This document shows, in pieces, positions 1 through 64,000 of a DNA stretch of 64,000 nt. This DNA is from an uncultured Acidobacteriota bacterium (GTDB lineage: Bacteria; Actinomycetota; Acidimicrobiia; Spongiisociales; ZC4RG35). A program made the translations under genes and the position numbers. The notes beneath the pieces were generated by a model. That model was not told where the DNA came from, ran no database searches, and saw only the letters and a program-made list of their open reading frames with translations. Within the stretch, counting starts at the first letter, position 1. Each line of letters opens with the position of its first letter. The stretch is taken from NCBI GenBank assembly GCA_963734115.1, contig CAVTFV010000008.1, positions 211,581 to 275,580 on the forward strand. The letters are read 5' to 3'.

Positions 1-480
1 CCTCGATCGGCCCCAAGCCCTCGAGGGCGATGACTGCGGACAGCATGCTGAAAGAGCCGGCGAGCCAGAGCCCGGGGATTATCAAGGCGAACAAGCCCGC
101 GACGACCAGGACGATGGCGACGAGCCCGGCGACGATGAGTGGGATGAACCGCGCCAGGGCCTTGGAGGATGCGTCTCTTGCGCCCACGGGCTCGCCGGCG
201 AGCTCCGACGCCACGATGCGATGCACGGTGAGGTTCAGGAACCCGGTTCCCAGAAGTTGGAAGACGAGCACGATCGACCCCGCCTGCAGAAGTAGCAGGC
301 CCGCTTCGGTGACCTCAGCCTCACCCATCGCCTGAAACGCCGCGGGATCGCTCAGTAGCAGCTGAAGGACGGCGTCGGCCCCGGTCAGCACGAAGGCCGC
401 GATCGTCATAGCCCCGATGACGACGAAAACCCAGAAGGCGGGTGCCAGGATTCGCCTCCACACCCTCCCCAGCATCGTCA
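1..480 (-). CDS. integral membrane protein, N-terminal part only (gene continues beyond the window start)
   Basis: My own translation of the minus strand from the ATG at 480..478 gives an open frame to position 1. The protein is hydrophobic and multi-helix (AFWVFVVIGAMTIAAFVLTG, IPLIVAGLVAIVLVVAGLFALIIPGLWLAG). It is not in the ORF track because it is partial, and the plus-strand ORF 30..335 is its antisense artefact. Confidence 0.45.
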
Positions 481-567
481 TGCCCTCACCGAGGATCTCA
501 CCAAACGGCTTGGGGGCTATCTCCATTGGCCCGGGTACGGTAACCAGCCCTCGACCCGGAGCCTTGC

Positions 568-1411
568 TTGCCCGAGCTGCCAGAAGTGGAGATCACCCGG
601 CGTCATCTGGACGATGCGATGGCGGGGCGCCGACTGGTCAGCGTGCGCACCACTCACCCCCGCACGGCCCGCAACAACGCCGGTGGCCCCAAGGAGATCG
701 ACGAGCGGCTCCAGGGGCGGACGGTTCTCGGAGTCGGCCGAAAGGGGAAGTTCCTCGCCGCCCCACTCGATGACGGGCAGACACTCGTCGCCCACCTGGG
801 AATGTCTGGCCGGTTCTCCGATCGGCGACCCTTCCGAGGCCGAGCCTGCGCACACTCATTTCCGGGCGCGGCTGGATGACGGTCTCGAGGTCCGCTTCAT
901 CGACCCTCGCACGTTCGGTTTCGTGGCCGTCGTCACCAGCGATGAGATCGGGGACTCGGGGTTCGCTCGCATTGGGCCCGACGCCTGGGACACAACACCC
1001 TCCGCGGAGGAACTGACGGAGGCACTCGCCAGGAGATCCGCCCCCGTCAAGGCACTCCTTCTCGACCAGGTCATCGTCTCCGGTCTTGGCAACATCTACG
1101 CCGACGAGGCGCTGCACATGTCCGGGATCCACCCGTTGCGGCCCGGCGGTGATCTGACCGAGGCCGAATTGGGCCGGCTGCTGCAAGCCACCCGCAGCGT
1201 TCTCGGCGATGCCATCGACAACGGTGGGACCAGTCTCGATGACCTGGCATATCTGTTGCCCGATGGCCGGGCGGGGGAGAACCTGGACCGACTCCGCGTG
1301 TATGGCCGAACCGACCTGCCGTGCCCCAACTGTGGCACTCCGATCCAGCGCATCGTCATCAGGGCGAGATCGAGCCATTTCTGCCCTGAGTGTCAGCCGG
1401 AGAGGCCTTGA
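568..1411 (+). CDS. fpg: formamidopyrimidine-DNA glycosylase (Fpg/MutM), reading frame broken by a 1-nt indel near 825-835
   Basis: N-terminus MPELPEVE...LVAHLGMSGRF is in the frame of ORF 568..879. The remainder, ...PAHTHFRARLDDGLEVRFIDPRTFGF...CPNCGTPIQRIVIRARSSHFCPECQ (zinc finger), is in the frame of ORF 614..1411. The length 844 nt is 3n+1. Confidence 0.8.
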
Positions 1412-1701
1412 TCAAAGCGGCTCATGCCTTTGTCTCGGGGCACGTGCAGCAGGTCGGATACCGCCAGAGCTGCCGCCAAATGGCGCGCTCGCTTGGTCTC
1501 GTTGGCTGGGTGAGGAACGTCGCCGACGGCCGTGTCGAGGTCTTTGCCCAGGGTCCGCCTGACGGGGTGGACCGACTCGTGGGGTGGCTTTGGGCCGGCC
1601 CGTCCTCGGCCATGGTGGCGGGCGTGGAATCGGACGCGGTGGCCCCGGACCAGACCTTGCGGGACTTCTTCATCTACCCCAATCCGATGAAGAGCGACTG
1701 A
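1390..1701 (+). CDS. acyP: acylphosphatase
   Basis: 103 aa with the motifs VSGHVQQVGYRQ and GWVRNVADGRVEV typical of acylphosphatase. The GTG start overlaps the fpg 3' end. Confidence 0.7.
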   Translation: MSAGEALIKAAHAFVSGHVQQVGYRQSCRQMARSLGLVGWVRNVADGRVEVFAQGPPDGVDRLVGWLWAGPSSAMVAGVESDAVAPDQTLRDFFIYPNPMKSD

Positions 1702-1755
1702 GCCCTGAGCCGCTGTTAGCCTGCTTCGGGTAATCACAGTCGTGTCATTTGCCAG

Positions 1756-4700
1756 GTGTTTACTGTGTATTTGAAGTCACTGAAGCTCGTCGGTTTCAAG
1801 TCGTTCGCCGACCGGACCCGACTCGAGTTCCGACCCGGGGTGACCGTGGTCGTTGGCCCCAACGGCTCTGGCAAGTCCAACCTGGTCGACGCGCTGTCCT
1901 GGGTGATGGGGACACAATCCACCAAGGCGCTGCGGACCGGGAAGATGGAGGACGTCGTCTTCGCCGGCACAGCCACCCGACCTTCGCTGAACCGGGCGGA
2001 GGCCACTCTGATCATCGACAATGCCGAGCGGAGGCTGCCCCTGGATCTCGACGAGGTGGCGCTCACCCGTCGCCTGTACCGGGACGGCTCGTCCGACTAT
2101 GAGATCAACGGAGTGGGGTGCAGGCTGCTCGATGTGCAGGAGTTGCTCAGTGACTCCGGCGTGGGGCGTCATCAACATGTGATCATCGGGCAGGGTCAGG
2201 TCGACGAGGTGCTGAGCGCCTCACCCGAAGATCATCGCGCCGTGATCGAGGAGGCAGCGGGCATCCTCAAGCACCGTCGCCGCAAGGAGAAAGCCGAACG
2301 CCGTCTCGAACGGACCGACGAGGACGTGCTCCGGCTTCAGGACCTCATCGGCGAGATCGAGCGGCAGTTGAGACCGCTCCGTCGGCAAGCGCGGGCAGCG
2401 GAGCGGTATCAGGGCCTGAAATCCGAAGTGCGCGATCTCACCCTCTATCTCGCAGGGCTGGCCCTGGATTCCTACGAAACCGAGATGGAGACCGGTGGCC
2501 TGACTCTGGCAACTCTGACCGGTCAGATCGAGTCGGACGAGTCGCTGTTGGGCGCGTTGACGGCATCGGTCGAGGCGTTGACGGCTCGGGCATCGTCGGT
2601 CGGGGTCGACCTCGATCGCGACACCGGGGCCGCGGCCCGTCTCGAAACGACGATCGAGCGACTGCGGCGCCTGGGTGCTGTGGCCCAGGAGCGCAGTCGG
2701 GCGGTCAGCGGCAGGCGGCAGGCCGGGATCGAGCGCCGGTCTGACCTTCTGCAGGAGCTCGGTGGGATCGCCGAGGAGCTCAGCGGGGTAATCGCATCCG
2801 AGACCGAGGCGACGGGGAGTGCCGAGGCAATGGAGGCTCGATTCAGGCGGCTGGAAGACGAAGAGCGGGCCATCGCCACCCAAAACGCATTGTCTCCGGA
2901 AGGGGCGCTCGCTGCGGTGCGTGGCGAGCTGTCGGTCCTCCAGGCTGCCGGTGTGCGAGACACCCGCGAGGTCGAGGCGGTCGAGCGCAGGCTCGATGTC
3001 GTGGACTCCCAGCTCGGTGACGAATCGGGTGAGATATCGCGGATCAACGATGAGATCCGTGTCCTCGATGAGGAGGTGTCCGGGCTCCAGGATGGCTATC
3101 AGAAGGCAAACCGACGACGGGAGTCCGATCAGAAGACCTGGTCCGGCGCAGAGGAGGTGATCACCGCGGCAAGACTGACTGTGGCGGCCGCCGATGCCAG
3201 GGTCGACGCCTTGGAAGCAGCTCTGTCCGGCAGCCTCGACATCGAAGCGAGGCGCACTGTGGAGAAGGTGGATGGGGCTCTCGGTGCCCTCGTCTCGCGT
3301 CTCGACATCCCGGCGGGTCTCGAGAAAGCAGTCGACGCGGCGCTGGGCCGGTGGGCCGACGCCGTCGCCTTCCAAAATGTCGATCGGCTGAAGGGCGCGG
3401 TGGAGGTCGTGAAAGCCTCGGGTGGGGGCGGCGTGCCAGTCGTGTCCGCTGTGAACCGCGGGTCGGCGCCGGCGTCCGAGGTAGCTTCGGCATCGGGAGT
3501 CGAGGCGTTGGTCGATCTGCTTGGGCCGCGCGCCGATCTCGGCCTGGGCCGCCACCTCCTCGGCGACGTCCTCCTGGTAGAGGGATGGGCCACCGCGCTC
3601 GCGCTGGTTGCCCGTCATCCCGCTCTGAGGGCGGTGACACCCGAAGGCGACTTGATCTCGATAGACGGCGTCCAGATCGCCCAGCCCGATGGCGCCGGTC
3701 CGGCCATGCTCGAGACCGCCCGGGCGACGGCCGAGCAGGCGAAGACCGATCTTTCCCGGGCATCGTCTATCCACACTGCCGCCAAGCGTGATTTCGAGAA
3801 GAGCCGTGACCTGGAGCGGGCAGCGCTGGAGAAGCTCGAGTCGGCCGAGACAACGCTGGCTGGACGCGCCGAGGCGATGGGCCGGCTCCAGAAGTCGGTC
3901 GATGCTCTCGAAGGAGAACGAGCACGTCTCAAGGAGCGCCTTGGCTCGATCGAGGAGGGTGTGGCCGGCAGAGAGGGTCAAATTGCGGACCTGGCCGGGC
4001 GTCTCCAGGCCCTCGAAGGGGAAGAAGCCAGCCGGATGCGGGTCTGGGAGGAGTTGGAGAGCCGACGCATCCAGATCGCCGCCGATCGGGAGATCGCCCG
4101 ATCCGACTGGCAGGAAGCAACCTCCGCACTGGGAGTCGTATCCGAGCGTCGTCGGCTCCTCGAGGAGCGTGTTTCGAGGATCGAGGCGGACCTGGCTCGG
4201 GTCGATGGCGACGACCCGGCCCCTATCGCGGTCGAGCGGCTGGATGTGGTCGACAGATATGCTCGCCGCGCCGTCGACATCCTCCAAGGCAGGCTTGCAA
4301 TCTTGCGGGAGCGTCAGGCCGGTCTCCGCGCCGAGAACGAGGGCACCGTCGCGGAGCTGTCCCGGGCACACGCCGACATGGACGAGAGACGAAACGCGGT
4401 GGCCGCGTCACGTGAGACGGTTGCTGCTCTCCAGGTGCGTTTGACCGAGTTGCGTCTCATGAAGGAGAACGTCATCGAGAGCGTCCGTCGTGACGCCGAT
4501 GCCGATGCCGAGGCGGCTCGCGGCGCGCCCCGCCCGCCGTATCCAGACGACGCCGATCTACCCGCGGTTCTCGAGGAGCGATCGGCTCAGCTTCGTCGGT
4601 TGGGCCCGATCAACCCACTGGCGGCCGACGAGTTCACCGAGCTTGACGAGCGACACACCTTCCTGGTCGACCAGCTCGGCGATGTCGAATCGTCACGCTC

Positions 4701-5214
4701 GGAGCTTCGGAAGGTGATCAGGGCGCTGGAGGATGAGATCGAGCTCCGATTCCGGGAGGCATTCGCCGAGGTGGCCGAGGCATATCAGCGCTACTTCACG
4801 GTGCTCTTCCCGGGCGGGAGGGGGCGCATCCGGCTCGCCGAACCCGACGACCCGCATTCGGGGTTGATGATCGAGGCGCAACCACTGGGCAAGAAAGTCA
4901 GCCAGCTCACCCTGCTCTCGGGTGGGGAACGGAGTCTTGCGGCTCTCGCCTTTCTCTTCTCCATATTCGAGGCCAGACCGAGCCCGTTCTACGTGCTCGA
5001 CGAGGTCGAGGCCGCCCTCGACGATGCCAATCTGCGGCGCTTCCTCCGCATCGTCGACGAATTCCGTCAGAGGGCGCAATTGCTGATCGTGACCCATCAA
5101 CAGCAAACGATGGAGGCAGCCGATGTGCTGTACGGGGTCACGATGGAGCCGGGTGGGTCATCCCAGGTGGTCCGAAAAGACATGACCTCGGTCGGTGTCG
5201 ATCTCGCCGTCTAA
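1756..5214 (+). CDS. smc: chromosome segregation protein SMC
   Basis: 1152 aa. Walker A GPNGSGKSN at the N-terminus, long coiled-coil middle, and C-terminal LSGGERSLAALAFLFSIF...YVLDEVEAALD signature and Walker B. Confidence 0.95.
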   Translation: MFTVYLKSLKLVGFKSFADRTRLEFRPGVTVVVGPNGSGKSNLVDALSWVMGTQSTKALRTGKMEDVVFAGTATRPSLNRAEATLIIDNAERRLPLDLDEVALTRRLYRDGSSDYEINGVGCRLLDVQELLSDSGVGRHQHVIIGQGQVDEVLSASPEDHRAVIEEAAGILKHRRRKEKAERRLERTDEDVLRLQDLIGEIERQLRPLRRQARAAERYQGLKSEVRDLTLYLAGLALDSYETEMETGGLTLATLTGQIESDESLLGALTASVEALTARASSVGVDLDRDTGAAARLETTIERLRRLGAVAQERSRAVSGRRQAGIERRSDLLQELGGIAEELSGVIASETEATGSAEAMEARFRRLEDEERAIATQNALSPEGALAAVRGELSVLQAAGVRDTREVEAVERRLDVVDSQLGDESGEISRINDEIRVLDEEVSGLQDGYQKANRRRESDQKTWSGAEEVITAARLTVAAADARVDALEAALSGSLDIEARRTVEKVDGALGALVSRLDIPAGLEKAVDAALGRWADAVAFQNVDRLKGAVEVVKASGGGGVPVVSAVNRGSAPASEVASASGVEALVDLLGPRADLGLGRHLLGDVLLVEGWATALALVARHPALRAVTPEGDLISIDGVQIAQPDGAGPAMLETARATAEQAKTDLSRASSIHTAAKRDFEKSRDLERAALEKLESAETTLAGRAEAMGRLQKSVDALEGERARLKERLGSIEEGVAGREGQIADLAGRLQALEGEEASRMRVWEELESRRIQIAADREIARSDWQEATSALGVVSERRRLLEERVSRIEADLARVDGDDPAPIAVERLDVVDRYARRAVDILQGRLAILRERQAGLRAENEGTVAELSRAHADMDERRNAVAASRETVAALQVRLTELRLMKENVIESVRRDADADAEAARGAPRPPYPDDADLPAVLEERSAQLRRLGPINPLAADEFTELDERHTFLVDQLGDVESSRSELRKVIRALEDEIELRFREAFAEVAEAYQRYFTVLFPGGRGRIRLAEPDDPHSGLMIEAQPLGKKVSQLTLLSGGERSLAALAFLFSIFEARPSPFYVLDEVEAALDDANLRRFLRIVDEFRQRAQLLIVTHQQQTMEAADVLYGVTMEPGGSSQVVRKDMTSVGVDLAV

Positions 5215-5230
5215 TTAGCTTGGCGTAGCA

Positions 5231-6229
5231 ATGGGAACGAGCGAATGGGCCCTGATCCTCGTCATCGTCGCGCTCGTCGTCGTGATCGCGATCGTCCTGG
5301 TGGTCCGTCGCCGGCGTCGGTCCGATCGTCAACTGCCGGCAGTGGAGGCGAAACGGCCTTCCCGAATCGGGCGGAGTGCTACTGCCCTTGGATCTTCGCT
5401 GCGGAAGGCTTGGGGCACCGGTCTGGATGACCACACTTGGCTGGAGCTCGAGGAGGCGCTCCTCGCCGCCGACGTCGGGCTCGAGGCTACGACCTCTGTG
5501 GTGGCCGGGGTCAGGTCGGCCGCCCCCGAAACGCCGGAAGAGGCACGTCAGGTGCTGGCGACGAAGTTGAGGGCGGAGCTCGGCAACAAGGACCGCGAGC
5601 TGCATCTGGCCGGTGCTCCGGCGGTGATCCTCGTGGTGGGTGTCAACGGGACCGGGAAGACGACCACCATCGCCAAGCTGGCCGCCCGACTCCAGAGCGA
5701 AGGCAGCGGAGTCGTTATCGCCGCTGGAGACACATTCCGGGCCGCCGCCGGCGCCCAACTGGAGACGTGGGGGGATCGGCTCGGGGTGAAGGTGATCTCG
5801 GGGCAGGAGGGGGGGGACCCGGCCTCTGTGGCGTTCGACGCCATCGGGTCGGCGCGTGCCCGTGGTGACGACGTCGTGATCATCGACACCGCCGGCCGCC
5901 TTCACGCCAAGAAGAACCTCATGGCCGAGTTGGGGAAGATCCATCGCGTGGCCGCTGGGGACCGTGACGGGGTCGATGAGGTTCTGCTGGTGCTCGATGC
6001 AACCGGCGGCCAGAACGGGGTCACCCAGGTGCGCGAGTTCTCCGCCGCGGTCCCGATCAGTGGCATCGTGCTAACCAAGCTCGACGGGACGGCCAAAGGA
6101 GGCATCGTCGTCGCGATCGAGCGTCAACTCGGTGTCCCGATTAAGTTCGTCGGGCTGGGTGAGGGGATCGACGATCTCGTGCCCTTCGACCCGGACTCAT
6201 TCGTCGCCGATCTCCTGGAGCAGTCGTGA
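5231..6229 (+). CDS. ftsY: signal recognition particle receptor FtsY
   Basis: N-terminal TM helix plus R-rich region, then the SRP GTPase domain ([27 protein letters not shown]). It sits immediately downstream of smc, as in other actinobacteria. Confidence 0.95.
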
Positions 6230-6615
6230 ATCGAGATGAACTAGTGGCTGCAGCTCGCGCCGCTGCCGAGAATGCGTACTCGCCGTATTCGCACTTTCGA
6301 GTCGGTGCGGTGGTCGTCGCGCCAGATGGAGGGACCTTCACCGGGGCCAACATCGAGAACGCGGCATATCCATCCTCCAATTGCGCCGAGGCCACCGCCA
6401 TCCACACCGCAGTCGCTGCCGGGATTCGCAAGATCGACACCCTTGCCGTCTCCTGCATCGATGCAACCGACGTGCGGGGGGCATACCCTTGCGGACGCTG
6501 TCGTCAGATAATGGCCGAGTTCGGGGTTGACACGGTCGTCGTGGCGGCGGGTGAGGGATCCGAGGTACGGGAGCACACCCTCGACGAGCTTCTGCCCTAT
6601 CGCTTTAGCCTCTGA
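6226..6615 (+). CDS. cdd: cytidine deaminase
   Basis: 129 aa with YSPYSHFRVGA and CAEATAI...PCGRCRQ zinc-binding motifs. The GTG start overlaps the ftsY stop (GTGA). Confidence 0.85.
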   Translation: MNRDELVAAARAAAENAYSPYSHFRVGAVVVAPDGGTFTGANIENAAYPSSNCAEATAIHTAVAAGIRKIDTLAVSCIDATDVRGAYPCGRCRQIMAEFGVDTVVVAAGEGSEVREHTLDELLPYRFSL

Positions 6616-6617
6616 GA

Positions 6618-7040
6618 TCAGGCAGCGGGCCAGCCCTCGCGATTCTCCTTGCGGACAACGAACCGGAGACCCGACCAGGTCTCGTCGACTGCTACCACCT
6701 TGTTGTCCACCATTCCCGTCGGAAGGAATAGGTCCCGCAGCGTCTGCTCGGTCAGGTCGGTGTCCACGCCCGAGCTCTTCTTGGGCCAGAACACCCAGAT
6801 CGCCCCGTCCGCCGGCAGAGCGGTGATCGCAGTCTGAAACCCGCGTTCGGCCTCATCCGAGCGCTCGGCGAACACGATGAAGACTTCCGCCGGGAAGTCA
6901 CCGCGGTGGACCTGGACATCGGCGGGAAGATCGCCCAGGTCGAGGTCGTAGTAGTTGGGCATGTTGAGGATGCCCACCGTCATCCCCTCTTTGATGCCCA
7001 GCTTCTGGACGAGCGGTGTTCCGCTATATCCCGCCATCAT
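6618..7040 (-). CDS. DUF3052-family conserved actinobacterial protein
   Basis: I placed the start at the internal ATG, giving MAGYSGTPLVQKLGIKEG, the typical family N-terminus. This ATG overlaps the stop of the upstream pirin gene in an ATGA arrangement. Confidence 0.55.
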   Translation of the reverse strand: MMAGYSGTPLVQKLGIKEGMTVGILNMPNYYDLDLGDLPADVQVHRGDFPAEVFIVFAERSDEAERGFQTAITALPADGAIWVFWPKKSSGVDTDLTEQTLRDLFLPTGMVDNKVVAVDETWSGLRFVVRKENREGWPAA

Positions 7041-8059
7041 CCCGCCGGGATCATGTCCCGATGCTCCACCCTTCCGTCGGCATGAATGGCGAACCGCCCT
7101 TCTCTTCGCGGATGGACCGGATCGCGGCGCGACCACGGCCAGCCGCCGAACTGGGTGCGGTGGTAGTCGTCGACAGCCTGCCGCAGCTCCTCGGCCGAGT
7201 TCATGACGAAGGGGCCCAATTGGAAGACGGGAGCGCCGATCGGCTGACCTTGGAGAAGGAGGAAGGCGGCCGGCTCACCGTGGTTCTCGATGATGGTTGA
7301 TATCTCAGGTCGAAGCCTGACCCCGACCTTCTGGCCGAAGCGATCGGCGCCGATGCGCACATCGTCTCCCTGGACGCAGTGGAGCATCCGATTCACCCCG
7401 ACGGGTGCGAGTGGCATCTCCCAGCGGGCGCCGGGCTCGAGGGTGATGTGCCAGATGGCGAGATGTGAGTCGCTCTGCGACCCCCACGAGTCAGGCGGGG
7501 GAGAGGGTGGACGATTGGACCCGATGGTGCCGGCCATGACCTCGACCTCGACACCTGGGGACGGGGAGATCCTCGGGATGTCCTCGCCCCAGAGCATCCC
7601 GAAATACGCCGGGACCATCTTCGACTCGGGCGGAAGGTTCAACCAGATCTGGAACAGCTCCATCGGGTTGGGCCCGTCGGGGTCGAGGAGGGGAAACATC
7701 TCGGCGTGCATGATCCCGCTCCCGGTGGTGAGCCATTGCACGTCACCCTGGCCGTACCGGGCGGTGGCGCCGAGGGAATCGGAGTGGTCGACATATCCAC
7801 GGCGGACCACGGTGACGGTCTCGAACCCACGATGAGGGTGCTGGGGGAATCCGGGCACCACGTCCCCGTGATACATGCTCCAACCGTCGAGATAGGAGAA
7901 GTCGACTCCGATGTCACGCCCGCCGAGCGAAGCGGCCGGGCCGAGGTCGTCGTTTCCTTCCGGGTAGGCATCGAAGTGGTGGACAGTGAAGATGAACGGG
8001 TCGAGACCGGGCCAGGGGAATCCCAGTTCAACGAGTTCGATGACAGATTGTGTCGTGAT
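7037..8059 (-). CDS. pirin-family cupin protein; probable non-AUG (ATC) start
   Basis: HPHRGFETVT...GSGIMHAEM pirin motifs. The conserved N-terminal LDPFIF...HF segment extends 61 codons upstream of the first ATG (7876). An in-frame TAG lies 5 codons upstream of an ATC codon (8059..8057). That ATC is preceded by AAGGAG with 5-nt spacing. Confidence 0.75.
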   Translation of the reverse strand: MTTQSVIELVELGFPWPGLDPFIFTVHHFDAYPEGNDDLGPAASLGGRDIGVDFSYLDGWSMYHGDVVPGFPQHPHRGFETVTVVRRGYVDHSDSLGATARYGQGDVQWLTTGSGIMHAEMFPLLDPDGPNPMELFQIWLNLPPESKMVPAYFGMLWGEDIPRISPSPGVEVEVMAGTIGSNRPPSPPPDSWGSQSDSHLAIWHITLEPGARWEMPLAPVGVNRMLHCVQGDDVRIGADRFGQKVGVRLRPEISTIIENHGEPAAFLLLQGQPIGAPVFQLGPFVMNSAEELRQAVDDYHRTQFGGWPWSRRDPVHPRREGRFAIHADGRVEHRDMIPAG

Positions 8060-8096
8060 GGCGCTCCTTGCCTATTGGGGGAATGCCCAGCGAATG

Positions 8097-8720
8097 TTAT
8101 CGGGGTGGTCGGGTCATCAACCAATAGGTCGGCCCGCCCGGCATCAATTCGATTCCCTGTTGGTCGATCTCGAAACCGGCCCGAAGATAGAAGGGCACCG
8201 CTTTCTCATTCGAGGTCTCCAGATAACACGGGATGCGATCGCGGTCGGCGAGGCCAAGCGCCGGCTCGAGGAGACGGCCCCCAACTCCGAGTCCTTGCGC
8301 TTCGGGGCTGACCCCGATCACCTGGAGGTACCAGACAGACGTTTCAGGAAAATGGGAGTCGATGTTGGATCCGAACTTGATCAGGTCACGGAGCGATCTC
8401 GGTGCATGTCGGAGGACTGAGAACATGGCCGGCAAAGCTCGGAGGTTCCGAACCATCGACCACGGGTAGCGACCCGGCGCCTGCCAGGCAGCGACGCCGA
8501 GCAGGATGGCCCCATCGGTCGCCATCCAACAGTTGCCTTCCGCCTGGCTGTCGCGTACCGGGGCGCGCATGAAGCCGCGCAGAGCGTCCCTGCGTGCGTA
8601 GGGGTCCGGGAACATGTGGGTGTAGTCGGGTGTCGTCTCGAAGCTGCGGGCGAGGAGCTCGGCTGCCTGATCGATCCCGTCTGGCCGGAGCTTTTCGATC
8701 CGGACCGTGTTTCGCTGCAT
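8097..8720 (-). CDS. GNAT-family N-acetyltransferase
   Basis: 207 aa with an acetyl-CoA binding region ([19 protein letters not shown]). Confidence 0.75.
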
Positions 8721-8763
8721 CCCTCAGGTGCTACCCGGACGGGAAGAAGCTCAAACGGTGCGA

Positions 8764-9711
8764 CTATCTGCCCTCCAGCGCCTCGATGAGCTTGGGAAGC
8801 ACTTTGTGCACATCACCCACGACACCGAGGTCGGCGATGGAGAAGATCGGGGCATCTGCGTCCTTGTTGATGGCGATGATGGTCTTGGAGTCCTTCATCC
8901 CGACCAGGTGCTGCATTGCTCCTGAGATCCCACAGGCGATGTAGACGTCGGGTTTGACCGTCTTTCCGGTCTGTCCCACCTGCTTGGCGTAGGGGACCCA
9001 CCCGGCGTCGACGATGGCGCGGGTTGCCCCGGTGGCTGCCTTCAGCTGCTTGCCCAGCTTCTCCACCAGCTCATAGGCCTCCGGCGAGCCGAGCCCACGA
9101 CCTCCGGAGACAATGATCGAGGCGTCACCGAGCTGGGGGCCCTCCCTCTCTTCGACGTGAGACTCGGCGATCTTCGCCTCCGCCGCCCCGGCCTCGGGCA
9201 GCTCCAGCTTCTCGACCTGTGGGGCTCCGCCGCCAATAGCCTCGGCGACGAACGACTTGGGCCGGGCCAGCACGATGTATGGCCCCTGGGATGCACTGGC
9301 AGTGGCGATCTGCGTCCCGCCGAGGATCTCGTGGTCGGTCTCGACCCCTCCACCATTCAGCCGGACGTCGCTGGCATTGGAGAGAACGCCCACCCCAAGC
9401 CTGGCGGCAAGACGCCCGGCGATATCTCGGTCGTTGTACGCCTGGCCGAGGAGGATCAGGTCAGGGGAGTTGGCCGCCACTCGTTCAGCCAGGGCAGCCG
9501 CCACCGGGGCAGCGGGCAATCGATCGCCGCTGTCCACGTGCAGGACCGTCTTCGCTCCGTGGTCGCCGAGCGTCGAGAAGATGGCATCCGAACCGGAGCC
9601 GAGGAAGATGGCGGTGACGTCTCCGAGCTCGCCGGCCTTTGCCAACAGCTCCAGTCCCAATGCCGTGGGCTTCTCGTCTTCCTGCTCGATAAAGACCCAT
9701 ACCGAGGCCAC
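8764..9711 (-). CDS. etfA: electron transfer flavoprotein alpha subunit
   Basis: 315 aa with a C-terminal FAD-binding region ([19 protein letters not shown]). Confidence 0.9.
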
Positions 9712-10470
9712 TCAGATCACCTTCCTCTCGGAGAGGAGGGTGACGATCGCCTGATGCGCCTCCCCGTCGTCCTCGATCTTTTGCCCGCCTGTGCGCTCTG
9801 GGGCGTCGACGATAGAGAGGACGAGTTGCTCCGGGGCGCGCTTCGCTCCGAGATCTCCCATCGAGAGTGTCTCGATGGGCTTCTTCTTGGCGTCCATGAT
9901 CCCTTTGAACGTCGGGTAACGAGGCTCGACGACGCCGGCCGTGACGGACACGACAGCGGGGAGGTCCGCGGTCACGACGTCGTATCCGGCCACAGTCTGG
10001 CGGTGGATTGTCACCGTGCCGTCACCGGTCTCGACTTGGGTCGCGTAGGTGAGTGCCGGCACTCCGAGGATCTCGGCCAGCATCTGGGGCACGACGCCGG
10101 AGTAGCCATCGGTGGACTCAGTGCCGGCAATGACCAGATCGAATTCATTGCGGCCGATCGCCGCTGCCAACACCCTCGCTGTCGTCAGGGCGTCCGACCC
10201 TCTGAGGGATCCGTCTTCGATGAGGATCGCATCGTCTGCTCCCATCGCCAGCGCCTGCCGGATTCCCTGCCCGGTGCCGGACGGGCCCATGCTCACGACG
10301 GTCACGGTCCCGTCGGTGGCCTGGGCGATCTGCAGACCCATCTCCACTCCGTACCGGTCAGTGTCATCGAGGATCTGCTCCTCGGGACGGATCAACCAGT
10401 TGCTGCCCTCCTCGAGACGATAGGGGGTAGCCGGGTCGGGGATTTGCTTTACGCAGACCATGACTTTCAT
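9712..10470 (-). CDS. etfB: electron transfer flavoprotein beta subunit
   Basis: 252 aa beginning MKVMVCVKQIPD. It lies directly upstream of etfA with 1-nt spacing. Confidence 0.9.
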   Translation of the reverse strand: MKVMVCVKQIPDPATPYRLEEGSNWLIRPEEQILDDTDRYGVEMGLQIAQATDGTVTVVSMGPSGTGQGIRQALAMGADDAILIEDGSLRGSDALTTARVLAAAIGRNEFDLVIAGTESTDGYSGVVPQMLAEILGVPALTYATQVETGDGTVTIHRQTVAGYDVVTADLPAVVSVTAGVVEPRYPTFKGIMDAKKKPIETLSMGDLGAKRAPEQLVLSIVDAPERTGGQKIEDDGEAHQAIVTLLSERKVI

Positions 10471-10572
10471 CCGCGGACCTTCATCTCCATGTCTTGGTGG
10501 TCAGATGCCGGGCGATGGTAACGAGCAGTCACCGCTCGGCTAATTGGACCGACCGTGGCCCCGCTCGTGTGA

Positions 10573-11877
10573 TTACGAGGCTTCGATTCGTTCCCTGACG
10601 AGGTCCTGTGGTTTCGGCGGCGTATCTTCGATGGCCCAAGCCGAGGCGAGGGATTCTTCTTGAGCCTGCCAGCGGGCGGAGTCGTTGTACTGAACCCGCG
10701 CCAGGGTTTGCCCGGCTGCGACCCGGTCCCCGACTTTGGCTTCGAGGCTGATGCCGACTCCTGTGTCGATCAGGTCCTCCTGATGCTCTCTCCCTGCCCC
10801 GAGCCTCGTGGCCACCACTCCGATCGTCAGGGCATCACAACGCGTCACAAAGCCTGCGTGAGGCGCGGTGACAGCCGCCTCCTGCGAGCATTTCGGGAGG
10901 AGGCCTGGATCCTCTATGAATGAGGGATCCCCACCCTGTGCGGCGACGACGTCGATCAGCTTCTGCAGTGCCTTGCCTGAGTCGATGGCATCCTCGAGAG
11001 CGGTCCGTCCCCCGTCGATGCCGGCCAATTCCATCATGACCTCGCCCAGGCTCATGGTGAGCTCGACGACATCGGCCGGGCCCTGCCCGCGGAGCACGTC
11101 GATCGATTCGCTCAACTCGTTGGCGTTCCCCACCTCCTGCCCGAGCGGCTGGTCCATCCCGGTGATCAAGGCGATCGTCCGCACTCCGTGTCTGGCACCG
11201 ATCTCGACCATGGTGTGGGCGAGCAGACGTGACCCTTCGAGGTCTTTCATGAAGGCGCCGGAGCCGGTCTTCACGTCGAGTACCAGTCCGTCGAGGCCTT
11301 CGGCCAGCTTCTTCGACATGATCGATGAAGATATGAGGGGCAGCGAGGGGACGGTGGCGGTGGCGTCGCGAAGGGCGTAGAGCTTTCGGTCGGCCGGGAC
11401 CAGAGTTTCGGTCTGTCCCGCGAACACCATGCCGTGATCGGAAAGCACTTCCCGAAATCGGTCGGGTTCAAGACGGGTGGTGAACCCGGGAATCGTCTCC
11501 AGCTTGTCGAGGGTCCCGCCGGTGTGCCCCAACCCACGCCCTGACATCATCGGCACCACCACCCCGACCGAGGCCACCAGTGGGGCGAGGGGGATCGAGA
11601 CCTTGTCGCCAACCCCGCCGGTCGAGTGCTTGTCGACCTTGGCTGCGCCGATGTCGCTCAGATCGAATACCTCTCCGGAATGGAGCATTGCGGTGGTCCA
11701 GGCAGCGAGCTCAGCGGAGCTCATGCCTTTGAGAAAGATGGCCATCGCCAGTGCCGCCATCTGGTAGTCCGGAACGTCCCCGGCGGTGTATCTCTCGATC
11801 AACCACTCGATGGCCTCCGGGCTCAGCTCCCGGCCGTCCCTCTTGGCCTCGATCAGCTCGACTGCGGTGAATGCCAT
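10573..11877 (-). CDS. deoA: thymidine / pyrimidine-nucleoside phosphorylase
   Basis: KHSTGGVGDKVSIPLAPLVAS and SGRGLGHTGGTLDKLE motifs. I placed the start at the internal ATG (MAFTAVELIEAKRDG). Confidence 0.85.
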   Translation of the reverse strand: MAFTAVELIEAKRDGRELSPEAIEWLIERYTAGDVPDYQMAALAMAIFLKGMSSAELAAWTTAMLHSGEVFDLSDIGAAKVDKHSTGGVGDKVSIPLAPLVASVGVVVPMMSGRGLGHTGGTLDKLETIPGFTTRLEPDRFREVLSDHGMVFAGQTETLVPADRKLYALRDATATVPSLPLISSSIMSKKLAEGLDGLVLDVKTGSGAFMKDLEGSRLLAHTMVEIGARHGVRTIALITGMDQPLGQEVGNANELSESIDVLRGQGPADVVELTMSLGEVMMELAGIDGGRTALEDAIDSGKALQKLIDVVAAQGGDPSFIEDPGLLPKCSQEAAVTAPHAGFVTRCDALTIGVVATRLGAGREHQEDLIDTGVGISLEAKVGDRVAAGQTLARVQYNDSARWQAQEESLASAWAIEDTPPKPQDLVRERIEAS

Positions 11878-11902
11878 GCGACGAGACGTTATCGACAGAC
11901 CA

Positions 11903-12544
11903 CTAGGCGGCGGTGGGACCGGTTGGGGCCAGCCCTCGAAGGGTGGTGGCGAGAGCCTGGCGGAACACGTCCCCTCCGGCATCGGGGGAGTCGATCAGCC
12001 AGCCAGACAGTGGTCGGCGAGCGGCGTGGGTCAGCTCCAGACTCACCGCACCATGGGCCGCAGTCCACAGCGTGTAGGCCGCGACGAGAGGGCTCTCGGC
12101 CACGATCATCTCTTGTTCCATTGCCTCGCTCACCGCCTCGAACACCATCGAGAACGTCGATTCGAGCACATCTGAACGCTGCTGGGGCGGCGGGTCGAAG
12201 CCGACGATTCGCTCGAACATCAACGAGTAAAGGGCGGGATTGGCCACAGCGAACCGGCGATAGGCGAGTCCCAGCTCGATGATCCGGCGCAGCGGGTCCC
12301 GGCGATGCTCGACCGTCGCCATGGCCAGGGCGAGACGCTCGAAACCAGCGGCGTACACCGCGTTGAGAAGTCCCACCTTGTCGCCGAATCGCGAATAGAC
12401 ACACATGGTCGAGACATGGGCGGCAGATGCGACCCGACGCAGGACCAAGGCCTCGGTGCCCTGGTCGGCGAGAAGACGGATCGCCGCTTCGATCAGCTCG
12501 GTCCGAACGGTGTCGCGTTCACGCGTGGGGGTTGCCATATTCAA
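11903..12544 (-). CDS. TetR-family transcriptional regulator
   Basis: N-terminal HTH (LVLRRVASAAHVSTMCVYSRFGDKVGLL). It is divergent from the Mo-oxidoreductase gene. Confidence 0.8.
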   Translation of the reverse strand: MNMATPTRERDTVRTELIEAAIRLLADQGTEALVLRRVASAAHVSTMCVYSRFGDKVGLLNAVYAAGFERLALAMATVEHRRDPLRRIIELGLAYRRFAVANPALYSLMFERIVGFDPPPQQRSDVLESTFSMVFEAVSEAMEQEMIVAESPLVAAYTLWTAAHGAVSLELTHAARRPLSGWLIDSPDAGGDVFRQALATTLRGLAPTGPTAA

Positions 12545-12554
12545 TAACGCGGAG

Positions 12555-12570
12555 TATAACGAGTGTTATA
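12555..12570. promoter_or_regulatory. inverted repeat TATAAC-GAGT-GTTATA in the tetR / Mo-oxidoreductase divergent intergenic region; candidate TetR operator
   Basis: Perfect 6-bp arms with a 4-nt spacer in a 60-bp divergent promoter region. Confidence 0.35.
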
Positions 12571-12605
12571 GCGGAAGTGTAGAGCAGTCATCAACGAGGA
12601 AGGTC

Positions 12606-13598
12606 GTGGGTCGCAGGACGAATCTAGCGCTGGCGGTGTTGCTGGTCACTGCAGTGGTCTCAGGTCTGGCCAGTCAGGCGATCGGGGTCGATTGGCCACT
12701 CGACACCGCCGTCATCCATGGGGCGGTCGCCCTGGCGATCCTGCTCTTGTCGCCGTGGAAGACCGGCATCGTCCGGCGTGGGTTGAGTAAGAAGCGACCG
12801 GGACGCGTCTTCTCTCTGGCCCTTCTCACAATCGTCCTGATCACGCTCGCCTCGGGTCTCCTCCATGCCCTCGGCGCGATCTCGCGCATCGGCCCGCTGA
12901 CGGTGATGCAGATCCATGTGGGAGGCGCCGTCCTCGCACTCGGTCTCGCCACCGACCATTTCCGGCGTCATCCGGTCACACCCAAGCACTTCGATGTCGA
13001 CCGGCGTGCATTTCTCCGGACCTCGGTCCTGTCCGTGGCCGCGGCCGGTATCTGGCTCGCCTGGGAGGGGACCCTCCAGGCGCTGGAGGCGCCGGGGAGG
13101 GAGCGCCGATTCACCGGCATGCACCAGAGAGGTTCGCATGACCCTGCCGGTCTGCCCACGACCTCCTGGCTCGATGACCGTGTGCCGACGATCGAAGGCA
13201 ATGAATGGGCAGCGGTCATCGCGGGACATGAACTGAGTCTGGCCGACCTCGAGACGATGCCTCAGGACACCTTCCCGGCCATCCTCGATTGCACCGGGGG
13301 CTGGTATTCGGAGCAAGAGTGGGCCGGAGTCAGACTCGATCGATTGATCGATCCCGCAGGCAGCCGCAGCTTCGTCGCCTGGTCGGCGACCGGGTATGCA
13401 CGAAGATTCCCGATCGCCGACCTGGAGAGCACATGGCTGGTGACACGTCTCGGCGGCGAGCCCCTGAGCCCGGGACACGGCTTCCCGGCTCGGATCGTGG
13501 CGCCGGCTAGACGTGGGTTCTGGTGGGTGAAGTGGGTAACCCGGATCGAGCCCTCACCGGTGCCGTGGTGGCTTCAGTCGCCGTTCCCGCTCACCTGA
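12606..13598 (+). CDS. membrane-anchored sulfite-oxidase-family molybdopterin oxidoreductase (MsrP/YedY-like catalytic domain fused to an N-terminal 4-helix His-containing membrane domain)
   Basis: C-terminal GHGFPARIVAP..RGFWWVKWVTRIE Moco-domain signature. N-terminal hydrophobic helices carry conserved His residues. GTG start with GGAAGG upstream. Confidence 0.75.
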   Translation: MGRRTNLALAVLLVTAVVSGLASQAIGVDWPLDTAVIHGAVALAILLLSPWKTGIVRRGLSKKRPGRVFSLALLTIVLITLASGLLHALGAISRIGPLTVMQIHVGGAVLALGLATDHFRRHPVTPKHFDVDRRAFLRTSVLSVAAAGIWLAWEGTLQALEAPGRERRFTGMHQRGSHDPAGLPTTSWLDDRVPTIEGNEWAAVIAGHELSLADLETMPQDTFPAILDCTGGWYSEQEWAGVRLDRLIDPAGSRSFVAWSATGYARRFPIADLESTWLVTRLGGEPLSPGHGFPARIVAPARRGFWWVKWVTRIEPSPVPWWLQSPFPLT

Positions 13599-13603
13599 CG
13601 AGG

Positions 13604-14440
13604 TCAGCCCCTCTCGACCGGGACGTTCACCAGCGATCCATACTCCGTCCAGGACCCGTCGTAGTTCTTGACATCCTCGTGGCCGAGGAGTTCGGTCAGG
13701 ACGAACCAAGTATGTGAGGACCGCTCGCCGATGCGGCAGTAGGCGATGATCTCGCCGCCAGTGACGCCGGCCCCCTCGTACAGCTCCTTCAACTCGTCCA
13801 CCGACTTGAAAGTGCCGTCCTCGTTGGCTGCCTTGCCCCACGGGATGTTCTTCGCCCCTGGCACGTGCCCCGCCACGTACGGCTGCTCCTGAGGGAGATG
13901 GTCCGGGGCGATCTTCTCGCCACTGAACTCCTCCGGTGAGCGGACGTCGACGAGCGTGGCCTGTCCCTGCACTTCGAGCACATGGTCCCGGAACGAGCGG
14001 ACCTCGGGTCGCTCTGCCCCGGTGATCGAGAACTCGGTCGGTGCGATGTTCGGGGACTCCGACTCGAGGGGCAACGAGTCGATCTGCCACTTCTTGCGGC
14101 CCCCGTCGAGCAGCTTCACGTTCTCGAAGCCGCGGTACTTGAGCAGCCAATAGGCATACGCGGCAAACCAATTGTTGTTGCCGCCGTAGAGGACGACCGT
14201 CGTGTCGGGACCGACCCCGGCCGCGGACAACAGCTTGCTGAAGCCCTCCTGGTCGAGATAGTCACGGCGCGTTGGGTGGTGGAGGTCGTCGGACCAGCTC
14301 CAGGCGATGGCGCCGGGGATGTGGTCTTTGTCGTAGACCGTGGCGTCCTCGTCTACCTCGATGACCCGGATGTTCGGGTCACTCAGATTGGCTTTGAGCC
14401 AGTCGGTGGTGACGAGGGCGTCGGGGTTTGCATAAGCCAT
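13604..14440 (-). CDS. sseA: thiosulfate/3-mercaptopyruvate sulfurtransferase (two rhodanese domains)
   Basis: 278 aa with two rhodanese domains and an active-site Cys in CRIGERSS. Confidence 0.85.
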   Translation of the reverse strand: MAYANPDALVTTDWLKANLSDPNIRVIEVDEDATVYDKDHIPGAIAWSWSDDLHHPTRRDYLDQEGFSKLLSAAGVGPDTTVVLYGGNNNWFAAYAYWLLKYRGFENVKLLDGGRKKWQIDSLPLESESPNIAPTEFSITGAERPEVRSFRDHVLEVQGQATLVDVRSPEEFSGEKIAPDHLPQEQPYVAGHVPGAKNIPWGKAANEDGTFKSVDELKELYEGAGVTGGEIIAYCRIGERSSHTWFVLTELLGHEDVKNYDGSWTEYGSLVNVPVERG

Positions 14441-14648
14441 GTGTCATTGCTCCTTTGACATGCGATAGATGGTGAGACGCCGGAGAGGTCTTGGCTCTCG
14501 GGTGGTGGCGTCTTCAGGAGCGCTGACGGTGTGCGGCGTCGGCGCCCGGGCTGACCACCCGAGAGCTCTCACAGAGACACGCGCACATCGTCATTCGAGA
14601 CACACCGGAACGTTATGCACAGGTCTGGGCGAAGTCAATGTGGGCCGG

Positions 14649-14849
14649 TCACCCGAAGAAACCGACAACGATCAGGGCCACCACGATCGACATGAAACCG
14701 GCTACCAAGGTGAGCTGCATCCGATCGAAGCGATCCGACAGGTGACGGATCGCTGCACGGAACTCCGCCTGCAACCCGTCACGCACCGCGTAGAGATCGT
14801 CCCTGGTCGCAAAGGCGGTTTCGGGGCTCACCCTGCCACCTTGCCGCAT
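14649..14849 (-). CDS. small tail-anchored hypothetical protein
   Basis: About 66 aa starting MRQGGRV, with a C-terminal TM helix LTLVAGFMSIVVALIVVGFFG. It lies just downstream of argC. This is a weak call. Confidence 0.3.
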   Translation of the reverse strand: MRQGGRVSPETAFATRDDLYAVRDGLQAEFRAAIRHLSDRFDRMQLTLVAGFMSIVVALIVVGFFG

Positions 14850-14877
14850 GGACGCCTCGACTGCAAAGGGTTTGCCA

Positions 14878-15801
14878 TCAGTTGAGGCCCTCGAACTCGG
14901 GCAGACCCAAGGCCAGGTTGATGTTCTGCAACGCCTGCACCGCCGCCCCCTTGAGCAGATTGTCCTCGGCGGCGATAACCACTGCGTTGTGGCCATCGGC
15001 GCTGGTCTCGAATCCACCGACAATCACGCCCTGGTGTTCCGCCCCGTCTCTCAATTCCGGGATCGTGTTCCGGATCTCGATCAGTGGCTCCTCGCCGTAC
15101 ATCTCCTCATAGCGCGCCATGATCTCGATAGAGGTCATAGCCCGACCCAAGGGGATGTGGGCCGTCACGAGGAGACCACGGAAAGCCGGGTGGACGTGGG
15201 GGATGAACCGCACCGGGATCCCGAGATGTCTGACCGTCTCCCGCTCGTGGTTGTGTCCCACCAGCTTGTACGGCATCAGATTGTCTCGAAGTTGGTCGGG
15301 ATCGTTGCGCGGTCCGGGCGTGGTCCCCGCGCCGGAGTACCCGGAAACCCCGAACACCGCCGGCACGCCGGAGATGGCCTCGAGTAGGGGAGCGAGCGCG
15401 ATCTGGGTTGCAGTGGCGTAGCACCCCGGGTTGGCGATCCGCCGCGCCCCGTTCAGCTTCTCCCGGAAAAGCTCTGGCAGACCGTACGCCCAGGTGTCGT
15501 CGAATCGATGATCCGCGGAGATATCGACGATCACGGTCTCTTCGTCGATGCCGTCCACATAGGGGTCGCCGGCACCATCGGGGAGGGCCAGGACCACAAC
15601 GTCCAGGTCGCGCCCCGCCAGATCCTCAGAACCGATCGACTCGTAGCGGACGTCATCCAGCCCTGGCACTGGCTCACCGGCCAGTTCCCGGGACGCGGCG
15701 AAGACGAGCTCTAGAGACGGTTGATCCCTGATCAACCGCACCAACTCCGCTCCAGTGTGGCCGCGGGCTCCCACCACGCCAACGCGGTAAGAGTCACTCA
15801 T
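14878..15801 (-). CDS. argC: N-acetyl-gamma-glutamyl-phosphate reductase
   Basis: Start MSDSYRVGVVGARGHTG, active-site GCYATA. The ATG overlaps the stop of the upstream gene (ATGA). Confidence 0.9.
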   Translation of the reverse strand: MSDSYRVGVVGARGHTGAELVRLIRDQPSLELVFAASRELAGEPVPGLDDVRYESIGSEDLAGRDLDVVVLALPDGAGDPYVDGIDEETVIVDISADHRFDDTWAYGLPELFREKLNGARRIANPGCYATATQIALAPLLEAISGVPAVFGVSGYSGAGTTPGPRNDPDQLRDNLMPYKLVGHNHERETVRHLGIPVRFIPHVHPAFRGLLVTAHIPLGRAMTSIEIMARYEEMYGEEPLIEIRNTIPELRDGAEHQGVIVGGFETSADGHNAVVIAAEDNLLKGAAVQALQNINLALGLPEFEGLN

Positions 15802-17143
15802 CGTCGTCGCCGACGAAGGATGGGGGCAGGGTCGCGATCGACTCGACACGGGGTGCGATGCGGTCGAAGTTCGTCTCGCCTTTCCAGAATACGGTCCACG
15901 GCCCACGCTTCACGGAGCCATCGGCCTCGTCGACATAGAAGGAGTTGAACCGATTGTCGGTCCGCGACCGCCAGTAGAGCACAGGGTGATCGGCGATCAG
16001 CTGTGCCCAGACGGTCCTGGCCAGCCCCTCACCACGGGCGTCCTCGAGGATGGCGAACTTGTCCAGGTACGAGACGTCGCCGACACGGCTGACGATGGCC
16101 CCGGCTCTGAGGCTCTCCGATAGATAGGCGCTGTGCAGGTCGAGGTGCTGCCACCACCCTTCTTTCAAAGGCCGCCCGAATGCCTCCTCGACCAGCTTGA
16201 CCACCTGACTCCCGTCGATCGAGTCGGGATCGGTGATTCGATCGATGAGCTCTCCCTTCCGCACCAGAGTGCCCGACCCGCCATGGGTGAAAAGCTCTTT
16301 GACCAGGCCCGACGGGGTGGTGATGGAGACGGAGGTGGAAAGCGGAGTGTCGTCCAGCAGCCGTTTGATCTCGGCCAGCTTTAGCCGCATCCCGGAGTGG
16401 ACCCAGTCCTGGGTCATGAGGTGGTCGTAGTCGGAGGCGAGGTTGATCGACTCGATCGGCCGCGCATCGTCGTCGAGGAGGCCACCGACATCGACCAGGA
16501 AGATGATCTTCAGGGGCTGCACCGCATGTACGAGCGCTCGGGTCGCTGCGTCGGCGTTCATGTTGACGATCTGCCCGCCCGGGGCGACACCGAGACAGGT
16601 CAGGATGGGAATCGCACCGGAATCGACGATGGAGCGGATGAGGGCGATGTGCACCTCCGTCGGCTCGCCGACGAGCCCGTACTTGTCCCGGTCGACGTAG
16701 TCGGCTTCGAAGGCGCCGGCCGTGAGACCGTGGGCGGCAACCCCCTGCTCCCTTATCGCCTCGACGAGGAGGATGTTCTGCTCGATGAAGGTGTCGCGGG
16801 CCGCGTCGAGCACGTCGGGCTCGGTGACTCTGAGCCCGTCGATCCTGCGGCTCTCGATCCCACGCTGGTCGAGTGCACGGTCCAGCTGCGTGCCGCCACC
16901 GTGAATCACGATCGGGGTCAGCCCGACGGTATGGAGAAAGGCCAGGGCAGCGGCCGTCTCTTCCAGATGCTCGGCGAGGATCGCTCCACCGATCTTGATC
17001 ACGGCGAAACGTGACCGGTCAACTTCGGAGAACCGTTGCAGGTAGGAGCGGATCTCCCTCCCATCACTCATGTTGGAGAGGAGATGGACGATGGTCTGGC
17101 GCACGTCCCGGCTCTGTGAAGCCGGAACCCGATCTTCGCTCAT
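15794..17143 (-). CDS. argA: ArgA-type N-acetylglutamate synthase with fused amino-acid-kinase and GNAT domains (possibly bifunctional NAGS/NAGK)
   Basis: AAK domain (FAVIKIGGAIL, IVIHGGGTQLD) followed by a C-terminal acetyltransferase domain. I placed the start at the internal ATG (MSEDRVPASQ). Confidence 0.8.
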   Translation of the reverse strand: MSEDRVPASQSRDVRQTIVHLLSNMSDGREIRSYLQRFSEVDRSRFAVIKIGGAILAEHLEETAAALAFLHTVGLTPIVIHGGGTQLDRALDQRGIESRRIDGLRVTEPDVLDAARDTFIEQNILLVEAIREQGVAAHGLTAGAFEADYVDRDKYGLVGEPTEVHIALIRSIVDSGAIPILTCLGVAPGGQIVNMNADAATRALVHAVQPLKIIFLVDVGGLLDDDARPIESINLASDYDHLMTQDWVHSGMRLKLAEIKRLLDDTPLSTSVSITTPSGLVKELFTHGGSGTLVRKGELIDRITDPDSIDGSQVVKLVEEAFGRPLKEGWWQHLDLHSAYLSESLRAGAIVSRVGDVSYLDKFAILEDARGEGLARTVWAQLIADHPVLYWRSRTDNRFNSFYVDEADGSVKRGPWTVFWKGETNFDRIAPRVESIATLPPSFVGDDDE

Positions 17144-18138
17144 TGCCCGATCAGATTGGTCATGATCGCTTTCTGGACGTGGAGACGGTTCTCGGCTTCG
17201 TCGTAGGCCATGCAGCTCGAGCTGTCGAACACGTCGTCGGTCATGATGACGTTGCGTCTCATCGGGAGGCAGTGGCTCACCACCGCATCGCTTGTCATCG
17301 CCATCTTGCGCGAGTCGACGATGAAATCCTGGTACTTGTCCCGGATCGGCTTTTCCTCCTCCCACCGCCCGAAGAAAGGGATCGCTCCCCAGCTCTTGGC
17401 GTACACGACATCGGCTCCCTCGTAGCCGGTCTCGATGTCATAGGTCACGGTCACGCTTCTCCCGTTTGCCCCTGCATCGCGGGTGGCGATGTTCATGTAC
17501 CGGTCGTCGAGCAGAAAATCCTCCGTCGGGCAGAGCAGGGTGACGTTCATCCCGAACTTGGCGGCGATCAGGAGTGCAGAATTTGCCACCGCTGTGTTCA
17601 ATGGTTTGGGGTGGTAGCTCCAGGTCAGCAGATAGCGCTTGCCGTCGAGTGGCCCGAGACGCTCTTGGAGGGCCATGACGTGGGCCAGCTCCTGACAGGG
17701 ATGGGTGATGGTCTCCATGTTGATGACGGGAACGTCGGCGTGCGTGGCGAAGGCCTGGAGGATGGTGTCCTTGCGGTCCTCCTCCCAGTTCTCGAATTTG
17801 GGAAACGCCCTGATCCCGATCAGGTCGCAGTAACGGGAGAGGACCTTGGCCGCCTCTTTGACGTGCTCCTCGGCGTCATCGAGCATGATCGCCCCGTCTT
17901 CGAACTCGAGCGGCCACATACCGCCGGAGGGGGAGAGCACGACTGCGTGCCCTCCCAGCTGGTTGGCGCCGACGTCGAAGGACGTGCGCGTTCGCAGCGA
18001 GTTGTTGAGGAAGAGCAGGGCGACGGTCTTCCCCTCGAGTGCCTTGCCATATGGTGATTCCTTGAGACGGCGCCCCTCGTCAACCATCGACTGAAGCTCG
18101 GGTCGGGTCCAATCGAAGGTGTTCAGGAAGTGGCGCAT
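17140..18138 (-). CDS. argF: N-acyl-ornithine (AOTCase/SOTCase-like) carbamoyltransferase
   Basis: SLRTRTS carbamoyl-phosphate motif, HPCQ and HCLP motifs. It lacks the DxxxSMG ornithine-binding motif of classical OTCase. I placed the start at the internal ATG (MRHFLNTFDW). Confidence 0.8.
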   Translation of the reverse strand: MRHFLNTFDWTRPELQSMVDEGRRLKESPYGKALEGKTVALLFLNNSLRTRTSFDVGANQLGGHAVVLSPSGGMWPLEFEDGAIMLDDAEEHVKEAAKVLSRYCDLIGIRAFPKFENWEEDRKDTILQAFATHADVPVINMETITHPCQELAHVMALQERLGPLDGKRYLLTWSYHPKPLNTAVANSALLIAAKFGMNVTLLCPTEDFLLDDRYMNIATRDAGANGRSVTVTYDIETGYEGADVVYAKSWGAIPFFGRWEEEKPIRDKYQDFIVDSRKMAMTSDAVVSHCLPMRRNVIMTDDVFDSSSCMAYDEAENRLHVQKAIMTNLIGQ

Positions 18139-18332
18139 CGTCGCAGTTTGATTGGGCAAACCGCGAAATCCAAGAGAGCTGGCATTGCCTTGGAGCGGCA
18201 GCCCCGGCCGACCGGCGTCTGTTCGCCCTGAGGTGTGGGGCGGGGCGAACTTGAACCCCTGGAGGAGTGAGGGTTGCCGAAGGGCAAAGTCGGCCGGCAA
18301 TCAAGGCAGCCGCCACTCGACGGCAAGTCTCG

Positions 18333-19670
18333 CTACCCGCGTTGGGTCTCGTAACCCTTCTCCGCCCACTCTGTGATGCCCCCGGTGATGCTGTGGGCGT
18401 CCCGATAGCCGAGTGAGTTGATGTAGAGCACCCCAGGCAGGGAGATGTTGCCACGGGCGCAGACGATCAGCACCGGGGTGTCGAGACCTGCGGGCAGCTG
18501 GTCCTGGTTGTCCGGTAGCTCCATGAGAGGGATGTTGATGGCTCCCGGGATGTGCTCCTGAGCGAACTCCTCGGCCGATCTGACATCGACCACGAAGGGC
18601 CTCTCTGCCTCCCACCGGTCGTGGGCCGCTTCGGCATCGACGGTGAGATGGGGGTTGTGCCGGGTGTGCTCGATGATGGCGTCGAACAGCTCTTCCCGGC
18701 GGCTCTTGGCCCGAGGCAGCGCCGTTGGAGCCAGCCCGGGGATGTGCCTGGCCATCGACGAGGCGTACTTGAAGGCGTTGTCCGGGAACATCACGACGAC
18801 CCTGGTCCCGGGCGCATCGGGAACCATCGCCAGGGCGCCGGCGAGAGCCATCCCCGAGCTCGGCCCGGCAGGGATGCTCTCCTCGCGGTTGAGTCGCAAC
18901 GTAAGCGCGTAGGCGTCCTCGTTGCCGATCTCGATCATCCCGTCGTATTCATCGGGGAGGAAGAACTCGGTCTGCTTGAGCTGGCGGATGCTGCGCACTC
19001 CGGGGATGTCGTGGCCCTCGCCCGGGTGGACCCCGATGACCTGCACGCTGGAGCTTTGCTCCTTGAGGAACCGCCCGGTACCCGTGATCGTGCCGCAGGT
19101 CCCCATCCCGGCCACGAAATGGGTGATCGCCCCGTCCATCTGACGCCAGATCTCCGGCCCGGTGGTCCGATAGTGGGCATCGGGGTTCGACGGGTTCCGG
19201 TACTGGTTCAGCATGAGGAAGTCCGGCTTCTCGGCGATCTCCGTCGCCCGGGCGATCGCACCCTCGGGTGCCCACGGAGCGGGGCAGAGGTCGTCCTCCA
19301 ACTCCTCGACGTTGGCACCGAAGAATCGGAGCATCGTCCGCTTCTCGATGGGGATGGCGCTGGACAGCGGAGTGGTCAGGTCATAGCCGAGGAGATTGCC
19401 CATCATGACCAGGCCGAGACCGGTGTTGCCTGACGTTGGCTCGACCAGATCTTCGTCGGTCAGTTCACCCTGCTCCCGGGCCTGCTGGATCATGTTGGAG
19501 GCGATTCGGTCCTTGACGGAGCCGAACGGGTTGTACCACTCGAGCTTGACGTAGACCTCGGTGTGCTGGAACGGGACAACGTGGTTGAGCTTGACTATCG
19601 GAGTCGGGTTCTCGGCGTTCGAGAGCAGCCCGAGCATCGAGTCGTAGATGCGGCGTGAGTGGTCGTTCAA
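18333..19670 (-). CDS. cysteine synthase (PLP fold-type II, CysK/CysM-like) fused to a C-terminal rhodanese domain
   Basis: N-terminal region with the catalytic Lys in PFGSVKDRIA and EPTSGNTGLGL. C-terminal region FVVDVRSAEEFAQEHIPGAINIP...VCARGNIS with the rhodanese catalytic Cys. TTG start. Confidence 0.85.
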   Translation of the reverse strand: MNDHSRRIYDSMLGLLSNAENPTPIVKLNHVVPFQHTEVYVKLEWYNPFGSVKDRIASNMIQQAREQGELTDEDLVEPTSGNTGLGLVMMGNLLGYDLTTPLSSAIPIEKRTMLRFFGANVEELEDDLCPAPWAPEGAIARATEIAEKPDFLMLNQYRNPSNPDAHYRTTGPEIWRQMDGAITHFVAGMGTCGTITGTGRFLKEQSSSVQVIGVHPGEGHDIPGVRSIRQLKQTEFFLPDEYDGMIEIGNEDAYALTLRLNREESIPAGPSSGMALAGALAMVPDAPGTRVVVMFPDNAFKYASSMARHIPGLAPTALPRAKSRREELFDAIIEHTRHNPHLTVDAEAAHDRWEAERPFVVDVRSAEEFAQEHIPGAINIPLMELPDNQDQLPAGLDTPVLIVCARGNISLPGVLYINSLGYRDAHSITGGITEWAEKGYETQRG

Positions 19671-19707
19671 TTGCGCTCGCCTGTTGCCACTCTCAAGGAT
19701 AGGAGAG

Positions 19708-19725
19708 CCGGGGGTATTCCCCCGG
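19708..19725 (-). terminator. GC-rich hairpin CCGGGGG-TATT-CCCCCGG about 7 nt after the SIMPL gene stop; candidate intrinsic terminator
   Basis: 7-bp perfect stem with a 4-nt loop, followed on the minus strand by a CUCUCCUAUCC tract. Coordinates are good to +/-3 nt. Confidence 0.35.
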
Positions 19726-19731
19726 GGCGGT

Positions 19732-20358
19732 TTACTCCCGGAATCCGAACTCCACCTGGAGTGTTACCGTCACCGATGATGTCCCCGGCTGGATCGGGGT
19801 CGATGCTCTCTCAGGCGCCATGTCGGCAGCCATCATCCTCGGCATCGGCAGCACCGGACCCTGGATCGTCTCAGTTATGGAGGTCGCCTTACCGAGCGTG
19901 TGCCCGGATAGGGCCGCCAGTTGCTCTGCCTTGGCCTTGGCGTCGTTCCAGGCCGCTTCCCGCGCCCTTGCCAGGAGTGACGTCTCGTCGGCGACGCCGA
20001 AGGTGAGGCCGTTGACCCTGGTCTCGTCGCCCCCGGCGGAGGCTATGGAGTCGAGCAGTGGGCCGGTGGTTGCGATGTCACGAAGCTTGGCTCGGACGGT
20101 GTTGCTCACTCGATAACCCAGCAACCGCTGGCTGTTGGTGGAGTAGTCGTACTCGGGGCGGATGGAGTATTCGGTGGTCGCCATGTCGTCGGCGGCAATA
20201 CCACCCGCGGTGAGGGCCGAGGACACAGCCTCCGCCCGTTCCGCTGCAATCCGCGTGGCCTCCTGAACTGTGTCGGAGAGGGCCGAGACACCGACATCTA
20301 ATTCGACGATGTCCGGGGCGGCGCTTGCCTCCCCGGCAGCTGAAACCGCGATACCCAC
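19732..20358 (-). CDS. SIMPL/DUF541-domain protein (no signal peptide)
   Basis: LLGYRVSNTVRAKLRD...AWNDAKAKAEQLA core. It is a paralog of the next gene but lacks the N-terminal roughly 58 aa. Confidence 0.75.
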   Translation of the reverse strand: MGIAVSAAGEASAAPDIVELDVGVSALSDTVQEATRIAAERAEAVSSALTAGGIAADDMATTEYSIRPEYDYSTNSQRLLGYRVSNTVRAKLRDIATTGPLLDSIASAGGDETRVNGLTFGVADETSLLARAREAAWNDAKAKAEQLAALSGHTLGKATSITETIQGPVLPMPRMMAADMAPERASTPIQPGTSSVTVTLQVEFGFRE

Positions 20359-20397
20359 AAACGACCTCCAGATCGCGCCTGCGGTGGAGCCTATCCC

Positions 20398-21177
20398 TCA
20401 GCCGGCGAGGCCGAACTGGACCTGGAGTGTGATGGTCACAGCCGACGTCCCCGGCTCGATCGGGGTCTCGACCGCCCGCTCGGCCGCTGCATCAGCGGCG
20501 TAGGGGATCGGAATCGGAGGCATGCTCACAGTCTCGGTGATCGTGGTTGCCTCGCCCAGCGTCTGCCCGGAGAGCTCGGCGAGCTGGCTGGCCTTGGTCA
20601 TCGCGTCATTCCATGCCGCCTCCCTGGCGGCGGCGACCAATTCGTCGTTGTCCTCGATGCTGAATGAGAGCCCGTTGACTACGACATCGTCCCCACCTGC
20701 GACAGCGGCTGCGTCCAGGACTGCGCCAGTGCTGTCGAGGTCCCGGATCTTCGCTTCGACCGTGTTGCTGACCCGATACCCGATGAGCCGCTGTTCGTTG
20801 CTCGAGTAGTCGTATTCGGGGTATATCGAATAGTCGGTGGTGGTGATGTCCTCTTCGGCGACACCGTTGGAGGTCAGTGAATCGATGAGTGCCTGGGCCT
20901 TCTCAGCCGCCGTGGTGGCTGCCTGGTCGACGGTCTCACCGAGGACCGAGACACCGAGGCCGACCTCGACGGTGTCTGGCGTGCCGGTCACCTCGCCCAT
21001 CCCCGATACCGAGATGCCCGAGGTTGCCTCTTGCGATGTGTTCACCGTGATCTCTTGTGGCGTCGACCCGGCTGCGGTGCCACAGGCGGCGAGAATGACG
21101 GCCAGGCCGCCAATAAGTGCGATGTTGCGAGGGCGTGTGGTCCATGTCATGCCGCTTGGACGAGTGGGCGGCCTCAA
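20398..21177 (-). CDS. SIMPL/DUF541-domain lipoprotein
   Basis: Signal peptide with lipobox (LAVILAACG), then LIGYRVSNTVEAKIRD...AWNDAMTKASQLA. Confidence 0.8.
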   Translation of the reverse strand: MRPPTRPSGMTWTTRPRNIALIGGLAVILAACGTAAGSTPQEITVNTSQEATSGISVSGMGEVTGTPDTVEVGLGVSVLGETVDQAATTAAEKAQALIDSLTSNGVAEEDITTTDYSIYPEYDYSSNEQRLIGYRVSNTVEAKIRDLDSTGAVLDAAAVAGGDDVVVNGLSFSIEDNDELVAAAREAAWNDAMTKASQLAELSGQTLGEATTITETVSMPPIPIPYAADAAAERAVETPIEPGTSAVTITLQVQFGLAG

Positions 21178-21452
21178 CGGTTCCTGGTGCCGACGACCTT
21201 TCCATCTATGACGAGGATGCCCTCAGACTTGAGGAGGTCCGCCTGTCTTTCCTTGCCGGGGGTGCGGATGACTCCGCGGGCGCCGACCACACGCCACCAA
21301 GGGACGTCCCCATCGCAAGTTCGGAGAACCGTGCCCACCGCACGCGCCGCACCAGGGAACCCTGCCTGATCGGCGACCTCGCCATAGGTGACCACCTCGC
21401 CCCGCTCCAGCGAGGTGATGACCTCGAGCACGGCGTCTTCAAAAGCGGTCAC
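21174..21452 (-). CDS. atl: alkyltransferase-like protein (MGMT DNA-binding domain with Trp replacing the catalytic Cys)
   Basis: 92 aa. PWWRVVG occupies the position of the PCHRV motif. Confidence 0.75.
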   Translation of the reverse strand: MTAFEDAVLEVITSLERGEVVTYGEVADQAGFPGAARAVGTVLRTCDGDVPWWRVVGARGVIRTPGKERQADLLKSEGILVIDGKVVGTRNR

Positions 21453-22069
21453 AGGGTCCCGAAAAGCCGGTCTCCCATGTCCCCGAGACCAGGTGCGATG
21501 TAGAAGCTGGGGTTCAGCTCGCGGTCGAGGGCGGCGGCCACGATGCGGACGTCCGGGTGTTTCTCTTCGATGACCGCCAGGCCTTCAGGGGCGGTGACGA
21601 CGCACACGGCGGTGATGTCCTTTGCGCCGTTCTCCTTTACCTTGTCGATGGCCCACGAGAGGGAGCCGCCGGTGGCCAGCATCGGCTCGAGAATGAGGAC
21701 TCGGGCCGAGGAGAGCTGGGGGAACTTGGTGTAGTACTCGATGGGCTCGGCCGTCTCCTCGTTCCTCTGCACGCCGGCGAAGCCGATGGCGGCATCCGGC
21801 ACAAGAGTCAGCACCGACTCGAGGAGCCCCAGCCCGGCGCGGAGGACGGCGACGGCGACCACCGGTCGCCGTAGCTGACGGCCGCTTGTCTTCTCGAGAG
21901 GGGTCTCGATCTCGACTTCGACTGTCGTCATGTCCGAGAGAGCCTCGGCCACCAGCAAGTAGCCGAGTCGTCCCGCGATCTGTCGAAACTCCGGTGGCTC
22001 GGTGTCCTTGCTGCGAAGAATGGCGAGGAGGTCGGCGGCGAGGGGGTGGTCGAGGATGGTTACGGGCAT
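21449..22069 (-). CDS. upp: uracil phosphoribosyltransferase
   Basis: 206 aa with a PRPP-binding loop (VLILEPMLATGGS). Confidence 0.9.
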   Translation of the reverse strand: MPVTILDHPLAADLLAILRSKDTEPPEFRQIAGRLGYLLVAEALSDMTTVEVEIETPLEKTSGRQLRRPVVAVAVLRAGLGLLESVLTLVPDAAIGFAGVQRNEETAEPIEYYTKFPQLSSARVLILEPMLATGGSLSWAIDKVKENGAKDITAVCVVTAPEGLAVIEEKHPDVRIVAAALDRELNPSFYIAPGLGDMGDRLFGTL

Positions 22070-22084
22070 GGGGCCGGAGATTAT

Positions 22085-24793
22085 CTAACCGGTGTTTCGC
22101 ATCCCGGCCGCGATCCCGTTGACGGTGAGGAGGAGGGCGCGGTCGAGGTCGTCGCCCACCTCGCCGTCCCGGCTGCGGGCGAGGAGGGATACCTGAAGGT
22201 AGCTGATGGGGTCGAGATAGACGTCGCGCACGCCCAGGGTGCGTCGCAATAGCGGCAGATCTCCCAACAGGTCCGGTTGGTGGCGAAGGGCGAGGATCTC
22301 CTCGGTGGCCAGCTCGCACTCGGCCCGGATCAGGTCCAGAAGCCCGCGATGCTCCTCCGCCACCAGGCTGGCCACATAGCGGCCCGCTATCTCGAGATCG
22401 GTCTTGGCCAATGTCATCTCGACATTGGAGAGGAACGTCTGGAAGAAACCCCATTCTCGTGCCATCTCGTCCAGCACATCGCCGAATCCTGCCTTCCTGG
22501 CCGCCCTGATCCCGGTTCCGACCCCGAACCAGCCAGGGACGATCTGGCGGGTCTGGGTCCAGCCGAACACCCAGGGGATGGCCCGGAGGTCCTCGATTCC
22601 GCCCACGCCACCGGGGCGTCGGGAGGGCCGGCTCCCCAGGTTGAGACGGCCCAGCTCCTCGACCGGGGTGGAGCTCAGGAAATAGGGGACCAGGCTTGGG
22701 TGCTGGACGAAGTCCCGGTATGACGAGTAAGCCTCGGCGGAGAAGAAGTCCATGGCCTCGGTCCATCGGTCGAGTGTCTCTTTGGGCTTGCGTGAGCGCC
22801 GATGAAGAAGCGAGGACTCCAGGACCGCGGAGAGGGCGAGCTCGAGGTTTCGGGCGGCGATGGCAGGGTGCCCGTATTTCTCCGAGATCACCTCGCCCTG
22901 CTCGGTGACCTTCAATTCACCGTCCACGGTGCCAAACGGCTGGGCCAGGATGGCGGCGTTGGTAGGCCCACCCCCGCGACCGATGGTGCCTCCGCGGCCG
23001 TGGAACAGCCGCAGATGGACTCCGTGCCGCTCGGCGACGTTCCGCATCGAGCGTTGGGCCTTGTAGATCTCCCATTGCGATGTGGTGATCCCGCCCTCCT
23101 TGTTGGAGTCGGAGTAGCCGAGGACGACCTCCTGGCTGTTGCCCCGGAGCTCGAGGATCTGTCGGTAGGGGGGATCATTGAAAAGAGCCTCCAGGAGTCC
23201 GCCGGCGTTCCGGAGATCGTCGATTGTCTCGACCAGGGGCACCAGACCGATCCGGGCGATGCCTCGATGAAGGTCGATCAGACCGGCCTCCCGGGCCAGA
23301 ACTGCCGTCTCGAGGACGTCGGCGGGGCTCTCGGTCATCGAGATGATGTACGACTCGATGACCTGATCCCCATAGAGGTCCTGGGCCTCCCTGATCGAGC
23401 GAAAGGCGCCGAGGGTGAGATCTGCCTGCTCGCTCAGCGTTGTGGTCAGGCCGCTCAGAGGCCGGCTGCCTTGTAGCTCGGCCGAAAGCACGTTGGATCG
23501 CAGGTCGTCCGCCATCGTCCGGTAGTCGACACCGACCAGGGAGAACAACTCGGTGACTGCGTCGCGATGCTTGCTCGCGTGCTCGCGGACATCGAGGGTC
23601 GCCATTTGAAATCCAAACGTCTCCACCGACCGACGCATCCGAGACACGGCCCCGTGGGCGATCAATTCCCCGCGGGCGCGGGAGAGTGACTCCGCCATCA
23701 GGTCGAGATCGGCGATGAGCTCATCGGGGTGGGCATAGTCCCTGCGATCGAAATGGGGCAGGCCTTGCTGAAGCCGCCGGTTGGTGTTGACGAGTCGGGC
23801 CCGGATATAGGAGCACTCGAGGCGGTAGGGCTCGGCAGCCGTTCGTCGACCCTCGCGCTGCCAGACCTCGGGTAGCGCCTCGCGGTCCGATGCCAAGGAC
23901 GCCCTCATCTCGTCACTGATCGGTGCCAGGCGCTCGGACACCGAGAGCTCGTCGGCGAGTTCTTCGATGAGTCCGATGAGGTGGCGGATTCCGCGATCGT
24001 GCTGGAGGAGAAGGGTTTCGAGTGTGGTCTCCGGAGTGACGCCAGGGTTTCCATCACGATCGCCCCCCACCCATGACCCGAATCGGATGGGGCTCCTGCC
24101 GACGACGACTCCAAGCCGAGCCATCTCGAGTGCCACTCTCTCGCTCAGCGCGGGCATGACCTCCGATGCGATCTGCACCAGGTAGTAGAGGGCGGAGCGG
24201 GCCTCCTCGACCGGGTTTGGCTTCTCGAGCCGCAGCTCGTCGGTCTGCCAGATTTGATCGATCAACTCGGCGGAGCGGCGGTCCACGAGGATCAGATCGG
24301 AATCAGCCGCGTCGAGTCGCTGCCCGATCAGCTCGGCGAGGCGGGCGGTCTTGGTCAGTATCGAACGTCTTGCCGCTTCGGTGGGATGGGCCGTGAACAC
24401 CGGCCTCATCTCGAGTCTTTGCAGGACCTCGGCCAGGACATCGGGCTCGACGCCGGCCTCGAGGACGCGGTCAACCGTGGCCGAGAGGCCGAGCTCGGCG
24501 ATGGCGAGCTGGTCGATCCGGTGGACCTGCTCGGCGACATTGGCCAAATAGAAGTAAGTGGTGAACGCCCTGACCAGCGGGATCACCTCGTCGATCTCCA
24601 GATCGGCGAGCCGGTGGTCGAGTTGTGCAGCAGCCTCGGTGCTCCCGCCCCGGCGGGACGACTTGCCCAACGCTCGGACCTCTTCGACCAGTTCGAGGAG
24701 CTCGGGGCCGTGCTGACGAACCAGGGCATCGCCTAGCTGGTTGCCGAGACGTCTGATGTCGGCCCGAAGTGTCTCATCCGAGGTGGGTGTCAC
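22085..24793 (-). CDS. ppc: phosphoenolpyruvate carboxylase
   Basis: 902 aa with VFTAHPTE and FHGRGGTIGRGGGP motifs. GTG start. Confidence 0.95.
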   Translation of the reverse strand: MTPTSDETLRADIRRLGNQLGDALVRQHGPELLELVEEVRALGKSSRRGGSTEAAAQLDHRLADLEIDEVIPLVRAFTTYFYLANVAEQVHRIDQLAIAELGLSATVDRVLEAGVEPDVLAEVLQRLEMRPVFTAHPTEAARRSILTKTARLAELIGQRLDAADSDLILVDRRSAELIDQIWQTDELRLEKPNPVEEARSALYYLVQIASEVMPALSERVALEMARLGVVVGRSPIRFGSWVGGDRDGNPGVTPETTLETLLLQHDRGIRHLIGLIEELADELSVSERLAPISDEMRASLASDREALPEVWQREGRRTAAEPYRLECSYIRARLVNTNRRLQQGLPHFDRRDYAHPDELIADLDLMAESLSRARGELIAHGAVSRMRRSVETFGFQMATLDVREHASKHRDAVTELFSLVGVDYRTMADDLRSNVLSAELQGSRPLSGLTTTLSEQADLTLGAFRSIREAQDLYGDQVIESYIISMTESPADVLETAVLAREAGLIDLHRGIARIGLVPLVETIDDLRNAGGLLEALFNDPPYRQILELRGNSQEVVLGYSDSNKEGGITTSQWEIYKAQRSMRNVAERHGVHLRLFHGRGGTIGRGGGPTNAAILAQPFGTVDGELKVTEQGEVISEKYGHPAIAARNLELALSAVLESSLLHRRSRKPKETLDRWTEAMDFFSAEAYSSYRDFVQHPSLVPYFLSSTPVEELGRLNLGSRPSRRPGGVGGIEDLRAIPWVFGWTQTRQIVPGWFGVGTGIRAARKAGFGDVLDEMAREWGFFQTFLSNVEMTLAKTDLEIAGRYVASLVAEEHRGLLDLIRAECELATEEILALRHQPDLLGDLPLLRRTLGVRDVYLDPISYLQVSLLARSRDGEVGDDLDRALLLTVNGIAAGMRNTG

Positions 24794-24807
24794 GGGGCCA
24801 GGCTATT

Positions 24808-24850
24808 CAGCGTGTGCAGATGGACACGCTGTACCTGTTCGTCTGCACAC
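24808..24850. other. two overlapping, mutually exclusive inverted repeats (CAGCGTG...CACGCTG and GTGTGCAGA...TCTGCACAC) between the ppc start and the end of the xdhC pseudogene
   Basis: 7-bp and 9-bp perfect arms share sequence, so only one hairpin can form at a time. The region lies in the ppc 5' leader and the 3' end of the cox accessory operon. Confidence 0.3.
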
Positions 24851-24852
24851 GC

Positions 24853-25929
24853 TTATTCGTCCTCGGGTCGTTGCTTGTGGACCCTTCCCTCGATCCCGTG
24901 GAGCGAGAGACCGGTGCCATGTCCATAGCGAACCATGGTCATCTCGGCCAGGATGGAGACCGCCACCTCCTGCGGGCTCTCGGCGCCGATATCTAGGCCT
25001 ACCGGGCCCCGCACACGGGCTATGTCCTCCTCCGAGAAACCCATCTCATGCAGTCGCCCGACTCTGAGATCCTGCGTTCGACGGCTCCCCATGCATCCGA
25101 TGTAGCGCACCGGGCTCTTCAGACGCGGCCTCCAGCACCGGGTCTTCGTGGGGCGGGGCATGAGACAGGATGACCACCCATGTACGCCGATCGAGATCGA
25201 CTTGGCCGATGACCCTCTCCGGCCACCCGACCAGGACCCGGGCGGTAGGGAAGCGCTCCGGTGTGGCGAAGGCGCCCCGCGAGTCGATCACCGTCACCCG
25301 GTAGCCCATCTGGCCGGCGAAGTTGGCGAGAGCCTGACCGATATGGACCGCGCCCACGATCAGCATCTCCTGGGGCGGGGCGAGCGACTCGATGAACACC
25401 CCATGGGGTGGGTACTCCATGGCACGGTGCTGCTCATGATCCATGAGCACCAGGGCATCCGCCGTCACATCGGCGGCGATCTCCGATGGGAGCTCCCCGG
25501 ACACCTGCTGACCGGTGGAATCGAGAACCACCTTGGACCCCAATGATGGTCCGTCGACGAAGGTGACGACTGACCCGTACTCCTCGCGATCGAGGATGCC
25601 CTGGACCGCCTCGAGCGGCTTCACCAGGGCTCGATGAAGACGTCGATGGTCCCGCCGCAGGCCATGCCTACTTCGAAGGCGTCGTCGTCGGCGATCCCGT
25701 AGGTGACGGTCTTCGGCTTGCCCGACTCGATCACCTCTTGGGCGTGGAGGAAGACATCGTTCTCGACGCACCCGCCACTGACCGACCCTTCCATGTCTCC
25801 GGCATCCGAGACCAGGAACTTGGAGCCCTCGGGCCTGGGGGCGCTGCCCTGGACCCGGATCACCGTTGCGACGGCGACCTTCTTCCCTTCCGATGCCCAT
25901 CGGTTGCGCACTTCGATCTGATTTCTCAT
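24853..25929 (-). pseudogene. XdhC/CoxI-family accessory protein with two compensating frameshifts
   Basis: N-terminal domain (ORF 25621..25929, ...[12 protein letters not shown]). The middle Rossmann part (VKPLEAV...[29 protein letters not shown]) is in another frame. The C-terminal part ([10 protein letters not shown]...[19 protein letters not shown]) returns to the first frame. The first break maps to a C-run (FIEP-L-VKPLE is restored by adding one C). Confidence 0.7.
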
Positions 25930-27038
25930 CGCCTCGCTCCAGCCACTGAATCGAGCACCCGCACCACCCCCCGGAAGTCACTGACGCTAGCGGCGGGCAA
26001 TAGCCGATCGATGCTCGGCATCACCGCCTGCATGCCACGCGTCAGCGGCTGATATGAGGCCCTCGCCGCGAGGGGGTTGAGCCAGATCACCTGATGGACC
26101 GATCGGGCGAGTCGGGCCATTTCCGACGAGAGGACGGCGGGGTCGCCGCAATCCCAGCCGTCGGAGAGAATCATCACGACCGGGCCGCCCCTGGCCAGAC
26201 GACGGCTCCACCGTCGATTCCACTCGGCGAGAGCGTCACCGATCTGGGTCCCCCCCGACCAGTCGGTCACTCGATCGGCGACGCGGGCCAGTGCGGCCTT
26301 GGTGTCCCGACGGCGCATGTCCTCGGTGATGCGGCTGAGATGGGTGGAGAAGGTGAAGATCTCGACTTCACGCAGCCGACGCTGGGCAGCGTGGGCGAAT
26401 ACGAGGAATATGTCGGCGTACTTCTCCATCGACCCGGAGATGTCGGCGATGATGATGAGGGGGCGCTCCTTCCGCCGGCGCTGCTTCCAGCTCATAGTCA
26501 TCATGTCCCCGGTCGGTCCCACCGCGTCCCGCAGGGTGCGGCGCAGGTCGGGCCTGACCCCATCGCCGGGTGTCCATCGCCGGGTCCTGTAGTCGGTGGG
26601 ATGCCACATCATCGTCATCACCAGGCGTCGCGCCTCCTGGAGGTCCTCGTCATCGAGATCGGCGAAATCCCTGGTTGAGATCCTCTCCACCGCCGAGGCG
26701 CCACCCTGGTCGGTGACCGGCGCCACGCTGGACCCGGCCGAGCCCTGGATCGCATAACTCGACGCGTCGGTGCCCGGCTCATCCGGGTGCCGGTCGACCC
26801 ATGATGGCAGGAGGCGCCCGAAGAAGATCTCGAACTCCCGGTCGAACACCGGGATCTGATCGGGGTCGGTGACGGTCAACGAGCGCAGAGCGGCTTCGGC
26901 CTGCGACCGCCGGCTCATGTCGACCATGGAGAGGGCGCGGGCCATGTCGGTGGTCTGGTCGGAGGTGACCGTGAGACCGCGATTACGCAGGGCCGCTGAG
27001 AAGAGACTCAATTGGTCGATCAGCCCGGGCCGGCTCAT
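25926..27038 (-). CDS. coxE: VWA-domain CoxE-like accessory protein
   Basis: DISGSM MIDAS motif, C-terminal VWA. The start ATG overlaps the coxD stop (ATGA). Confidence 0.85.
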
Positions 27039-27913
27039 CCCACCAAGCTGTCGACTCCGGCGGACCGGACCATGTCGATGTCGTCCTTGTACTTGAGCAC
27101 GACGCCGATCGTGCGGTCGATCGTTGCCGGAGACAGCTCGCCCGCCTCCAGCAAACGCAACGACTCTGCCCAATCGAGTGTTTCTGCCACTCCGGGGGGC
27201 TTGAAGAGCTCCATCTCCCTGAGCCTCCTCATCGCCTCGGCCAGAGATACCGCCAGACGCCCCTCGAGATCGGGCACCTTGCGGATGATGATCTCGGCCT
27301 CCTTGGCCGCGGTTGGATAGTCGATCCAGTGATACACACAACGACGTTTGAGGGCGTCGTGTATCTCCCGGGTGCGGTTCGACGTGAGGACGACGATCGG
27401 CCTGCTCAGTGCCTTGATCGTTCCGATCTCGGGAATCGTTATCTGGAAATCGGACAGCAACTCGAGGAGAAAGGCCTCGAACTCCTCGTCCGCCCGGTCC
27501 AACTCGTCGATGAGAAGCACCGGACGGTGCCCCTCGGTGCTGGCCTCGATCGCCTGGAGCAGGGGACGAGCGATCAGGTAGTCCCGACTCATTATGTCGT
27601 CGGGGGTGGCTTCAGCGCCCTGTCCCCTTGCCTCGAGAAGGCGGATCGCCATCATCTGGCGGGCGTAATCCCACTCGTATAGCGCCTGGCCGACGTCCAG
27701 ACCCTCATAGCACTGGAGACGGATGAGCTCGGTCCCGCCCATGGCCGCCAGGACCTTGGCCACCTCGGTCTTGCCAACTCCGGCCTCCCCCTCCAGGAAA
27801 AGCGGTCTCCCCAGTTGAACTGCGAGGTGGATGGCCACTACGAGGCTCTCGTTGGCGAAGTAGTCCTGCTCGTCGAGACGTTTCTCGAGCTCGCCGATCG
27901 TGTCGGGGATCAC
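27035..27913 (-). CDS. coxD: MoxR-family AAA+ ATPase (CoxD-like)
   Basis: Walker A GEAGVGKT, Walker B LLIDELDRAD, and the MoxR C-terminal domain. Confidence 0.9.
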   Translation of the reverse strand: MIPDTIGELEKRLDEQDYFANESLVVAIHLAVQLGRPLFLEGEAGVGKTEVAKVLAAMGGTELIRLQCYEGLDVGQALYEWDYARQMMAIRLLEARGQGAEATPDDIMSRDYLIARPLLQAIEASTEGHRPVLLIDELDRADEEFEAFLLELLSDFQITIPEIGTIKALSRPIVVLTSNRTREIHDALKRRCVYHWIDYPTAAKEAEIIIRKVPDLEGRLAVSLAEAMRRLREMELFKPPGVAETLDWAESLRLLEAGELSPATIDRTIGVVLKYKDDIDMVRSAGVDSLVG

Positions 27914-27948
27914 CGGATGAAGCCTAAACGTCGCCGTACAATCGGTCT

Positions 27949-28872
27949 GTGTACGGGGTGGCGCTCACGGTTCTCGCCTGTCTCCGCTCGGGAACCCGCG
28001 CCGACGTGGCGTGGCTGGTCGAGGCGGAAGGATTGCCCGTGACGGACTGGTCCGATGCAGTCGTGTTCACCCCTGGCGGCGGCCGGATCGGAGGATTGGC
28101 GGGCGGCGCAGTGGATGGGCAGCTGGCCGACGAGGCGGGTCGAAGGGACGTCGGTCGACTGGTCGATATCGAGGTGAGCGAGATCGACGCCTTGATCGCC
28201 GGCCTGTCGTCGGCCGGCTCCGCAAGATGCCTGCTCGTGCCGGCAGACACGCTTCCTCGAGAACTCTGGGACCTGGCGGTCGCACGGGAGCCGATCTGTC
28301 TGATCTGCAATGTCGAAGGCGGCGAAGTGGGAGACGTCAGCGTCTACACGACCGCCACGGCGGCGGGTGGCGGGGAAATCGTCGAGGGTTTGTTCGCTGC
28401 CGGCAAGAGCGGGTCGACAGTCACCGGAGATCAGGTGATCTCTGTGTTTCGGGCAGTGCCTCAGTTGGTCGTGGTGGGGGACACCGACGTCGCCACCGCT
28501 CTGGTCGAGCTGGCATCCCGGATCGGCTGGAACGCCCGCCTGGCGGCCGACTCCGGTTCGGCCACCGGCATGATCGCCACGCTGTCGGGTCAGGACAAGG
28601 TCGTGGTGACCGCGCACGATCTCGAGTTTGCGGGGACTGCGCTCAAGGCTGCCCTGGAGAGCGATGCCGGCTACATCGGGGCGATGGGCGCTCGACGGAT
28701 GCAGGAGAACCGTGCCGACTGGCTCGCCTACCGGGGGGTGACGGATCTCTCTCGAATCCATGGTCCCGCCGGACTCGACATCGGCGCCGAAACACCGGCC
28801 GAGATCGCTGTCTCGATCCTCGCCGAAGCGATCGCAGAGAACGCTGGGAATCATGTCGTTTCCAGCAGCTAG
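27949..28872 (+). CDS. XdhC/CoxI-family molybdoenzyme maturation factor (intact)
   Basis: 307 aa with the C-terminal YIGAMGARRM...GLDIGAETPAEIAVSILAE signature. Divergent from coxD. Confidence 0.85.
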   Translation: MYGVALTVLACLRSGTRADVAWLVEAEGLPVTDWSDAVVFTPGGGRIGGLAGGAVDGQLADEAGRRDVGRLVDIEVSEIDALIAGLSSAGSARCLLVPADTLPRELWDLAVAREPICLICNVEGGEVGDVSVYTTATAAGGGEIVEGLFAAGKSGSTVTGDQVISVFRAVPQLVVVGDTDVATALVELASRIGWNARLAADSGSATGMIATLSGQDKVVVTAHDLEFAGTALKAALESDAGYIGAMGARRMQENRADWLAYRGVTDLSRIHGPAGLDIGAETPAEIAVSILAEAIAENAGNHVVSSS

Positions 28873-28937
28873 CCATGGAGTACACAGGTGACCGTCACTA
28901 CACTCGATGATGGACGAGACCTTCCCGGGAGGACTGG

Positions 28938-29189
28938 ATGACCGCCCAATACGAGACCACGGCAGAGGCCCTGAAGTCGATTTGGATCAGCAGTCACGAC
29001 CACGACCCGCTCGACGAGGACTGCAGCCCCACCAAGGCCTGTCGCAACATGAAAGACGTCACATTCGACGGTTATGCCGAGCCGGGCACTGACCTCGGCG
29101 CCGCCTGGCGGGCCAAGCTGGCGCGGGAGGGAAAGCTGTCCACGTCCGGGGGGAGTGTCCGCGACCTGATCCTCGGTCAGGGCGAATAG
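28938..29189 (+). CDS. hypothetical small protein (83 aa)
   Basis: ATG-initiated ORF between xdhC and the second MoxR gene. I do not recognise a domain. Confidence 0.4.
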   Translation: MTAQYETTAEALKSIWISSHDHDPLDEDCSPTKACRNMKDVTFDGYAEPGTDLGAAWRAKLAREGKLSTSGGSVRDLILGQGE

Positions 29190-29230
29190 CCCTGGGCAAC
29201 GACGACCTCTCACCCACGCGGGATCACGCC

Positions 29231-30121
29231 GTGAGCGCCGATGGGGCATCCACACCGCCTGCGAGCGTCGATGAGGTGATCGCGCGTCTCGGCGAGGGTC
29301 GCTATCTGGCCGACCGCGGCCTGGCCACCGCCGTCTACGTCGCGCTGACACTGGGTCGCCCGCTCCTCCTCGAAGGTGAAGTGGGAGTGGGCAAGACAGA
29401 AGTGGCCAAGGTTCTGGCCACGGTCCTGGGGCGCCGCCTCATCCGTCTCCAGTGCTACGAGGGGATAGACACCAACCAGGCCCTCTACGAGTGGGACTAC
29501 GCCCGACAGATGCTCCAGATCAGGGCGCTGTCGGAACGCGAGCTGGCCGAAGACCATGTCGACAAGCTCTTCGGACCCAAATTCCTGCTCGAGCGTCCGC
29601 TGCTGACCGCGGTCAGGGAAGGTGACCGGGCGGTGCTGCTCATCGACGAGATCGATCGGGCCGACGACGAATTCGAGGCCTTCCTGCTCGAGTTGCTGTC
29701 CGACTATCAAATCACCATCCCGGAGATCGGCACTATCTCTGCCTCAGCCCCCCCGCTTGTCATCCTCACATCCAATCGCACCCGCGAGCTACACGACGCG
29801 TTGAAGCGGCGGTGTCTCTATCACTGGGTCGGATATCCGAGCGCCGAACGCGAAGTGGAGATCGTCCTGGTCCGTGCCCCTGGTGCCAGCGAAACCCTGG
29901 CCCGCAAGGTCGTCGCCGCCGTCGGCCATCTCCGCCAGCTCGATCTGGCAAAGCCACCCGGGGTTGCCGAGACGCTCGACTGGGTCGCCACTTTGAACGT
30001 TCTCGGCTCGGAAGACCTCGATGCCGGGACCGTGGAGGACACCCTCGGTGCCGTGGTCAAGGAGCGCGACGACCTCGAAACGGTCCTCGACCACCTCGAG
30101 GAGCTCGTCGCCGATGGCTGA
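29231..30121 (+). CDS. MoxR-family AAA+ ATPase, second copy
   Basis: Walker A GEVGVGKT, Walker B LLIDEIDRAD. About 60% identical to the first copy by eye. Confidence 0.9.
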   Translation: MSADGASTPPASVDEVIARLGEGRYLADRGLATAVYVALTLGRPLLLEGEVGVGKTEVAKVLATVLGRRLIRLQCYEGIDTNQALYEWDYARQMLQIRALSERELAEDHVDKLFGPKFLLERPLLTAVREGDRAVLLIDEIDRADDEFEAFLLELLSDYQITIPEIGTISASAPPLVILTSNRTRELHDALKRRCLYHWVGYPSAEREVEIVLVRAPGASETLARKVVAAVGHLRQLDLAKPPGVAETLDWVATLNVLGSEDLDAGTVEDTLGAVVKERDDLETVLDHLEELVADG

Positions 30122-31265
30122 ACAGTCGATCGCGGTTGATGACCGGACGTCTTTCATAGGGATGCTGGTCGGCTTCGGGGACGAGCTGCGGGACGCTGGA
30201 GTCCCGGTCGGCTCGGGAGATGTCCTCACCTATTGCGCAGCGATGGCGTTGCTCGACCCGGGCGATGTCCTCGATCTCTACTGGGCCGGCCGAACCTCGC
30301 TGGTGACACGGCGGGATCACATCCCGACATACGACCGTGTGTTCCGTACCTATTTCCTCGACCAACCTGCGAAGCCGAAGGGTCCGGCCCTCGCGATTCT
30401 GAAGCAGTCGCTCATCGAGAACCAATCGGTGATCGAGGTACCCGCCGCCGAGCCGGCACGGCCGGGCAAGGAGGAGGAGGCACGACTCGGGCTGATGGCC
30501 TCCGACATCGAGATCTGGCGGAACAAGGCATTCGCCGCCTGCACCGATGAGGAGCTCGCGGCGTTGCGCCGGATCATGAACCAGGTCAAAGTGATCCCAC
30601 CCCGACGACGCTCCCGACGAACGACCCAGTCTCGGTCCGGGAGCAGACCCGACCTTCGTCGCACCGTCCGCACCACGATGCGCACTCATGGCGAGCCCTC
30701 GGAGTTGTTTTGGCGACAGCGACGGCTTAAGACGCGACCGTTGGTCCTCATCCTCGATGTGTCGGGCTCGATGGCCGATTACTCCCGCAACCTCCTCCAG
30801 TTTGCCTATTCGACCCGGCGGGCTGCCACCAAGGTCGAGGTGTTCTGCTTTGGGACGCGGCTCACTCGCATCACGCGGGCCTTGGAGCGACGTCGCCCTG
30901 ACGATGCTCTGGACCAAGCGGCGAAGTCGGTCTTCGACTGGGAGGGCGGTACCCGGATCGGCGAATCGATCGACACCTTCGTCCGCCAGTGGGGTCGCAG
31001 GGGGATGAGCCGGGGAGCGATCGTCGTCATCTGTTCGGATGGGCTCGATCGTGGTGACCCGGCGGTCCTGGCCGCGGCCATGGAGCGGCTGTCCCGGCTA
31101 TGCCACAAGGTGGTGTGGATGAACCCCCACAAGGGCAATGACCCTGAGTTCAAGCTGACGACGCTGGGGATGATGGTTGCGGAGCCATACATCGACTTGC
31201 TTCTCTCCGGGCACGATCTGGCCAGTCTCGAGGAGCTCGCCGAGCGGCTGCCGGAGTTGAGGTGA
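30114..31265 (+). CDS. VWA-domain CoxE-like protein, second copy
   Basis: I placed the start at the internal ATG (MAEQSIAVDD), overlapping the MoxR stop by 8 nt. DVSGSM MIDAS motif. Confidence 0.85.
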   Translation: MAEQSIAVDDRTSFIGMLVGFGDELRDAGVPVGSGDVLTYCAAMALLDPGDVLDLYWAGRTSLVTRRDHIPTYDRVFRTYFLDQPAKPKGPALAILKQSLIENQSVIEVPAAEPARPGKEEEARLGLMASDIEIWRNKAFAACTDEELAALRRIMNQVKVIPPRRRSRRTTQSRSGSRPDLRRTVRTTMRTHGEPSELFWRQRRLKTRPLVLILDVSGSMADYSRNLLQFAYSTRRAATKVEVFCFGTRLTRITRALERRRPDDALDQAAKSVFDWEGGTRIGESIDTFVRQWGRRGMSRGAIVVICSDGLDRGDPAVLAAAMERLSRLCHKVVWMNPHKGNDPEFKLTTLGMMVAEPYIDLLLSGHDLASLEELAERLPELR

Positions 31266-31269
31266 GCCA

Positions 31270-31563
31270 GTGAGATGGAGTGTCTCCCTCCAGACCGAGG
31301 GTGATCGTGTGATCGAGCTAGACGAGGTGGTCGAGCTCGCTGACGCGGTGGCCGCCAGCGATGGGATCGCTTCGGGGATGGGCACCTATGGATACGGGGT
31401 CCAGGTCGTCGTTGAGGCCGATGACAGTGGTCACGCCGTGGAGCTGGCCATGGCGGTGCTCGCCGGGGCCGTGGAGAAGTCGGGTCTCCCGTCCTGGCCG
31501 GTGGTGACCATGGAGACCATCGCCGAGGACGAAGAGATGTTCTACGACATGGTCGAAGAGTGA
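31270..31563 (+). CDS. hypothetical small acidic protein (97 aa)
   Basis: The ORF lies 4 nt after the VWA gene. No recognisable motif. Confidence 0.45.
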   Translation: MRWSVSLQTEGDRVIELDEVVELADAVAASDGIASGMGTYGYGVQVVVEADDSGHAVELAMAVLAGAVEKSGLPSWPVVTMETIAEDEEMFYDMVEE

Positions 31564-31605
31564 TCCGTCTCGGATCGCTCGCCGGGTATCCCTTCGAGGG
31601 GCCGC

Positions 31606-32034
31606 GTGTTCTCGGGGGTTGGACCGCGCCGGAAGCGCCCGCCGTGTTTCGCGGTCATGTACAAGCCGGACCCGTCCCGTAAGCCCGAGGAGTACGGCGG
31701 TCCTCTACGTCGGGCATTCCGACGATCTCTCGACGCGAACGGCTCCCGTTCAACCACCCCAGCGCCGCATGCTGGCTCGAGCCGGGTGGGTGGGAAGAAG
31801 TTCGACCTCTACATCGGCACCTACGAGGCGCCCGGCGCCAACTCTGCGGCACCGCGAGCAGATCGTCCGAGAGCTGGTCGCGATCTACAAGCCGGGCTGC
31901 AACCCCGATCAGTACGACCAGGCCTGGGAGGATCACTGGATCGGGGATTACCAGACCCCGGGCACCACCGGCCCGCTGACGACTCGACGAGAGCCGCCTG
32001 GGGCCGGTGGCTGAAGATACCGACTAAGGCGTGA
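31606..32034 (+). pseudogene. decayed ORF with coding-like segments alternating between two frames and an internal repeat (AVMYKPDPSRKPEEYGG / VAIYKPGCNPDQYDQAW)
   Basis: ORFs 31606..32034 and 31619..32014 overlap in different frames. Each carries plausible segments (a YVGHSDDLSTR-like segment in one frame) and low-complexity junk in the other. Confidence 0.3.
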
Positions 32035-32876
32035 TCACCAGGGTGTCGAGAACGTCCTGCAACTCGGTCACGTCCTCCTCCGGTGACGATCCGGGCGCCC
32101 AGCTCGCCTCGATCATGACCGGGGTGCCCTCCACATCGAGGAACCAGTATTCGACCATATCGGCTGGGTCGTACCAACGCTCGTGGTCGAAAACGGGGCC
32201 CGTCCAGGCCGGTTTGACGTCACCGCCGCACCCGGCAGGCACCTCTCCGACCAGGTGGTACCCGTTGTGGCCGAAGGCATTGACCGGCGCCAACGCCTCC
32301 CGGACCGTCAATCCATTGGTGGCGATCTGGTTGGCCAGATCGGCCGCCGTCGTCCCCGCCGCCACCGGAGCGGTCGGCTCACATACCGATGACCACACCT
32401 CGTCGACCTCGACGACCAAAAGCGACAACAGAGTGCTCGCCGCCACCACCCTCTTTTAGCGCCCCGGATGAAAACACGTCCGTCCACCCGTCACCTTCGA
32501 TGACGAACGTGCCACGAGTCGCCGTCTCCTCGTTGCCGTCGGTGTCGGCGAAGTAGGCGCCGGGGGCGAGGGGCTGAAACTCGTCCGTCAGTTCAGTGGC
32601 ATTCGGGGCCGGCTCGGCCACCGAGGTGTCGTCCCTGGTCAAGAACAGGACGAGCCCTGCGACCAGGATCACCGCCGCCGCCGCCGCGATCCCGACCAGG
32701 GGGCCCCGCCGGCGATTGCGGTCCGCCTGGACCTCAGTCGGTCTGTCATCGATCTGCATTTCCGTTCTCCTCTCGAGAAGGGTCGTGAGGACGGGCACAT
32801 CCACAGGCTCGAGGGCGTTCAGGTCCGGCAGAGGATTTGCCTTGCGGACCATGCGATCGATCTGATCGTGTGTCAT
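32024..32876 (-). pseudogene. anti-sigma-like membrane protein with extracytoplasmic domain, copy 1 (one frameshift near 32440)
   Basis: MTHDQIDRMVRKANPLPD...TM helix (GPLVGIAAAAAVILVAGLVLFL) in the frame of ORF 32379..33437. The C-terminal domain continues in the frame of ORF 32024..32449. Total length is 3n+1. Confidence 0.6.
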
Positions 32877-33437
32877 GTCGCTCCTTCCTCGGCGACCGGA
32901 GGGGAAGGGATCGGCTTGATGAGGGGCTGGAGAGCCCGAGCGAGTCTCTGGTAGGAACGGTGGATTCTCTGGTCGACCGCGGACCTGGTCATGCCCATGA
33001 TCTCGGCGATGTCGTCCCTGGGCAGATCCTCCCAGGCGTAGAGCATCACGATCTCGCGGTCTCGTCGGGCTCAGGTTCCTAACCGCCGCTGCGACGTCGG
33101 CGTCGTCAGAGCTCTGGACGACGAGGAACGCCGGGTCGACCGGGGGAGCGACACCCAGGTTGCGCAACTTCTCGTCGAGACGTGATCTGCGACGAAAAGA
33201 TCGGGTGTGATTGGAGACCACCTTGCCCGCGATGCCGTAGATGTAGAGGAGGGTCTTGGGCGGCGGTGGAATCTCGTCGATCCGGCGCCATACCACCAGG
33301 AATATCTCGGCACAGACGTCGTCGGCATCGTGTGCTGCGACCCTTCGTATGCAGTAGGCGCGCACCTTCAGCGAGTGCTCGGCCCAAATCGCTTCGAAGC
33401 GAGCCCTCCGCTCCATGTCCACCGTCGTCGTCATCAA
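32873..33437 (-). pseudogene. ECF (sigma-70 family) sigma factor, copy 1 (frameshift between region 2 and region 4 near 33065)
   Basis: Region 2 (FLVVWRRIDEIP...LLYIYGIAG) is in one frame. Region 4 (DREIVMLYAWEDLPRDDIAEIMGMTRSAVDQRIHRSYQRL) is in another. The stop overlaps the anti-sigma ATG (ATGA). Confidence 0.65.
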
Positions 33438-33522
33438 TCAGTTCCTGTCCGGATACGACACCCCGTTGACAGGATTCTGTTCGAATCTCCACCCCTATGC
33501 CTGTAGGCGGGGATACAAATGA

Positions 33523-33552
33523 GGAACGGGTCGGCGTGTGCCGACCCGTTCC
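33523..33552 (-). terminator. perfect 13-bp GC-rich hairpin (GGAACGGGTCGGC-loop-GCCGACCCGTTCC) downstream of copy 2; candidate intrinsic terminator
   Basis: Sits in the roughly 150-bp spacer between copy 1 and copy 2, about 40 nt after the copy-2 stop. On the minus strand it is followed by UCAUUUGUAU. Confidence 0.4.
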
Positions 33553-33590
33553 GTGGATAAATCGATGGTGGCTGCCCGACTAGGGGGTGA

Positions 33591-34427
33591 TCACCAGAGT
33601 GTCGAGCACCGCTTGGAGCTCGGCCACATCCTCTTCCGGGGAGCTGGCGAACGAGGCCGCTTCGACCATGACCGGGGTCCCCTCCACATCGAGGAACCAG
33701 TAATCCACGACCTGACCGGTGCCTGGTAGAAGCGCCCGAATGTGGGTCCTTCCCAGACCGGGACTCTGGTCGCCCAGCGCACCCGGTAGGGATCTCGACC
33801 ACCAGGTGGTAGCCCGTCATGGCCAAAGGCAGTGACCGGTGCCAACGCCTCCCGGATTGTGAATCCAGCGGCGGCGAACTGGTTGGCCAGGGTCCTCCGC
33901 AGTCGATCCCGGCAGCCAGGGGTTCACCACCGCCACACGCCGGCGACCACACCTCGTCGACCTGGACGACCAGGAGCGAGACAAAGTCCTCGCCAAATGC
34001 CTTTCTCGCCCCCGCTGGCATGCGATGACCACCCGCTGTCTTCGATCACGAAAGTGCCTCCGAGCGACGACGCCTCGTCTCCGTCGGTGTCGACGAAGTA
34101 GGCGCCGGGCGCGAGCCCGAATCCATCTCGTCTGGGCTGATCCGGGTCGCATTCGGGGCCGGCTCGGCCACCGGGCGTGTTATCCTTGGTCAGTAAGAAG
34201 ACGAGCCCTGCGATCAGGATCACAGCCGCCGCCGCGATCCCGACCAGGGGGCCACGCCGGCGATTGCGGTCCGCCTGGACCTCAGTCCCGGGTCTGTCAT
34301 CGATTTGCATTTCCGTCCTCCTCTCCAGAGGGGTCGTGAGGACAGGCACATCGACGATCTCGAGCGTGCTCGGGTCCGGGATCGGGTTCACCCGGCGGAC
34401 CATCTCTCGGATCTGGTCGTGCGTCAT
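33591..34427 (-). pseudogene. anti-sigma-like membrane protein, copy 2 (heavily decayed C-terminal domain)
   Basis: MTHDQIREMVRRVNPIPD...TM in the frame of ORF 33924..34988. The C-terminal domain is fragmented across ORFs 33434..34021 and 33591..33845. Confidence 0.55.
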
Positions 34428-34988
34428 GTTCACTCCTTCCTCGGCGATCGGAGGGGAATTCAGTGAACTGATCTCCAGGACGGGCACCAGGGCCCGGGAG
34501 AGCTTTTGATAGGCGCGGTGGATCCGCTGATCGACGGCGGCCCTCGTCATGCCCATCACATCGGCGATCTCTGCCCGGGACAGGCCCTCCCAGACGTCGA
34601 GCATCACGATCTCCCGGTCGACGGGCTTGAGCCGTCGGACCGCGTCCGTCACGACCTTGTCGTCGGCGCGCTGCACGACGACGAGCATCGGGTCGGCGGC
34701 AGGCGCCATCCCGAGGTTGGTGAGCTTGGTGTGGAGACGGCCCCTTCGATAGAAGGCTCGCGATCTGATTCGACAGCGATTTTGCGGGCGATCCCGTAGA
34801 GACAAGGAAGGGTCTTGGGGGCCGGCGGTATCTCGTCGATGCGCCGCCACACGACGAGAAACGTCTCGGCGCAGGCGTCCTCCGCATCGGCCGACGAGGC
34901 GCGCCGCAGGCAATAGGCCAGCACCTGGTGCCGGTGTGCGCGCCAGATCGCCTCGAATCGAGACCTGCTGGTCGGTCTGCGAAGTCAT
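34424..34988 (-). pseudogene. ECF sigma factor, copy 2 (frameshifted; region 4 reads through into the anti-sigma frame)
   Basis: Region 2 is in ORF 34649..34924 (FLVVWRRIDEIPPAPKTL). Region 4 is in ORF 33924..34988 (DREIVMLDVWEGLSRAEIADVMGMTRAAVDQRIHRAY). There is no stop before MTHDQ. Confidence 0.6.
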
Positions 34989-35118
34989 TGCCCCTTAGTG
35001 TCCACCCGTGGTGGATCGCTGACGAGATTCTTGCTCAGATCTCGTGTCATGGGTCGCGGTCACCCGGACACAAACGGGTTGCCGGAACACCGGTCAGGTG
35101 ATCCGGAGGGGAAAGAGA

Positions 35119-35143
35119 TGGGCCGGGTCGGCCCCGGCCCATC
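35119..35143 (-). terminator. perfect 10-bp hairpin (ATGGGCCGGG-TCGGC-CCCGGCCCAT) about 35 nt after the stop of the last small membrane protein; candidate terminator of the cox operon
   Basis: GC-rich stem followed on the minus strand by CUCUUUCCCCUCC. Confidence 0.35.
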
Positions 35144-35176
35144 TCGACTAAGAGCACGGAGAGGATGCGACTCGAC

Positions 35177-35588
35177 CTACGAAGGCTCTGACGTATCGGC
35201 CAGGGGGGCGTGGGCCCTGCTCCCTGGGCCGTCCGGCATGTAGCCGATGGCGTCATGCAGACGTGAGCGGCGACGACCGGATGCGGGTACCGCCGGGCCT
35301 CGCTCCGGCACCGTCTCGGGGTCGTAGGTGGCCCCGACCACGATCTTCTCGGCCATCCCATATAGGAGGGGGAGTGCGGCTGCGACGACGCCTCCCGTGC
35401 GGTTCACGTGCTCGAGATTGCCTTCGATCGAAGCGGCGTTGCCGCCGATCTTCTGCACCAGGTCGTTGCACTCCTCGAGATTGGTGGCGATCCGGGTGAG
35501 CTGCCCCCCGACGATCCATAGATAGATCGCCAGCCCGGCGATGAGCAGGACGATGTCGACGACGGTGAAGATGCACCAGGTTGCTCAT
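35177..35588 (-). CDS. small single-pass membrane protein (DUF948-like architecture), 5th of a tandem array; 1-nt frameshift just after the start
   Basis: ATG at 35588 with AAGGTG 6 nt upstream, overlapping the previous stop (ATGA). Removing one base near 35570 gives MSNLVIFTVVDIVLLIAGLAIYLWIVGGQLTRIATNLEECNDLVQKIGGNAASIEGNLEHVNR, continuous with ORF 35177..35458. Confidence 0.5.
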
Positions 35589-35878
35589 GAGCGCACCTTC
35601 CCCAGCACCCGGCCCAGGAAGAGATGGTGCTCGAGACCCTCTGCGAGGACCAGGTCGACTCCGGCAGCAGTGGTGTTCAGCAGCTCGGCATCAGCGGTGT
35701 TGGCCTCGGCCTGGGTCAGGGTCGCTTTGATGTTCTTGACTCTCTTGTCGATTCTGTGGACGAGGAGCACAAGGATCGTGAGCAAGAGCGCTACGGCGAC
35801 CACGACGGCGAGGCCGGCCCAGTTGGCGATCCGCCACAGCGTCTCCTGATTCTCGGTCAGGGCAAAGATCACGGTCAA
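35585..35878 (-). CDS. small single-pass membrane protein (DUF948-like), 4th of array
   Basis: 97 aa with TM helix WAGLAVVVAVALLLTILVLLV followed by a polar helical region. Confidence 0.55.
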   Translation of the reverse strand: MTVIFALTENQETLWRIANWAGLAVVVAVALLLTILVLLVHRIDKRVKNIKATLTQAEANTADAELLNTTAAGVDLVLAEGLEHHLFLGRVLGKVRS

Positions 35879-36135
35879 CCTCCCAACCTCTGCCGGCCCC
35901 GCTTCAAACCCTCGATCACGTTGATCGCCATGGTGTTGGTGGTTGCCAGGTCGGCCAACGCCGCGGTGTTTCGCACCGACTCCTGGAGGCTTTCGTCGAT
36001 CAGCTGGGCCTCGTTCCCGATCTTGCGGGCCAGGACCAGGATCGGCACCACCAGCGCGACCACGACCAGGACGACGACGATCCCGATGATGTATCCGACC
36101 AGCCAGCCCGTGTTTCCCTCGAATAGTTCGCTCAT
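35875..36135 (-). CDS. small single-pass membrane protein (DUF948-like), 3rd of array
   Basis: 86 aa with TM helix WLVGYIIGIVVVLVVVALVVPILVLA followed by a polar helical region. The start overlaps the upstream stop. Confidence 0.55.
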   Translation of the reverse strand: MSELFEGNTGWLVGYIIGIVVVLVVVALVVPILVLARKIGNEAQLIDESLQESVRNTAALADLATTNTMAINVIEGLKRGRQRLGG

Positions 36136-36359
36136 ATCGATTCGCAGAAGTCGCTGACGGGCTTGAGGTTGGCGTTGACCGAGCCCACCACCGCGGGCAC
36201 CGTGCTGGTCTTGTCGGCCACCACTCCGACGCCGCCGGTGAGGGCCCGGAGCGTCCCGAGAGTGGCGCTGAGGTGGCCGATGACCCGCATCAGGCCGAGG
36301 GCCGCCGCGGCGATGATGAGTGTCGCGATCATCAGGGTCACGATTGCTGCTGCAGGCAT
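36132..36359 (-). CDS. small single-pass membrane protein, 2nd of array
   Basis: 75 aa with TM helix AIVTLMIATLIIAAAALGLM. Confidence 0.5.
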   Translation of the reverse strand: MPAAAIVTLMIATLIIAAAALGLMRVIGHLSATLGTLRALTGGVGVVADKTSTVPAVVGSVNANLKPVSDFCESI

Positions 36360-36374
36360 ATGACTCGTCCTCTC

Positions 36375-36629
36375 CTAACCCAGCAACTTCGCCACGGAGC
36401 CGGCGTAGCGGACTGCGCCGGTGGAAACGTCTTCGATCGCCTTGTCGGTGACCGCCAGCAGCTCAGGCACCCTGTCGACCTCGCCGATCAGGGCGACGCC
36501 ACCGCCGAGGATCTCATCAGAGGCACCCCTGATCCGCTCGAGAGCTGCCAGCACCCGATTGAGAAGTGCGACCAACACCGGCACCACCACCAGCAGCAGC
36601 ACCGCATTTCCGATCCACCACCAAGTCAT
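36375..36629 (-). CDS. small single-pass membrane protein (DUF948-like), 1st of array
   Basis: I placed the start at the internal ATG. MTWWWIGNAVLLLVVVPVLVALL TM helix followed by a polar region. It begins 10 nt after coxG. Confidence 0.55.
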   Translation of the reverse strand: MTWWWIGNAVLLLVVVPVLVALLNRVLAALERIRGASDEILGGGVALIGEVDRVPELLAVTDKAIEDVSTGAVRYAGSVAKLLG

Positions 36630-36639
36630 CAGCGCCTCC

Positions 36640-37221
36640 TCAGATCCGGTCGGGTTGGTAGGGGAGAAAGAACCGGCGCCCGACTCTCTTGAGCGCCATC
36701 CATGCCGCCGCGATGGCGATACCGAAGCCACTGGCGGATTTCGTCTGGATCTGGTCGGGTGAGACACCGCGGTCGTAGGCATCGATCCGCGTCTGCATGT
36801 TCGTGGCGAAGTCCCGCATCATCACCGCGCTCACGTCGCTGATCATGCCCCGCCCGTACTGCGCAGCGGCGCCGGACAACTCCAGGTCCTGCTCCACCTC
36901 CACCCTCGTTCCGTTGGCGGTGGGGACGAGGCGGGCAGTCAGCCCGAGGTTCGCCTGACCCCGGCCCTTGTCGTCGGCGCCCGAGGCGTCGACGACGATG
37001 GTCCTGTTGGCGTGATCGCGCTCCTTTACCGCGGCTTGTCCGGCGAATTGCATCTGGACTGGACCGAGCCGGATGCCGACATTCCCTGCGTATTGATCGG
37101 GGCCGATCTCGTCGGTGAGCGAGGCGCCAGGGAGACAGGCGGCGACCTGGGGGATGTCCTGACAGAACTCCCACACCTTGTCTACGTCGACCGGCACCTC
37201 GAAGTCATGTTTGATCAGCAT
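36640..37221 (-). CDS. coxG: CO dehydrogenase subunit G (SRPBCC family CoxG)
   Basis: 193 aa beginning MLIKHDFEVPVDVDKVWEF, with a C-terminal hydrophobic anchor. Confidence 0.85.
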   Translation of the reverse strand: MLIKHDFEVPVDVDKVWEFCQDIPQVAACLPGASLTDEIGPDQYAGNVGIRLGPVQMQFAGQAAVKERDHANRTIVVDASGADDKGRGQANLGLTARLVPTANGTRVEVEQDLELSGAAAQYGRGMISDVSAVMMRDFATNMQTRIDAYDRGVSPDQIQTKSASGFGIAIAAAWMALKRVGRRFFLPYQPDRI

Positions 37222-37222
37222 C

Positions 37223-38173
37223 TCATCCCCTGACTGTCATGTACGCGGAGGGGTCTTTCTCGAAGGCCGCCCGGCATCCCGGGCAGCAGAAGTAATAGGT
37301 CTGACCCTCGTATTCGAACGGGCGACTGCTCTCATCGGCAGGCACGGTCATGCCGCAAACGAGGTCTACGGCGGTGCCTGCGGCTGCGTGCTCATGGCCA
37401 TGACCGGAATGGTGGTGCTCGATGGGCATCGCGTTCGATTCCGCCAGGGGCGCGGGGTCGAAGGCACCCTTGGCCCGAAGCTCCACCAACTCGGCAAGAA
37501 CGGAGACTGCGATTTCGGGATGTGACGTGTGGCCGAGGTCGAGGCCTACGGGGACCCTCACTTGATCCAAGAGGTCACGGGGGACACCCCGTTCGGCGAG
37601 GTAGCCGAGGACCGCCTCGCCACGCTTGGACGAGGCTACGAGCCCCACGAAGGCCGGGCGCGCGTTCACTGCCTGCTCGACCGCCTCCTCGTCACCGTGA
37701 CCCTGAGTGGCGACCACCACGACCGACCAGCTGCCGACATGAGCGGTCTTGAAGTCGGGTACATCGACCAAGTCAGCGCGCCAGCCGACCCCGGCCGCAA
37801 GCTCCACCAGGGTGGCGGCCATTGGGGATCTGCCCACGACCACCAGGTGGGGGCTGGGAAGTACTGGCTCGACATAGAGCTGCAGCGCGCCCTCGGACTG
37901 GCACGACATCTGGACGAACGTCATGCCTTCGGCAACCTCGCCGAACTGGTCGGGGTCGCCGAGCAAGATCAGACGCGGGACCCGTTCTTCGATGGCGCGC
38001 TGCGCCTCCCGAACGACGACCGGCTCGGCACAGGCCCCGCCGATCCAGCCGTGCATCTGGCCGTCGGCAGTGATGATGGCCCGCGACCCTTGCTGCCCTG
38101 AGGAGGGCGCCTGGCGCCAGACCACGGTGGCCAGGGCGAATTCGACGCCCTGGCGGGCGAGATCGCTGGCCAT
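37223..38173 (-). CDS. XdhC/CoxF-family maturation factor fused to a C-terminal YHS (TRASH-like) metal-binding domain
   Basis: XdhC core (VPVGLDLGHTSHPEIAVSVLAE), a His-rich linker (HHHSGHGHEH), then CGMTV...YEGQTYYFCCPGCRAAFEKDP. The start has GGAGG 9 nt upstream. This gene was artificially joined to coxL in the 1183-aa ORF 37223..40774. Confidence 0.8.
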   Translation of the reverse strand: MASDLARQGVEFALATVVWRQAPSSGQQGSRAIITADGQMHGWIGGACAEPVVVREAQRAIEERVPRLILLGDPDQFGEVAEGMTFVQMSCQSEGALQLYVEPVLPSPHLVVVGRSPMAATLVELAAGVGWRADLVDVPDFKTAHVGSWSVVVVATQGHGDEEAVEQAVNARPAFVGLVASSKRGEAVLGYLAERGVPRDLLDQVRVPVGLDLGHTSHPEIAVSVLAELVELRAKGAFDPAPLAESNAMPIEHHHSGHGHEHAAAGTAVDLVCGMTVPADESSRPFEYEGQTYYFCCPGCRAAFEKDPSAYMTVRG

Positions 38174-38208
38174 CTCGATCATCCTCCACCCATCGGCAGG
38201 CTGGGCAC

Positions 38209-40593
<2,385 letters not shown>

Positions 40594-40597
<4 letters not shown>

Positions 40598-41118
40598 CCT
40601 TGATCCTCCAGCTTCTTTGCCGCCCACATGACCGCCTTGACGATGTTCTGGTAGCCGGTGCAGCGGCAGAGATTGCCGCTCAATGCCCATCGGATCTCGT
40701 CCTCGGTCGGGTTCGGGTTCTCCTCGAGCAGGGCCTTGGAGGCCATCATCATCCCGGGAGTGCAGAACCCGCACTGGAGCCCGTGCTCCTCCTTGAACCC
40801 TTCCTGTATGGCGTGCAGCTCACTGGGACCTGCCAGGCCCTCAACGGTCATCACGTCATGCCCGTCGGCTTGGACGGCGAACATCGTGCAGCTCTTCACC
40901 GGCGTGCCGTCGAAGAGCACGGTGCATGCCCCGCAGTTGGAGGTGTCGCAGCCGGTGTGGGTGCCGGTGAGATGGAATCCCTGACGGAGGAGATGGGCGA
41001 GGACGAGACGGGGCTCGACCACGGCTGTTCGGGTCTCGCCGTTGACCGTGACTGTGATCTGCCTCGTCGGCGTCTCCGCGGCCGCCCCCGGGCTGACCTC
41101 TTGGAACAGGCTGGTCAT
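40594..41118 (-). CDS. coxS: CO dehydrogenase small [2Fe-2S] subunit CoxS
   Basis: 174 aa with both cysteine clusters ([11 protein letters not shown] and [10 protein letters not shown]...CRCTGY). Confidence 0.95.
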
Positions 41119-41119
41119 G

Positions 41120-41995
41120 TCAGGCCGCCTCCTCTTCCGATCGAATCAACCCGGTCAGGATCCTGCTGGTGAAGACGCTGACCAGCTGCTTCTTGTAGGA
41201 GGCGCTGCCTCGATGATCGGTCCGGGGTTGGGCTGCCTGCGCCGCCAGCGAGGCGGCCTCACCGATCACATCGGCTGTGAGCGAACTGCCAACCAGCACC
41301 TGGGCGGCATCATCGGCTGAGATGGTCGAAGGACCCACTCCGGTCAGGCCAATGCCCGCCCTGGTGACCTCACGGCCGTTTCGGTCGACGGAAACGGCGA
41401 CCCCGACCGTGGCGAAATCGCCCACGCGGCGCTCCAACTTCAGATAGCCGCCAGCCGGCTCGCCCTGGGGGGCGGGAGCGATCGCCTCCACCACCACCTC
41501 GTCGTAGGCGAGGTTTGTCTGGAACGGGCCGCGGACGAGCTCCTTGACCGGGATTGTCCGCCGGCCACCTTGACCCTGTGCCACAACCGAGGCATCCAAC
41601 GAGACCATCACCGATGCCCAGTCTCCCTGTGGGTCGGCGTGACACAGGGAACCGACCAGAGTGCCGCGATTTCGCACGATCGGGTCGGCGACGAGTGGCG
41701 CCGCCGCAGCCATGGTGGGCTGATGGCCGGCCAGCAACGAAGAGCGCTCCAGGTCGGCGTGACGGCACAGCGCCCCGACGTGGATCGATCCGTCGGCATC
41801 GATCCGGTGATAGTCCAAACCGGCAATCTCGTTGATGTCGACCAGCATCTCCGGGGAAGCGAACCGGAGCTTGATCATCGGGACCAGGCTCTGGCCTCCG
41901 GCCAGCACCTTGGCATCGCCACCCCCGTCGGCCAGGAGCGCGGAAGCTTCCTCGATCGACCTGGGAGCCTCGTAGCGAAATCGAGAGGGGTAGAT
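41120..41995 (-). CDS. coxM: CO dehydrogenase medium FAD-binding subunit CoxM; probable ATC initiation codon
   Basis: FAD-binding motifs ([28 protein letters not shown]). The N-terminus (I)[20 protein letters not shown] aligns to M-I-P-G-S-F-D-Y... of characterised CoxM, so the ATC at 41995..41993 sits at the initiator position. AAGGAGG lies 5 nt upstream. There is no in-frame ATG/GTG/TTG for 75 codons upstream. Confidence 0.85.
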
Positions 41996-42015
41996 GTCTG
42001 CCTCCTTGGTTTGCT

Positions 42016-42462
42016 TCAGGTCTGTGGCCCGAGCTGGTCTTGGGGCCCGGGCTGGGGGGCGGGAGATTCGGGCTCGGGCTGACGGAACGAAGACTGGGGG
42101 TCGGGGACGGCAACGGGTAGGGATTCCGCGGTCGGGTCGGGCCGGGGTTGCTGATGGGGCGGCCAGGGGCCCTGAACCGGCTGACCGGCGACCTTGAAGT
42201 AGTCGATGATCTCCGGCCACGCCCAGATCGTGGGGCTCTCGCCCTCCTTGGGGGCGTTCTCGATCAACTCATACAGCCGGGGATTGCCGCGGCTGTGCCC
42301 GGACGTCTCGACTGCCAAGGTCCACCTCCCAGTCTCGTGGGCCAACCGTTTGCAAACGAACGGCCGGACCACCAATTGCCACAAAGGATTCCGGCTGCAC
42401 CGGAATCCTGCCCGCCGGAACCTTACGCATTCGGCGCCCGTCGCGTCGGCCTTCTTGGCCAT
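42016..42462 (-). CDS. hypothetical protein with Pro-rich C-terminal tail
   Basis: ORF 42016..42522, with the start taken at the internal ATG ([11 protein letters not shown]). The segment [45 protein letters not shown] looks coding-like. This is a weak call. Confidence 0.25.
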
Positions 42463-42551
42463 TACGTCGGCGGCTCGGATCCGGTTCTCGTCGGTACGGC
42501 CAGCACACTTCCGTTTCGGCAAGGATGACCCGAACCTACGATCAGGGTGTC

Positions 42552-43448
42552 ATGACCAACGCAATATCCGTCTCCGGTCTCGTCAAGAACTTCGGGCACG
42601 TCCGGGCCCTCGACGGGCTCGACCTGGAGGTGGCACCCGGCGAGGTTCATGGCTTCCTCGGTCCCAACGGGGCGGGCAAGACCACCACCATCCGCGTCCT
42701 GCTCGGCCTCATCCGCCACGATGCCGGCACAGCTACTTTGTTGGGAGGCGACCCCTGGGCAGGGGCAACCGAGCTCCATCGACGGCTGGCCTATGTCCCC
42801 GGGGATGTGACGCTCTGGCCCAAGCTCACTGGGGGTGAGGTGATCGATCTCCTCGGCCGACTTCGGGGTGGCCTCGACGAGTCGAGAAAGGCGATGCTGC
42901 TGGAGCGATTCGACCTCGACCCCACGAAGAAGGGCCGGACGTACTCCAAGGGCAACCGTCAGAAGGTGGCCCTGATCGCCGCATTGGCCTCGGATGTCGA
43001 GCTCTTGATCCTGGACGAGCCGACTGCCGGTCTGGATCCGCTCATGGAGGAGCAGTTCCGCAAATGCATCGAGGAAGACCGGGCCACCGGGCGCACGGTG
43101 CTGCTGGCCAGTCACATCCTCGCCGAGGTCGAGGCCCTCTGTGACCGGGTCAGCATCATTCGCAAGGGCAAGACCGTGGAGAGCGGGACGCTTTCGGACC
43201 TGCGGCATCTGACACGCACGACCATCAGCGCCGAGTTGAGCTCGGACCCATCACCTGTTGCCGGGCTGTCCGGCGTTCACGACCTACGTCTCCACGATCA
43301 CAAGGTGGAGTTCGAAGTGGACTCCGACCGCCTCGATGAAGTTATCCGGACCCTCGCCCCTCTCGGCGTTCGCAGCCTGGTGAGCCATCCGCCCACACTC
43401 GAGGAGCTGTTTCTCCGGCACTACGAGGACGAAGAGGTCCCGGCGTGA
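42552..43448 (+). CDS. ABC transporter ATP-binding protein
   Basis: Walker [10 protein letters not shown], signature YSKGNRQKV, Walker B LLILDEP. Confidence 0.85.
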
Positions 43449-45037
43449 CCTCCCTGGCGGGTACGGGGAAGCTCATCCGCCTGATCCTCCGCCGCGAGAG
43501 ACTCCGCCTCGGCATATGGGTGGTGGTCCTCGTGGTCGTCCCTGTCTTCACGGCAACTGCTTTCATCGACCTGTACCCCGACCAAGCATCACGCCAGGCG
43601 CTGGCGGCGACGGTCGCTTCCAGCCCAGCGCTCACTGCCCTTCTCGGACCGCTGTACGACTCGGGCATCGGCGGCCTCACCGCCTGGCGCGCCGGCACCC
43701 TGGGTGCGTTTTTCGTGGCCCTCATGGCGATCCTGACCATGATCCGGCACACCCGGGAAGAGGAGGAGACGGGCAGGCGCGAGTTGCTGGGGGCCACCGT
43801 TGTTGGGCGTCACGCCCCGTTGGTGGCTGCGTTGACCGTGACCATCGGAGCGGGTCTCCTCGTGGCCGGCCTGCTCACGGCGGGCTTGGCTGGAGTCGGG
43901 CTCCCGCTGGCAGGATCAATCGCATTCGGGCTGGGTTACGCCGGTGTCGCCGCGGTCTTTGCCGGAGTCGGCGCTGTCGCCGCACAGTTGACCGAGGCGT
44001 CCTCGACGGCGCGCGGGATCGGCGTCGGTATCGCCGGGGTCACCTTTCTCCTCCGCATGGCAGGCGACTCGGGTGGGGAGGCAATGGAGTGGGTGGCGTG
44101 GCTTTCACCGATCGGCTGGTTCAGCCGTTTGCGGCCCTTCGCCGATGAGCAGTGGTGGGTGCTCGTGCTCTGGCTGGGCCTCTCCGTGGTCCTCATCACG
44201 ACCGCCGCCCTGGTCGCCTCCAGACGGGACGTCGGCGCGGGTGCCCTCCCACCTCGGCCTGGCCCTGCCGATGCGGCTCCCGGATTCAGTAGCCCGCTCG
44301 GATTGGCGTGGCGTCTGCACCGCGGCTCCGTCTTGGGCTGGACGATCGGCCTGGCGGTGCTCGGGGCGGTCTATGGGGCCGCCGGAGACAGCATCCAGGG
44401 CATGCTCGAGGGCAATCCCCAACTGCAGGAGATATTCGAGCAAATGGGAGGTGCACAGGGGCTCACTGACACATTCTTCTCCACAGTCGTCGGGATCATC
44501 GCCCTCATCACTTCCGCCTACGCCATTCGAGCCGTTCTCCGTCTCGATGTGGAAGAGGAAGCCATGCGCGCCGAATGGATCCTTGCAACGGCAACTCCAC
44601 GTGCTCGCTTTGCATGGAGCCATTTGATCTTCGGATTGGCAGTGCCGGTCCTCATCCTTGCGGTCGCCGGTCTGGTAGCCGGTGCGACCTACGGGGCGAT
44701 CGTCGGCGATGTCGCCGACCAGGCCATGCGGGTACTCGGCGCGGCGATGCTTCAACTCCCGGCCGTCTGGATCCTCACCGGTACCGCCATGGCCTTGTAC
44801 GGCCTCGCCCCCAAACGTGTGAGCCTCAGCTGGGGGGTGCTGGTGGCGTGTCTGATCCTTGGTCAGCTCGGCCAGATCCTTCGCTTCCCGCAGTGGAGTC
44901 TGAACCTGTCCCCATTCACTCATATCCCGGTGTTCGCCGATGACATCGACGTGTTGCCCTTGGCGGTCCTCCTCGTCGTAGCCGTCGCTCTGATCGCGGC
45001 AGGTCTGGTCGGTTTCCGTCGACGCGACATGACCTAG
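43445..45037 (+). CDS. ABC-2 family transporter permease (multi-pass)
   Basis: 530 aa, about 12 predicted TM helices, translationally coupled to the ATPase gene. Confidence 0.8.
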
Positions 45038-45067
45038 CGGTCACTCGCCACCTACCGTTCGCAGGAC

Positions 45068-46403
45068 ATGTTCGACAGCCTGACCCAACGATTCGAGGAC
45101 GTCTTTGCCTCGCTGCGAGGAAAAGGGCGTCTCTCCGAGAAGGACATCGACGCTGCTTTGCGCGAGGTCCGTCTCGCCCTGCTCGAAGCGGATGTCAACG
45201 TCAAGGTGGTCAAGGACTTCCTGGCTCGGGTCAAGGAACGGGCCATAGGGGAGGATGTCTCCAAGTCGCTCTCACCGGGCCAACAGGTGATCAAGATCGT
45301 CCACGAGGAGTTGGTGAGAACCCTCGGCTCGGAGGCGGTGCCGCTGAAGAAGGCCGCCCCGCCACTGACCATCCTCATGGTCGGGCTCCAAGGCTCGGGT
45401 AAGACCACTACCGCCGGCAAACTCGCCCGTCTGCTCAAGAGCCAGGGCAAGAAGCCATTGCTCGTGGCGGCAGACCTGCAGCGCCCCGCCGCGATCGACC
45501 AGCTCGAAACTCTTGGTGGCCGTATCGACGTCCCGGTCTTCGTCGATCGCAAGGGCAAACCCGCGCGCCTGGTCAAGGCCGCATTGAAGGAAGCGACGCG
45601 GACAGGGCGTGACGTGGTGATCGTCGATACCGCGGGCCGTCTTCAGATCGACCAACAGCTGATGCGTGAATTGGACGATGTCCGGAAGTCCGCCGACCCC
45701 GACGAGGTGCTTCTCGTCGTCGATGCCATGACCGGCCAGGATGCAGTCAATGTCGCTTCCGGCTTCCAGGAGCAGGTTGGCCTCACCGGCGTCGTCCTCT
45801 CCAAGCTCGACGGTGACGCACGAGGGGGGGCCGCGATCTCGGTGCGGGAAGTGACCGGGGCTCCGGTGAAATTCGCCGGCATGGGTGAGGGTCTCGACGA
45901 CCTCGAGCCGTTCTATCCCGACCGGATGGCCTCCCGGATCCTGGGCATGGGCGACGTGATGAGCCTGATAGAGAAGGCCGAGGCGACTTTCGACGAGGCG
46001 GAGGCGGAGAAGACCGCCAAGAAGCTGCAGAAGGGTGAATTCACCCTGGAGGACTTCCTCGCTCAGTTCCAGGCGATGAAGCAGATGGGGCCTCTCAAGG
46101 ACATCCTTGCTATGATCCCGGGTTCCGGTTCGCTCATGCGCGAGGTGGATGTCGACGACCGTGACCTGCGTCGCGTCGAGGCAATCATTCAGTCGATGAC
46201 TCCAGAAGAGCGCCGGAACCCAAAGCTCATCGGCGGCAGCCGAAAGCGCCGTATCGCTGTCCGGTTCGGGCACCAGGCCTCAGGACGTGAATCGGGTGCT
46301 CAAGCAGTTCGTCGACGCGCAGAAGATGATGAAGATGCTGGCCGGCGGCAAAGGGGCCCCCTCGTTGCAGGGTCTCTTCCCGGCACAGCGAACCAAGAGG
46401 TGA
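45068..46403 (+). CDS. ffh: signal recognition particle protein Ffh; single-base frameshift near 46258 in the M domain
   Basis: NG domain is intact ([15 protein letters not shown]). The true C-terminus, [50 protein letters not shown], is in the +1 frame. Removing one base from GCTGTCCGG restores it. This is an essential gene. Confidence 0.9.
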
Positions 46404-46407
46404 ATCG

Positions 46408-46890
46408 ATGGCCGTGAAGATGAGATTGATGCGGATGGGGAAGAAGAAGACCCCTTCGTATCGCGTCGTGGTGGTGGACGGCCGTGCGCCGCGTGATGGC
46501 CGCTACATCGAGCAGATCGGGCGGTACGACCCGCAGCAGGACCCATCGCTCGTCGAGATCGACAATGAGAAGGCCGCTTCGTGGCTGTCGAAGGGGGCAC
46601 AACCCACCGAGGCCGTCGAGAAGCTCCTCAACATCTCTGGGGCGATGAACACGATGAAGGTCCGCACCGGCCAGATCCACACCGTCGGCTCCACGCGCCC
46701 CGCGGCCGAGGAGGCCGCCAGTGGAGTCGCCGAGCCCGCTGCGGCTTCTGCCGCGGTGGATGAGCCGGTGGTCGAGACTTCCGCCTCTGAGGAGGCGGCC
46801 GACACCGAGACCCTGGCTGCTCAGGAGCCGGTAGTCGAAGAGCCGGTTGCCGAGGAGATAGCAGCCGACACGTCCAACGAGGAGGAGTGA
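46408..46890 (+). CDS. rpsP: 30S ribosomal protein S16 with acidic Ala/Glu-rich C-terminal extension
   Basis: [42 protein letters not shown]. Confidence 0.9.
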
Positions 46891-47144
46891 TCTTGGCCAA
46901 AGGCGAGATCGTCGAGCGAGTGGTGACCTATGTGGTCAAGAGCATCGTGGAAGAGCCCGACGAGGTCTCCGTGACGATGGTCGAGCAAGGGCCCGACGAG
47001 GTGGTGGCCGAGGTCCGCACCGCCAAGGGCGACATGGGCCGTGTCATCGGGCGCCGGGGCCGGGTGGCCAAGGCGATCCGTGCTGCCGCGGGTGCGGCCG
47101 GGGACGAAGAGGGCATCAACGCTGGCGTCGAGTTCCTCGACTGA
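46887..47144 (+). CDS. KH-domain RNA-binding protein (YlqC/UPF0109 family)
   Basis: 85 aa with the [20 protein letters not shown] motif, in the conserved position between rpsP and rimM. Confidence 0.8.
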
Positions 47145-47160
47145 TCCCGAGCGATTCGTC

Positions 47161-47640
47161 ATCGGGAGGCTTGGACGGCCTCACGGGCTCGATGGCTATC
47201 TAGGGATCTACGTCGACGAAGAGGACACGGTCAGCCTCCAACCCGGTTCGACCGTCTATCTGGAGGACCGTCCGCATGTGGTGCGGGCGGTTCGTCGCGC
47301 CGACCGTGGTTTCCAGGTGGCATTCGAGGGGGTCGGCAGTAGGGAGGCCGCGGAGGAGATCAGGGGTTCCGTGGTTTCGGTCGATGAGCGCCGGCCGCTA
47401 GGGGATGGTGAGTTCTGGCCCGAGGACCTGATCGGGCTGAGCGTTTTCGAAGAGTCGGGTGCGCCGGTCGGAGTCGTCGAGCAGGTCGTCTTCGGGCCCG
47501 GGCAGGATCGTTTGGTGATCACCACCAACGATGGGGCCAGGTTCGAGGTCCCATTCGTCGACGAGTTGGTCCCGGTGGTCGACCTGGGCGCCCGACGAGT
47601 CGAGATCAACTCGATCCCAGGGTTGATCGAGCCGGGCTGA
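47161..47640 (+). CDS. rimM: 16S rRNA processing protein RimM (start codon unresolved)
   Basis: FVIGRLGRPHGLDGYLGIYV...PRC-barrel C-terminus. No ATG/GTG/TTG lies in frame between the KH gene stop (47144) and the conserved VIGRLG motif. The annotated start is the first in-frame ATC. The true start could be an indel-masked codon near 47145-47160. Confidence 0.7.
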   Translation: MGRLGRPHGLDGYLGIYVDEEDTVSLQPGSTVYLEDRPHVVRAVRRADRGFQVAFEGVGSREAAEEIRGSVVSVDERRPLGDGEFWPEDLIGLSVFEESGAPVGVVEQVVFGPGQDRLVITTNDGARFEVPFVDELVPVVDLGARRVEINSIPGLIEPG

Positions 47641-47700
47641 CACGATCCGGTCACTACTAAATTGAGCGTCTGATCAAAAAATCCTCGACGGGAGCACACC

Positions 47701-48864
47701 ATGCCCGAAGCAGTGATCGTCGCCACCACCCGCTCTCCCATAGGCCGTGCCTACAAGGGGTCACTCATCGACGTCCGCGCCGATGACCTGGCGGGCTTCG
47801 CCATCGACGCCGTGATGTCGAAGGTTCCGGAGGTGGATCGCGCCTCGGTAGCGGATGTGATGATTGGTTGCGCCCTCACCCACCACGAGCAGGGGTTCAA
47901 CGTGGCCCGACCGGCTTCCCTCCTCGGCGGGATGCCAGAGAGTGTGCCGGCCACCACCGTAAATCGCTTCTGCGCTTCGTCTTTGCAGACGATCCGCATG
48001 GCCTTTCACGCCATCGAGCTGGGCGAAGGGGACACGTACGTAGCGGGAGGCGTCGACTCGGTGACCCGGACCTATGGCAAGGGATTCGACAGCGACGACC
48101 TCAATCCGCGATTCACCGACGAGACCCGCGACGACTTCATCGACCAGGTATACATCCCAATGGGAAACACTGCCGAGAACGTCGCGGAGCGATACGGGAT
48201 CACCCGGGAGCGCATGGACGAGTTCGCCAAGCGATCTCAGGACCGGGCGGTCGAGGCACAGAAGAACGGCTTCTTCGACCGGGAGATCACACCGATCGAG
48301 GTGCCCGACGGTCGTACCATCGCCGTCGACGACGGGCCCCGTCCCAACACCACCCTCGAGAAGCTGGCCGAGCTCCCGCCGGTCTTCAAACCCGACGGCA
48401 CTGTGACCGCAGGCAATTCGTGCCCGCTCAATGATGGTTCCGCCGCCGTCCTGGTCATGTCCTCCGACAGGGCGTCGGAACTGGGGCTGCAACCAACGGC
48501 CCGGATCATCGCCTCCTCTGTCGTCGGCCTCGAGCCGGAGTACATGGGAATGGGCCCGGTGGGTGCGGTGAGAGCCGTGCTTGCCCAGGCCGACATGGAG
48601 CTCGGGGACATCGACATCATCGAGATCAACGAGGCGTTTGCCGCGCAGGTCCTGGCCAGCGCCGATGAGCTTGGCATCGACATGGACAAGCTGAACCCTC
48701 ATGGTGGGGCGATCGCCCTCGGCCATCCCTTCGGCATGACCGGAGCCCGGATAATGGGAACCCTGATCAACGATCTCCGGACCCTCGACAAGACAATCGG
48801 CCTCGAGACGATGTGTGTCGGCGGAGGTCAGGGGATGGCGATGATCGTGGAGCGTCTGAGCTAG
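47701..48864 (+). CDS. acetyl-CoA C-acyltransferase (thiolase)
   Basis: 387 aa with active-site NRFCASSLQ, a GNSCPLNDGSAA region, and C-terminal GHPFGMTGAR...CVGGGQG. Confidence 0.9.
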   Translation: MPEAVIVATTRSPIGRAYKGSLIDVRADDLAGFAIDAVMSKVPEVDRASVADVMIGCALTHHEQGFNVARPASLLGGMPESVPATTVNRFCASSLQTIRMAFHAIELGEGDTYVAGGVDSVTRTYGKGFDSDDLNPRFTDETRDDFIDQVYIPMGNTAENVAERYGITRERMDEFAKRSQDRAVEAQKNGFFDREITPIEVPDGRTIAVDDGPRPNTTLEKLAELPPVFKPDGTVTAGNSCPLNDGSAAVLVMSSDRASELGLQPTARIIASSVVGLEPEYMGMGPVGAVRAVLAQADMELGDIDIIEINEAFAAQVLASADELGIDMDKLNPHGGAIALGHPFGMTGARIMGTLINDLRTLDKTIGLETMCVGGGQGMAMIVERLS

Positions 48865-50345
48865 CCGGCCTCAGCGCTACCGGTCATCTCGCCGCGGGCC
48901 CACGCCGTCGCCTCACGCACCCTGTCGTGGCCACTGTTCACCGCCACCATCAGGAAGTCACCCGAGGCGAACACCGTGTCCGCCGTTGGGATCGTTGCCT
49001 TGTGATCCCGGATCATCGTCGTGATCAGCATTCCATCCGGGGGCGGGTTGCTTCCAAGACTGGTGCCGACCAGCGCTAGGTCATCGGTCACCTCGATCTC
49101 GATGAGGTCTACGTCCACGTCTTCCAGCTCCACGGCATCGGCGATGGATTGCCACGCTGGCCGATCGACCACGAGGTCGAGACGCTTGGCGAGGGGCCCA
49201 ATCGTGGTGCCCTGGAGAAGAGCTGACACGAGCACCACGAAGAACACGATGTTGAAGATGGTGTCACCGAGGGCCACTCCCGCAGTGGCCGGGAACGTGG
49301 CGAGGACGATAGGTAGTGCTCCCCGCAATCCTGCCCAGGAGAGAAAGGTCATCTCCTTCCAGGACAATCGGAAGGGGAGCATGGCTAGGACCACCGCCAG
49401 GGGCCGGCCCACCAACAACAAGATGGCGGCCACCGCCAACGCCTCGACTGCGACTCCGGGCAATTCGGCCGGGAACACGAGCAGCCCCAGCAGGAGAAAC
49501 AACGCGATGTCGGCCCCGTTGGCCAGGCTGGCGTGGAAGCTCCGCACGACCCTGCGGTGACGCGGGGCCAGGGCACCGATCATGAGCCCGCAGATGTAGA
49601 CCGCCAGGAATCCCGAGCTCCCGATGTAGGCAGCTACCGCGAAGGTGAGTCCGGCCATGGCCAGGGCCAACAGCGGATAGAGACCGGAAGATCTCAATCG
49701 AAGCCGCAGCAGTCTGGAGCCGATCCAGCCTCCAAGCAGGCCAACCGCAATGCCTCCAATTAGTTGCCGGGCACCAAACAACAGCCAGTCCTCGACGCCG
49801 GGATTCGACCTGGTGACCTCGATGAGACCGATGGTGAGGAGGATGGCGAAGGGGTCGTTCACACCCGACTCGACCTCGAGGATTCCGGCCAGGCGCTTTG
49901 GGATCGGAGTGCGACGGATGACGTCGAACACGACCGCGGCATCGGTGGAGGCGACTACCGCCCCGATGATGAGGGCCGTCTCCCATCCGGTATCGAATAG
50001 AAGCTGCACGCCGGCGGCAACCACACCGGCGCTGACCAGGACGCCGACGTTGGCGAGGACGAATCCCGGTACGCCCGACTCTCGAAGGACGGACGGCTTG
50101 GTGGTGAGGCCGCCCTCGAAGAGGATGATCATGAGGGCGACGACGCTGATGTCCCTGACCATCGCCATGTCGCTGACTTCGACCAGCCCGAGGACATCGC
50201 TTCCGAAGAGGATGCCGATCCCGAGCGAGAGGAGGGCGGCGGGCACCCTGAGCCGATCGGAAGCTCCGACGATGAGGACCCCGATGACCATGAGCCCGGC
50301 TGCGACCAGCAGAATGCCGTCGACCGGGAGGTGTTCGACAGTCAC
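48861..50345 (-). CDS. monovalent cation/H+ antiporter (CPA1 family, NhaP-type) with C-terminal TrkA-C-like domain
   Basis: 494 aa. 12-13 TM helices followed by a soluble C-terminal domain. Confidence 0.85.
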   Translation of the reverse strand: MTVEHLPVDGILLVAAGLMVIGVLIVGASDRLRVPAALLSLGIGILFGSDVLGLVEVSDMAMVRDISVVALMIILFEGGLTTKPSVLRESGVPGFVLANVGVLVSAGVVAAGVQLLFDTGWETALIIGAVVASTDAAVVFDVIRRTPIPKRLAGILEVESGVNDPFAILLTIGLIEVTRSNPGVEDWLLFGARQLIGGIAVGLLGGWIGSRLLRLRLRSSGLYPLLALAMAGLTFAVAAYIGSSGFLAVYICGLMIGALAPRHRRVVRSFHASLANGADIALFLLLGLLVFPAELPGVAVEALAVAAILLLVGRPLAVVLAMLPFRLSWKEMTFLSWAGLRGALPIVLATFPATAGVALGDTIFNIVFFVVLVSALLQGTTIGPLAKRLDLVVDRPAWQSIADAVELEDVDVDLIEIEVTDDLALVGTSLGSNPPPDGMLITTMIRDHKATIPTADTVFASGDFLMVAVNSGHDRVREATAWARGEMTGSAEAG

Positions 50346-50452
50346 GCTATGAGGCTGTGGTCGATGGACATGTCAACTCTCCGGATGAGCCGGGGGAATC
50401 GCCCGGGAACCGAGGATATCGGCGATCTCTGCCCCGCCCTAGCCTTCCCGAC

Positions 50453-51136
50453 GTGCGCATCAACGTGGTGACCATGTTCCCCGGCTTCTTCGATGGCGCT
50501 CTCGGTGTCTCGATCGTGGCTCGGGGAATCGAGGCCGGTCTGCTCGAAGTCGACCTCCTCGACCTGCGCGAGCACGGCCTGGGTCGGCATCGACAGCTGG
50601 ACGACGCCCCCTTTGGCGGCGGGCCGGGGATGGTGATGATGGTCGAGCCTTTGGCCGCCGCATTGGAGCCGCTGGCAGACACCCATCGCGTCCTGTTCAC
50701 CCCTGCAGGGACGGCACTGACCCAGTCCACGCTCGACCGATGGGCCGGAATGCCCGTGATCACGTTCGTTTGCGGTCGATTCGAGGGCGTGGACCAGCGG
50801 GTGGTGGACCACTACGTCGATGAAGAGACATCCGTCGGCGACTTCGTCCTGGCCGGGGGCGAGGTGGTCGCCGCCCTCGCCATCGAGGGCATTGCCCGTC
50901 TGCTACCCGGTGTCGTGGGGAATCCCGACTCGACAGAGAGCGAGTCGTTCCGGGACGGGCTGATCGAGGAGCCGGTGTACACCCGGCCTGCCGACTTCAA
51001 GGGTTGGCAGGTACCCGAGGTGCTGCTCTCGGGCAACCACGCGCTGGTCGAGGAGTGGAGAAGAGAGCAGAGAATACGACGCACCCGGGAGCGCCGACCA
51101 GACCTCCTGCCGGATGGCGAGACTCCGGATACCTGA
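50453..51136 (+). CDS. trmD: tRNA (guanine37-N1)-methyltransferase
   Basis: GTG start giving VRINVVTMFPGFFDG. The SPOUT knot region is VLAGGEVVAALAIEG. Confidence 0.9.
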   Translation: MRINVVTMFPGFFDGALGVSIVARGIEAGLLEVDLLDLREHGLGRHRQLDDAPFGGGPGMVMMVEPLAAALEPLADTHRVLFTPAGTALTQSTLDRWAGMPVITFVCGRFEGVDQRVVDHYVDEETSVGDFVLAGGEVVAALAIEGIARLLPGVVGNPDSTESESFRDGLIEEPVYTRPADFKGWQVPEVLLSGNHALVEEWRREQRIRRTRERRPDLLPDGETPDT

Positions 51137-51193
51137 TACAATTCGCCTCGGCCGGGACTACCGAGCTACTCCCGGCGCCTCTAGGAGTCCTCC

Positions 51194-51538
51194 ATGAACG
51201 ATCTTCACGTAGTTGAGAGCGCGCACGTCCGCGACGATATCCCCGATTTCCGGTCCGGCGACACCGTAAAGGTGCACGTCCGGGTGGTCGAAGGCGGCAG
51301 AGAGCGCGTCCAGATATTCGAGGGACTTGTTATCGCCCGGAACGGGGCAGGGGCACGGGCCTCCTTCACCGTCCGCAAGTTGAGCTTCGGGGTGGGCGTC
51401 GAGCGGGTTTTCCCGGTTCACGCCCCGATCCTCTCCAAGATCGAGGTCGTCCGACGTGGTGACGTCCGTCGCTCCAAGCTGTACTACCTGCGCGATCGGG
51501 TCGGGAAATCGGCCCGCATCAAGGAGCTTCGCGACTGA
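51194..51538 (+). CDS. rplS: 50S ribosomal protein L19
   Basis: 114 aa. AGGAG lies 7 nt upstream of the ATG. Confidence 0.95.
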
Positions 51539-51615
51539 TCTCGCACGACACAGGCCCCATCGACGAGGAGACGGTCCCGCAGACGCCGCCACGTCGGCGT
51601 TCATTCCTCGCCGAG

Positions 51616-52170
51616 TTGCCCGGATTGCTGTTGACGGCACTGGCCATCGCGGTCGTCATCAAGACATTCTTGATCCAGCCGTTCTGGATCCCGTCGGAGT
51701 CGATGCTCCCCACTATCGAGGTCAACGACCGGGTAATGGTCAACAAGCTGGCATATCAGTGGGGTGAGCCACAGCGTGGTGACATCGTTGTATTCCGCGA
51801 TCCCCGCGAGGAGGAGATCGAAGAGTCCATCCCCGAAGCGGTTATTCGCTCTGTCCTCGAGGCGGTCGGCATTCGCACTCGGGGTCATGAGGACCTGATC
51901 AAACGGGTCGTCGGCCTGCCGGGAGAGACCATCGAAGTCACGAACAACCGGGTCGTTGTCGACGGGACTCCGCTCGATGAGCCCTACTTGCCCGACGTCT
52001 TCATGCCAGACGAGCCGGCTGTCACCGTCGGGGCCGACGAGGTGTTCCTCATGGGAGACAACCGCGATGCGTCCTTCGACAGCAGGCGCTTCGGCCCGAT
52101 ACCGCTCGAAGACCTCATCGGGAGGGCCTTCGTGACCATTTGGCCCGTCTCACACATCGGCGGCCTTTAG
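51616..52170 (+). CDS. lepB: signal peptidase I (LepB); N-terminus may extend upstream to about 51538
   Basis: Catalytic IPSESMLPT (Ser) and KRVVGLPGE (Lys) boxes. The annotated TTG start omits the in-frame RRRSFLAELPG positive n-region. That region has no canonical start upstream except the ATC overlapping the rplS stop (TGATC). Confidence 0.85.
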   Translation: MPGLLLTALAIAVVIKTFLIQPFWIPSESMLPTIEVNDRVMVNKLAYQWGEPQRGDIVVFRDPREEEIEESIPEAVIRSVLEAVGIRTRGHEDLIKRVVGLPGETIEVTNNRVVVDGTPLDEPYLPDVFMPDEPAVTVGADEVFLMGDNRDASFDSRRFGPIPLEDLIGRAFVTIWPVSHIGGL

Positions 52171-52279
52171 AGGCGCGTCTCTATTCACCGACAGACGACT
52201 GAAAACGTCACCGGATTGTTAGCCGTTAAGTAACGAGCCGTGCATATGATCTTTTGTCGGCCTGTGTGAAGAGGAGAGC

Positions 52280-52576
52280 ATGGAAGAAGACCTGGAGCGG
52301 TACGAATCCGAGGTTGAGCTCAAGATCTACAAGGAGTACCACGACGTCCTTCCGATGTTCCGGTACGTGGTGGAGACCGAGCGCCGCTTCTATCTGGCCA
52401 ACCACGTCGATCTCCAGGTGCGTGAGGCCAACGGATCGGTCTTCTTCGAGGTCGAGATGAAGGATGCATGGGTATGGGACATGTTCCGACCGGCCCGGTT
52501 CCTGGAACACGTCAAGGTCCTGACATTCCGCGACGTGAACGTCGAAGAGCTGGAGCAGCAAGAGATCTCGATCTGA
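52280..52576 (+). CDS. DUF2469-family conserved actinobacterial protein
   Basis: 98 aa, sitting immediately after lepB as in other actinobacteria. It is preceded by an AT-rich spacer with a TATGAT box. Confidence 0.7.
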   Translation: MEEDLERYESEVELKIYKEYHDVLPMFRYVVETERRFYLANHVDLQVREANGSVFFEVEMKDAWVWDMFRPARFLEHVKVLTFRDVNVEELEQQEISI

Positions 52577-52599
52577 CCGATCGGGCGAAGGTTGGGGAG

Positions 52600-52896
52600 T
52601 TGGGCGAGCGGATCGCCGCCACATTCCTTACCAGCCACGGGCTCGATGTGGTCAGACGCAACTTCGAGGTTGGCTGTGGCGAGCTCGACCTTCTCGCCCT
52701 CGACCGGGGACAACGGGTTGTCGTCGAGGTGAGGGCCATAACTTCCGATCGCGACCCCATCGATGCCATAGGGCCAAGCAAGCGACGACGGGTCTCCCGG
52801 CTGGCTGGCGCAGTGGGTGCCTCACGTGTCGATCTCCTTGGAATCCGGATCGGGCCCGATGACGTGGTGGTCCATTGGGTGCCGGGACGTGGTTGA
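52600..52896 (+). CDS. YraN-family (UPF0102) endonuclease
   Basis: GERIAATFLTSHGLDVVRRNFEVGCGELDLLALDRGQRVVVEVRA. I placed the start at the in-frame TTG after the DUF2469 stop. The start is uncertain. Confidence 0.6.
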   Translation: MGERIAATFLTSHGLDVVRRNFEVGCGELDLLALDRGQRVVVEVRAITSDRDPIDAIGPSKRRRVSRLAGAVGASRVDLLGIRIGPDDVVVHWVPGRG

Positions 52897-52929
52897 CTGC
52901 CCGGCCATGTCGCATGACCGGCTCCCCGA

Positions 52930-53829
52930 GTGAACCTGACCAATCCTGCGATAGAGATCGAGGGTCTGGTCAAGCGGTACAAGTCGACTACCGCGCTGGA
53001 TGGTCTCGATTGCGTGCTCCCTTCGGGAGCCATCACCGGGCTGCTCGGACCGAACGGGGCCGGCAAGACGACGCTGTTTCGCTCGCTCCTTGGCCTCACC
53101 AGGACCGATGCCGGGCGCATCCTCGTCCTCGATCAGGAGATTCCCCGTGGCCTGGTCGAGGTAACGAAGAAGATCGGGGCGATCATCGAGGAGCCTGGTC
53201 TGATCAGGGCGCTCACCGGGCGTGTCAATCTCCAGGTTGCGGCCGACCAACTCGGCTTCGGCCACGATCGCATCGATGAGTTGCTCGACTTCGTCGGCCT
53301 GCAGGGCGATGCGGGGCGCAAGGTCGACGAGTACTCCAAGGGAATGCGGCAGCGTCTCGCCCTTGCCGCGGCGCTGATCGGTGACCCTCAGCTCCTGCTG
53401 CTCGACGAGCCTCTCGACGGGCTCGACCCTGCCGGGCAGATGGCGTTTCGGGCACGTCTCCGTGAGATCGCGGACAGCGGCCAAACGGTCGTGGTTTCGA
53501 GTCACGACCTGGCCGATATCGAGGCGCTGGCCGACTATGTGGTGGTCCTCAACCACGGGAAGCTGGTTACGGAAGGTCCTTTGGAGGACATGCTGTCTGG
53601 CGGCGCCACCCGGGTGGTCACCGACAACAGGGATGCCGCAATTGCCGCCCTGTCGACGGCCGGCATCGATGTCAGTCAGGACGGCGGGGCGCTGATGGTG
53701 GATGAGAGTGACGGAAGCCGGGTGGTCAGAGTGTTGGCCGAGGCGGGCATCTATCCAAGGGAGATCGGGCCGGCCCGATCGACCCTGGAGTCCGTGTTCC
53801 TCGGTATGACCGGCGAGGAACGGTCGTGA
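52930..53829 (+). CDS. ABC transporter ATP-binding protein
   Basis: Walker [10 protein letters not shown], signature YSKGMRQRL, Walker B LLLLDEP. Confidence 0.85.
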   Translation: MNLTNPAIEIEGLVKRYKSTTALDGLDCVLPSGAITGLLGPNGAGKTTLFRSLLGLTRTDAGRILVLDQEIPRGLVEVTKKIGAIIEEPGLIRALTGRVNLQVAADQLGFGHDRIDELLDFVGLQGDAGRKVDEYSKGMRQRLALAAALIGDPQLLLLDEPLDGLDPAGQMAFRARLREIADSGQTVVVSSHDLADIEALADYVVVLNHGKLVTEGPLEDMLSGGATRVVTDNRDAAIAALSTAGIDVSQDGGALMVDESDGSRVVRVLAEAGIYPREIGPARSTLESVFLGMTGEERS

Positions 53830-54590
53830 GTCTGATTCATGCCGAATACCTGAAGCTGAGCCGTCGCCGGCTCTACTACATGATGGTGGTCATCCTGGCC
53901 GCGCTGGTCGGCTTGCTCGCCTTCTTCTTGTTGATCTTCGCCCAGATCGCCCCCGAGCTGGCCGAAGACGTGCCGCTGCTGAGGAAACCCGTCGCCTACG
54001 TCTTCGGCGCCCAGCAGGTGGCAGGGCAGACTTGGTTCCCGCTGATCCTGGCCGTTGTAATGCTGGGGAGCGAGTTCGGGAGCACGGTGTGGGCCACGGC
54101 GTTGACCAGGGATCCGCGTCGGGTCAGCCAGATCTCCGCCCGTTTCTTGGTTCTGGCCCTCGCCTCGCTGCTCGCGATCGCGGCCGGCATCGCCGGGTGG
54201 TCGATCGTCACAGCGATCGCCGTGCCGGGCGAAGGTGGTCCCGGCGTCGAGGAATGGCTGAACCTGGTGTGGAAGGTCGGGCTGATCGAGCTGGCGTGGA
54301 CTGCGATTGGCCTCGGGGCCGTGGCTCAGCTTCGATCGGTCGGGCCTGCGATCGGAGCTGCGCTCGCCCTCTACTTCATCGACCCGATCCTCGGCCTCTG
54401 GGGACCTTGGGAAACCGTCTCCCTGTCTGCAGCTAGCAGCGCGCTCTTCCAGATCGACATCCCCGGCGGGTTCGGTGCCTTCCTACCCGGGACAGACTTG
54501 TCACTGCCTCACGCGGTGGCGGTCATGTTGGGCTGGACCGCTCTCGGACTGTTTCTGACCTGGTGGGGTCTTCACCGCCGCGACGCCTGA
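53826..54590 (+). CDS. ABC-2 family transporter permease
   Basis: 254 aa, 6 TM helices, start overlapping the ATPase stop. Confidence 0.7.
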   Translation: MSLIHAEYLKLSRRRLYYMMVVILAALVGLLAFFLLIFAQIAPELAEDVPLLRKPVAYVFGAQQVAGQTWFPLILAVVMLGSEFGSTVWATALTRDPRRVSQISARFLVLALASLLAIAAGIAGWSIVTAIAVPGEGGPGVEEWLNLVWKVGLIELAWTAIGLGAVAQLRSVGPAIGAALALYFIDPILGLWGPWETVSLSAASSALFQIDIPGGFGAFLPGTDLSLPHAVAVMLGWTALGLFLTWWGLHRRDA

Positions 54591-54879
54591 GCGCCAAATC
54601 GCCGCCGCATCTCCTTGTGCCAGCACCCGTGATGCCAGTGCCGTCGTAGGTCGGGCTCGTGGTCGGGCACGACCACCAGATGAAACATGCCGGGAGCAAT
54701 GATGGTGTTGCAGCCGGGACAGATGTACTCCTTGCGCGCCGCATAGGGCTGCACTGGGGAGACGGTCACCCCGAGAAGATCGCCCACGCCAGGACCGCGA
54801 ATATCGCCAGGAACGCGACCACCACCGCGACGATGTCGGCCGTGCTCTTCTCGTGATCGCGAAACGGGTTGAACCCCAT
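54572..54879 (-). CDS. membrane-anchored zinc-ribbon protein; frameshift in a G-run near 54770
   Basis: MGFNPFRDHEKSTADIVAVVVAFLAIFAVLAWAIFSG (TM helix), then after a shift VTVSPVQPYAARKEYICPGCNTIIAPGMFHLVVVPDHEPDLRRHWHHGCWHK. Adding one G to GGGG restores one ORF. Coordinates are good to +/-2 nt. Confidence 0.5.
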
Positions 54880-54920
54880 GCTCGGAACGGTAACCAAGGC
54901 CGGCGCTGTCTACCGTCATC

Positions 54921-55703
54921 GTGGTGAGCTGGTTGCACACCGAGGATCGCGAGCTAGTGCGCTGGCTCACGATCGATCGCCCCGACAGGAAGAACGCCAT
55001 CCCGTTCGATGGCTGGGGCGAGCTGCGGGCGGCCTTCGATACATTCGAGGCATCGGAACAGCGGGTGCTGGTGATCACCGGTTCCGGTGGAGAGTTCTGC
55101 GCCGGGGCCGACCTGGACCCGGCGCGGGTGGATCGGCTGCAATCCGTCGAGGACCGTCATTCACGGATGAAGGAGGTGGCGGCCGCCGCCATGGCCCTGC
55201 ATCGGTTGACCAAGCCGGCCATCGCCGCCGTCGACGGGGTCGCCGTGGGGGCGGGCTTGAACCTCGCCCTCGGCTGTGACGTCGTCGTCGCCACCGAGCG
55301 GGCCCGGTTCTCCGAGATCTTCGTGAGAAGAGGACTCACGGTGGACTTCGGCGGGTCGTGGCTGCTGCCCCGGGCGGTCGGTATGCAGCGGGCCAAGGAG
55401 TTGGCGCTTTCGGGGCGGATCGTGGAGGCCGATGAGGCTGCGCGGATCGGCCTCGTCACCGAGGTGGTCCCGGTCGAGGCCCTCGAACCGCGGGTCACCG
55501 AGATCGCTCAGAGCTTTCTCGCCGGCGCTCCCGTGGCTCAGATGTTCGCCAAGCAGACGCTCAACGCCAGCTTTCAAATGGGCCTCGCCGATGCCTTGTC
55601 TTGGGAGGGCGAGGCTCAGTCCGTGGCTCTCGGCACCGAGGATGCCGCCGAGGGATTGCTCGCCTTCCTCGAGAAGCGGGACCCGGAATGGAAGGGGAGA
55701 TAG
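54921..55703 (+). CDS. enoyl-CoA hydratase/isomerase (crotonase family)
   Basis: 260 aa with the oxyanion-hole region (GSGGEFCAGADL and AAVDGVAVGAGLNLALGCD). Confidence 0.85.
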   Translation: MVSWLHTEDRELVRWLTIDRPDRKNAIPFDGWGELRAAFDTFEASEQRVLVITGSGGEFCAGADLDPARVDRLQSVEDRHSRMKEVAAAAMALHRLTKPAIAAVDGVAVGAGLNLALGCDVVVATERARFSEIFVRRGLTVDFGGSWLLPRAVGMQRAKELALSGRIVEADEAARIGLVTEVVPVEALEPRVTEIAQSFLAGAPVAQMFAKQTLNASFQMGLADALSWEGEAQSVALGTEDAAEGLLAFLEKRDPEWKGR

Positions 55704-55775
55704 GGGCTCGGCCCGCCCAAGGCCTGCGCTGCATTACGCGCAACTGAGGACAATGCTGTGCAACGCGGTCACCCG

Positions 55776-56219
55776 TTAGACCTCTCCGATGTCCTCGTTC
55801 CACAGATCTGGCCGTGCTTCGATGAACCCCGTCATCATGTCGACGCAGCGCTGATCGTCGACGACGACGACCTCGACGCCATTGGATCTGAGCAGGTCCT
55901 CGGCGCCGAGGAAGGTCCGATTCTCCCCGATCACCACCTTGGGGATCCCGTACAGCAGGATGGCCCCGGTGCACATGTGACATGGGGAGAGCGTGGTGTA
56001 GATCGCCGAGCGCCGATACTCAGCGGCGACGAGACGCCCGGCGTTCTCCAGGGCATCCATCTCACCGTGGAGGATCGGGCTCCCCTTCTGCACTCGACGG
56101 TTGTGACCACGACCCACGACCTCGCTGTCGACCACGAGCACTGCCCCGATCGGGATCCCGCCTTCAGCCAACCCGAGCCCGGCCTCGTCGATGGCAGCGT
56201 CGAGGAACGGGTCGGGCAC
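55776..56219 (-). CDS. CDA-fold zinc-dependent nucleoside/tRNA deaminase (TadA/guanine deaminase-like)
   Basis: HGEMDAL and SPCHMCTGA zinc-binding motifs. Confidence 0.75.
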   Translation of the reverse strand: MPDPFLDAAIDEAGLGLAEGGIPIGAVLVVDSEVVGRGHNRRVQKGSPILHGEMDALENAGRLVAAEYRRSAIYTTLSPCHMCTGAILLYGIPKVVIGENRTFLGAEDLLRSNGVEVVVVDDQRCVDMMTGFIEARPDLWNEDIGEV

Positions 56220-56249
56220 GTGCAGATCCTACGTCCCCGACCCCATCCC

Positions 56250-56876
56250 TCACTGGCCCGGGTAGGCCTCGACGAACCGCTCGGTGTTGATCTGGTAGAG
56301 GTCGAGGATCACCTGGTCCACATCGACCTCGCGGTTGAACATAATCTCGGCGTCCGCTGGATGGTGGGTCCCAACCCATCTGGCGAAGACCTCGAATGAC
56401 TCCGGTATCCACTGGCTGCGGAAGTTCTCGTCCTTGTCGATTACAGCAGTAATGCCCGTGTCGCCGAACTCCATCACGTGCACGCCGACGATCGGCTCCA
56501 GACCCATTGCATCAGACCAGTCATTGCGTGCCGCAACCCTGCACTCGATCCCACCGCCGTCGATCTCGAGGCATTGGTCGAGACTCCACTGCCAGCCGGT
56601 TGCCTCATACCAGTCGAACTGACGTTCAAGTGACCACGCACGACCGAACAAACTCACCTCCTCGGATCCGGCCGCAGCAGGGTCCAGGTACGAGATGGCC
56701 GTCTCCCGATCACCAGCCGACACCGCCATCCAGAAAGCTGTCGCACGATCCAGTGGTGCGGCGACTTGAGGCCCGCGAGTCGCAATCAGCGCGCCGATCC
56801 CGATGGCGATCACCACCGCCGCCACCGCTGCAGCCACCAAAGGCCCCCGGCTCCGATCCGGACGCGATTCGCTCAT
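56250..56876 (-). CDS. hypothetical N-terminally anchored protein; its soluble domain is paralogous to the C-terminal domain of the adjacent anti-sigma-like protein
   Basis: TM helix LVAAAVAAVVIAIGIGALIA. Its ...FEVFARWVGTHHPADAEIMFN...ERFVEAY segment resembles ...FAEFRSWVQGNHPDDESVMYS...IDEFVAEV in the 56873..57685 gene. Confidence 0.5.
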   Translation of the reverse strand: MSESRPDRSRGPLVAAAVAAVVIAIGIGALIATRGPQVAAPLDRATAFWMAVSAGDRETAISYLDPAAAGSEEVSLFGRAWSLERQFDWYEATGWQWSLDQCLEIDGGGIECRVAARNDWSDAMGLEPIVGVHVMEFGDTGITAVIDKDENFRSQWIPESFEVFARWVGTHHPADAEIMFNREVDVDQVILDLYQINTERFVEAYPGQ

Positions 56877-57685
56877 CCGTCTACCTCCGCCACGAACTCA
56901 TCGATGTATTGCTTCCAAAGACCTAAGGACTCGGGCTCGACGGCTGCGTAGTCATTCGCGTACGGGGTCTGCCGGGTATCCGGTGGGGTCGAGTACATGA
57001 CCGATTCGTCGTCAGGGTGGTTCCCCTGCACCCATGACCGAAACTCGGCGAACGACTCATCCATGCTGCTCGATTCGGGCCAGGTCTCGACAGCGCGCAC
57101 GATTTCACCGCCGCTGACGTACACCGTGTATGTCCCTTCAGTGGCCCCGAGCCCGAGAGCCTTCGTCAGGTCGTGCTGAAGTGCCCAGGAGCACTCGACC
57201 GGGGTTGCCTCTCTGCCTGCGTAAGAAATCGGCGGGCGCTCCACGCAATTGACGCCTGTGTACTCGAAGCCCAGTGCCCGATTGAGATCGGTGACTGCCG
57301 GCCATAGGTCGGGGTTCCACATGAGTTCCTGGTCCTCGAGCGCATACATTCCTCGGATTGCCATTCCATCGTGCTCATTGATCGCCGCCATGAACCCATT
57401 CGCCACCTGCTCGGCACGTGTCGGATTCGCGGCCAGCGGCGTCACGTTGATCAAGATCGGGATCGCCACCACGAGGACTGCGATCATGGCCATCGCCGCC
57501 GCAAGCTTGGGCCGGCCCGGCCGGGAAACGGTGGTCTGGATCGTCTTTTCTGTCAGATCACCCCTCGTGACGGATCGAGTCTTGATGGAATCGATGTCCA
57601 CCGGCTCGATCGGATCGAGCAGATCCACCGAGGGCACCGGGTTCGCCCGGGCGAAGAGAGCAGCCGCCTGATCTTCGATGTTCAC
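56873..57685 (-). CDS. anti-sigma-like membrane protein with extracytoplasmic domain (intact paralog of the decayed copies at 32-35 kb)
   Basis: GTG start (VNIEDQAAALFARANPVPSVDLLDPIEP). It overlaps the sigma gene stop (GTGA) and has one TM helix (LAAAMAMIAVLVVAIPILINV). Colinear with MTHDQI..NP.PD..LEPVDVPVLTT of the decayed copies. Confidence 0.65.
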   Translation of the reverse strand: MNIEDQAAALFARANPVPSVDLLDPIEPVDIDSIKTRSVTRGDLTEKTIQTTVSRPGRPKLAAAMAMIAVLVVAIPILINVTPLAANPTRAEQVANGFMAAINEHDGMAIRGMYALEDQELMWNPDLWPAVTDLNRALGFEYTGVNCVERPPISYAGREATPVECSWALQHDLTKALGLGATEGTYTVYVSGGEIVRAVETWPESSSMDESFAEFRSWVQGNHPDDESVMYSTPPDTRQTPYANDYAAVEPESLGLWKQYIDEFVAEVDG

Positions 57686-58227
57686 GATCGACCTCCGTTC
57701 CGAGCAGCGGGGGGTTGACGATCTTCGGTGAGCTTGTGGTACTCGGCGGCCAGGTTGCGCCGAGCGCGATAGGCCCGTTCTTTGACCGCGGTGATGGCGA
57801 TTCCGAGAACGAGGGCGACATCGGCGTGGGTCAGCTCCTCCCACAAGGTGAGACGGAGGATCTCCTGATCGATGGGCCGGAGACGAGCGGCGGCGTCGAG
57901 GACGTCCCGGTATTCCTCGTTTCTGAGCACTACGACGTCGGGTGAAAAGGTGTCGATCTGGGCAAGCCCTTGCAGGCGTTGCAGGAGCCGCCGGCTGCGG
58001 GCCTTGTGCCTCCATTGATGAGAAAGGACCCTGTAGGCGACGGCGTAGAGCCAGGGCAGAGCGGCATCACCGTCCGGAATCTGATCAACTCTTCGCCAGG
58101 CCACGAGGAAGACGTCGGCGACTGCATCGGCAACCTGTGAGCCGGCAGTGCGACGAGCGCAGTACGCCTGTATGGGCTGGGCGTAGCGGCGGTAGATCTC
58201 GACAAATCGCGCTTCGTCGTCGGTCAT
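57682..58227 (-). CDS. ECF-type RNA polymerase sigma factor
   Basis: Region 2 (ADVFLVAWRRVDQIP...PWLYAVAYRV) and region 4 (LTLWEELTHADVALVLGIAITAVKERAYRARRNL). Confidence 0.8.
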   Translation of the reverse strand: MTDDEARFVEIYRRYAQPIQAYCARRTAGSQVADAVADVFLVAWRRVDQIPDGDAALPWLYAVAYRVLSHQWRHKARSRRLLQRLQGLAQIDTFSPDVVVLRNEEYRDVLDAAARLRPIDQEILRLTLWEELTHADVALVLGIAITAVKERAYRARRNLAAEYHKLTEDRQPPAARNGGRS

Positions 58228-58408
58228 TGCGGCCCGAGGTTGGGTGCCGGTCCTCATCACCGATCCTTGTGCCCGTACCTGGTGCCTGGTAACCGTATCT
58301 TTTCCGTTACCCGATCAGGGAAGCGGGCATTGTCCACACGGAGCAACCGGGGGGTTGCCAGGCGAGCACCACGTTCCCGGGACGTGGAGCCCGTCCCGAC
58401 GGGGAAAC

Positions 58409-59413
58409 CTACTGAGCGGGAAGTGGCTGACCGGCGCTGAAGGCGTTGAGCACGTCGGTTGCCGCCGGCTCGGAGCGCACCAGATAGGCGACCCCGCCCT
58501 CCTCGGCGCCGACTACCGGAAGCGTCATGGACTCGGTGACGTCGGCCGAGCGCATGTCCCAGCCGGTCCTCGCCAGGTCGAAAAGGGTCAGATCGGAATC
58601 GGCGGTGAGGTGGGAACCGACAGCAGTCACTACAAGCGGGCTCCGCACCGCGCCCGAGGGCGAGGACGCCTCGGCCATGATCTTGGTCAGCACCTCGCGC
58701 TGTCGGGCCGCCCTGGCGATATCGCCACCACCCTGAGGGACCCAGACGCCATCGATGAACTCTTCGTAGCTACGCGAGCGGGCATACGCCAGCGCGGTGG
58801 CGCCATCGACCTTCTGCACACCCGCTTCGACGTTCAACCCCGACTTTGCATCTCGGGCCGGATAGGGGATGTCGAGCTCGATACCACCCAATGCATCGAC
58901 GATTCCGGCGAACCCGCCGAACTCGACCTCCATGTAGTGATTGGGTCGTATCCCGGTGGCGTTGGCCACTGTCTCGACGAGGAGATCCGGACCACCGAAG
59001 GCGTAAGCGGCGTTGATCCGATTGACCCCCTGGCCGGGGATCTCCACTTTGAGGTCGCGGGGAATGGAGAGCAGCTGCCTTCGCCCGTCCACCACTTGGG
59101 CCAGGATGATGACGTCGGCCCGTGAGCCGGCGAAGTCTCCGAAGTTGCCTTGGTTCAGGTCGTCGGGCAAGTTCTCACGGCTGTCGGTTCCGACGATGAG
59201 ATAGACCCCGTCCCCGGCGGCCAGCGAAGGCATCGGCCCCGCGTCCTCCATCTGGAAGTCGGCCAGCACTGTCATCCCGACCAGGAGGGCCAGCGCCAGC
59301 ACCAGGAACAGAAGGATCCGGATGGTCCAGCGCTGACCGCGGCTGTAGCGACGACGCTTCGTTGTCGACGGCGCAGGACGTGGCTGGGTCTTGGTCGTGG
59401 GGTTGTGGCTCAT
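58409..59413 (-). CDS. LytR-CpsA-Psr (LCP) family cell-envelope phosphotransferase
   Basis: N-terminal TM helix, then the LCP core (LIVGTDSR...RADVIILAQV...RINAAYAFGG). Confidence 0.8.
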   Translation of the reverse strand: MSHNPTTKTQPRPAPSTTKRRRYSRGQRWTIRILLFLVLALALLVGMTVLADFQMEDAGPMPSLAAGDGVYLIVGTDSRENLPDDLNQGNFGDFAGSRADVIILAQVVDGRRQLLSIPRDLKVEIPGQGVNRINAAYAFGGPDLLVETVANATGIRPNHYMEVEFGGFAGIVDALGGIELDIPYPARDAKSGLNVEAGVQKVDGATALAYARSRSYEEFIDGVWVPQGGGDIARAARQREVLTKIMAEASSPSGAVRSPLVVTAVGSHLTADSDLTLFDLARTGWDMRSADVTESMTLPVVGAEEGGVAYLVRSEPAATDVLNAFSAGQPLPAQ

Positions 59414-59525
59414 GGCGAATCGGCACCAGGGTGCCGGTAAGACGGTAAACCTGACCTAACAGTTAGTCGCGTACCTGCGGCACAGACCCCTTCCAACCAG
59501 AGTTTCCGCCTCGTACGTTCGGGCC

Positions 59526-60999
59526 ATGTATGCAGCCGCCACTTCGGTGGCGCTAGTCGGAGGGGAGGCGCGACCGGTCCGCGTCGAGGCCCACGTCGGG
59601 CGTCAGATTGAGGCATTCAAACTGTCGGGACTTCCCGACACCGCGGTTCGGGAGGCCAAGGATCGGGTGCGAGCGGCGGTCGCTTCGGCCGGGATCCGCT
59701 TCCCCAACAGGACGGTCACCGTGAATCTTGCACCCGCCGACCTTCCCAAGGGCGGGACCGACTACGACCTCCCGATCGCATTGGGGATCCTCGCCGCCAG
59801 CAAGGAGATCCCGCCCCTACGTGAAGCCGTTGTGGTGGGCGAGCTCGCCCTCGACGGTGCGGTCAGACCGGGCTCCAACGCATTTGGCGCAGGCGTGCTG
59901 AGTGCCCGGCAGAAGGTGCCCTGTCTCGTGGCCTCATCGGTGGTCGGTGAGTCGGCATCCATCCCCGGGGCCAGGGCCTATGGCGTCGACAGCCTTGCGG
60001 CCGCGGTGGACCTACTCCGTGAGGGTCTGGGAAACGTCGAGCCGGCGGAACCCGGCGCTCCCATCGTCGGGGAGAAGGCGCCCGACCTGGCCGACATCAG
60101 GGGCCAGCCAATGGCGAGACGGGCGCTCGAGGTGGCGGCGGCAGGCGGTCATCACCTCCTGATGCATGGTCCGCCCGGGTCGGGCAAGACGATGTTGGCC
60201 CGGCGGATCATCGGCATCCTCCCTCCTCTCGAGATCGAGCATGCCGTGGAGACGGCGATGCTCTGGGCGGCGGCGGGCCGGCGCCGGGGGCTGGTGGTGA
60301 CGCCGCCGTTTCGCTCTCCTCATCACACGGCCTCCAAGGCGGCCCTGGTCGGGGGCGGCAGTGGCAATCCGGTCCCGGGAGAAGTTTCCTTGGCACATCG
60401 AGGTGTGCTCTTCTTGGACGAGCTGGCCGAGTTCCCCCGCAGTCATCTCGACACGCTCCGCCAGCCGTTGGAAGAAGGTGTCGTGTCGGTCGCCCGCCGG
60501 GGATCCTCTCTCGATTTCCCGGCTTCGTTTCAACTGCTGGCTGCAACCAACCCGTGCCCCTGCGGTTTCTACGGAGACGGGCGACGACCGTGCGACTGTC
60601 GTCCGGCCATCCTCGGCCGCTATCGGTCCCGCATCTCCGGACCTCTGATCGACCGGTTCGACCTCATCGTCCGCGTAGGCCGCGTCGATGCAGCGGAATA
60701 CTCGGGGCCACGGGGCGAGGCGAGCGCTTCGGTCGCCGCCCGCGTCGAGCAGGCCCGTGAAGCGCAAATGCGACGAGGGCAGATCAATCGCTACCTGGAC
60801 CCTCAGTGACGGTCGCGAGTCGGAAGCTGCCGGCCGATTGGTTGCCATGGCCGTCGGCAACGGGGTCCTGACGGCCCGCGGTGGAGACCGTGTCCGGCGA
60901 GTGGCGCGCACCATTGCCGACCTGGACGGGGTGGATCAGGTCGAAGAGCAACATATGGCCGAGGCGATCGGCCTCCGCGGCGAGTGGCGGGATGAATGA
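59526..60999 (+). CDS. yifB: YifB/ComM-family Mg-chelatase-like AAA+ ATPase; frameshift near 60790
   Basis: Lon-like N-domain, Walker A GPPGSGKTMLA, sensor motifs. The C-terminal LTARGGDRVRRVARTIADLDGVDQV...AEAIGLR lies in the frame of ORF 60688..60999. Total length is 3n+1. Confidence 0.85.
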
Positions 61000-61822
61000 C
61001 GTTCGAGTGATGGCCCCGGACGGGCCTGACTATCCCATGGGCCTGCTCGATCTGGAGGACCCTCCTCGGTTGTACGCAATCGGGGATACCACCACGGCGC
61101 CGGCAGTGGCAGTAGTCGGCACACGCAGGTGCACCAGATATGGCCTCAATCTCGCCGATGCCTTCGGCCACGCCCTGTCCCGCGCCGGGTGGACCACCGT
61201 GAGCGGTCTGGCCCGCGGCATCGACGCCGCCGCTCATCGAGGGACGCTGCAAGGCCCCGGCGACGCCGTGGCGGTGCTGGGGTCCGGTGTCGACGTCGTC
61301 TACCCGGTGGAGAACACCGATCTCTATCGGGCGATCTTGCGGAGCCGCGGGGCGATCTTGTCCGAGTACCCACCAGGGACCAGGCCCGACCGATGGCGGT
61401 TTCCGGCGCGGAACCGGATCATCGCCGGCATCTCCTCGGCTGTCGTCGTGGTCGAGGCCGGGGAGAAGGGGGGAGCGCTGATCACGGCGCGGCTGGCGGC
61501 CGAGCTGGGAAGGCCGGTGTTCGTGGTCCCGGGCGACATCGATCGGCCCGCCTCCGTTGGCTGCAATCGGCTGATCCGGGATGGTGCCCATCCGGTCCTG
61601 GGAGTCGACGACTTTCTGGCCGAGCTCGAGTTGATCCTCGGCAAACCGCCCAACCAGGTGCCGCCTTCAGAGGGAGTCATCCCGGCGACTGGTCTCGCCA
61701 TTGACGATCTTCCCTCGTTCTGGGACTGCACCCCAGCCGAGGCCCTGGCCCGTCTCGCTCGCATGGAGATCGCGGGCGAGGCGCGTCGCGTGGGGGATCT
61801 GGTGCTCCCGGGCTCGGGTTGA
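60992..61822 (+). CDS. dprA: DNA-processing protein DprA (Smf)
   Basis: AVAVVGTRRCTRYG...GIDAAAHRG...VVEAGEKGGALITARLAAELGRPVFVVPG Rossmann core. The ATG overlaps the yifB stop. Confidence 0.8.
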   Translation: MNDVRVMAPDGPDYPMGLLDLEDPPRLYAIGDTTTAPAVAVVGTRRCTRYGLNLADAFGHALSRAGWTTVSGLARGIDAAAHRGTLQGPGDAVAVLGSGVDVVYPVENTDLYRAILRSRGAILSEYPPGTRPDRWRFPARNRIIAGISSAVVVVEAGEKGGALITARLAAELGRPVFVVPGDIDRPASVGCNRLIRDGAHPVLGVDDFLAELELILGKPPNQVPPSEGVIPATGLAIDDLPSFWDCTPAEALARLARMEIAGEARRVGDLVLPGSG

Positions 61823-61874
61823 CGGGTCCGGGGACCGCCCCGCCAATAGCATCTCCAATGTGAGGATTCCCCCC

Positions 61875-62748
61875 ATGCCGGACTGGGCGGTGGTGCCCGT
61901 CGACGGATATCTCGATCGGATGCGTGACCAGCGAGAGCTCTCGCCGCACACCCTCGAGGCATACCGGCGTGACCTGGCCCAATTCTTCGCCTACTGCGAC
62001 GACGAAGGGGTGAGCTCGATCGGCGCCGTGCGCCGACAGCATGCCCGCCGGTATCTCGGTTCCCTCTCCGCCCAGGGCTACTCGAAGCGGTCGATGACCC
62101 GCAAGGCCTCCGCCGTTCGCTCCTTCTACAACGACGCCGGCCGCCGCAATTCGGCGACGGTCAACCCATTCGAGGGTGTCTCCCGGCCCCGTCTCGACAA
62201 GCCTCTGCCCCATGCCCTACCCAGTCGGATCCTGGTGCACGCCATCGAGTCGATCGATCCCACCACCCCAGAAGGGCTTCGCGACCGAGCCCTGATCGAC
62301 ACGCTTTACTCGACCGGTCTCCGGGTCTCCGAGCTCGCCTCGCTTTCTATCGACGACGTGGGCGATGAAATGGTGACGGTGGTCGGAAAAGGCAGGAAGA
62401 CCCGTCGTGTTCCCGTGGGCAGGCCGGCCCAGGAGTCGGTGCGCCGCTATCTCGGTCAGGGGACGGCCAAAACTGGCCGGCCCGGACGCAGGGAACGCCC
62501 TTTGGGTCGGTTTGCGGGGCGGTCCGCTGGGGACGCGGGGCATCCGCTCGGTGGTGAGAAAGCGTGTCGCCACCTTCCCCCACGCCCTCAGACACAGCTT
62601 CGCCACTCATCTCCTCGAAGGTGGCGCCGATCTCCGATCCGTGCAGGACCTGCTCGGTCACACCGACCTGGCGACGACCCAGATCTACACTGCCGTCACC
62701 CGGCAGCACCTGAGAGGAACATATGACCGAAGCCACCCGAGGGCCTGA
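61875..62748 (+). CDS. xerC: tyrosine recombinase XerC/XerD-type; frameshift in a G-run near 62455
   Basis: N-terminal core-binding domain ([17 protein letters not shown]). The catalytic C-terminus ([39 protein letters not shown], Tyr in IYT) lies in the frame of ORF 62407..62748. Removing one G from CAGGGGAC restores [13 protein letters not shown]. Confidence 0.85.
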
Positions 62749-63502
62749 GACCGGTCAGGTCGATGCCCTATGGGAGCGCTTCAAGGCATCGGCGGACGCC
62801 GACGCCCGTGAGCGGCTGATCCTGCACTACTCGCCCCTGGTCAAGTACGTGGCGGGTCGGATCGGAGCCGGGCTGCCGCGTTCGGTCGATCAGAACGATC
62901 TCGCCAGCTACGGGCTGTTCGGCCTGATCGACGCCATCGACAAATTCGAGCTCGAGCGTGGCTTCAAGTTCGAGACGTATGCCATCAACCGCATCAGGGG
63001 AGCCATCCTCGACGAGCTTCGGGCCCTCGACTGGGTTCCTAGATCGGTCCGCTCGCGGGCCCGCCAGATCGAGACCGCCGTCGCCGAGCTGGAGCACAGC
63101 CTGCAGCGGGCACCCACCGACCAGGAGCTGGCCGACACTCTCGACATGGACGTCGGTGATCTGCAGGGCGCCCTCGCCGAGATCGGCCGCTCGGGGATCG
63201 CCGCGCTCGACGAATTCGTCGGATCCGACTCGTCGACGTCGGTGGGCGACATGCTGGCCGACCCGACCGGGGTATCGCCGGAGACCGCATTCCAGGCGGA
63301 GGAGACCCGGCATGGATTGGTCGACGCCATCAATCGTCTGCCACAGCGGGAGCGGCTGGTGGTCACCCTCTACTACTACGAGGGCATGACCCTGGCCGAG
63401 ATCGGCGACGTGCTCGGGGTCACCGAGTCGCGGGTCTGCCAGATCCACGCCAAGACGATGATGTCGCTCCGCAATCGCCTCGGCGAGCCGTCCTGGCAAT
63501 AG
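62723..63502 (+). CDS. whiG: RNA polymerase sigma factor, FliA/WhiG (sigma-28) family
   Basis: Regions 2.x ([15 protein letters not shown]...[14 protein letters not shown]), 3 and 4 ([34 protein letters not shown]). Confidence 0.8.
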
Positions 63503-63667
63503 CGTTCGTCGCACGTTTTACGTTCTACGTGAATCGTCCATAGACTTCGCGCCATCACACACGCTTGCTGACCCTCACTGGTCGGGCGAGTCCCGAAAGA
63601 GGGTCATCCGTGCAAAACGGGTAGGCACTGGCCGGCAGGCGGAGGAACAACCAGGAAAGGAGCAGCT

Positions 63668-64000
63668 TTGGCTGTCTCGATGAAGCAACTCTTGGAGGCT
63701 GGTGTCCATTTCGGGCATCAGACCCGCCGCTGGAATCCCAAGATGCGCCCCTACATCTATGGGGAGCGCAACGGGATCCACATAATCGACCTGCGGCAGA
63801 CGGTGGACCAGACCGCCGCCGCTGCCGACTACGTGAGGAATCTCACCTCCGATGGGGGCGTGGTCCTGTTTGTTGGCACCAAGAAGCAGGCCCAGGCGGC
63901 CGTCGCCGAGCACGCCGACCCGTTCCGGCATGCCCTACGTCAACTATCGCTGGCTCGGTGGGATGCTCACCAACTTCCAGACCATCCAGAAGCGCATCTT
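63668..64000 (+). CDS. rpsB: 30S ribosomal protein S2, N-terminal part (gene runs off the window end); frameshift in a C-run near 63918
   Basis: TTG start with AAGGAG 5 nt upstream. The protein begins [26 protein letters not shown] and continues in the +2 frame as [23 protein letters not shown]. Removing one C from GACCCG restores it. Confidence 0.85.

Follow-up and report, generated by a model that had tools for sequence, protein, structure and literature searches.

In the 64,000-nucleotide stretch of DNA analysed here (the window), coxM, the gene for the FAD-binding medium subunit of a carbon monoxide dehydrogenase (CODH), most probably begins at an ATC codon, a reading to which we assign a probability of about 85%. 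We read this ATC start as real because some twenty relatives, each assembled independently, have the same codon; judged from their alignment, it is inherited across a deep clade and is a real, weak start codon, not a sequencing error, and the conserved CoxM N-terminus fits no other start. The initiator had been proposed in a sequence-only reading of the window, and the proposal is upheld by the conservation of ATC at the start position, the Shine-Dalgarno (SD) sequence kept in front of it, the in-frame stops upstream and the constraint that sets in right after it. The features concerned are listed in Table 1.

Table 1. Coordinates, in the window, of the CODH genes, orfX and the candidate coxM start signals.
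Feature	Position	Strand	Remarks
coxM ATC, proposed initiation codon	41993..41995	-	From sequence; aligned with ATG, GTG or TTG of relatives and with Met1 of solved CutM/CoxM
SD sequence AAGGAGG	42001..42007	-	5 nt 5' of the ATC; anti-SD duplex -11.2 kcal/mol
GTG, sole in-frame canonical start 5' of the ATC	42218..42220	-	75 codons upstream; rejected as coxM start
GTG, first in-frame canonical start 3' of the ATC	41906..41908	-	Codon 30; rejected as coxM start
orfX, conserved	42016..42318	-	100 aa; TTG start behind GGGAGGTG; TGA stop 42018..42016, 20 nt before the ATC
coxM, FAD-binding medium subunit	41120..41995	-	291 codons + TGA; Pfam FAD_binding_5 5.8e-43, CO_deh_flav_C 5.3e-22; best PDB matches CutM/CoxM
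coxS, 2Fe-2S small subunit	40594..41118	-	Fer2_2, Fer2; ATG 1 nt past the coxM stop
coxL, large subunit	38209..40597	-	AYRCSFR; ATG overlaps the coxS stop (ATGA)

The operon, orfX-coxM-coxS-coxL with coxM as its first enzyme gene, is that of a form I [MoCu]-CO dehydrogenase in an Acidimicrobiia bacterium: the genes follow the form I order coxM-coxS-coxL, and CoxL carries AYRCSFR, matching the active-site loop AYXCSFR, which we take to be the form I signature. Directly after coxL, at 37223..38182 on the minus strand, lies a gene in which XdhC_CoxI and XdhC_C are fused to a C-terminal YHS/TRASH metal-binding domain; its product could help to mature the MoCu enzyme, both by inserting the cofactor and by handling copper.

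Read on the minus strand, the coxM start region runs ...CC TGA AGC AAA CC AAGGAGG CAGAC ATC TAC CCC TCT CGA TTT CGC TAC GAG..., with CAGAC (42000..41996) as the spacer; the perfect AAGGAGG and the 5-nt distance first described for it are thus borne out by the window sequence. The codons after the ATC encode YPSRFRYE, the conserved CoxM N-terminus. The Pfam FAD_binding_5 match begins 4 residues past the Ile, and the comparison with solved structures places residue 2 of the protein opposite residue 2 of CutM (1FFV_C), and residue 3 opposite residue 4 of Mycobacterium smegmatis CoxM (8UEM_B). The Ile encoded by the ATC therefore occupies the Met1 position of the characterised enzymes, in agreement with the earlier claim that the N-terminus is colinear with characterised CoxM. 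RNA folding from -65 to +45 around the ATC gave z = -0.79, indicating no special structure, and an Rfam scan of 41700..42800 at E<=1 returned no match, and hence no Moco or other riboswitch.

Relatives were collected by scanning one genome per species, which yielded 80 loci, and the codon aligned with the ATC was scored in each. Besides the window, 19 of the 79 genome loci with a full-length match have ATC as the aligned start codon (L001-L011, L013-L015, L017, L029, L031, L034 and L039). The remaining full-length loci have ATG, GTG or TTG at this position, and one of these three codons is aligned with the ATC in 59 loci. The ATC loci come from Acidimicrobiia-type MAGs of unrelated projects, with megahit, SPAdes and nanopore assemblies and both Illumina and nanopore data. 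Metagenome contigs, searched with a degenerate DNA pattern permitting either ATC or ATG, gave 120 hits, 6 with ATC and 114 with ATG, and in 4 of the 6 ATC contigs an upstream canonical start is impossible. By these counts, the recurrence of ATC at one aligned position is far beyond chance.

This recurrence bears directly on the idea of a sequencing or assembly error, in which the true codon would be ATG and its C a miscall. The coxL frameshift described below is a likely indel problem in the window, perhaps not the sole one, and the nanopore MAG L002 has another. The same miscall would, however, have to recur in 6 metagenome contigs and 19 further genome assemblies, which stem from a variety of projects and platforms, in a region where synonymous sites around the ATC are near saturation, and we regard it as vanishingly improbable. 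The ATG-to-ATC miscall for which the sequence-only reading had itself allowed is excluded by the independent Illumina and nanopore assemblies.

A canonical start elsewhere is what gene callers limited to ATG, GTG and TTG propose when they produce CoxM truncations of 274, 261 and 252 aa or extensions of 302-328 aa, the start being either the upstream GTG, with a 75-residue extension, or a downstream GTG or ATG at codon 30 or 40. In the window, though not in most relatives, a GTG does stand in frame 75 codons before the ATC, which is a counterpoint to the ATC start. Its position and distance had been given correctly before, although the codon had been taken for ATG, and it is confirmed that no ATG, GTG or TTG lies in frame between it and the conserved N-terminus. 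Against its use, this GTG lies inside orfX, in another frame; the frame 5' of the ATC is not conserved among relatives and is interrupted by stops in 10 of them; and GC3 falls from 0.80 to 0.63 for the upstream extension. Furthermore, of the 20 ATC loci, a set that includes the window, 15 lack the extension or have it stop-blocked: going 5' from the ATC, their frame reaches a stop before any canonical start. That stop is merely 5-17 codons away in 10 of the 15, and between stop and ATC these short-leader loci contain no other near-cognate codon. The segment 5' of the ATC had been described as R/P/A-rich low-complexity sequence overlapping a possible divergent ORF; it is really the off-frame of the conserved, same-strand orfX and not part of coxM, and the divergent ORF (plus strand, 41994..42197) found no support.

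The downstream starts are not conserved in position. The first of them falls at codon 38 or beyond in 15 of the 20 ATC loci, most commonly at Met codon 40, past the AGGQSL motif, and at codons 73 and 95 in two loci; codon 30 is GTG in just 2 of the 20, and in the window this GTG lies 29 codons after the ATC, not 28 as originally counted. Such starts lie deep in the FAD domain, usually remove AGGQSL and skip residues that align with the N-termini of solved CoxM and CutM. They would also skip codons under purifying selection: across the ATC set, codons 2-17 have a pN/pS of 0.12 and codons 2-39 (a stretch that includes codons 2-29) one of 0.19, against 0.26 for the whole of coxM, with pS at 0.54-0.63 and synonymous sites thus close to saturation. 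From such low values at near-saturated sites, translation therefore appears to begin at or directly before codon 2, and we consider a canonical start on either side of the ATC very improbable. An in-frame CTG 8 codons 5' of the ATC (42019..42017) was likewise rejected: it has no SD, and in L002-L004, L006, L009 and L013 a 1-nt indel brings the orfX TGA into frame there instead.

The upstream gene itself, orfX, is present in nearly all of the 80 related loci, across the form I CODH loci of Actinomycetota. An alignment of 39 sequences has 35 invariant columns and consists of a conserved core followed by a variable, Pro-rich tail. No matches to OrfX were found in Pfam, NCBIfam or the PDB, and the best 120 of its more than 1600 homologs all bear the source name 'hypothetical protein'. 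Its AlphaFold model, with a pLDDT of 62 and two short helices, is too weak for a fold search, and no description of it was found in the CODH literature searched. OrfX may be an unrecognised CODH accessory protein.

The proximity of orfX to coxM invites another account of the ATC, namely that the two are expressed as a fusion through stop-codon readthrough or frameshifting, with the Pro-rich tail as a linker and no need for a start codon. The orfX stop indeed lies 12-48 nt 5' of the ATC in all ATC loci and shares the coxM frame in 11 of the 20, and the tail is linker-like and variable in length. The frame relation is not fixed, however: 1-nt indels in the spacer set the distance at 20, 21 or 22 nt among close relatives, and in the window the two genes are out of frame. 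A slippery heptamer is absent, the ATG orthologs share the same orfX-coxM arrangement, and the perfect SD is conserved at start-codon spacing, where a fusion would make it superfluous. We hold such a fusion to be extremely improbable and retain initiation at the ATC as the preferred reading.

The leader 5' of orfX contains a perfect inverted repeat, AGGATTCCGG-N5-CCGGAATCCT, at 42385..42409, which is kept in L001-L005 with variable loops; in L004 both sides of the stem have changed, from CCGG/CCGG to CCAG/CTGG. It is followed by a second, imperfect palindrome around TTTGCAAAC (42340..42365). Neither of these leader repeats has an Rfam match; they could serve as an operator or form a hairpin in the leader.

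Compared with L001, a locus of 92% identity, coxL of the window has a 1-nt insertion near 38634/38635, and the resulting frameshift, which leaves the window with no intact catalytic subunit, splits Pfam MoCoBD_2 between two successive frames, positions 3-218 falling in the first and 222-283 in the second. The frameshift is a further counterpoint to the ATC start, as this copy of the operon may be decaying or mis-assembled. A different frameshift in coxL of the related nanopore MAG L002 suggests, by comparison, that the insertion in the window is an assembly indel; it may also mark a pseudogene in a decaying copy. Either way, ATC is still conserved in those relatives whose operons are intact. 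The frameshifted coxL is also what favours viewing the ATC as the loss of a start codon, with coxM effectively a pseudogene here. We see only a slim chance of this: the whole-gene pN/pS given above indicates purifying selection on coxM across the ATC clade, the SD is maintained, and in the ATC relatives L001, L004, L006, L010 and L011 coxL is intact, with a length of about 770-800 aa.

On a neighbour-joining tree of CoxM, the window, L001-L011, L013-L015, L017 and L031 make up a large ATC clade in which two ATG reversions are nested (L012, and L019 with L022), and a second, small ATC group (L029, L034 and L039) adjoins the ATG loci L018 and L028. As placed on this tree, ATC has outlasted divergence to protein identities as low as about 73% and has switched with ATG on several occasions. 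All 20 ATC loci have a GGAGG core at similar short spacing, and in them the anti-SD duplex averages -11.4 kcal/mol, with all values at or below -9.5, compared with a mean of -8.7 kcal/mol and a range of -12.9 to +0.4 in loci with canonical starts (Mann-Whitney p = 1.6e-6, not corrected for phylogeny). Of the ATG revertants, L012 has a degraded SD (AAAGGAAGC), and L019 and L022 have retained a strong one, a counterpoint to this SD comparison. This interconversion of ATC and ATG, with a strong SD always beside ATC, amounts to a natural experiment on how a near-cognate start is tolerated or exploited. The orfX start, for its part, is TTG in most of the large ATC clade (42316..42318 on the minus strand of the window; L001-L013 and L015) and ATG in most other lineages, and both leading genes of the operon, orfX and coxM, thus carry weak start codons in most of that clade.

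If translation starts at the ATC, the strong SD would hold the 30S subunit at the AUC and fMet-tRNA would read it with a third-position mismatch; CoxM would hence begin with Met. Initiation of this kind would be inefficient and sensitive to IF3, which would discriminate against the complex, and since coxS and coxL begin next to or within the stop codon of the gene before them, it is likely that the weak start of coxM limits the coupled operon as a whole. Its strong SD would compensate in part for the weak AUC, and ribosomes terminating orfX 20 nt upstream possibly add re-initiation as another partial compensation. A counterpoint to the ATC start is that every measurement of AUC has shown poor initiation, while the enzyme requires its three subunits, CoxM, CoxS and CoxL, at 1:1:1. 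ATC with an SD gives low, above-background initiation in M. smegmatis (PMC4633059), and AUC reaches 1-2% of AUG in Escherichia coli, with the N-terminal Met confirmed (bioRxiv 10.1101/063800). The sequence-only reading had stated that AUC initiation is known only as a very weak event in model bacteria; the weakness is correct, but 'only' is too strict in view of Deinococcus dnaA, whose ATC start was shown by N-terminal proteomics (TMPP) and is conserved among species (Baudet et al. 2010, PMC2830850).

A more speculative view is that the AUC start was selected as a translational throttle sensed through IF3 and is not merely tolerated. It draws on the tight coupling of coxS and coxL to coxM and on the TTG start of orfX in the same clade, and seems to us unlikely. 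The CODH operon would then be held down under stringent IF3 proofreading, and its output would rise once starvation and slow growth make initiation less faithful; in M. smegmatis, this is the condition that induces form I CODH about 50-fold (PMC6794299). If true, an infC-like, IF3-sensed control would act on an enzyme of trace-gas survival.

Within the window, the ATC start looks gene-specific and not the product of a lineage-wide relaxation. A scan of the whole window for a strong SD followed by ATC, ATT, ATA or CTG and a long ORF gave about 100 sites, and no other credible start of these four types was found in the 64 kb, the sites being internal to genes or in shadow frames. The orphan candidates +20881, -31276 and -45916 were set aside as shadow frames; +20881 is the one that was compared with the ORF list, which shows the true gene of that region on the minus strand. 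A tRNA scan of the 64-kb window found no tRNA. As the sequence-only reading had pointed out, rpsB shows the same geometry as coxM, with AAAGGAG, a 5-nt spacer and a TTG at 63668. The rpsB region (63656..63682, plus strand) also has an in-frame ATG 4 codons past this TTG (MKQLLEAG), and because of it the TTG assignment rests on N-terminal homology.

ATC is a permitted start in translation table 11. Two NCBI proteins, P0005 and P0007, begin with Met and match exactly what L006 and L013 encode when translated from the ATC; the NCBI annotation pipeline therefore already uses ATC in some assemblies. Other coxM models are truncated, among them P0033 for L003 and models of the three lengths given above, or extended (P0109 for L014; P0011, P0028 and P0037). 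Gene callers limited to ATG, GTG and TTG mis-model coxM across the whole Acidimicrobiia clade, and this mis-annotation introduces errors into alignments of CoxM and into soil-metagenome surveys of CODH, which is the main practical consequence of our finding. A literature search on coxM together with start codon found nothing relevant.

Taken as a comparative result, the coxM ATC is a new, well-supported instance of a known rarity and involves no new mechanism. The infC gene of E. coli starts with AUU, through which IF3 regulates its own synthesis in a demonstrated loop, and pcnB also starts with AUU. Like infC, coxM has a near-cognate AUN start, with a third base mismatching the initiator anticodon, of the class that IF3 discriminates against; unlike infC, its codon is AUC, and the likeness lies in the shared codon class alone. 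The nearest parallel to the start itself is Deinococcus dnaA, likewise a natural ATC start that is conserved among relatives and was recognised since only ATC yields the conserved N-terminus. Whereas that start was proven by proteomics, the coxM start is supported by comparative evidence, and it differs further in belonging to a metabolic enzyme subunit gene, in an Actinomycetota lineage (Acidimicrobiia), with a perfect SD. As a protein, the product resembles CoxM and CutM of characterised form I CODH (1FFV, 1N5W and 8UEM), with the same domains, colinearity from residue 2, the MSL gene order and AYRCSFR; unlike the characterised genes, which start with ATG, those of the Acidimicrobiia clade combine an ATC start with a small, conserved orfX upstream.

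Follow-up and report, generated by a model that had tools for sequence, protein, structure and literature searches.

One-base insertions break ffh, rpsB and at least 11 other genes on an Acidimicrobiia metagenome contig, very probably through long-read assembly or consensus error

Gene content of the window and the relatives compared

The window, by which we mean the whole stretch of 64,000 nucleotides analyzed here, has a G+C content of 65%, and its proteins match those of uncultured Acidimicrobiia. It contains ffh, the 5′ part of rpsB and two separate gene sets of the CO-dehydrogenase/xanthine-dehydrogenase type, at 24850–31300 and 36600–42000. One of these sets comprises two divergent copies of accessory genes (xdhC, a coxD-like AAA gene and a coxE-like VWA gene) and nothing else. 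The other is a coxM-coxS-coxL-xdhC-coxG operon, with five small tandem ORFs beside it (75–118 aa in the relative L001). An Rfam search and a tRNA scan of the whole window returned nothing at curated thresholds.

We compared the window with DNA of relatives at 83–94% nucleotide identity, which jointly cover all of it except ~8.4–12 kb. L001 is a 2.7-Mb ENA contig and L002–L005 are JGI metagenome contigs. L082–L086 are GTDB MAGs, four of them labelled MFD (Microflora Danica). L087 is an ENA contig labelled 4x, L088 is a JGI contig in which all genes are intact, and L091 is a MEGAHIT contig. L089, L090 and L093 are ENA assemblies with names of the form contig_N, L093 being contig_23260 of the MAG MFD06229.bin.2.168. 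The records of L083–L086 are titled “uncultured Acidobacteriota bacterium,” and homologous proteins are named Acidimicrobiia in other sources; the Acidobacteriota label looks wrong. The PEP carboxylase and FtsY of the window, both intact, are 100% identical to proteins (P0121 and P0241) on a 456,119-bp NCBI/ENA contig, a size typical of a long-read assembly. Frame detection by GC3 and longest ORFs was dropped as unreliable, because wrong frames stay open at 65% G+C, and alignment to the relatives and tblastn were used instead.

The relatives also differ from the window by longer segments. Between upp and the PEP carboxylase gene (22072–22087), L087 and L088 carry a segment of 47–49 nt with a perfect inverted repeat (GGCGCGGAGATCTCGACC...GGTCGAGATCTCCGCGCC), which is missing from the window, L089 and L090. 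Compared with L001 and L003, the window has a 32-nt insertion (TTAGAGGCGCGTCTCTATTCACCGACAGACGA) at 52167–52198, between a signal-peptidase gene and a DUF2469 gene. A segment of ~1.2 kb (48926–50155) within a 503-aa ORF on the minus strand (48864..50372) is present in L085 and L086; L001 has nothing equivalent between its thiolase gene and trmD.

Frame breaks in ffh and rpsB

The features at the two essential genes are as follows.

45068–46403, + strand: ffh (SRP54-type GTPase), read in two frames, 45068–46257 and then 46259–46403
46258: extra T in ffh, which splits an Ala codon GCG (GC[T]G TCC in the window); there is no homopolymer there
63545–63667, + strand: structured 5′ leader upstream of rpsB
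63613–63614: extra base in the non-coding leader of rpsB (GTG[CA]AAA); in the conserved leader this position is part of a hairpin loop
63668–64000, + strand: rpsB (ribosomal protein S2), 5′ part, which exits the window; frame switch at 63915–63917
63915–63917: extra base in rpsB; the window has GCCGACC where relatives encode Ala-Thr as GCG ACC or GCC ACC

As it stands, the ffh ORF (45068..46417) encodes 449 aa, canonical through GGSRKRRIA and with an aberrant C-terminal end after it. The canonical end of the Ffh M domain follows one frame over (46259–46403), and its stop is 5 bases ahead of rpsP. The sequence-only reading, made without database searches, had held that the M-domain tail is lost to a frame change at about 46258. 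DNA alignment bears this out and places an extra T at 46258: the window reads ATCGC[T]GTCC, versus ATCGC-GTCC in L001 and L082–L086. This base is missing from 6–7 ffh loci of relatives (L001, L082, L083, L084, L085 and L086 are those listed), and a GTDB-wide scan for the ffh motif with an optional extra base found five genomes, of which none carries it. After removal of the one base, Ffh is 444 aa long and shares 97% identity over 100% of its length with P0001 and others. The same length, 444 aa, is that of nearly all of the best 120 Ffh matches (more than 100 relatives) in the protein collection, and Ffh of the relatives reads RRIASGSGT at the junction. With the Ffh of L001 as tblastn query, the raw sequence is matched at residues 1–397 and 399–444 in two frames, and the corrected sequence at 1–444 in one.

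The rpsB gene starts at TTG 63668 or ATG 63680. Its first frame reads to AQAAVAEHA, and S2 continues in a different frame from ~63918. A frame switch at a C-run at about 63918 had been proposed from the sequence. The switch is real, but the run is not its site: the length difference is at 63915–63917, and the C-run, ACCCG, also occurs in L002, L004 and L005, three of the four relatives with sequence there. Where the window has GCCGACC, L002 has GCG-ACC and L003–L005 have GCC-ACC, and thus the base is absent from all four JGI loci. With S2 ORFs from L002 and L003 as tblastn queries, rpsB is matched in two frames before correction and in one frame after it.

The leader upstream of rpsB is near-invariant in eight relatives (overall identity down to 73%). 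RNAalifold predicts nested stems in it, with compensatory changes at four pairs. It aligns over the full length of the Rfam rpsB motif (RF01815), at a sub-threshold 21.2 bits versus a gathering score of 40 (E = 0.023). It probably represents a divergent form, in Acidimicrobiia, of the autoregulatory S2 leader.

Other broken genes and their repair

At least 13 genes of the window are broken: ffh, rpsB and at least 11 others. The further extra bases and the genes that carry them are listed here.

568–1408, + strand: fpg; extra G at 820 (TCC[G]ATC), on the basis of the MEGAHIT contig L091
20362: extra base in non-coding (intergenic) sequence, from the alignment of relatives
24856–25624, - strand: xdhC/coxI-type accessory gene, Rossmann domain part; extra A at 25123 (CAG[A]CGC)
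31560–32011, + strand: hypothetical gene of 149 aa; five extra bases, at ~31647, 31696, 31736, 31776 and 31845
32027–32876, - strand: anti-sigma-like gene 2; frame break near 32445, in a divergent stretch
32876–33434, - strand: ECF sigma factor 2; extra base at ~33062
33583–34430, - strand: anti-sigma-like gene 1; extra bases at ~33819, 33890, 33906 and 34026, and a further break at 33710–33775
34427–34990, - strand: ECF sigma factor 1; extra bases at 34430 (stop/start junction with the anti-sigma gene), 34763 and 34780
35240–35590, - strand: small membrane protein, last in the tandem set; extra T at 35572, on the basis of L001 and L089
38212–40597, - strand: coxL-type molybdopterin large subunit; extra T at 38634 (GCC[T]GCA)
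59487–60996, + strand: comM/yifB (Mg-chelatase-like); extra base at 60800–60802 (GGACC[C]TC)
61680–62745, + strand: xerC-type tyrosine recombinase; extra base at 62463/4 (GGGG[AC]GGCC), where relatives carry C or A

When the 21 coding-region bases were removed, relatives' proteins gave full-length tblastn matches in a single frame for 10 genes: fpg, xdhC, the 149-aa hypothetical gene, an ECF sigma factor gene, the small membrane protein gene, coxL, ffh, comM/yifB, xerC and rpsB. These 10 restored genes have neither in-frame stops nor larger lesions. In the raw fpg ORF, the N-terminal 77 positions of the Pfam family Fapy_DNA_glyco are not matched, and correction extends the tblastn match from 57–280 to 1–280. 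The match to xdhC changes from two pieces (1–171 and 133–256) to 1–256, that to ECF sigma factor 2 from 1–131 and 122–186 to 1–186, and that to coxL from 1–655 and 646–795 to 1–795, at 98.5% identity. For comM/yifB the pieces 6–443 and 444–508 become 6–508, and for xerC 1–268 and 245–355 become 1–355; the small membrane protein is matched at 6–116 before and 1–116 after correction. The 149-aa gene has no match at 70% identity or more in its raw form and is matched over 1–149, at 86% identity, without its five extra bases. At 31695/6 the G is the base to remove, since removal of the C gives a stop codon. For ECF sigma factor 1, a sigma fragment of L087 matches 1–142 of the corrected sequence in a single frame at 95% identity.

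The two anti-sigma-like genes lie in more divergent sequence. Gene 1 is recovered in part after correction (1–216 by tblastn), the remainder being too divergent, and gene 2 is split even then against a 282-aa protein of L088 (1–145 and 141–282). The breaks near ~32445 and at 33710–33775 fall in alignments too divergent to place indels and are outside the count of events given below. Besides ffh and rpsB, each site is supported by 1–5 loci of relatives; the A at 25123 in xdhC, for example, is missing from L087, L088, L089, L090 and L093. The events at 820 and 38634 are each placed by a single relative, the coxL site at 38634 being covered by L001 only, and those at ~33062 and ~34026 by divergent alignments. 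The ~33062 event is less certain, as L089 has the same length as the window there.

It had been concluded from the sequence that the breaks are assembly errors and that the pseudogene calls of the window, among them coxL, fpg, yifB, xdhC, xerC and the small membrane protein, should be treated as provisional. The alignments and searches agree with this: the extra bases are private to the window, and the calls are provisional because removal of one base restores each of these genes. A “Zn-ribbon gene” cited in the same connection may be one of the anti-sigma factors.

Number, sign and sequence context of the insertions

Across all stretches that could be aligned to relatives, we counted 23 single-base length differences private to the window, all of them insertions (23:0; two-sided sign test, 2e-7). 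No single-base deletion is private to the window, and apparent deletions were either private to one relative or located between genes.

A cause in systematic indels at G-runs and C-runs had been proposed for these breaks, and miscounting of such runs is what 454, Ion Torrent and older Nanopore chemistry would produce. Homopolymer indels are a textbook long-read consensus error (PMC9262707), and a few short runs of the window are indeed lengthened, CC to CCC at 60802, TTT to TTTT at 34780, and others at 33890 and 31647. However, the inserted base is unlike both of its neighbors in 16–17 of the 23 events (56% would be expected for random insertion), and these are therefore not run-length errors. 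The run that results from the insertion has a length of 1 in these 16–17 events, 2 in 2–3, 3 in three and 4 in one. The window has 108 runs of at least five bases and none of the 23 events is inside any of them, there are no deletions, and most relatives match the window in the length of the runs that adjoin the rpsB and xerC sites. In xerC, where a G-run or C-run had been blamed, GGGG is equally long in L002, L003 and L005 (L004 has AGGG) and the extra base is an A or C after the run. In xdhC, also ascribed to a homopolymer, it is the A of CAG[A]CGC. Thus the homopolymer part of the earlier proposal is not supported, and we consider miscounted run lengths a highly unlikely source of the insertions.

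The inserted bases comprise nine T, seven C, five A and two G, so that 14 of the 23 are A or T in a GC-rich genome. No shared motif, such as a methylation motif, is evident around them. They are strongly clustered: 14 of the 23 fall in the 4 kb at 31.6–35.6 kb (binomial P ~7e-12), at a density of ~1 per 300 bp versus ~1 per 5–8 kb outside this hot spot.

The hot spot (31600–35600) holds two ECF sigma/anti-sigma pairs, the 149-aa hypothetical gene and the start of the tandem small membrane proteins. No other part of the window is so unlike the relatives (~87% identity), and L089 has a single sigma/anti-sigma pair there.

Private indels in sister assemblies

In the multi-way alignment, isolated private 1-nt indels occur in several of the relatives. 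The insertion and deletion counts are 4 and 0 for L090, 1 and 0 for L089, 3 and 1 for L093, and 1 and 0 for L085, i.e., nine private insertions and one deletion over these four assemblies. The JGI contigs L088 and L002–L005 have none of either kind. Alignment with the MEGAHIT contig L091 shows a single gap within a gene, namely the insertion at 820 in the window itself. L087, the contig labelled 4x, has no private 1-nt errors.

L089 and L090 are 99.1% identical, yet they differ by seven one-base indels in 19 kb. Broken genes are seen in the Nanopore-style MAG contigs as well: xdhC of L089 is split into 155 and 63 aa, and two SIMPL genes of L093 are fused into one of 438 aa.

For the long-read MAGs of the MFD project, Nanopore reads were processed with Flye and a single Medaka round, and the soils sampled had marked strain-level diversity (PMC12313526). 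Nanopore-type assemblies of low or modest coverage are known to suffer from frameshifts caused by consensus indels (PMC9262707).

Real mutation or recoding

If the insertions were real mutations, in a decaying or mutator lineage or in defective genomes, the genes would be true pseudogenes. The bases are present in the sequence, and a cluster of 14 out of 23 lies in accessory genes (ECF sigma/anti-sigma, hypothetical and small membrane protein genes), whose loss could be tolerated. The other observations argue against this reading. The breaks strike ffh and rpsB, whose products are essential proteins in model bacteria. All 23 events are +1 insertions; nonsense codons, deletions, larger indels and IS elements are absent. 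Decay of bacterial genes, in contrast, normally leaves mixed lesions with a bias to deletion. For most breaks, conservation is about the same downstream as upstream, with identities to relatives of 97.8% downstream versus 97.2% upstream in ffh, 100% versus 94.4% in rpsB and 88.3% versus 89.9% in xerC; in coxL (94.7% versus 98.2%) and comM (89.2% versus 96.8%) the downstream part is 3–8 points lower. A history in which one small gene gained five single bases within 200 bp would be implausible, and private insertions recur in the sister long-read assemblies and are absent from the short-read ones. The window thus has neither the mixed lesions, nor the general downstream divergence, nor the sparing of essential genes that mark gene decay, and we regard real mutation as very improbable.

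Another possibility is that the cell makes whole Ffh and S2 from the sequence as it stands, by programmed +1 ribosomal frameshifting or by transcriptional slippage. Skipping one nucleotide would indeed make both proteins whole. However, the shift sites occur in no relative and are thus not conserved, and they show neither a slippery run (GCT G TCC in ffh, GCC G ACC in rpsB) nor the prfB arrangement of a stop or rare codon preceded by a Shine-Dalgarno-like element. Slippage needs long homopolymers, which are absent at these two sites, and a density of more than 20 such sites per 64 kb would have no precedent. Since no relative has the sites and recoding signals are lacking, we exclude programmed frameshifting and give recoding of ffh and rpsB in vivo a negligible chance. 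The broader proposition that the bases are real, with either +1 recoding at many non-canonical sites in this lineage or a real population of defective genomes, is exceedingly unlikely.

Merged alleles as a source of the extra bases

A SNP between co-assembled strains might be written into the consensus as both alleles side by side, which would appear as a 1-nt insertion. This mechanism, a form of assembly artifact, would account for the occurrence of insertions only, for their non-homopolymer sites and for their clustering in the most variable region, where identity to relatives is lowest (~87%), and the soil MAGs of the MFD project come from samples with strain-level diversity (PMC12313526). 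At six sites the two bases of the window are the alleles of two relatives: GC[CG]ACC in rpsB, GGGG[AC]GG in xerC, and those at 63613, 31647, 34430 and 34763. The extra base of ffh is at the third position of an Ala codon, and three private insertions of L090 have the same pattern. However, six sites out of 20 is not significantly more than the 3.2 expected by chance (P = 0.08), and neither are the 12 of 20 sites at which the base could be a synonymous alternative allele (9.7 expected, P = 0.20). The L090 cases were spotted post hoc, and at 35572, 33906 and 60802 there is no flanking site that would make the inserted base a synonymous allele. Side-by-side alleles are therefore a suggestive but not demonstrated source of the insertions, possible though rather unlikely as the mechanism behind them.

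Consensus error as the preferred explanation

In combination, these results make it very probable that the breaks of ffh and rpsB and the other insertions of the window are long-read metagenome assembly or consensus errors and not biology. The indels are private to the window, removal of one base repairs the gene, essential genes are struck, and relaxed selection is not evident. The same signature is found in sister assemblies and is absent from those made with accurate reads; that the window came from the same pipeline as the former is our reading of this similarity. From the sequence comparison, we infer that the extra bases originated in sequencing or consensus building and not in the DNA. 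Judging from the relatives, the platform was most likely Nanopore-only, with processing of the Flye plus Medaka kind.

Under the proposed mechanism, residual single-base insertion errors would have been left in the consensus of this uncultured Acidimicrobiia assembly. Each would add one nucleotide, usually unlike both neighbors, and would shift the frame of whichever gene it struck, essential genes included, while the real genes in the cell would be intact. The hot spot would probably reflect poor read support or merged reads of several strains.

Two observations count against an artifact of this kind. The signature (non-homopolymer, insertion-only and AT-rich, with 14 of 23 bases A or T) differs from the published, homopolymer-centered Nanopore errors. 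Moreover, low coverage alone does not predict errors, as the contig labelled 4x (L087) is clean.

Read as consensus errors, the insertions are an assembly artifact and hold no new biology, but they matter for the use of such genomes. Gene losses deduced from the window would be wrong, those of genes for CO-dehydrogenase maturation, DNA repair, competence and recombination included, because at least 13 genes in 64 kb look pseudogenized only through one-base insertions. Polishing or filtering that is aware of homopolymers would miss errors that are insertion-only, clustered and outside homopolymers. The same signature in related public Nanopore soil MAGs is a concern for users of such catalogues.

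Comparison with known systems

Pseudogene-rich reductive genomes of the Mycobacterium leprae type resemble the window in that many broken genes lie close together. In contrast to those genomes, the window has broken essential genes, +1 insertions only and little decay downstream of the breaks. The +1 frameshifting of prfB (RF2) is similar in that skipping one nucleotide would restore the protein, but the window sites are not conserved and lack both a Shine-Dalgarno-like stimulator and a stop or hungry codon, and the relatives do without the base.

Homopolymer errors of 454, Ion Torrent and Nanopore R9 data also give single-base frameshifts. Their defining feature, an indel within a run of identical bases, is missing from 16–17 of the 23 window events, and long runs contain none.

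A close known system is the consensus frameshifting of long-read (Nanopore) genomes and MAGs, as revealed by IDEEL-type tests for truncated proteins and addressed by tools for frameshift correction (PMC9262707; proovframe preprint 10.1101/2021.08.23.457338). As there, one-base indels in a consensus that is otherwise good split genes, essential genes are equally struck and a one-base repair restores them, and among contigs of the lineage this type of error occurs in the sister Nanopore MAGs but not in short-read assemblies. Published accounts of Nanopore data describe homopolymer indels of both signs, whereas the events in the window are insertions only, mostly outside homopolymers, AT-rich and clustered.
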